A stretch of DNA of 37,729 bases, taken from contig RQSC01000486.1 of NCBI GenBank assembly GCA_013416795.1, forward strand, positions 1-37,729, given 5' to 3'. This document shows, in pieces, positions 1-37,729 of the stretch. Made by a program: the position numbers and the translations under genes. Source of the stretch: Prasinococcaceae sp. CCMP 1430. Its lineage: Eukaryota > Plantae > Prasinodermophyta. The notes under the pieces were generated by a model, which saw only the letters and a list, made by a program, of their open reading frames with translations, was not told where the DNA came from and searched no databases. How positions within the stretch are numbered: position 1 is the first letter of the stretch; each line of letters starts with the position of its first letter.

Positions 1-4
1 GCCG

Positions 5-862
5 ATGCGCGGCGGCGGTGACGTTGCGCCCGGGCGCGGACTCGAGGCGGCGCTCGCCCGCGAGCGGCGCCAGCACCGGGCGTTCGACCGGTCGCTCGCA
101 GACCTGCTCGAACGTGGGCAGCCGCACCTGCGCGCGCCGCAGCGCAGCGGGAGGTGGTTCACCGCGCGCCGAGGCAGGCTCACGGCGTCGCACTTCGGCG
201 CCGCGGCGGGACTGTGCAACGTGGCGAGCCCGCGAGACCTGCACAGGCACCTGGAGGCCGCGCTGTGCGACGACGTCGCGTACGACAGCGACGCCGGTGA
301 AGCAGGCGGACCCGACGCAGACTGGGACGACGGTGCGCACGAGAACGAAAACCTGTCTCGCGGCGTGCGCCTGGAGCCGCTTGCGCGCGACGCGTACAGC
401 GCGTCGCTGTGCTCGGACGTCGAGGAGACGGGCCTGTGGGTGTGCACGGAGCCCAGCTGGCTCGGAGCCTCGCCCGACGGGCTGGTCGGCGACGACGGGC
501 TGATTGAGATCAAGGCCCCGCGCGTGCTGCGCGCGGACGCGGGGGTTGCGCGCGGCGCCCCCGTGGAGTACGTGCACCCTCGCGTGCTCGCGCAGATCCA
601 GGGGCAGCTCTTCGTCACCGGGCGCGCGTGGTGCGACCTGGTCGAGGCCGTCGAGCTCGACGGCGGCAAGGCGGTCTCCATCCGCGTGACGCGCGTGCCA
701 TTCGACGAGGCGTATTGGGCGTGGCTGCGCTCGCGCCTCGAGGACTTCTGGGGCGGGCTTGTCGCCGGCATCGAGCCCGACGCGTGCGCGCCGCGCGCGC
801 AGCCGCCCCGCGTCGCCGGCATGCGGCGGGTGGGCACATTCAGCCACCGACTGCCCGCGTAG
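5..862 (+). CDS. YqaJ-like (lambda-exonuclease family) nuclease, single exon
   Basis: The ORF contains the family motifs QRSGRWFTARRGRLTASHF, WLGASPDG, GLIEIKAP (PD-(D/E)xK core) and QIQGQLFVTGRAWCDLV. The true start may lie upstream of the window edge. Confidence 0.85.
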   Translation: MRGGGDVAPGRGLEAALARERRQHRAFDRSLADLLERGQPHLRAPQRSGRWFTARRGRLTASHFGAAAGLCNVASPRDLHRHLEAALCDDVAYDSDAGEAGGPDADWDDGAHENENLSRGVRLEPLARDAYSASLCSDVEETGLWVCTEPSWLGASPDGLVGDDGLIEIKAPRVLRADAGVARGAPVEYVHPRVLAQIQGQLFVTGRAWCDLVEAVELDGGKAVSIRVTRVPFDEAYWAWLRSRLEDFWGGLVAGIEPDACAPRAQPPRVAGMRRVGTFSHRLPA

Positions 863-954
863 CCCCGCCGCCCCGCTGTTGTACCGAGCATTGTACGTGC
901 GCACGCGCACTCCACAAGCCCGCGCAGGCGGCGTGCGCGCCACGCGTGCCTATC

Positions 955-989
955 TGCCCGCCTGCCTGCCTGCCTGCCTGCCTGCCTGC
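955..989. repeat. (CCTG)n tetranucleotide microsatellite
   Basis: Tandem cctg units are directly visible downstream of the YqaJ stop. Confidence 0.9.
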
Positions 990-1029
990 GCGTGTGTGCC
1001 TGCGTGTGGGAGCTCGCGCACGAATTCGT

Positions 1030-1115
1030 ATTGGATTAGGGTTGCAATCGGTATTGGGTAAATAATAGGGTTAACTAATCCGAAAACATCCCACGTGGAT
1101 TGTGACGTGGAATCG
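1030..1115. promoter_or_regulatory. AT-rich island upstream of the kinase gene, with telo-box-like TTAGGGTT and ACGT-core (G-box-like) CCACGTGG/TGACGTGG motifs
   Basis: GC content drops sharply here. TTAGGGTT is at ~1036, CCACGTGG at 1091-1098 and TGACGTGG at 1103-1110. Function is inferred only. Confidence 0.4.
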
Positions 1116-1234
1116 GATGTGTGTATGTGTGTGTGTGTGTGTGTGTGTGAGCGAGGTGGCGGCGAAGGAGGAGGAGGAGGACCTGTCACACCTGTCGCTG
1201 GAGGAGTGGCGGAGGGGACGCGGGCGGTGGCGGC

Positions 1235-2023
1235 ATGAGCGCCAACAGCGGCGACAGCGAGGGCGGCGGCGGGCAGGCTGGTGCCCTGGGAGCGCTCTCG
1301 CTGTCCGCGAGGTCGCTGTTCAAGGACGAATGTTTTGGGATCACCGTGAAGGCCGCCGCGGTGGCGCTCGCGTGGCTCGCGCTCGTTAAGTCCTCCAAGG
1401 CGCTCAAGGTGCTCCCCAGCACGGACGCGCGCAAGCTCCTCCACGTGGGCATCGGTCTGCTCTTTTGCCTCACGTGGGCGTGGTACCCCGCCGCGGCGCC
1501 CGCGGCGCGCCTGTGGGCGTCAGCGATCCCCGCGAGCATCACCGCGGCAGTGGGCGCCGCAGGCGCAGGGCTCTACTCGGACAGGCACCTCGTCGAGGCG
1601 ATGAGCCGCAGCGGCGACCCCGCCGAGCTGCTCACGGGCCCGCTCGTGTACGGTGCGGTGCACTGGCTCGCGGCTGCGGCGTTCTGGCTCGACTCGCCGG
1701 TGGGCGTCGTCGCCATCGCGGCGCTCTGCGCAGGGGACGGCTTCGCTGACATCGTCGGGCGCAGGCTCGGGAGGAGCGCCAGCGCCAAGCTGCCGTGGAA
1801 TGCGGACAAGAGCTACGCGGGGACGGCCGCGTTCGTGCTCTTCTCGTTCGTTGCGGCGAGTGGGCTGCTGGCGTGGCACGGCATGCTCGCCGCCGTGCCG
1901 GCACCCGCGCTGCTCGCGGTGTGCGCGGGCAGCGCGGCCGTGGAGAGCCTCCCCTACTTCGGAGAGTACGACAACGCCGCAGTCTTCGCCACGGCCGTCG
2001 CGCTCGGCTCAACGCTGCTCTGA
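1235..2023 (+). CDS. Phytol/farnesol kinase (VTE5/FOLK-like, CTP_transf_1/dolichol kinase-like membrane protein)
   Basis: Motifs RKLLHVGIG, MSRSGDPAELLTGPLVYG, LCAGDGFADIVGRRLG, KLPWNADKSYAGT and VESLP..DN are present, with multiple hydrophobic helices. Confidence 0.9.
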   Translation: MSANSGDSEGGGGQAGALGALSLSARSLFKDECFGITVKAAAVALAWLALVKSSKALKVLPSTDARKLLHVGIGLLFCLTWAWYPAAAPAARLWASAIPASITAAVGAAGAGLYSDRHLVEAMSRSGDPAELLTGPLVYGAVHWLAAAAFWLDSPVGVVAIAALCAGDGFADIVGRRLGRSASAKLPWNADKSYAGTAAFVLFSFVAASGLLAWHGMLAAVPAPALLAVCAGSAAVESLPYFGEYDNAAVFATAVALGSTLL

Positions 2024-2415
2024 CGCGCGCCGAACGGAGTGGGCACCCTCAGTCCCCGCCAGGCCAGCAGTGCGTGTCTGCGCGCGCGCGCGCGAGCGCG
2101 CGCGCGCACACACTATGAGCGCGGGCCATACCGCACTGCTCATTCACGTATCTGTAAAGACGAGGTCCCCTACGTGTCGCGCACGTGCAGGGCAGCCAGA
2201 GTCGCGCCGGCTGCGCGGCGCGTGCTCCCGCGCACGCGGGGTCAGGCGCATCGGTGATCGACGCATTTACACCGCGTGGCGCACGCCGCCCAGGACGCGT
2301 ATGCTGAGGGCCGAACCGCCCCCGATCGAGCGTGAGGCCCTCGCGCCCACTGTCCGGTCACGGCGCGCGCGGCACGCCGCGCGTCGACGCGATGCCAGCC
2401 ACGTGCGCGCCACGC

Positions 2416-3438
2416 TCAAAAGGCAAACATCTGCTCCGCCTCGTAGCCCAGCTTCTCGAGGTTGGGCTCGCACGCGAACTTGATCATGGGCGGCGGGCCG
2501 CACATGAGGATGAGCGTGTCGGAGGACGGCGGGGGCATAGCCTCGCGCAGCATCGCCTCGTTGATGAAGCCCGTGTGCCCGGTCCAATCCTTGGGCGGCC
2601 TGTCCAGGGTGTAGCGCAGCGTCTTGAAGCCCGCGTTGTTGCGCTTGCAAGCCTCGAGCTCGTCGCGCAGGAGGATGTCCTCCTCGGTTTGATTGGCGAA
2701 GAGCAGCGAAACCTCCGTGGCATCGGCCGAGTCCTTGAACATGGCGCGCATGACCTGCAGCATGGGCGTGATGCCCGTGCCGCCGGCGATCATGCCCACC
2801 CGGCGGTACGTCTTGATGGACATGCCACCGCCCTTCGAGCGCGGCAGCTGCACCGCGAAGCGCCCGCGCCCCTTGTACTCGAGCCTGCCCTTGGGGCCGC
2901 GCGCTGCGATTGTGTCACCCAGCGTGAGCCCCTCGAGGTGCTGGCTCAGCTTGCCACCGTCTGGAAACTTCGGGTGCACGCCCTTGAAGTACACCTTCAC
3001 GACGAAGTCGACGAAGCCCACGTCGTCGTCCGAGCTCACCGGCGTGTAGCTGCGCGAGACTATCTTGCCCGCGGCATCGGTGTAGCTCAGCGAGATGTGC
3101 TGGCCGATCGGCAGGCCCAGGACGTGGTTGGGGCTCTGCAGCGCGAATCGGAAGCGCCGCGTGTCGTGAGAGATCTCCTCGCGCTCAACCAGCTTCAAAT
3201 CGACCGTCTTCTCGGGGTTGAGCGCGCGCGGCGCGCGGCTGCGCGCCGACGAGAGCAGCCAGTGCAGCAGCAGGCCGAGCACGCCCGCGATCGCCGCAGC
3301 GAGCGCGCCCGGCGGGAGCCCCGCGGCGACGGCGGCCGCGTCCTCGGGAAGCTCATGCACCAGCTTCTCCTCCACGCGGCCCACCAACGCCGACACCTCG
3401 AACAGGGCGCTACGCACCGCGTCCATCACCTCGGCCAT
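2416..3438 (-). CDS. CBR: NADH-cytochrome b5 reductase, single exon
   Basis: N-terminal hydrophobic anchor, FAD motifs (GLPIGQHI, RSYTPVSS, GGKLSQHL) and NAD motifs (GMIAGGTGITPMLQ, MCGPPPM). Start is ATG 3438 (or 3426). The extension to 4032 in the ORF track is antisense to cpSRP43 and its intron. Confidence 0.93.
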   Translation of the reverse strand: MAEVMDAVRSALFEVSALVGRVEEKLVHELPEDAAAVAAGLPPGALAAAIAGVLGLLLHWLLSSARSRAPRALNPEKTVDLKLVEREEISHDTRRFRFALQSPNHVLGLPIGQHISLSYTDAAGKIVSRSYTPVSSDDDVGFVDFVVKVYFKGVHPKFPDGGKLSQHLEGLTLGDTIAARGPKGRLEYKGRGRFAVQLPRSKGGGMSIKTYRRVGMIAGGTGITPMLQVMRAMFKDSADATEVSLLFANQTEEDILLRDELEACKRNNAGFKTLRYTLDRPPKDWTGHTGFINEAMLREAMPPPSSDTLILMCGPPPMIKFACEPNLEKLGYEAEQMFAF

Positions 3439-5224
3439 GCCCGCCACGCACTGCTCCCTGCACGGCGCGGCCGCGCGCGCGATCGACTTCCCGTTCGGCG
3501 GCGGCAAGGACGGCAAGGACGGCGGCGCCAAGAAGACGGCGCGGCGCTCGGGCGACGCGGGCGGCGGCGAGGGCAACCTCTTCGAGCAGATCACCGAGGG
3601 CATGAAGGCGTCGCTCGAGGGCGCCGCCGAGGTGGAGCGCGTGCTCGCGACGCGCCGCGTGAACCGCGAGACCGAGTACCTCATCAAGTGGATGGACGGC
3701 GGGGAGGACACGTGGGAGCCCGCGGCCAACGTCTCCGAGGACGTGCGGCGCGAGTTCGAGGGCAAGTGGTGGGACGCCTGCAGGGAGGGCGACGAGGACG
3801 GTGCGTGTGGGAGCGCGCGCGTGTGCGCGCGCGTGTGTGTGTGTGCGTGTGCGTGCGCGCGCGCGCGAAGAGGGACGTGCGGCGCCGCGCCTTTGGGCGT
3901 TCGGCGCGCTGAGGGCGCGTCCGGGGGTACGAGGGGTAAGGGGGGAATAAAGGGACGAAGAGGAGCCGCGGGGCGCGCTGGCGCGCTCGAGCACCGCTCT
4001 GACGCCGGCTGCGCCCTTCGCGCCACACACACACACGCCCGTGCTCACACACACACACGCGCGCGACGCACACGCACACGCTCGCACACGCAAACGCAAA
4101 ACGCACACGCAAAACGCACAGCCGTCCTGCAGATGCTCGCCGAGGAGCAGCGCAACCCCCGCAAGCGCGACAAGGACGGCCGCACGGGCCTGCACTACGT
4201 GTGCGGCCGCGGCAAGGCCCGCGCGATCAACGGCCTCATCAACTACGGCGCGCGCATCAACGCGCAGGACGCCGACGGCTACACGCCGCTGCACATCGCC
4301 GCGGGCTACCAGTACGTCGAGACGGTGGCGCAGCTGCTCGAGGCGGGCGCCGACCCGGACCTCGAGGACGGCAGCGGGCGCACGCCGCTGCAGCTCATCC
4401 AGGTGCGCGCGCGCGCGACGGCGCGCGTGCGGTAGCGTGTTGGTGCGATGTGTGTGTGTGTGGTTGCTGTTGTGATGGACGGAGGAGGCCTCCTCGTGCG
4501 TGTGTGGCGCGCGCGTGCGTGTCTGCGTGCGGAAGTGCGCGCGTGCCTTCGAGGCGCCTGCCGTGCGCCCGACACGCGCGCGCGCGCGCGCGCCCGGGAG
4601 CGCGCGTGCCGCACGTGTGCGCGCGCATCGGTCCCTCCTCGACCTCGCGGTCGCGCGCGCGCGCTGACGCGCGCGCCCGCGCCCGCGCCCGCGCACCTCT
4701 CGGCCCTCCCGCAGTACCTCAAGGACGCCCAGCCGCAGGACATGACGGGCCTGGCCAACCGCATGTCGCTGGTGGAGATCGAGCGCTCGATGAACCGCTA
4801 CATGTGGGAGGACGTGCCCGTGACGAGCGTGGTGGACGAGCGCATGGACGGCGAGCGCGTGCTGTACCAGGTGGAGTGGGCGGACGGCGGCGAGATGCAG
4901 TGGCTCCCCGCCGACCAGCTGCACCCGGGCTTGATCGAGGACTTCGAGGCGGGCCTCGAGAGCGCCGAGTTCGAGGCCATCGTCGACGCGCGCGAGAACG
5001 TGGACGGCGCCGAGTACCTCGTGAAGTGGGCCGACGGCGAGACCAGCTGGGAGCCCGCGGGCAACCTCGACGAGGAGGACATCGCGGAGTTCCTCGCCAA
5101 GGCCGAGGGCGCGGACGCCGAGGGCGCCGAGGGCGCCGAGGAGGCCGAGGAGGCAGGCGCCGAGGGCGAGGGTGCCAAGGCGGAGGGCGAGGCCGCGAGC
5201 GCGGAGGCCGTGGCGTCCAAGTAA
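3437..5224 (+). CDS. cpSRP43: Chloroplast signal recognition particle 43 kDa subunit; exons 3437-3800, 4122-4402, 4715-5224
   Basis: Chromodomain (EYLIKWMDGGEDTWEP), then ankyrin repeats (DGRTGLHY, DGYTPLHIAAGY, SGRTPL), then two chromodomains (YQVEWADG, EYLVKWADGETSWEP). GT-AG introns have matching phases (1 and 0). Confidence 0.9.
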
Positions 5225-5629
5225 GGCAGGGCGGCGGCCCCGCTGCAAACGTTTTTTGCGCGCGCTGAGAGAGACGAGAGCGTCCGCGCGCGGGCGCGCG
5301 GGCGTGCGACGAGTGCGCGCGAGAGAGAGGGAGAGAGCAAGAGCGCGCGAGCGCACGCACGCACGGAGGCGCGCGCGCTCCTGCACGCGCGCATGGCCGG
5401 CCGCGCGACCGTGCACGCGCACGCACCCTGCGCGCCAGTGCGGCCGAGGCGAGCCCCTCTTGCGCGCCGCGCGCTCCCTCCGGCCTCGGCTCTCGCCGAG
5501 CGCGCGCCACAGAGCGCGCGCTGCACGCCGCCTCACCCCTTCCCCCACCCCACCGCACGACGCGGCGAGCGACGCGGCGGGCGCGGGCGCGCCGGCGCGC
5601 CCGTGAGGGAGCACGCCGGGCACCGCCTG

Positions 5630-6139
5630 CGTGCGGCGCTTCACCATGGCGCGCACCGCGTGGTGCCACAGCTTGGCCACCTGGAACGTCTGCAGCGGGC
5701 GCGTGAGCACCTGCGCGGCGCCGAGCTTGATGCCCTTCACCACGAAGGTGTCGTCGTCGGGCTCGCCGATGAGCACCACGGGGATCTGTTTCGCGCGCGC
5801 CGCGTCCATCACCTTCTGCCCCTGCGACGTGTCGGCGCCCTTGCCCGAGATGAGCGCCACGTCGAAGTCGTCCACCGACGACGCGCGCAGCACGCGCAGC
5901 GCGTCGGCGCGCGACGTCGCCGTGCGCACGTCGTAGTGGCACTCGTCCAGCAGCGCCTTGTTGCGGTCCAGCAGCTCGCGGTCCTCCTCCATCAGCAGCA
6001 CCTGAGGGGTCGTCGGGTGGGGTGTTGGTGGGTGGGTGGGTGGGGCATTGGCGATCGGTTCGGTCCGGCGCTCTCGGGGGTCAGCTGCAAGCTGGGGCGA
6101 CGCGGCGGCCGACGGCGGCGACGGCTCGGGCGCGACCAT
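5630..6139 (-). CDS. Receiver-domain (pseudo-response regulator-like) protein; core 6001-5630, 5' and 3' ends uncertain
   Basis: VLLMEED...YDVRTATSRADALRVL...FDVALIS...IPVVLIG...VVKGIKLGAAQVLTRPL...LWHHAV matches plant ARR/PRR receiver folds. ATG 6139 is in frame, and a CAG acceptor also sits at 6004-6002. Confidence 0.75.
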
Positions 6140-6743
6140 CCACGCGCGCACGACGTTCTACCGCGCGGCGTCGGCGCTGAGCGTGTCGCTCATCCCGCCG
6201 ACGCTCGACACGCGCGTGAGCGTGGAGACGGGCGCGCCGTACCGCGTGGTGACGCGGCTGGGCACGGTGCTGCTGGAGATGGCGCCCGCCGAGGGCGACG
6301 CGCAGGGCGGGGACTTCGGGCGGCTGGCGAGCGTGGGCGGCGGGGCGCCCGACGGCGCGCGGCGGTACGACTGGCAGAACCGCCGCGTCACCTTCGCGCT
6401 GTCGGCGCTCGAGGTGGGCACGCTCCTCGCACGCTCCGAGCCCGCCGTCGCCGCGGCGTACGAGGCGGGCGCCGAGCTGGGCAGGTTCTACCACCAGACG
6501 GGCGGGCCCGAGCGCCGCGGCGAGCTCCCCTCCAAGTCGCTGGACGTCACCGCGCTCGCGGGCGGCGGCGCGAGGCTGTCGCTGTACGTGCGCGACCCCG
6601 ACGGCGAGCGGGGCACCTCGGTTTCCATCTCGCTCGCCGACGGCGACCTCGCCGTGCTCAGGGAGCTCTGCCGCTGGGCGCTGCCGCGCCTCACGGGCGC
6701 GGCGCAGGCCTTCGAGTCCAGGGCGGGCAGGGACGTGCCCTAG
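6092..6743 (+). CDS. WHY: Whirly ssDNA-binding protein; no in-frame AUG found upstream of the domain
   Basis: TFYRAASALSVS...GTVLLEMAPA...RRYDWQNRRVTFALSALEVG...FYH...VSISLADGDLAVLRELCRWALPRLTG aligns to the Whirly domain. Stop at 6741-6743. Confidence 0.8.
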
Positions 6744-6979
6744 CCAGGAAGGCGGGGCGTACGGGCGTGCGGCTCGCACGCACGCAAGGGCGCGCGCGCA
6801 CACACGCGCACGCACACAGTCACAGACGGTCGTACTGCTCGCGACGGTGCGACGCTGCGACCTGCGCCCGTGGGGAGCGAAGCACACACAAAAATGAATA
6901 CCGAACAGCACCGACCTGGCGGCCCTCTCCGCCCGCGCCGCTCATGGCGCCCGCCCGCTGCTCGCACCCGCCCGCCGCC

Positions 6980-8988
6980 CTACCTGGCCGCGCGCTTGCG
7001 CTTGGACGGGTCGAGCAGGCGCTTGCGCAGCCGCACCGCGCCGGCCGCGCACTCGATGAGCTCGTCCGCCGCGACGTACCCCATGGCGTCCTCGAGCGTC
7101 AGCCGGCGCGGGGGCTGGAGGCGCACCTTTTCGTCCTTGCTCTGCGTCCGCATGTTGTCGAGCTTCTTGGCGCGGACGGGGTTGACGTCGAGGTCGCCCT
7201 CGCGCGCGTTCTCGCCGATGATCATCCCGGCGTAGCAGGCGTCCCCGGGCTCGATGAAGAGCGTGCCGCGCTGCTCGAGCGCCCCGAGCGCGTGCAGCGT
7301 GGCCGCGCCGTCCGCCATGGACACCATCACGCCGCTCCGCAGCCCGCCCAGCGCGCCGCGCTTGCGCTCGTAGCCCAGCACTCGGCGCGTGGCCACGCCC
7401 GTGCCGCGCGTGATGCCCACGAACTGCGCGCGGAAGCCCACCAGGCCCCGCGTGGGCGCGCGGAAGGACAGCCGCGTGCGGCCGCCAGGGAGGCCGCTGG
7501 ACATGTCCTGCAACTCGCCGAGGCGCTGGGTGAGCGCCTCGATGATCGCCCCGGCGTGCTCGTCCGCGACGTCGGCCATCACCTCCTCCACGGGCTCCGC
7601 GAGCTCGCCGTCCTCGCCCTCGCGGTAGAGCACGGCGGGCGGCGACACGCTCAGCTCGTAGCCCTCGCGCGTGAGCGTCTCCAGCAGCACGCCCAGGTGG
7701 AGCTCGCCGCGCCCCTGCACCTCGAAGGCCTCGCCCGCGCCCTCGGCGGGGCGCACGCGCAGGCTGACGTTGGTCTCGGCCTCGGCCGCCAGGCGCTCGC
7801 CCAACTTGGCCGCGGTGAGCACGGCGCCGCCCTTGCGCGGGCTGCCGTCGGCCTCCTTGCCCGCCAGCGGCGAGTCGTTCACGGAGAACGTCATGGCGAG
7901 CGTCGGCGCGTCGATGGGCGTCGCCGGCAGTGCCTCGCCGACCTCCGGGGCACACACCGTGTCGGTGACCGACGCGCCGCCCACGCCCGCCAGGCTGACG
8001 ATGTCGCCGGCCACCGCGCGCTCGATCTCCACCGACTCGGTGCCGCGCCGCTTGAGCACCTTGGCGACGCGCGCCAGGCCGTCCGCCGAGGCGCCCACGC
8101 CCGCGGGCTTGGGCTCGCCGCCCGCGCCCAGCGCCTTGAGCCTGTCGCCCACGCCCGCACTGCCCGCCATCACGCGGCCCGTCACGATCCTGCCGAGGTA
8201 GGGGTCCCGGCTCACCATCGACACCAGCATGGCGAAGGGCGCCTCCGGCGCGACCGCGGGCGCCGGCATGGCCTCCAGCAGCGCGTCGAGCAGCGGCGCC
8301 ATCGCCGCCGACTCCTCGCCGGGCGGCGTGCCGCCGCCGCGCAGCGCGCGTGCGGCGCGCGGGAGGCCGGCGAGCGAGCGCGTGCGCGCGCGCACGGCGC
8401 GAGAACGCTGCCATCGCCACGCACCTGGCGTACACGGTGGTGAACTCGAGCTGCTCGTCGGAGGCACCCATGGCGGCGAGCAGGTCGAAGACGTCCGACT
8501 CGGCGGCGGCGCAGCGCTCCTCGGTGGCGCCGTCGCGGTCGACCTTGTTGAGGCACAGCAGGATCGGCAAGCCCTTGGCCACGGCCTTCTGCACGACGAA
8601 CTTGGTCTGCGCCATCGGCCCCTCGGAGGCGTCCACCACCAGCACGGCGGCGTCCACCATGTCGAGGACGCGCTCCACCTCGCCTCCGAAGTCGGCGTGG
8701 CCGGGCGTGTCCACAGCGCTCACCGCGACGCCGCGCCACGACAGGCTCGTCACCTTGGACGCGATCGTGATGCCGCGCTCGCGCTCCAGCGACAGCGCGT
8801 CCATCACGCGCTCGGCTCCCCCGCTGCCGCCCAGCGCATCGGCGGCGCCCAGCAGCGCGTCCATCAGCGTCGTCTTGCCGTGGTCGACGTGCGCGATCAC
8901 CGCCGCGGAGCGCGGCGGCGCGGCGCGCGACGACGACGACGCGAAGGCGGCCAGAGCGTGCGGCAACGCCGCGCCCAGCGGCGCCGAC
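6980..8988 (-). CDS. typA: TypA/BipA translational GTPase (organellar); intron donor at 8424, acceptor unresolved; 5' end uncertain
   Basis: G1 IAHVDHGKTT, RERGITI, DTPGHADFGGEVERVL, NKVDR, and later GRGELHLGVL and GMIIGEN..DLDVNPVRAKKLDNMR, ending RLRKRLLDPSKRKRAAR*. Confidence 0.92.
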
Positions 8989-9037
8989 CTGCGCGCAGCA
9001 CCAGGCGGCGTAGTGTGGTCGAGAGCGTCGCCGCGGC

Positions 9038-9488
9038 TCACCACCACCGCTCGGTGAGCACGGCAGTTGGCGTTGGGCGCAGCTCGGCAAGCGCGCGCGC
9101 CCAGGCGTCTGTGGCAGCCGGCGGTCCGCACGCTACGGTCGTGGGACCCTCCCCCTCGGTCGTGTTCCCGCGCCTTTGCAGCCGCGCCGCGAGCTCATCG
9201 AACGCCTCTTGGAGTGCCTGCGGCGTCACCCTGCCGCTGCGGACCTCCCATCGCCTCGAGAGAGAGGGCTCGCCACCGTCACCGCCTCGGTCGCCAGTGA
9301 CGTGCGCGACGAGTCGCAGGCGTCCGCCGGCGGCCTCGGCGGCCTCGGCGGCATTTTCCAGTCTGTCGACGAGCGCGAAGTCCGCCGCGCGGCGGCATGA
9401 ATACAGAAGCGTGAGTGCGGGCGCCGGGGCGCGCGGAAGAGCTTGGTCGCCGCCTGCGGCAGTCGTAGTAGCGCACTCGGCTGCGTTG
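9038..9488 (-). CDS. C-terminal NAD-binding domain of an OXNAD1-like FNR-family oxidoreductase, 5' part lost at the N at 9489
   Basis: LTLLYSCR...RLVAHVT...GRVT...VACGPPAATDAWARALAEL...LTERWW* resembles the OXNAD1 C-terminus (CGPP motif, terminal E-x-W-W). Confidence 0.65.
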
Positions 9489-9489
9489 N

Positions 9490-9770
9490 GCCTGGGCGTC
9501 GTCGTGAACGCCGCGCGCGCGGGCAACGAGGCGCGCTTCGTCAACGACTACCGCGGGACCGGGCGGCCGCGCAACGCGGCCATCGGCGAGTACCTGCAGG
9601 GGGGCGACCCCGCCAGGCCGCGCGTGGCCTTCGTGGCGGCCGCGCCCATCGCGCGCGGCGACGAGATATTGGTGAGCTATGGGAAGGGCTTCTGGCAGCA
9701 GCGCGAGGCCGAGGCGGAGGAGGCGGAGGCGCGGGACGGGCCTGCGAGCGCAGTGGATGGCGTGTTGTAA
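9490..9770 (+). CDS. C-terminal part of a SET-domain protein, 5' part lost at the N at 9489
   Basis: VNAARAGNEARFVNDYRG...VAFVAAAPIARGDEILVSYGKGFW corresponds to the SET NHxC-like and GEELxxDY motifs. Confidence 0.75.
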
Positions 9771-9930
9771 CATATGTTCGCGTGCACGAGCGTGGCACGC
9801 ATCTGATGCCGAGCCTCCGCGCGTGCGCGCGCGTATCATTCGTGTATGTGTGGCGCGCTCGCGTACCCGTCGCCGTGACAGGCATGTGCGTGGCGTCAGG
9901 TGTGGACTGATGAACCCCAGCACGTAGCAT

Positions 9931-12262
9931 CTAGCGTCGACCGACGATGGGCGCGGTAAGCCGTTCGGACGCTCGCTTCGGCGCGCGCGGCATGGCTGTG
10001 GGCGCCGGGGCGGCTTGAAGGGCGTCGACATTCGTGGCGTCCGCCAGTGCCACGTGGTGCTGTGGCACGTTGCCGTCCGCGGCGCTTCCGTCGCCACAGC
10101 TTTCGTCCGGATCCTCGCGGCCGGGCGCCGGCTCCGCCGACTCGTACGTCGGGCCCCCGCCACTGCAGCCGTGCGAGTCCGAGGGCGCATTGGCGGGCGT
10201 CGAGGCGCCGGACGAAGATTCACGCTCGCTGCTCCCGCCCTTGCTGCTTCCAGAGGCGGGCACCACGTCGCCCACGTCGTCGGTGCCACCACTGGCACTG
10301 GCAGAAGCGCTTGCAGCGACAGCGACGGTAGCGTCGACGCCAGCCCTGGTGGGCGCATCGAAGCGAGACGCAGCGGCAGTCAGGGAGGCCGGCGCGTCGC
10401 ATCCCTCACCGCCATAGCTCATGCCTGTGGTGACACCAGCAGTCTCAGCGGCGGCGGGGCTCGTGACGGTTTGCGCCCCGCTGTCTTGCGTGGCGAGTAT
10501 CTGCATGAGCGCGCCTTGGGTGGCCTCGAGTGCTTGCAGATGCGCGACCTCCATGACCGCCCAGGCCTGTGTGGACTCGCACCGACGCGCGAAAGGGGGC
10601 ACGCAGTAAGCGGCGCGGCCCGGCCCTGTCAGCGGTGCGCATGACGTCACGCGAACTGTCGATGCACGAAACGGGCGCGCGACCGCCAAAACAGCACGCC
10701 GCGCCGCAGGCACGCGAGGACACGCCGAAGCCCTGACAGGTCGGTCGACGTGGCCGCAGCAGGGATGCGCGTGATTGGGGCGAACAGGGCGAGGCGCTTG
10801 CGGCGGAGCGGCGCGAATGACGCACCTCGTTGGAGCGCCGCAGGCCGTCGCTGAGCAGCTTGAGCTCGGACCGAAGGTTGCCGACGTGGTCGCAGAGCAC
10901 GTCGAGCTCCGCGCGATGGGTGGAGATCTCGGCGACGAGCTGGGCGTAGTCCGAGGTCGGTAGGCGGATCGCATCCTCCTCGACGTCCTTCGCGCTGACG
11001 TTGGCGCCAGCCTGAGACTTGGTAAGGGGCGGGGCGCGCGCTGGCACGTCCTCGTCTTCGGTCTCCGCGAGTCTGTCTCCAGTGGCGGTGTCGATGGCGC
11101 CCACGGCGGCGTTGAAGCGCTCGACGATCCTCGCGACTTTGGTCGGCGTCGGCCTGCGAAGGCTGCCGCGACGACGACGCTCGGATGCCGCAGGCGCAGC
11201 ACCGGTGGGTGCCGCAAGCGCCTGACCCTCGCGGCCGCCGCCACTGGCATCGGCGGCGTCCGTTCGTTCGAAGGCCGCGCGCGCCTCGGCCGCGCGGGCC
11301 AGCGCCTTGGCGAGGGCGCCCTGCGCGCGCGTCTTCTCGGCGGACGGGGTCCTGGCGGGCGCGGCGGGCGCGACGTCCCCGACGCCACGACGGTCGCGGT
11401 CGACAGCGCGCCGTGCGCACGTGGTTGGAAAAATACGTACTGTCAGTCAGTGGCAGCGGCATGCCAAGGTTGTGCACGCGACAGAGCATGCACACGCACA
11501 CGCGAGGGCGAGGGCGGACGCGCGCTGGCGCGCACACGCGGACGCGACGGAGCAGCGCACGCGCGCGCAGGCACGGCACACTCAAACGTTTCAAACACGT
11601 CAAGCGCACGCGACACACAATGCCTCGTCGACGGCGTCAGGTCCGTCGACCACGGACCTGTCCGCGCTGCCAACGCCTTGCGAGTCGCGCCCGCCGCCCG
11701 CCACCGTCGAGGACGTCGCCTCGGCAGCTGGCTCGAGCTTCGAAAGAGCGGCCGGCAGCGACTCCGCCTCGCCTTCGTCGACGTATGCCCCGCGCGCATC
11801 GCTATTGGCGCCTGCGCTAACAGGCACCTCGGACTCGGCGGTGTCGCCGACAGGCGCGACGGCAGCGGCGGCAGCGATGGAGACGAACGAGGAGCTCTCG
11901 CCCGCGTTGGGGTTGGTCGCCCGGGCCGCCGCGTCGGCCGCGGCGCGCCGGCGCCTCCTCGCGCGCCTCCCCGCGGTCCTCAGCCGGCGGCGCGCGAGGC
12001 CCAGGCCGAGCAGCNNNNNNNNNNNNNNNNNNNNNNNNNNNNNNNNNNNNNNNNNNNNNNNNNNNNNNNNNNNNNNNNNNNNNNNNNNNNNNNNNNNNNN
12101 NNNNNNNNNNNNNNNNNNNNNNNNNNNNNNNNNNNNNNNNNNNNNNNNNNNNNNNNNNNNNNNNNNNNNNNNNNNNNNNNNNNNGCCCCGGCGGGCGGCG
12201 GTGTGGCGCGGCGCCGACAGCGCCGCCGCGCAACGCCGCCCTCGCGTTTGAATTTCTGGCGC
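9931..12262 (-). CDS. Hypothetical multi-exon low-complexity/coiled-coil protein spanning gap 12015-12184; confident exons ~11350-10826 and 10566-9931
   Basis: A phase-0 GTGCGT...CACAG intron lies at 10825-10567. The heptad-like segment [32 protein letters not shown] joins [24 protein letters not shown]. No family recognised. Confidence 0.5.
12015..12184. other. Assembly gap
   Basis: Run of N. Confidence 1.
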
Positions 12263-12479
12263 TGTGTGTGTGTGTGTGTGTGTCTGTGTGTGTCTGTGTG
12301 TGTGTGTGTGTCTGTGTGCGTGTGCGTGTGTGTGTCAGTGTGTGTGTGTGTTGTGCGTGTGTGTGTGTGTGTGTGTGCGTGTGTGTGTGTGAAGCTACAC
12401 GCCTCGACGATCTGTGCAAGGGCCCAAAAAAAAAATACAGGACATGCGCGCAAATGCGCCAACCCCAACCTCGCGCTTA

Positions 12480-12860
12480 GGGCGTTTTGAATGCCAACTG
12501 ATGTAGTCCATAGACCCGCGTCTGGATCAACCACATACAAATATATAGTACAAAGGTTCATAACCCCAAACTCGCGCCGCGGGCGTGTCGAATACATGGC
12601 GACTGACGAAGCACACAGACCCTCTGTTTGTATGAACCTTAATTAGTTCGTAACCTCAACCTCGCGCGGGCGAGAAAAGATCGGCGCTGAGCTGGCGCCG
12701 GCGCGCACGCGGGCGACGCCCGTTTCCGCGCCCGCCGAAATTCCATCCAAACTATTCACACACGGATGGAATAATTCGTACAAATCCGCGTTTTAGTAGG
12801 ACATATGACATTAATAAACAGCGGGGAATGCGTATTATGTTTGCGTGAAAGCGTTCAATA
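12480..12860. promoter_or_regulatory. AT-rich island between divergent genes (probable promoter region)
   Basis: GC drops markedly between the - strand gene and the + strand ARM gene. Function is inferred from position only. Confidence 0.45.
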
Positions 12861-13320
12861 ACCGCGAAGGCGCGCGGCGAAATTGGGACCGTCTGCGGGT
12901 TTTCGTGGCGCCGCGCAGCGCCATCGCCCGCGGGGGGGTGGGGTGTGTGTGTGGGGGGGAAGGCCTCCCTCCCTCCCTCCCTCCCTCCCTCCTTGCCTCT
13001 CTTTCCGCGGCCCCGGCGCTCTCCCGCCCTTCCTCCTTCCCATCGCCCGCGTGTCCTCGCTCGCATCCTCCTTCCCCCCTGCTAGCAGCCCCTGCTGCTG
13101 CTCCTGCTCCGCCCGCGCGCTCCCGTCGGACGCGCGAGGCGGAGCGCGGCGGAGGGGGGATGCGGCGCGGCGCGGCGCCACAACGCGCGCGCGGCACTCG
13201 CTCACTCACTCGCACTCACTCACACGCCCGCCCGCCCGCCCGCTCGCACGCAGGCGCGCGCGCGTGCCCACACCGCCTTCCCCCCCCCTCGCCTTCCTCG
13301 CACGCTCTACGGGGATTCCC

Positions 13321-14617
13321 ATGGCGTCTAAAGTCGCGGCGGCCCACGACCGCGACCCCGCGGACCTCGTGGGCCTCATCTCCGACCACGCCGGCGAGAC
13401 GGGCGCCGAGGCGGCGCTCGCGCTCGCGTCGCTGACGGGATCCGACAGCGGCTGCGAGGCCGCAGAGGACGCCGGCGCCGTCCCCGCGCTGCTCGCGTAC
13501 GGTCCGTGCATGCGCGCCCACGCGCGTGCGCGCGCGTGCAGGGAGCGTGCGTGTGTGCGTGCGCGTGAATGCACATGTGCTTGTGTGTGACGCGAGATGC
13601 GTGCGTGCGCGTGCGTTTCTATGTTGTGCGCGTGCGCGCCTGCGTGTAGGTGCGCGTTCATCGCGTGCGCATGTACGTGCGCGCGCGTCCTTGCGCCCCC
13701 GTGCCTGACAACGGACCGATCGGCACGTCACACATGCACACGACGCGCGCGCACTCGCACGCACACGCACACGCACACGCACCCGCACGCACGCGCAGTG
13801 AGCGACGCCTCCGGTGACGCCGAGGGCCGCCGCAACTGCGCGCGCGCCGTAGGCCACATCGCGCGCCACTCCGAGGGCGCGCGCGCCCGCCTGTGCGCCG
13901 CCGGTGCCATCGACGTGCTGGCGGCGTGCCTCGCCGACGCCGACGCGCCCATGGACACCCGCGCCGCCGCCGCCGAGGCGCTCGACAACCTCGCCCGCGG
14001 CGCCGCGCCGCAGGGCGACGAGGTGCGTGGTGTGCGCGCGTGTGTAGGCGTGGGAGCGCGTGGGTGGAGGTTCGGGTGCGCGCGCATTGCCTATGTGTCT
14101 CTGCGTCTGACAAAAGATCGATCGGCACATCACACACCCGCGCACACACACACACACACACACACAACAACACACGCGTGCGCACACACACTAACAAAAA
14201 AGTCGCGCATGCGCGCCATCGCCGCGACGGGCGTCGCCCTGCCCGCCCTCGTCGACCTCCTCGGCTCCGACTCGCGCCACGTGCGCGAGGTGGCCGCGGC
14301 GGCCACGTACGCGCTCACCCTCGCCGACGGCACCGAGCGCCGCGGATCGCTCTCCGCGGCAGGCGCAGTCGGGGCGCTCAAGGTGCGCGCAAGCGCGCGC
14401 GTTCGCGTCTGCGTGTGAGCGCGCGTGTGAGCGTGTGTGCGTGTTTCTCGCGCGAGTCTTCGTGGCGTCTTGCTCTCTGCTTGCCCCCTCTGACAAAGGA
14501 TCCGTCGGCGCGGCGCACGCGCACAAGACGGTCGCCGGCAAGGGCGGCTCCGCCGCGTGGTGGTCCAGGCAGAGCCTCGAGCACATCGAGGGCGCGGGCG
14601 CCGCGCGCGCCGCGTGA
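13321..14617 (+). CDS. Armadillo-repeat protein; exons 13321-13501, 13799-14022, 14203-14382, 14528-14617
   Basis: ARM-like units (AGAVPALL, RLCAAGAIDVLAACL..AAAEALDNLA, GVALPALVDLLGS..VREVAAAATYALT, AGAVGALK). Three GT-AG introns have matching phases. Confidence 0.8.
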
Positions 14618-14906
14618 GCGCGCTGCGCGAGGGCGTGTGCGCGCGCACACGCGCGTGTGTGGCACGACGAGGCGCCGCTGTGCGGCGCGAACGTAAGGTG
14701 GCATCATCCAAAAGATCCTACGGTATTGGGCTGTGCCACTCTGCTACCACGGCGCCCGCGTACGCGCGCACGCGTCTAGGTGTGTGTGTGTGTGTGTGTG
14801 TGCGTGCGTGCGCGCGCGCGGATGCGCGTGTGCCTGCATGCACGCGTGTGGTAAGTGTTGAAGTATGTGTGTGTGTGTGCGTGCAGGTTTTCTCCTCTCG
14901 GGAGGT

Positions 14907-15439
14907 TCACGCCGTGAGCGAGTCCCAGTCGAACTCGCGACTGGCCTCCGCCGCCTCAACGGCGGCGTTCATCGCGCGGCTCGGGTCGGCGCCTGGTCGT
15001 GTGCATGTTTGCGTGTGTATGCGTGTGTGAGGGCAAGGCGGCGCGCGCGCGAACGGGCGCGTGTAGTAAGGCTCCCGTCAGCGAAATACGCAAATGCGCC
15101 TCCATCCCGCAACAAAAGTCCATGCAGGATGCCAAACACACACACACACACACATCCACACGCACACACACAAATATGCACACACGCGCGCGCGCACAAA
15201 CACGCCATACGCGCTCAACCGCACCCACACGCACGCTCGCACGCGCACACGCGTGCGCGCGCGCGCGCGCGTTCGCACCCGGCTGGCCCTTCTGCAGCAT
15301 GGGCGGGACCAGCCACGCCGTCTCCGGCATGTCTCCGAGCGCCGCGCGCACGATGGCGGGGAGGGAGCGCTCGCTCTGCCCCTCGGTGTTCCCCTTCGCG
15401 TCGCCGTCGCCCTCCTGAGATGTGCGTGCGTGTGTGTGT

Positions 15440-15501
<62 letters not shown>

Positions 15502-15944
15502 ATAAAGAGCTGTCAGCGCGCTGAGCGAATGCTCATGCGTCCTTCCTCACACGCACGTACGCACGCGCCGCGCACACAACACACACGCCCACGCCCACGC
15601 CCACACACGTGCTCACACGGGCCCACTCACACACGCGAGCGAGCGAGCGCCCGCGCGCGCGCCTGTGCCCGCACCTCCCCCTCCGGCGCCTCGTCCGCCA
15701 GCGCGGCGGCGCGCAGCTCGAGCGCCGACAGCCACACGGCGACGCCGTCCACCATCGCGCGCATGGAGTCGATGGCCGCGCGCACGCCTTCGACCTCCTC
15801 CTCGCCGCCGCGGTTGCCGTAGAGGGCGTCGTCGACGTCGATGCTCACAGCCCTGCGCGGCGCGGCGCGGATGAGCGTCGCTGTGTGGTCAGAGGGCGGC
15901 GCGCGTGGGCGCCGGAGGTCGCAATCGCACGCACACGTGCGGAC

Positions 15945-15981
<37 letters not shown>

Positions 15982-16306
15982 AGGCACACGCGCAAACGCA
16001 CGCGCACATACACACACGGAGGGCGAACCCTCTCTCTCTCTCTCTCTCACGCACACACACACACACATGCAACACGCACGCAGACACACACACACACACG
16101 TGCGACACACACACGCACACACACGCACAGCGAAAGACAGAGACACTCACCTTCCGGACATGTTCATGAATCCCCTTGGCCCGAACTCGCCCAGCCTGCG
16201 CACGCGGCTGGAGAGCGCGTCCCTCTCGACGATGTCGTATACGCAAATCTGCGGGAAGGCGTGGTCAGCGCGCGGCGCATTGCGAGCACACGCATGCACG
16301 CACACA

Positions 16307-16338
<32 letters not shown>

Positions 16339-16340
16339 TG

Positions 16341-16397
<57 letters not shown>

Positions 16398-16727
16398 TAC
16401 GTACAATCGGTTGCGTACGAGTGGTCGGAAGCGCCGCCCGTTGAAAATGATGGTGGGAATGCGTTGCATTTGTGCCGTGTGACTGCACGCGCGCGCGCGC
16501 GGGTGTTGAGCGGGCCCGACTCGGAGGGCGGCGCAAGGGGGGGAGGGGGCGGGAGGCGTGTCACACTGCGCATGCGCGGCGGTGGTGGCGGGGGGGGGGG
16601 AGGGCGCGGTCGCGGGGGGAGCTCGCGCGGCGCGCGCTCTCGCGCCTGCGACGGGACGGGGCGCGGGCAGGATCGCCGCGCTACGACATAGATAGTACTC
16701 CGTTCGTCGCTGTTGGCCATCGATCAT
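14907..16727 (-). CDS. Hypothetical protein; exons 16469-16401, 16248-16151, 15852-15675, 15414-15279, 14992-14907, plus a possible first exon from ATG 16727
   Basis: Five exons join in one open frame through GT-AG sites with consistent phases (MQRIPTIIFNGRRF...ICVYDIVERD...AVSIDVDDALYG...WLVPPMLQKG...FDWDSLTA*). No family recognised. Confidence 0.6.
16301..16395. repeat. (CA)n-TGC-(TG)n inverted microsatellite (near-perfect hairpin/cruciform)
   Basis: CA tract 16301-16338, loop TGC 16339-16341, TG tract 16342-16395, inside intron 16249-16400. Confidence 0.9.
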
Positions 16728-19506
16728 GCCTCCGAAGTACTACCGCCCAGGCACCGACTCGGCGCCCCCGGCCTACTACGACGCTGGGAGGGAAGAGGAG
16801 GAGGCCGAGGAGCAGGCCCGCAAGGAAGAAAGCGGCAACCCGTTCGAAGAGGCAAGCTCCAGGGGGTGCGTGAGCGACGGCGCCGGGCGTGCGGCGTAAA
16901 AGTCATGCCGCGCACTGCCATTTTTGACGCGCTCGCGCGCTGACGCGGCAGGCGCACCCACCCATGACTGGCGCGACAAATCGACACGCTGCGCGCACGC
17001 CGTACTCGCGGCACGCGCACCGCGCGCTGCGAACCACCACACGCGTGCTTTGTGGACGGCAGGTATGCAAGCGGCTCGTCGTCTGCCCACGGCGGGGGCG
17101 GGGCGTACTACAGCGCCCGAGGCGCCACGTCCGTACGTGGCGTGACGTCGCGGATGGCCTCCGCGGGGCTTGCGGGGGACCGCGAAGAGGTGGCGGGCGC
17201 CGCGAGTGAAAGGTTCGCCGGGGTGACAGACGACGCTGCCGGGAGCCCGCCGCTCTTCGAGAGCGCGTCGGTGGGCGTCAGCGGCGGCCACGGCGGCGTG
17301 GGGGCGGCCGCGCAGCGCATGCGCGCGGCGTCAGCCGCGACGTCTGCGGCGGGGATGTCCTCCGCCCCCGCCGGCGACTACGCGCGCAACACTTCGCCAA
17401 GCGCCGCCGCCGCGTACGCGAGCTACGCCTCGGGTGCCTCGGGCAGTGGCAGCGGCGGCGGCGGCGGCGGCGGCCCCCCGGTGACGGCGGCCGAGCTGCC
17501 TCGCCCGGAGTCGTTCGAGGAGTGCTTCGCGCTGGCTGACGCCAACGGCGACGGCCGCGTGGACGGCGGCGAGGCGCGCGCCTTCTTCGCGCAGAGCCGC
17601 CTGCCGCAGGCGGCGCTCGCGCGCGTATGGGTAGCCGCGGACCAGTACAAGCAGGGATCGCTCGACCCCGCAGGCTTCGGACTCATGCTGTGGCTGGTGG
17701 GACTCGCGCAGGCGGGCGAGCCGCCCACGATGGATGCACTGGGCGAGGCATTGGCAAGTGGGCGCGGTCTGCCGTTACCCGACCTACCCGAGCTCGACTC
17801 CTGGCGCGAGCGCGGCAAGGCGCGCGTGGCGAAGGCGCGCAGCGCCGCAGCGGACAGGGAGAGTTCCGAGGGCGCCTTTAAGCCCAGCGGCAAGAAGAGC
17901 GGCTGGTTCGGCATGGGGCGCAAGCGCAGTGTGCCCAAGGCGAAGATCTCGGCCAAGAATGTCAACTCGATGGTCGAGGCGCTCAAGGTGCTCTACCGCA
18001 CGAAGGTGCGCCCCCTGCTCCTCCTCTGGCCGAAGCGCGTGAAAATGAGCGGGCGGGAGTTCCTGCGGCTGAAGCTGCGGTTCGGGTGGCAGGACGACGA
18101 TCCCCAGTACTCGGTGGGCAAGACCTCGTTCATAAGGTACATACTTGGACGCGACTACCCGACTGCGCAGATCGGACCAGAGCCCACCACCGACAGATTC
18201 GTGGCGGTGATGCACTCATACGATGAGGGCGTCACACCCGGCAACACGCTCGCAGTGCAGACAGACAAGCCCTTCACGGCCCTGCAAAAGTTTGGCACAG
18301 CGTTCCTGAACAAGTTCGTCGCCTCCAACTGCCCCGCGGAGCTGCTGGAGCACGTGACCCTCATCGACACGCCCGGCGTGCTCAGCGGCGAGAAGCAGCG
18401 CATCGAGCGCAGCTACGATTTCTCCGCAGCGGTTGAGTGGTTCGCAGAACGCTCCGATCTCATATTGTTGCTGTTCGACCCGCACAAGCTAGACATCTCT
18501 GATGAGTTCAAGCGGGCGATAGGCGCGGTGCGCATGGCGAGCGACGACAAGGTGCGCGTGGTGCTCAACAAGGCCGACCAGGTGAGCACGCAGCAGCTCA
18601 TGAGAGTGTATGGGGCCCTCATGTGGTCCCTCTCTCGCGTGGTCCGCACGCCCGAAGTGCTCCGCGTATACATCGGCAACTTCAGGGACGCAGAGTACAT
18701 GGTGAAGGACAACGCCGACTTACTCGATCGCGAGGTGCGTACGACGCCACGTTAGCTCTACCAGTGGCCGAGAGGCGAATGGCTCTATTTGCACGTGCGC
18801 CCCCGCCGCTGCGCGCAGCAACTTGTTGAACTTGAATATTGAACGCGCGCGCAAAAGGGCGGAAAGGCGCCGCGGGTCGTCTGTCACTCGACAGGCCTTT
18901 GCCGCTCGGCGGCTCTGCGGGGTGCCAGCCTCCGCCAGCCTCCGCCAGCCCGCTTTCGTGCGTGATTGCATGTGTGATGATTTGCATGCGTAAATATCTA
19001 ACGCGCCGATCAAACGACGAAACTACGCACGGACGGGTGGCGCGGGCGTGCCCTCCGATCCAACTGATCCCATCGACCATCGGCGGCGCGCACTGGCACC
19101 GTCACAGCGCGATGACCTCCTGAACGATCTGTACGACCTTCCGCGTCGCAACGTCGCGCGCAAGATCAACGAATTCGTGAAACGCACTCGAGCGACGAAA
19201 ATCCACGCATACATCATGGCGTACCTGCGGGCGAAGGTGCCAACGTTCGGCAAGGAAAAGTGGCACGCCCGCCAGCTGGAGAAAATGGAGGAGACGTTCC
19301 AAAAGGTGGCCGCGCAGCACGCGCTCGCCCCAGGGGACTTCCCACCGGTGGAGTATTTTCGCGAGAAGATGCAAGGCTTCAAGGTCCACAAGATCCCCAG
19401 CATCAGCAAGAGAGCCATAGAAAGACTCGACGAGGTCCTCTCGGAGGACCTGCCGCGCATGATGCAGCAGTACGGCAATCCGTTTGCCGAGGCGGCCTCG
19501 TACTGA
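16726..19506 (+). CDS. EHD: EH-domain-containing dynamin-like ATPase (plant-type EHD, N-terminal EH); exons 16726-16865, 17063-18734, 19108-19506
   Basis: EF-hand/EH domain (FALADANGDGRVDGGEARAFF), QYSVGKT, IGPEPTTDRF, IDTPGVLSGEKQRIERSYDF, LFDPHKLDISDEF, VVLNKAD and LPRRNVARKINEFVKR. Intron phases (2 and 0) are consistent. 18018-18104 is anomalous (see findings). Confidence 0.92.
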
Positions 19507-19623
19507 ACCTTCGCCACTTCCAGGAAGGACCGGAAGGCAGGGCCTGGAGCGCCTAGCAAGCCGGCGCGCATCCCCCCCCCCCCCTAGTGTGTTGTTCAAT
19601 ATTTCATTATCTTTACTGCTATG

Positions 19624-22600
19624 TTACATCCAGCGCTCTTTGTCTGCTGCGGTCTGGTACGAGTCATCCGAGCCAGCGGGGGTTTGGAAGGGCGCCGTGG
19701 CATCCTCGTCGCCCTGGCTGAGCCTCTCGGTCACCTCGGAGGAAGCCTCGTCGACGTCGGTGGCGCCCGTCTGCTGGGGCGCGCCAACCTCCTCGGGCGA
19801 CTCCTCAATCTCGCTTTCCTCCTCCGTCTCATCGCTAGCCTTAGAGGATGATGACCAAGCCGAGGCTGGTCGCTCTGGCTGGGACGCTGCTGCGCCACCA
19901 GACGCCTCAATGGCGCTGCCGCCTGCCTGCGCGCGAACGATCATGCTCCTCACCATTCTGCGCGCCTTCCAGCCGCGCGCAAACGCTTGGATGGTAAGCG
20001 CCGCCGCCATGCGCACTGACTCGATCTGGTGCACGTTCTGCAAGACGGCGTGCTGTGCCTCGACGATGTTCTGCAGCGCCTCGATCTGCGCTTCGACGAC
20101 CATCTCTTTCGAGGCGAGCCATTTCATCTCCTGGCGCTTTTCCTCCTCGTATTCGGGCACCTCCACGCCCACCCTGTCGAGCACCTTTTCAGCGATCAAC
20201 TCGGCGAGCTCGCGCGGGGACATCGAGCCCAGCGGGGACTCGCGGGCGCCATGATCAAGCGCGCTATGGAGCGGATGGCTCGTGAACCCGCCACCCTCGT
20301 CCTCGCTCGAGTCGCCCGAACCGGACACGATCGCTCGCAGCTGCTGCGCCTGCAGCGTGCAGAGGCACGCGACAATCTCGCGGCGCGATACCCACGAGGA
20401 ACCGTCACTCATGGGCATGCGCAAGTGCGCGTCGACGAAGGCGCGGCGCTCCGCCAGCTCCTCCTCGTCGTCCGAGTCGAGGCCCATTTGGTCCACCAGC
20501 CCGCTGAGCTCAGCCTGGACGCAGCCCATCACGGCGCCCACGGCGCGGTCGGCGACGCCGAGGCAGCCCCCGCGGTCGGCCTTGATCTCACCGCGAGCGA
20601 TAGCGTCTGCCTTGGCCTGAGCGCGCTTGGAAGCCGTGCGCGAATTCTTCATCTTGTCCAGTCGCGCCTTGCGCTGCGCCAGGCGCTTGTGCAGCATCCC
20701 AAGATACACGAATGGGGGCACCTCGACGCCCGTGTCCTCTACCGCCATCTCGGCGTCCATCGTGGCGGCCTCATCCGAGGAGCTTTCGAGCAGCTTGCGC
20801 TTTGTCCTCTTCTTCGTATACCATTCACCAAGCAGGCCCATCGCCTCGCCGCCTACGCTCACCTTGTCGTCGGGGCGCGTGCTCGCATCGAACTCGGAGC
20901 GCACCTCGACGAACGCGTCTCCAAGCTCGGCGAGCAGGAAGTTGGCAACGATGAAAAGCTCCAGCACGGCGTAGACGACGACCATGATGAACCCCACCCA
21001 GTACTCGGTTGAAGTGACGGCGCCGTTGTTGGAAAGCCTCGTGAGCTCGTAAGCGACACTGATCTCTCCAAGAATGATGGTGAAGAAGTACATCACGCTG
21101 TCCTGGAAGGTGCGGAAGTAGATGATCTTGTCACCGAATACGATGACGGCGGTGGCGGCAAACATGGACATGACAAGCATCAATATTCCGACAACGTACG
21201 CCACGTCCGACGCGCTGCGAATGAGCGTGAGCGTCGTGCGCTTGAACTGCGGCTGGAAGTGCACGAGCATGAGCAGGCGGACCATCAATATTAGCAGCAC
21301 GATTCCACACAACGTGAAGTACAACGTGAGCAGATTTGACATGGTGTCCAGCGTGCTGACCATCTTCTCGAACAGTATGAGGTCCTCGGCGTCGAGCGGC
21401 TTGTCCCACCTCGACTCGCCCCTCGGCGTGCCCTCGCGGTTGTGCAGCAGGTAGCGAGCGGCGGCAGCCAGGTCGTCGTACACGCTGTACCTGGGCTCAA
21501 CTTCGAGGGGCAGGAGGTACGAGAACACGTACGACCACCACACGAGCAGCGACATTACCAGCAGGATGACGATCACGTCGTCCACGAGCGCCCTGCCGTT
21601 CAATAGGCGCCTCATGATGCCACCAGTGAGGGAACCTGCTTCCCTGATGTCCGCGAGGAGGGCGATCACTCGGCTCGCAGCTGCATACGCAATTATGAGG
21701 GCGACGATGCCCTCGAGGGCCGCGCGCACCCAGTTCTGCGTGGTGCTGTAAAGGTTGACCGGCAGCGCCTGCACGTTCTCATTCACAAGAATGTACCCAC
21801 CGGGCACGAAGTCGAAGTCCACGCTGTAGGTGATGAACGTTGAGGCCTCGGCGTTGTAGAAGTAGAACGCCGTGGTCAGCGCGCGCGTGCTCGAGTCGAT
21901 GAATCCGCCCTCGTCGAGGTAGAGCACCATCTCGAAGAAGCGCGTGCGAGTGAACGACGTATCGAACAGTACCCAGAAGCCGTCGCGGTAGCCCTTGAGC
22001 GGATGCGTCGCGAAGCCGAAGGGCGTCTGCGCCTTGCCGAAAGTCTCGCTACTGTTTGCGCTGAGGTCATAGAAGAGCTCCTTGAAAGACTGCAGCGAGG
22101 GCTCGTACAGCTGCGTGCCCTTGAGGAAGACGGGGTCCACACCGAACGTCTCACCTGAGAGAACAGAGCCATCGCGGCAGGTCACGCCCAGGTGGTCGAA
22201 GCGGCGGCTCCCACAAACCTCGACGCCAGATGCGGCGCGCGTCTGGTGCACCACCATGCCAGCGAGGAGGCGATTCGTTCGCCCGGCACTGCGTTTGAAG
22301 ATGGGCTCCTCGGGACCGACGCCCAGGTTGATGTAGCCGGATTCTTCGAGCTCGCGCAGCTCCGCGATGGTGATATTGAAGCGCTTGCCGTCGGCGGTAT
22401 TGACGCGCGCGAGCCCTCCGTCCTCCACGGTGCGGCCCGCGCCACCCGCGCCACCCGCACGCAGCAGTCTGCGGCGGCTCTCAGTCGCATTGCTCGCGGC
22501 AACGCCGCTGCTGGCATCGCTGACCGCGCCAGAAAGTGCCTCAACGAGGTCGTCCGCGTCGCTGGCGCCTTCCGCCGCGGCGTCAGTGGCCCCGCCGACG

Positions 22601-25600
22601 AGCTGCAGGTAGCGCTCGAGCAGGCTATCGGCGCCACTGTCGGTCGATGGGTCATACACGTAGTCCACAGTGACCACGTCGTAGTCGTACAGCTCGTACG
22701 AGCTCACGTTGAAGTCGATCGACAGGTCGGAAGCATCGTGCCGCGAACAGAAGAGCTCTTCCGCATCTTCGCCGACGAAGGATGCGGCGAGGGCCGCCGT
22801 GCGGACGGAGCGAAGCTCGTCCTGGAGGCGCACGCTCTCCTGCACGATCGCCGTGATGGCGCTTGCGTCGCTGGGGCCTGCAGCCAGCGTGACCAGGACC
22901 GCCTGCAGCTCGTCGAGCATATCGATGAGCTCATCGGCAGTCTTGATGTGCTCCGACGTAGTGTCAGTGGTACGCTTGAGGCTGTCAACGTACGAGTCCG
23001 ACACTGCGCGCTGGAACTTGGGCGCGTTGAGCGATGCCGATCGGTACTCGAGCGTCGCCTTGCTCGCGCTGCGGGCGGTCTTCGTGTTGTCGAGCTGGGT
23101 CTGATACGAATTGTAGGCCACCATGAGCCCCTGCGACCACTTCACCAAGTCAAAGTCCACTTCCTGCACTTCGGTCTCAACCTCCACGTTTGGCGACACC
23201 TCAGGGATCTCCACGTCGAGGCCCTTCTCGCGCGCGAAGGCCGCCATGTTCTCCGTAAGGTTGCCCGAGCCGACAGAGGCCGCAATCGACGAGCCGAGGC
23301 CCGCCGCTTCGTCATCAAGCTCACCCCCCGTGTCGGCGCTACGGAGGGTGAGCTCGAAGTCGAAGTCGATGCTGAAGCCCGACTCGAGCAGCGCGCGCCC
23401 GCCGGCGCCGGTGGCACGTGCGTGACGCAGCGAGCGACCGCGGCTGCGGCGCCGGCGCGCAGACTGTCCCGCGGTCACTCCGGTCACGGCACATTCGGTG
23501 CCCGGCGGCGCCGTCTGAAGCATCGCATCGCATAAGAGCGTCAGGTAGTCGTCGTCCTGCGCAAGCCTCACCGCCTCGGCCTCGGCCTCCTCGACCATGG
23601 TCGCTGTCGACGCTGTCTCGATGGCGCCGCCAACGACCGCCTTCTTTACGATGGTGACCGTGCGAACCTCGCTGGTGGTAGTCAGACCCGCAGAGTCGGT
23701 GACGCGGTACGAGTATAGGTACGTGCCTGGCGGGCACGTCCCGGCGGTCGCCGTCTCGATAGGACATGCCTCCAGGCCTTCGTCATTCTTGGTGCCAGTC
23801 ACCTCGACGAGCGCGCTCAGGTCGCCATCCACAGCGTCGACGGCCGAAACGCCACAGAAGATCACGGTCGCGTCTTCCGCGGGCGCCTCCCCATCCGAAC
23901 AGAGGTCAAGGTACAGGCCCTCCTCGTCGGCATAGTTGCGCTGGTAGTCAAAGGTGTAGTTCATTGAGCCGTACAGGGTGATATTGGGAGGCACAGTGTC
24001 GCCGGCCTCGACGTCGTCATCGCCGCCGAGGGCGGCCGCCTGCTCGCGCACGGCGTCGCGCTCTGCGCACGTTGAGAAACCTGTCGAGCACTCGCCATCA
24101 TCGCAGTACTCCTCGTTGAGCTCGGTGCAGGGGTTCGAGATGGTGATCGTGCGAGTCACCGTCGCCTGCTGCGGCGGCTGCGCCAGGTCGTACACGACGA
24201 AAGTCACAGCGAACTCCGTACCGAAAGGCGCGTCGGGATTGACGCAGCCGGTGACGCCCTTGTTGATATCGCCAGTCTTGGTGTAGTACTCGTGGCCGGA
24301 GCAACCGATGCCCTCATTAATGCACGAGTCCGGTGGGCACGACAATATGGTATTGGTCAGGTCGCCGTTCTCCTCGTCGCTTGCGTCGACGCCCAGCTCG
24401 CACAGCACCTCCTCTGATGGGACCGCGCCGTCGCACACACTGTAGCCCGCCTCGAGCTGTTTGACGCTCTTGTACAGTTTAGCGTACTCGCCAAGGACAC
24501 CGTCGCTGCTGGTGCGAAGAGTGATGGTCGGAGGCTGGTCGACGACCACCTCCTCTTCTTCCTGCGGCGCGGACGCGGTGAGTTCGCTCTCGCAGATGAG
24601 CTCGAAGTCGGAGCAGGTGATGCCGTCGGCGCACTGACGCGTGCCCTCGGGGCATCCGCCCTTGGGTACCACTTTGACGTTGCGGTAGGTGCTCACGCAC
24701 ATCCCTGCCGAGTTGCACGCCTCGAAATCGATCACGTAAGGCTCCGTGCGAGGCTCTGGCGAGCGCGAGACTTCACAGTTGGTGACGCCGTTGCGCACGA
24801 AGTTGGACCCGCACGCGCGCAACACGCTGGCGAGGCTCCCTTCCTGCGGGTCGGTCACGTTGATTCCCGGCTCGCAGATCTGCGTCTTGGGCGTGTCGGG
24901 CGTGCACATCACGTACGGGCTGCCCTCTTCAATCTCCACCGGCGGGAGGCCGTCGGGGGGAGGCTCGGGGGTGATGTAAGGCGGCAGAATCTCGACCTCC
25001 TCCTCCTCGTCGAAAGAAATCGCTTGTACGCCACACACGCCACCCGCGCCGGGGCACATGTTGTCGTCGAAGTCGTCGCCCTTGCAGCGCTCGACCTGGT
25101 TGCCGTTTTCGTCACGGCACACGACGTAGATACGACGGCGGGCGACCATGGCCGCGTTTCCGGCGCTGTCGCTCACAGAGTAGGTGACCACATACGGCAG
25201 GTCGATAGTCAGCTGGCTCACGTCGACCTCAAGAATGCCGACGCTCGAGACGAGCGCCGTGACGTCGCCGTCTTCGGCATCGTAGGCCGTGGCACCAGCG
25301 TCGACGTACGGCACGCCCTGGGTCCAGTTGGTACTCATGACGAGCAGTCCCGCAACGTTGCGTTCCGCCCCCGTGGAGTACTCGTCCTGGGTGAGCGACA
25401 GCACGGGTGGGTCCGTGTCTTGGATCGCCACGAAGACCTCAGCAGGCGCACTCTCGGCCTGCACCTCGACGAAAGCCGCGCCGCACACGCCGAAGCGCGA
25501 GCACTGCGGGTCTTCGGGGGTGCTCGAGTCGGCGCACACATATTCGCCATCCTCGCACGGGCTGGTGACTGTGATCACTCGCGTCTCCTCGGTGGAACAC

Positions 25601-28600
25601 ACGCCCGAGTTGTCGGGCGTACCGTCGCAGCTCTCGTCAGTGGCGATGTACGTAATGACGTACTCGCCAACGCGCGTGACGTCCACGTCGCCGAAGCCGA
25701 GCACGCGCACGCTCACGACCCCGTCGATGGCATCCAGCGCGGTCGCTCCAGCATCGGTGTAGCCGGCGGTGGTGTTGCCAACGATAAAAATCTCGCGGTC
25801 GCCGAGCACTGTGATCACGGGTGGGTCGTAGTCGCACTTGAGCTCGTCCGAGTTGTCCGGGCAGTCGTAATCGACGCGGTCACAAACGGCGGAGTTCGAC
25901 ACGCAGCCGCTGAGGTCCGCGCAGCGGAACTGGCCGTCGTCGCACTGGAGCTCCAGCTCCGAGTCATCTTCCTCGTAGTCGTAGTTGATATCGAGCGAGG
26001 CCGCGGTGGGAAGGGGCGCAGGGGGCGGAGGCACTGGCGGCATCGGCGGCTCGGGCACCACGACGACGAAGTCTAGCGAGGTGCACCCGGCAGCCTCGTC
26101 CTCCGCGGTCGGGCAGTTGATGTTGCCATCACAGATGTCGAACAGGTCGATGCACGTGCCGTCGTCGCACGCGGTCTTGCCTAACCCGCACCCCGTTCCG
26201 ACGTAGCTGTGGTCGATCTCGACGAAGGAGTCCACCTCAAAGGTGATTGTGCTCACGCTCGAGTAAACCACCGACTGAGCGCTCGGTATGAGGGCATTCG
26301 TCAGCACGCTGCTGCTCGCAAAGACGACTTGTGGCTCACGCAGCAGCGTCTCGACCGCCAAGCTGCTGTCGCCCCCAGGGAAATAGTACGTCAGTGTCAC
26401 GCGCGTGCCGGTGAGCAATTCCGACTCCGACGGCGAGATTTCCACCTCGAAGTGCTCCTGCTTGTGGCCGAGAGCATCGGTGGCAGCAACGAGCACCTCC
26501 TCGACGAATGGCGCCGCGAACATCTCCATGTAGCCGGCGCTGCCTTCGTCAAATAGCGAGTACGCAAGCGCCGCAAAAGTTGCCTCCAAAGTCACAGCGG
26601 TGCCAAGCACGGCGGCCGGCGGGGGCAGCGGGGGCGGCGAGGGCGGCGGGCTCGGCGGCGGGCTCGGAGGCGGTGAAGGAGGAGGGCTTGGAGGAGGGCT
26701 TGGAGGAGGGCTCGGGGGCGTGTGTGTGCACGTGTGAGTGTGCGCGCTCGCTCACCAGCAGCAAGGCGGTGGGCTCGGCGGCGGTGGGCTCGGCGGCGGT
26801 GGGCTCGGCGGCGGTGGGCTCGGCGGCGGTGGGCTCGGCGGCGGTGGGCTCGGCGGCGGTGGGCTTGGCGGCAGGCTCGGCGGAGGCGGGCTCGGTGGAG
26901 GTGGGCTTGAGTCGGCCTGGACTGCGACGACCACACTGAAGGACGTCACGTTGACGTATGCGTACGCGTATGAGGCATTCACATACGAGATAGTGTGCGG
27001 CTCGAGTACTTCGGCCCATTCGGTGGAATTGATGCTGTCGGCCTTCAGAATGTACACGCCACCCTCGCCATATGGCTCGTACGGAACCTGCAGCGTCACA
27101 GGCTGGTCGAACGCCATACCGTGCGGCGTGAGCGATACATAGTCTGAACGGGCGCCCTTGCCGAACGCGCCAGACGACAACTTCTGCGAAAGCGTCGGCA
27201 CGTCGTTCGAGCTGAGCGCTACCATGCCGAGTGACATGCTGCCAGAGAACGCCCCGGCAGGCACGCGCATCTGGTGGCCTGTGCCCGCGATCTCCATCGT
27301 GCCTCCCCGGTCGCCCTCGAACTCTTGCGCTCCGGAGCGGTGGGCGCGCACGGCATCGCACGCATCCCCGCCGCCTTGAGACCCGCAATACTCCCTCATC
27401 ACGAGCAGGCACCTAGGCGTGGCGGTGGTGGGATCGAAGGCGTAGGACGCCCCTCTCCCGGGGGCGGCGCACTCCTGGCGGGTGCAGGGACACTCGTACG
27501 CGATGCCTCGGATGCCGCTGTCGCACTCGAAGGGGCATTCGAGCGAGTACCCATCGGCGAACTTCGGCGGCCCGCCCACGAAGTGTCCGTTGAAGCTGTA
27601 AATGTGGTCGACCAAGAGGACATCCGTCATGTCGTTGAAGTCAGTGAAATCGGTCTGTGACAAGCCTGCCTCAAGCAGAAGCTCCAACGGTGTCAATTCC
27701 CTGGCGGACGAGCTGAGGTGCCTCTTTCGCCGTCTGTCGTCGTCGTCGCCACCGGTGTCAGGGAAGTCAAAGCGGGTGCGCGCGGATTCGTCCGCCTCTT
27801 CGTAGTCCAACTCAACGAGGTAGGTTGTCGTGCCATCGCCGGCCCGGCCCTTCAAGATCTCCCCAGCCGCGCGCAGGGCCTTGTGAAACTTGATCGCCGC
27901 GGCGCGGTCGAATAGACCGACGCGGAAGATCGCCACGCGCGTCTGGTTGTCGGTGCCCGTTGCTGTGGTCTCCCCAAGGCTGTGCCAGACCTCCGCGTCG
28001 CGGAAGAATGTCTGGCGCGTCGGGCAGCACGGATCGCACTTGAACGACGCCACTGCGAGCGAACCCTGCCTCTCGCCGCACGTGCTGTACGCGGCGCCCA
28101 CTTTCTTGTTGGGGTCCGACTGGACGGGGACGCACGACGCGACAGCTTCCTTGCACGACTCGTCAACCTCTGAGTAGCAAGGGTACTCGTCGTAGCAAGA
28201 GTTGGTCGTGTCAACGACCTCGCCGAGGGCGCACGTCTCGCCTGAGGTAAATTCTTGCTCCGCGGCTCCCTCAAACGAGTAGTAGGGCTGGGATTCGCAC
28301 TCGAGCGCGTCCGTGGCGTTGGCCGGGCGCTCGGGCGTCACGCACAGGCGCTCGTCACGCTCATAGTACTCCTGCGGCTGTAAGGTCAGCGAGATCGTGT
28401 AGTCCTCGTACCGGTGGTTGTGCCCCGAATAGTCGTAGTCTCGGTTGTTGATCGCGTAGTCGTACTCGTGGTTGTGGTAGTCACTGTACTCTTGGTTGTG
28501 GTAGTAGTCACTGTGCTCTTGGTTGTAGTAGTCACTGTGCTCTTGGGCGTTCATCGCGTCGTCGTAGTAGTACTGTCGGTTGTAGTGCTGACTATATTCT

Positions 28601-30615
28601 TGGTTGTGGTACTCACTGTACTCTTGGTTGTCGTAGTACTCACTGTACTCTTGGTTGTCGTAGTAGTCACTGTAGTCTTGGTTGTTGATGCGCGCGGCGG
28701 CCGAGGCAACAAGGTCCAACGCGTCGTACACCGCCTCGAAGAGGTCACCGTCGGGGGCGTCGTGCGTGGGAAAGACGATGCGCACGGCGCCATCCACGAC
28801 GTACTCCGGTGTGTCCAGGGAGACTGTGTCGCCGCCCACCACCGTGTCGGGAAGAACGGCTGCCTTGATCTGCTCCGTACTCATCGCCCCGAGCTTGTGA
28901 CCGGTGAGCGCCACCTCGCTTATCCCGCGCAGCGTGCGCAGGCCTTCGGGCGAGAAGGCTGCGAGCTGCTCGGGGCTCATCAGCTCGAGCGCGCTCACGC
29001 TCAGGCCGCCTACGGCCGAGGGCGAAAGGTTGGCGAGCTCGCTCGCCGAGTACGCCGCGGAGAACACGCCCGCGTACTCGGCGTCTTCGGTGGACCAGTC
29101 ACCGGTTGCACCCATCACCTCCCGCACGAGGTCGGGGAAGCCGCTGTCCTCATCGCGAAGGGCTTCCAGCCGGCCCGTGAAGCTCAGCTGCCTGTCGAGC
29201 AGCGGCAAGGTCCCCGCAAACTCCTCCGCGAGGTCCGCCAGGGGGTAGTCATAGTCGCGGCCGCCCTCGAGCAAGAAGTGCGCGCACGTGGTATTGTGCA
29301 ACATGTGATACTTGAGCATGTACTCAGAATACTCGAAGAAGTCGCAAACCGCGTCGGGGTGCGAGCAGTCCACCTCCGGCTCCCAATCGTCCTGTGAGGA
29401 AAGCAAGGCGCGCCGGGTGCGCATGCGCCCGGAGGAGTCTGCCGGGGCGCCGGAGGCGGGGCGGTCTTCGACCGCCGCCGCCGCGCCGCCGCGCGCCTCC
29501 GCGAGCGCGCGCCCGTCACGCAGCACGCGATCGATGCGCGAGTTGAACGCCCGCAGCCTGCGCGAGGCCTCGCCACCCGCAAGCAACCCCGTCTTGCGGT
29601 CGACCACCACCGCGAGCGGCGTCTTGGGCAGCGGGCACGACGCCAAGGAGCTCACGACCTGCGGATCGGTACTGTTGGAGATGTCGATGACCTTGGCCGA
29701 CACACGCCCGAACGTGTCCCCGCGCACACGCAGGTAGTACTGGCCGTCGGGCAAATTGACCGGCAGCGTGGCTGTCGAGCGGTCGGGCCTGTTGAATGTG
29801 CGGTCCTGCTCGTACCAGCAGACCTCTTCGGATTGCTTGAGGCACAGGTTCCACGTCGCCTCGGTCATCAGCTCGGCGGCCGAGCGCGGCGGCGCCTCGA
29901 AGCCCGGCGGAGCAAAGAAGCTCGCCGAGACGCGCAGCAGCATCGTGGTCGTGCGCTCCTCGAGGCCGCAGTCGAGGAAGCAGCCGAAACGGCCGTAGCC
30001 CGGCACCTCGAAGGGCGACTCGCAGACTCCGTCGCCGCACACCGGGTCGGTCCACAGCGGCCACACGTTGCCCTCCATCCACGCATACACGCTATCCTTG
30101 CCCTTCATCACCGTGCCCGACTCGCCCGGCGAGAGGACGCTGCGCACGGGGTCCACCACCGTGCTCATCTCGTAGCTGTTGCGCTGCTGCAGCAGCATCG
30201 CGACGAAGAGCCCCACGGCGACGAAGAATACCAGCAGGCCCCGGTGGCCGTCCACTCGCGCCCCCCGCCGCTCGACCACCCCACCCACCACGTCAAGCGA
30301 GCGCTGCACGCCCTGCGGGAGCCGGAAGCGCGCGCTCATGCTGCCCGCGTCCCACTTGCCCGACTGGAGCGCGCGCAGCAGGCGCGGGTCGCGATCGGGG
30401 TTCGCGAACGTGACGGCGGGTGCCCGCTGCTGCACCATCTCCTCGGAGATCTCCGACTCCGTGGCGTCCTCCTCCTCGGCTTCCGCGCCGCCCGACACGG
30501 GAGCGTCCGCCGCGGCGCCGCCCGCAAGCGCCGCCTGGCGCCGCTCCTCGCTCGGCGGGGGCGGGAGCGGCCACAGTGCCCGCCCCGCGCTCGTGCTGGC
30601 GGCGCCGCCGCTCAT
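19624..30615 (-). CDS. Giant polycystin-2 (PKD2/TRPP)-like cation channel, ~3650 aa; exons 30615-26756 and 26710-19624
   Basis: N-terminal TM (LLVFFVAVGLFVAMLL) and CGDGVCESP motif, then ZU5-like, SPPP repeats, two LDLa-like Cys modules and several DUF5011/Ig-like repeats (DPPVITVLG...GATALDAIDG). C-terminal PKD channel region (GFIDSSTR..FYNAE, TM helices, pore FFTIILGE) and an IQ motif (IQAFARGWKARR). The 45-nt intron joins the frames in phase 2 but has an atypical GAG acceptor. Confidence 0.85.
26771..26860 (-). repeat. Six perfect 15-nt tandem repeats encoding SPPPP (extensin/HRGP-like spacer)
   Basis: The unit gggctcggcggcggt (+ strand) occurs six times, with degenerate copies on both flanks. 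Confidence 0.9.
28400..28690 (-). repeat. Coding tandem repeats (~24-27 nt) encoding (D/H)NQE(Y/H)S(D/E)YY
   Basis: Repeated ctcttggttgt..gtagtactcactgta units translate as NQDYSDYYDNQEYSEYYDNQEYSEYHNQEY... Confidence 0.85.
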
Positions 30616-30643
30616 GATGCGCTCGCAAGGGGCCCGAGCCCCC

Positions 30644-31211
30644 NNNNNNNNNNNNNNNNNNNNNNNNNNNNNNNNNNNNNNNNNNNNNNNNNNNNNNNNN
30701 NNNNNNNNNNNNNNNNNNNNNNNNNNNNNNNNNNNNNNNNNNNNNNNNNNNNNNNNNNNNNNNNNNNNNNNNNNNNNNNNNNNNNNNNNNNNNNNNNNNN
30801 NNNNNNNNNNNNNNNNNNNNNNNNNNNNNNNNNNNNNNNNNNNNNNNNNNNNNNNNNNNNNNNNNNNNNNNNNNNNNNNNNNNNNNNNNNNNNNNNNNNN
30901 NNNNNNNNNNNNNNNNNNNNNNNNNNNNNNNNNNNNNNNNNNNNNNNNNNNNNNNNNNNNNNNNNNNNNNNNNNNNNNNNNNNNNNNNNNNNNNNNNNNN
31001 NNNNNNNNNNNNNNNNNNNNNNNNNNNNNNNNNNNNNNNNNNNNNNNNNNNNNNNNNNNNNNNNNNNNNNNNNNNNNNNNNNNNNNNNNNNNNNNNNNNN
31101 NNNNNNNNNNNNNNNNNNNNNNNNNNNNNNNNNNNNNNNNNNNNNNNNNNNNNNNNNNNNNNNNNNNNNNNNNNNNNNNNNNNNNNNNNNNNNNNNNNNN
31201 NNNNNNNNNNN
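30644..31211. other. Assembly gap
   Basis: Run of N. Confidence 1.
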
Positions 31212-31536
31212 GTCGATCCCTGTCTGTCGCCGGCGGCTTTTTTTTTTTTTTTTGCCCCGCGCGCAGTCGGAACGCATCGACGGGCGGGCGTGGATTCCAT
31301 CGGATTCCGTATGGATTCGGCGGAGTTTCGGACGGAGTCCGCGCCGGCGGCGAAGGGGCGCGCGAGGGGGGGGAGAGACGTAGAGACGGAGAGGAGAGGC
31401 AGAGGCGGCGGGCTGACGCCGAGGCGCGCTCGTCCCCGCGCTGCCCGCGCGCGACATCTCTTCCAACCCCCCAACACGCACACACACACACACACGCACC
31501 CTTCCCCTCAATGTCGCTCCCTCCCTTGGCGCGCAG

Positions 31537-32322
31537 GACGTGATGAAGTCGTGGGGCGGCCACGGCGGCGACCACGAGGCGGACATACTCGCGACCATGC
31601 AGGGCGCCATGTCCGGGCCGATGGGCGCGCCGGCCGTCCTTGGCGCGCCGGCCGCGAGCGTGGGCATGGGCCAGCCGAACGGCCGGTTCGTCGGCGGGTG
31701 CCTCGACGGCGGGTACGCGCAGCCGCCCGCCTCGCAGGCGCAGATTCTCGGGGGGGGCGACGGCGTCGTGCCGGACTTCTTCTCGCACCAGCAGCAGCAC
31801 CTCCACCAGCAACAGCTCACCGGGCAGGCGCAGCGGCAGGCGCAGAAGCAGGGGGGGCAGGCGCAGGAGCGAGGAAAGGCTGGCCTGCCGCCCAAGGCCA
31901 GGGGCGGGCGGTCGCGCGCGCCGTCGAAGAAACAGTCGCGCGCCGCTGCCTCGCGCGCAGCGGCGGCGCCGGCCGCCACGGGCGCCAAGAGCGGCTCGAG
32001 GAGCGGCAGCAAGGGCGGCAAGAGGACGTCCAGTGGCTCGCGCACGCCCGCGGCGCTCAGGCCCGCCGCGAAGCCCGCCGCGAAGCCCGCCGCGAAGGCC
32101 GCATCGAGGTCCGGTGGCGTGGCGAAGCCCGCCGCCCGGCCCGCTGCCAGATTGGCCGCCAACGGCAAGGGGGCCGGAGCGCAGCTCGCCGCCACGTCCC
32201 CGGCGGCCGCCAAGAACGGCTCGAACCCGAGGGGCAAAGTGCCACGGGCGGGGCTCATGAATGGCTTCCCGCACAACTCGACCGCCGTGCAGGCAGCGGC
32301 GGCGGCGGCGGCGGCGGCGGCG
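31537..32322 (+). CDS. Internal exon of a hypothetical low-complexity (Q-rich, PAAK-rich basic) protein; 5' exons probably in gap 30644-31211
   Basis: CAG acceptor at 31534-31536 and an open frame with HQQQHLHQQQ and KPAAKPAAKAA, ending in a poly-Ala (GCG)9 tract. No family recognised. Confidence 0.5.
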
Positions 32323-32735
32323 AGCTCTCGTTCGACGTGCCTGAGGTCGCGTCCGGAGGCGCCGCCGTGGGCTCGACGGCAGACGCCCTCGTGGTGCTCG
32401 GCAGCGGCGCCGACGCCGACGTGCAGCTCCCCGCCGACGAGGGCGTCGAGGCCCGCCACGCGACCATCGCCTGCCGCGGGGGCAAGTTCTTCCTCACCGA
32501 CGCCGAGTCGTCGGCGGGCACGTACATGCAGGGCGCCAAGCTCATGCCGGGCGTGAGCTACCTGCTGGGAAACGGCAACAAGCTCAGCTTCGGCCCGCAG
32601 GCCACCGAGTTCGAGGCGCGCTTCGAGGACGCGCCCGCGCAGCCCAGCATGGAGGAGACGCTCATGCGCCAGATGGTCGAGGCCAAGCTCAAGGAGGCCG
32701 AGGACAACATCCGGCGCAACGGCGGCGACGCCTGA
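32311..32735 (+). CDS. FHA-domain protein (C-terminal part; start unresolved)
   Basis: VVLGSGADADVQLP..GVEARHATI..GGKFFLTDAESSAGTYMQGAKL..YLLGNGNKLSFG is FHA-like (G-x, S/ARH, DxxSxxGT). Stop at 32733-32735. Confidence 0.7.
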
Positions 32736-33110
32736 GAGGAAGTCGGGGCAAGGGAGAGGCGGCGCGATCGCCGCCGATGGGCGCCCGAGGAAGGCGCCGA
32801 GGAGGACGACCAGGGCGCGGGGGAGGAGCGCCGAGGAAGCAAAGGAACAAAGGAAAAAAATTAAACCCTGAACCCAAAATGTCTTCTTCTGCTGCTGTGT
32901 GTGTGCGTGTGCGTGTGCGTGTGCGTGTGCGTGCGTGTGTGTGTGTGCGTGTGCGTGCGTGTGTGTGCGTGTGTGCATGTGTGCGTGTGTGTGAGCGCCT
33001 CATGAGCGAGCGTGTCCCCTCTGCTGCGCTCGCGCTCGCATGAGGCTCGAGGTGGCCGGCAAGACCTTCCTGCTCGAGCGCCAGATCTTCGCCCACGCCT
33101 GAGCAGCAAN

Positions 33111-34854
33111 TGCGCTCGAGCAGCTCAGCCTTGCGCACGCCTGCTGGGCTCGCCCGACCTCAACGCGTTTCTGCCGCGAAAGGTGGGCGCGCGCGTGCCT
33201 GCGTCTGCGCATGTGTGGGCGCGAGCGCGCGCCTGTGCCTGTGCCTGTGCCTGCGCGCGCGCGTGCATATGTGCGCCTGCGCGTGCGCAGGTGCGCGCGA
33301 TTTCGTGCGTGCGTGGTACACACACGCGTGCGTTCGCTTCGGCGCGGAGGCGCTCGCGCGCCGCGTGCGAGAGCGACACCGCGCGCTGACGCCGCCCCCC
33401 CACTCCCAACTCCCCACCCCCACCCTCCCCCGCCCCCCCACCCACTGCCGCACACGCACACGCGCGCGCTGCGCGCGCAGCGCAACGCGCCCTTCGTGCG
33501 CCTCTTCCTCGGCAACGAGGTGGACGTCGTCTCGCCGCGGCAGGACGCGCGCCTCAAGCTCAAGGAGGAGTACAACCAGTACCGCAACTGGACCACCGTG
33601 CTGTACATCGCCTTCCCGGCGGTGCTCGTCAGCCTGCAGATGTCGGGCGCGGTGTCGCGCTTCGCGCTGGGGCTGCTCACCACGCTCTATCACGTGCGTC
33701 GCGCAGAAGCCGCCCCGATGCTGCTGGCTCTGTGTGTGTACACGCGTGTGTACTTGTGCGTGCGTGCGTGTGCGTGTGCATGTGCGTGTGCATGTGCGCG
33801 GTAGTGTCGTTGCGCGCCTCCGTCCGCTCGGTACGCGCGCAATCGCGTCGCGTCGCGCGCGCGCTCGCTCGCGCGCTGACGCACACGCGCATGCGCGCGC
33901 GGGCTCGCGTCCGTACTCGTGGGCGTGTGCGTCTGCGCGCGCGCGTGCGTACGTGTGTGCGGCTGCAGGCGTGGCTGTTGCACTTTTACTCCGCGCTCGC
34001 GCTGCGCGAGTCCGTGCTCCTCTCCAACGGATCGCACATCCGCGCGTGGTGGATCCGCCACCACTTCTTCTTCATCGGCCTCTCGCTGGTGATGCTCACC
34101 TGCTCGTATGCCAGCGAGCCCTGCCGCGCCTTCATGCAGCGCTTCAACGTGTGGGCGTGCTTCCAGGGGCTCATAATGCTGCTGCAGAACCGCTACCAGC
34201 GGCAGGTGCGCGCGCGCACGCGCGCGTGCGCGCATGTATGCGTCTCTATGTGCGCGCGCGTGTGTGCGCATGCGTTTGCGCGCGTGGGTGTGAGTGTGCT
34301 CGGGGGCGATGCGCGCACGCGCGCACAGGGACTAACATGGACGCGAGGGCACGTGCACACGCACGCGGCCACGCCCACACGCCCATGCGCGCACACACGC
34401 GCCCGCGCGCGCACAGCGCACGTACACGCGCATCGCGCTAGGCCGCGACGGGAGCATGGACGTGGTGGCGGCCGACGGCAGCGGCATGCGCGGGCAGGTG
34501 CTGCTGCTCATCCCCGTGCTGTGGGCTCTGCAGGGGTGGGAGCTGTGGCTGGGCGTCAGCCTGCTGCGCGACCAGCTGCTCGCCGCATTCGCGGCCAACG
34601 CGGCGGGCGCCACGCTGGGCGAGCAGCTCGCGGCGCTCTTCTCGCACCCCGACGAGGGCGTGGGCTCGTCCGCGGCGAGCATCGTCCCCGGGTCGGGGCA
34701 GCTGTGGCTGTGCGGCGTGCTGCTCTCCGTCATCGCCGTTGGCAACCTCCACACCACCACGGTGACGCTCGTCAACAAGTTCGCCGCCAGGCGAGAGCGC
34801 AGGCCGGCCTCCATCGCGCGCGACCTGCAGTCGCTCGCCGCAAAGGACGACTGA
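33111..34854 (+). CDS. TMEM120: TMEM120 (TMPIT/TACAN) family membrane protein; exons ~33111-33182, 33481-33693, 33969-34205, 34417-34854; 5' end cut by the N at 33110
   Basis: FVRLFLG, LKLKEEYNQYR, LALRESVLLSNGSHIRAWWIRHH, LLQNRYQRQ and RTYTRIALG..MDVV. All three introns are phase-0 GT-AG. Confidence 0.88.
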
Positions 34855-35053
34855 GAGCGAGCGCACGCACGAGTGTATGTGTGTGTGCGTGTTTGTGTGT
34901 GTTTGTGGGTGGGGTAGGTGCGCGCTCGAGTGGGCGATTGGTCGACGTGAAGGAACGCTCCAGTACATACACCAGTACCCTCTAAGCTAAGCGCGCGTGC
35001 GCATGCGCGCGCGCACTACTCGCGCGCACGTGCGCGCGCGCGCGTGTCCCGAG

Positions 35054-37052
35054 TCATCGGCGCTCGCGCTTGGCGAAGTTCGCGGCTATGTCGGCGAGGC
35101 GCGCCGCGCCGTAGCACGCCTCGAGCACCGTCGCCGCTTCCACCTCGCTTGCGCCCGCGGCAGCCAGCACTCGCCTGGCACGCGCGTGCGTGCGTGGATG
35201 AGCGCGCGCGAGTCAGCGGGGAAAGTTCAGAAGGGCGCGCGCGTGCATACCCACGCGCGCACTGATGCACACACGCACAAGGATGCCCGCGCTCGCACCT
35301 GCGTATCCCCGTCCACGCCTCATTGCGCGCGCCGCCGCCGCTGGTGCGCACGCGCCTCGCGCGCGGCGCGCCCAGCGCCTCGAGCGCCTTGAAGCCGTCG
35401 CGCTCAACGCGCGCGATCGACTCGAGCAGCGCGTGCAGGAACTCGGCATCGTCCGCCGGCCGCGGCGAGACGCACGCGCGCTTGTCCGGGTCCATTACGG
35501 GGAACCTCTCCCCCGTCACCGCCCGCGGCAGCGGATAATACCCCGCCGCGAGCTTCGAGGCCACGCTCGCGTCGATGCCCTCTGAGAGCTCCGCCATGCG
35601 CGTCGCGTCGAAGTGGTCGAGCAGCGCGCGCCCGCCGGCGTTGGAGGCGCCGCTCGCCAGCCACGTGCCGTCGCCAAGTCGGTGCGAGTACACGCCCGCC
35701 GCCGCGCCCTCCACGCGCGACTCCGACACCAGCTTGATCGCCAGCGTCGAGCCCAGGCTGACCACCGCGTCGCCGGGCGACAGGCCGCCCTCGAAGTCGC
35801 CCGCGGCCGCCAAAAAGGCGGCTACCGAGTCGGTGGTGCTCGCGCCCACCGCGCAGCCCTCCGGTAGGCCGTACTCCGCCGCGGGCGCCGCGCCCACGCG
35901 CCCCGCGAGCGCGCCGGGGGGGAGCACGGGGCGCGGCAGCATGGGCGCGAGGCCATCGGCGCCGTCATCCGCGAGCAGCCACGCAGGCCACGCGTCGGCC
36001 TCCGGGTCGTACCCCAGCTTAAGCGCGTTGTTCCAGTCGCTGCCGCAGGCGCCCGCGGGGACGCCCAGCAGCGCGGCGCACAGCAGGTCGGCCTGCGAGC
36101 GCACCACGGCGCTGCCCCCCGTCACTCCGCCCTTTGCGTCCGCCGACGCGCGCCAGTGCAGCAGCTTGGCGAGCCCGGAGGTGGGCGAGCGCGCCGCCGC
36201 GGCCCCGGGCGGCGCGANNNNNNNNNNNNNNNNNNNNNNNNNNNNNNNNNNNNNNNNNNNNNNNNNNNNNNNNNNNNNNNNNNNNNNNNNNNNNNNNNNN
36301 NNNNNNNNNNNNNNNNNNNNNNNNNNNNNNNNNNNNNNNNNNNNNNNNNNNNNNNNNNNNNNNNNNNNNNNNNNNNNNNNNNNNNNNNNNNNNNNNNNNN
36401 NNNNNNNNNNNNNNNNNNNNNNNNNNNNNNNNNNNNNNNNNNNNNNNNNNNNNNNNNNNNNNNNNNNNNNNNNNNNNNNNNNNNNNNNNNNNNNNNNNNN
36501 NNNNNNNNNNNNNNNNNNNNNNNNNNNNNNNNNNNNNNNNNNNNNNNNNNNNNNNNNNNNNNNNNNNNNNNNNNNNNNNNNNNNNNNNNNNNNNNNNNNN
36601 NNNNNNNNNNNNNNNNNNNNNNNNNNNNNNNNNNNNNNNNNNNNNNNNNNNNNNNNNNNNNNNNNNNNNNNNNNNNNNNNNNNNNNNNNNNNNNNNNNNN
36701 NNNNNNNNNNNNNNNNNNNNNNNNNNNNNNNNNNNNNNNNNNNNNNNNNNNNNNNNNNNNNNNNNNNNNNNNNNNNNNNNNNNNNNNNNNNNNNNNNNNN
36801 NNNNNNNNNNNNNNNNNNNNNNNNNNNNNNNNNNNNNNNNNNNNNNNNNNNNNNNNNNNNNNNNNNNNNNNNNNNNNNNNNNNNNNNNNNNNNNNNNNNN
36901 NNNNNNNNNNNNNNNNNNNNNNNNNNNNNNNNNNNNNNNNNNNNNNNNNNNNNNNNNNNNNNNNNNNNNNNNNNNNNNNNNNNNNNNNNNNNNNNNNNNN
37001 NNNNNNNNNNNNNNNNNNNNNNNNNGCTCCCCCGGCGGGGCGGGCGCGCCAT
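35054..37052 (-). CDS. FGGY-family carbohydrate kinase, plant XK-1 (xylulose/D-ribulose kinase) type; last intron 35298-35175; N-terminal part in gap 36218-37025
   Basis: LAKLLHW, SQAD, SDWNNALKLGYDP, TTDSVAAFLAA, SLGSTLAIKL, GVYSHRLG, GERFP..DP, LESIARVE and SGGGARN..W. The ATG at 37052 is a candidate only because the gap hides the frame. Confidence 0.85.
36218..37025. other. Assembly gap
   Basis: Run of N. Confidence 1.
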
Positions 37053-37401
37053 GCGCGCGCTGTGGCGCCGCCGCGCACGCACCCGCCCGCGCGTCAGCGC
37101 GTCAACAACCGCACAGAATCTACGCAATCCGGCGACGCGCTCGCCCGCGCGCTCCCTCTCTCTCGCGCGGGAGAGAGCGAGAGCGAGAGCGAGAGCGAGA
37201 GCGAGAGCGAGAGACCAGCGCACGAGCCCGCCGCCAGGCCTGTCCCCAGCGCCCCCATCCCGCCTCCCGCGGGCCTCGGGGAGAGGGCGGAGGAGCAGGG
37301 GGGAGGGGATGGGGGGGAGGAAGGCGGCGAGGCGGGGGAGGTCGCCGGCGGGCGCCGCCGTCGACCCGCTAACAAAGAGTTACGAACCGGCGCAGGTTGA
37401 G
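37051..37401 (+). CDS. Possible first exon of a valyl-tRNA synthetase-like (class I aaRS) protein
   Basis: An open frame from ATG 37051 (or 37309) ends DPLTKSYEPAQVE before a GT at 37402 (alternative 37396). It resembles the ValRS N-terminal KxYxPxxVE motif. The rest of the gene is not in the window. Confidence 0.35.
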
Positions 37402-37729
37402 GTTTCGTCTTTTAGGGTCTGACTCGCGCGGTACGGAATGTAGGGTCCACGAATCCACGCGACGGTCGCGGTTTCGCGACGCCGCGCGGCGTCCGCAGGC
37501 GGATCCGTATCAGATGCGGACCCTGTTTTAGATGTTTACCCTAAATAGGTCAAAACGAATGTGGACGCGCCGGCGTTTTCGGCGCGTTTTCTCGCGGGAA
37601 ATGCGCGCGCGCGCGCTGGTGCCGCTCTCCGCCCCCACACACACCACACACACCACACCACACCACACCCCGCCCGCGCGGGAGCGCCGCGACCGCCTCC
37701 CGCCAGCGCGAGCGCGCGCTCGCGCCTCG

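What the first reader, a model, noticed from the sequence alone, without database searches (positions are those of the whole stretch)
18018..18104. 87-nt block in the EHD gene is complemented but NOT reversed
Seen in sequence: between native ...KVRPL and QYSVGKT the frame reads LLLWPKRVKMSGREFLRLKLRFGWQDDDP (29 aa), which is unlike any EHD. Complementing each base in the same left-to-right order (ctc ctc ctc tgg ccg aag... becomes gag gag gag acc ggc ttc...) gives EEETGFAHFYSPALKDADFDAKPTVLLLG. Established: that is the EHD consensus leading into the P-loop (F.SP.L...DFDAKP.V.LLGQYS.GKT), with exact length and frame. Boundaries are ambiguous by 1 nt. Inference: a real inversion gives the reverse complement, so ordinary recombination cannot produce this. 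Candidate causes are a colour-space or assembly/processing error, a deliberate in-silico edit, or, very speculatively, an unknown polarity-switching process. If real, the first Gly of the P-loop becomes Pro and the ATPase is probably dead.
Basis: partly seen in the sequence, partly recalled or inferred. Interest (0 to 1): 0.92.

Follow-up and report, generated by a model that had tools for sequence, protein, structure and literature searches.

The report
In-place complemented block: a data artefact
An 87-base stretch of an alga's EHD gene is written here as its unreversed base-by-base complement, but RNA from the same strain, the published gene model and 13 independent environmental assemblies all carry the normal sequence, so this is a corrupted or edited sequence record and not biology.

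Summary
Window 18017-18103 (87 nt) lies in exon 2 of the EHD gene of Prasinoderma coloniale. At 87 of 87 positions it is the unreversed Watson-Crick complement of a same-strain transcript contig. That contig is otherwise 100% identical to all three exons.

Thirteen independent Tara/ENA/Logan metagenome contigs, 97.7-99% identical to the window, carry the normal version; none carries the window's version. The published gene model PRCOL_00006840-RA and an MMETSP transcript also encode the normal peptide.

The block is not biological. It is an in-place complement, or a half-done reverse complement, applied to this copy of the sequence.

A colour-space error fits formally, because only two colour calls differ. 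It is unlikely: the published genome was made with PacBio and Illumina, and no other colour-type transforms were found.

No second block was found in the roughly 21 kb of the window that relatives cover.

The scan has noted the same thing before. About 38 notes describe complemented-not-reversed blocks elsewhere in this genome (not checked here), which points to systematic corruption or deliberate planting. Interest is low.

The parts
18017..18103 (+). 87-nt block written as the unreversed complement of the true sequence. It starts at codon position 3 of Leu365 and ends at codon position 2 of Gly394 of the 736-aa EHD protein.
   Evidence: 87/87 positions complementary to same-strain transcript L003, with 0 other mismatches in the exons. 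The complemented window block matches 14 loci at 97.7-100%; the native block matches none.
18102..18125 (+). P-loop (Walker A) codons. The canonical reading is GQYSVGKT. The window's first codon reads CCC (Pro) instead of GGC (Gly), because the block covers its first two bases.
16726..16865 (+). EHD coding exon 1 (ATG at 16726), followed by a GT...AG intron at 16866-17062.
   Evidence: 100% match to transcript L003; splice junctions read.
17063..18734 (+). EHD coding exon 2: EH domain, EHD_N and the dynamin-type G domain. It contains the block.
19108..19506 (+). EHD coding exon 3 (helical domain, DUF5600; stop at 19504-19506), preceded by a GT...AG intron at 18735-19107.
   Evidence: 100% match to L003; PF18150 on the equivalent ORF of relatives.

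Best explanation
The block is not a property of the organism's DNA. In this copy of the Prasinoderma coloniale sequence, an 87-character slice has been replaced by its base-by-base complement without reversal. This is the result of a text-level A<->T, C<->G substitution, or equivalently of a reverse-complement operation in which only one of the two steps was carried out.

Shown: the true sequence at this site, in the same strain's RNA, in the published gene model and in the natural population, is the canonical EHD sequence. The difference is exactly 87 consecutive complements with nothing else changed.

Inferred: the change entered after the annotated assembly was made. It came either from a defect in the source record or its processing, or from a deliberate or accidental edit when the scan's data were prepared. 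I put these two at roughly equal odds and cannot separate them with the tools at hand. The gene itself is an ordinary plant-type EHD ATPase with an N-terminal EH domain.
For: (1) Same-strain transcript contig L003 (JGI 3300016765) is 100% identical to the window over exons 1, 2 and 3, except at 18017-18103, where 87/87 bases are complements.
(2) P0122, which is EukProt EP00793 Prasinoderma coloniale PRCOL_00006840-RA, and MMETSP transcript P0123 encode the canonical 29 residues. P0122 is otherwise identical to the window's spliced translation.
(3) Thirteen independent metagenome contigs (Tara, other ENA, Logan), 97.7-99% identical, all carry the canonical block. P0127 equals the window ORF with the block complemented, residue for residue.
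(4) The native 533-aa ORF is not among about 15 billion proteins, while the neighbouring exon-3 ORF is.
(5) The block is not codon-aligned and has accumulated no change since the event: one SNP against Tara contigs at 18029 and none against the same strain.
(6) The literal reading removes Pfam EHD_N and the first strand and first Gly of the P-loop of a conserved gene.
(7) Scan notes report about 38 similar blocks of 52-143 nt in other pieces of this genome, in histones, EFL, eIF5B and others (not checked here).
Against: I could not read the public genome record or raw genomic reads of strain CCMP1413, so the same-strain evidence is RNA plus a gene model, not DNA reads. The window carries N runs and may come from a different assembly than the published 22-chromosome one. 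In that case the published gene model does not speak for this assembly. The step at which the change entered is not identified.
Confidence: 0.96

Rival explanations
1. SOLiD-type colour-space decoding error. Two wrong colour nt apart, each off by colour 3, would turn every base between them into its complement when a colour-space consensus is converted to bases.
For: In two-base colour encoding, the window's exon 2 differs from the transcript at exactly two colour positions, the dinucleotides 18016/18017 and 18103/18104, each by XOR 3.
Against: The published P. coloniale genome used PacBio Sequel, NextDenovo, Arrow and NextPolish with Illumina reads. SOLiD is not mentioned (PMC7455551). Colour errors should also produce A<->G/C<->T and A<->C/G<->T blocks, and none was found in the roughly 19 kb compared base by base with relatives. 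Any in-place complement differs from the original at exactly two colour positions, so the fit is automatic and carries no weight.
Confidence: 0.02
2. A second, real copy or allele of the EHD gene in the cultured strain carries the complemented block as a dead pseudogene, while the canonical copy is the one transcribed and annotated.
For: None directly. It would reconcile a canonical transcript with a non-canonical genomic sequence.
Against: The flanks are 100% identical to the transcript over about 2.3 kb of exon, and the block is a perfect complement. No known mutational process makes an unreversed complement. Relatives show a single locus with the same neighbours downstream.
Confidence: 0.01
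3. A real biological polarity-independent copying event, that is, 'swinger' A<->T + C<->G replication as proposed by Seligmann, or parallel-stranded synthesis, wrote the complement into the genome.
For: The pattern is exactly the A<->T + C<->G exchange with sharp switches that Seligmann reports for some GenBank DNA records (PMC4942731). Scan notes report many such blocks in this genome.
Against: The same strain's RNA and gene model are canonical. All natural-population DNA contigs are canonical. The change would inactivate conserved, probably essential genes. There is no decay or polymorphism within the block. No polymerase is known to synthesise a parallel complement.
Confidence: 0.005

Closest known systems
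Strand-handling errors in sequence records (complement applied without reversal, or reversal without complement)
   Same: A contiguous block is the exact complement in the same order. Both boundaries are sharp, nothing else is changed, and independent sequences of the same locus are normal.
   Different: The step and the software are not identified. Scan notes suggest many blocks per genome rather than a single mishandled fragment (unchecked).
'Swinger' DNA, exchange rule A<->T + C<->G (Seligmann; for example the 16S rDNA of the Kamimuria wangi mitogenome, cited in PMC4942731)
   Same: The same transformation, with sharp switches inside an otherwise regular sequence.
   Different: Seligmann reads such records as products of an unusual polymerase state. 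Here same-strain RNA, the gene model and population DNA show the canonical sequence, so the block is in the record and not in the organism. That a submission or strand-handling error also explains those GenBank cases is my own view and is not taken from the paper.
SOLiD colour-space error propagation
   Same: A complement block equals two colour-3 errors.
   Different: No colour-space platform appears in the published methods, and no blocks of the other two transforms were found.
Chromosomal inversion
   Same: A block-wise strand-related change with sharp ends.
   Different: An inversion gives the reverse complement. The reverse complement of the block matches nothing and translates to an unrelated peptide.

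Membership tests
EHD (Eps15-homology-domain dynamin-like ATPase), plant-type with an N-terminal EH domain | EH domain, EHD_N segment, dynamin-type G domain and helical domain (DUF5600) | tested here: met
   The canonical form P0127 has EH, EHD_N (47 bits) and Dynamin_N from profile position 1. DUF5600 lies on the exon-3 ORF. Match to EHD2/EHD4 structures at E about 1e-83.
EHD (literal reading of the window) | Intact P-loop GxxxxGKT and EHD_N | tested here: not met
   The native ORF reads DDDPQYSVGKT, EHD_N is not detected, and Dynamin_N starts at profile position 6.
Inversion | The block equals the reverse complement of the reference sequence | tested here: not met
   The native block has no hit on either strand of 14 loci; only the unreversed complement matches.
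Colour-space decoding artefact | The block is bounded by two colour changes of equal value | tested here: met
   Exactly two colour differences, each XOR 3. This is true of any in-place complement.
Colour-space decoding artefact | Data produced on a colour-space platform, with blocks of the other two Klein-group transforms also present | tested here: not met
   The published methods list PacBio and Illumina only. No A<->G/C<->T or A<->C/G<->T matches to relatives. The source assembly of the window itself could not be identified.
Swinger DNA (A<->T + C<->G) as a biological product | The transformed stretch is present in the organism's own nucleic acids in independent data | tested here: not met
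   The same-strain transcript, the gene model, the MMETSP transcript and 13 metagenome contigs are all canonical.

The most novel reading that the evidence does not exclude
The complemented block is physically present in the nuclear DNA of the sequenced culture, as one of many products of an unknown polymerase or repair process that copies a stretch in parallel polarity (a 'swinger'-type A<->T + C<->G event). The canonical transcript and gene model would then come from another copy or another culture line.
Probability: 0.005. Interest if true: 0.97.

Novelty: not a real feature. Interest (0 to 1): 0.06.

Why it matters
As biology it does not matter. The EHD gene of P. coloniale is intact and ordinary.

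It matters for data quality. Prasinoderma coloniale is the reference genome for the phylum Prasinodermophyta. If in-place complemented blocks sit in a public copy of that genome, they would silently corrupt gene models: the reading frame stays open, so nothing flags them.

If the blocks were planted as controls, this one is correctly recognised as non-biological. A blastn search of the complemented sequence against transcripts or close relatives found this block at full length, with only three weak unrelated hits.

Tried and rejected
- Exact 28-mers across the left junction were searched in JGI metagenome contigs in both native and canonical form. Both gave zero hits, so the positive control failed and the test is uninformative.
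- Codon-usage scans for further complement-only or reverse-only blocks:
  - A strict threshold picked out only the known block.
  - A looser 'sandwich' scan gave candidates at 21250, 29272, 34522 and elsewhere. Relatives showed these to be false.
  - A maximal-segment version was confounded by frame and strand effects and was dropped.
- Self-comparison of the complemented window by blastn found no in-window paralogue matches, and tblastx gave only low-complexity noise.
- Exact look-ups of 20 window ORFs, to fetch more relatives, mostly failed. Only the cytochrome-b5-reductase-like FAD/NAD-binding ORF (P0135) and a TMEM120 exon (P0257) were found.
The TypA homologue P0137 aligns to 6995-8900 without a break, and nothing matches the complemented window.
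- A real inversion, a paralogue and colour-space decoding were considered and rejected as set out above.

Full report
**What is in the sequence.** Window 17052-18755 (+) holds a long ORF. Around 18018-18104 it reads ...KVRPL-LLLWPKRVKMSGREFLRLKLRFGWQDDDP-QYSVGKT.... Complementing those bases without reversing them gives EEETGFAHFYSPALKDADFDAKPTVLLLG. The reverse, the reverse complement and the native reading give unrelated peptides. The ORF matches EHD2 and EHD4 structures at E about 1e-83. In that alignment the 29 native residues do not align, while the EHD2 sequence there is PLEEHYRFGSFHSPALEDADFDGKPMVLVAGQYSTGKT, which is what the complemented reading resembles.

**Whose gene it is.** The closest database protein, P0001, is identical to the window ORF apart from three residues and the 29-aa block, where it has the complemented reading. 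Its 90% cluster contains P0122, named EP00793_Prasinoderma_coloniale PRCOL_00006840-RA by EukProt, and the MMETSP transcript P0123. Every member that spans the site, 14 proteins in all, reads RPLEEETGFAHFYSPALKDADFDAKPTVLLLGQYSVGKT. The window's G+C content of 69.0% agrees with the 69.8% reported for P. coloniale (PMC7455551). The gene has three coding exons, 16726-16865, 17063-18734 and 19108-19506, with GT...AG introns. It encodes a 736-aa plant-type EHD with an N-terminal EH domain, EHD_N, a dynamin-type G domain and DUF5600.

**The decisive comparison.** P0122 is encoded exactly by a 2411-nt transcript contig, L003 (JGI 3300016765).
- L003 is 100% identical to the window over all three exons except for 87 consecutive positions, 18017-18103.
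- At all 87 of those positions the window base is the Watson-Crick complement of the transcript base, in the same order.
Both boundary options are synonymous at the protein level, which explains the ambiguity.
- The block starts at the third base of the Leu365 codon and ends at the second base of the Gly394 codon, so it is not codon-aligned.
- The frame stays open only because the canonical block has no ATT, ATC or ACT codon.
- With this base composition, 87/87 complementary positions has a chance probability of about 1e-47 (my arithmetic).

**Independent DNA evidence.** Thirteen distinct metagenome contigs (Tara Oceans scaffolds, other ENA assemblies and one Logan assembly; loci L001-L015) are 98.5-100% identical to the 200 nt on either side. 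They match the complemented block at 97.7-98.9%, and none matches the native block. The single position where window and Tara contigs agree inside the block, 18029, is a synonymous ACC/ACG difference of the kind seen throughout the flanks. P0127, from three Tara contigs, equals the window ORF with the block complemented, residue for residue. The native 533-aa ORF is absent from the 15-billion-protein collection, while the neighbouring exon-3 ORF is present.

**Consequence of the literal reading.** Taken as written, the protein loses the Pfam EHD_N match, which scores 47 bits in the canonical form. It also loses the first five positions of the Dynamin_N match, and the first glycine of the P-loop becomes proline.

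**What it is.**
- *Not an inversion.* An inversion would give the reverse complement, which matches nothing.
- *Colour-space error.* In two-base colour encoding the window differs from the transcript at only two colour calls, the junction dinucleotides, each by colour 3. Any in-place complement has this property, however. The published genome was made from PacBio Sequel reads with NextDenovo, Arrow and NextPolish using Illumina reads. Blocks of the other two colour-type transforms are absent.
- *Biology.* The nearest biological claim is Seligmann's 'swinger' DNA under the rule A<->T + C<->G, with sharp switches (PMC4942731). Here the test that matters fails: independent nucleic-acid data from the same strain and from the natural population are canonical.
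- *Best explanation, about 0.96.* This is a non-biological in-place complement, or a reverse complement with one step omitted, applied to this copy of the sequence after the annotated assembly was made.

**Is it alone?** I compared the window and its complemented form with every fetched relative. Coverage was:
- at nucleotide level: 1158-3486, 16396-26720, 27214-30642, 32316-33039, 33133-36217 and 37074-37729;
- at protein level: 6995-8900.

Only the 18017-18103 block shows the complement relation. The remaining roughly 16 kb could not be checked against relatives. A codon-usage scan at a strict threshold flagged only the known block, but its power is low.

The scan's own notebook lists about 38 first-reader notes of complemented-not-reversed blocks of 52-143 nt, plus 900-nt 'mirror' blocks, in other pieces of this genome. 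They fall in histones, EFL, eIF5B, Lhcp and other genes, often with one typical length per window. I could not test those notes. If they hold, the corruption is systematic, which fits either a software defect or deliberate planting and argues further against biology.

**What remains open.** I could not see the public record or the raw genomic reads. The window carries N runs and single Ns that do not fit an ungapped PacBio assembly. It may therefore come from another assembly, or it may have been masked. This leaves undecided whether the block sits in a deposited record or was introduced during preparation of the scan's data. The next-steps field lists the checks that would settle this.

**Verdict.** It is an ordinary EHD gene with a corrupted 87-nt slice, and interest is low.

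Noticed in passing
window 33040-33132: A 93-nt stretch containing a single N (33110) stands where Tara relatives L020 (747-1171) and L030 carry about 425 nt. That 425 nt holds the start codon and first exon of a TMEM120-like gene. The 93 nt match nothing in the window or in any fetched locus, whether native, complemented or reversed. It is possibly a badly closed assembly gap or another alteration.
   Followed up: partly
window 9489; 12015-12184; 30644-31211; 33110; 36218-37025: There are two single Ns and three N runs of 170, 568 and 808 nt. Alignments to relatives stop exactly at the run edges, and the relatives have real sequence there, for example the 5' half of an FGGY kinase gene at 36218 onward. 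Whether these are gaps or masks is unknown.
   Followed up: partly
window ~16290-16410 and upstream: Synteny with Tara contigs L001 and L007 ends upstream of about 16409, at a (CA)n/(TG)n tract. Their upstream ORFs (626 aa in both; 214 and 544 aa in L007) have no tblastn match anywhere in the window. This is either a strain rearrangement or a scaffold join.
   Followed up: partly
window 6995-8900 (-): A TypA/BipA GTPase gene aligns to homologue P0137 from residue 44 onward. No in-frame ATG lies upstream within the ORF. The roughly 100-nt gap at 8324-8426 starts with GTGCGT and looks like a short intron. No complemented block explains the missing start.
   Followed up: partly
loci L001-L030: Tara Oceans and other marine metagenomes hold many contigs that are mostly 97-99.5% identical to this P. 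coloniale window, with L030 more divergent. This indicates a widespread natural population very close to the cultured strain.
   Followed up: no
window 19624-26610 (-) and 26752-30615 (-): Very long ORFs whose Tara equivalents carry PKD_channel and Bact_surface_Ig-like domains.
   Followed up: no
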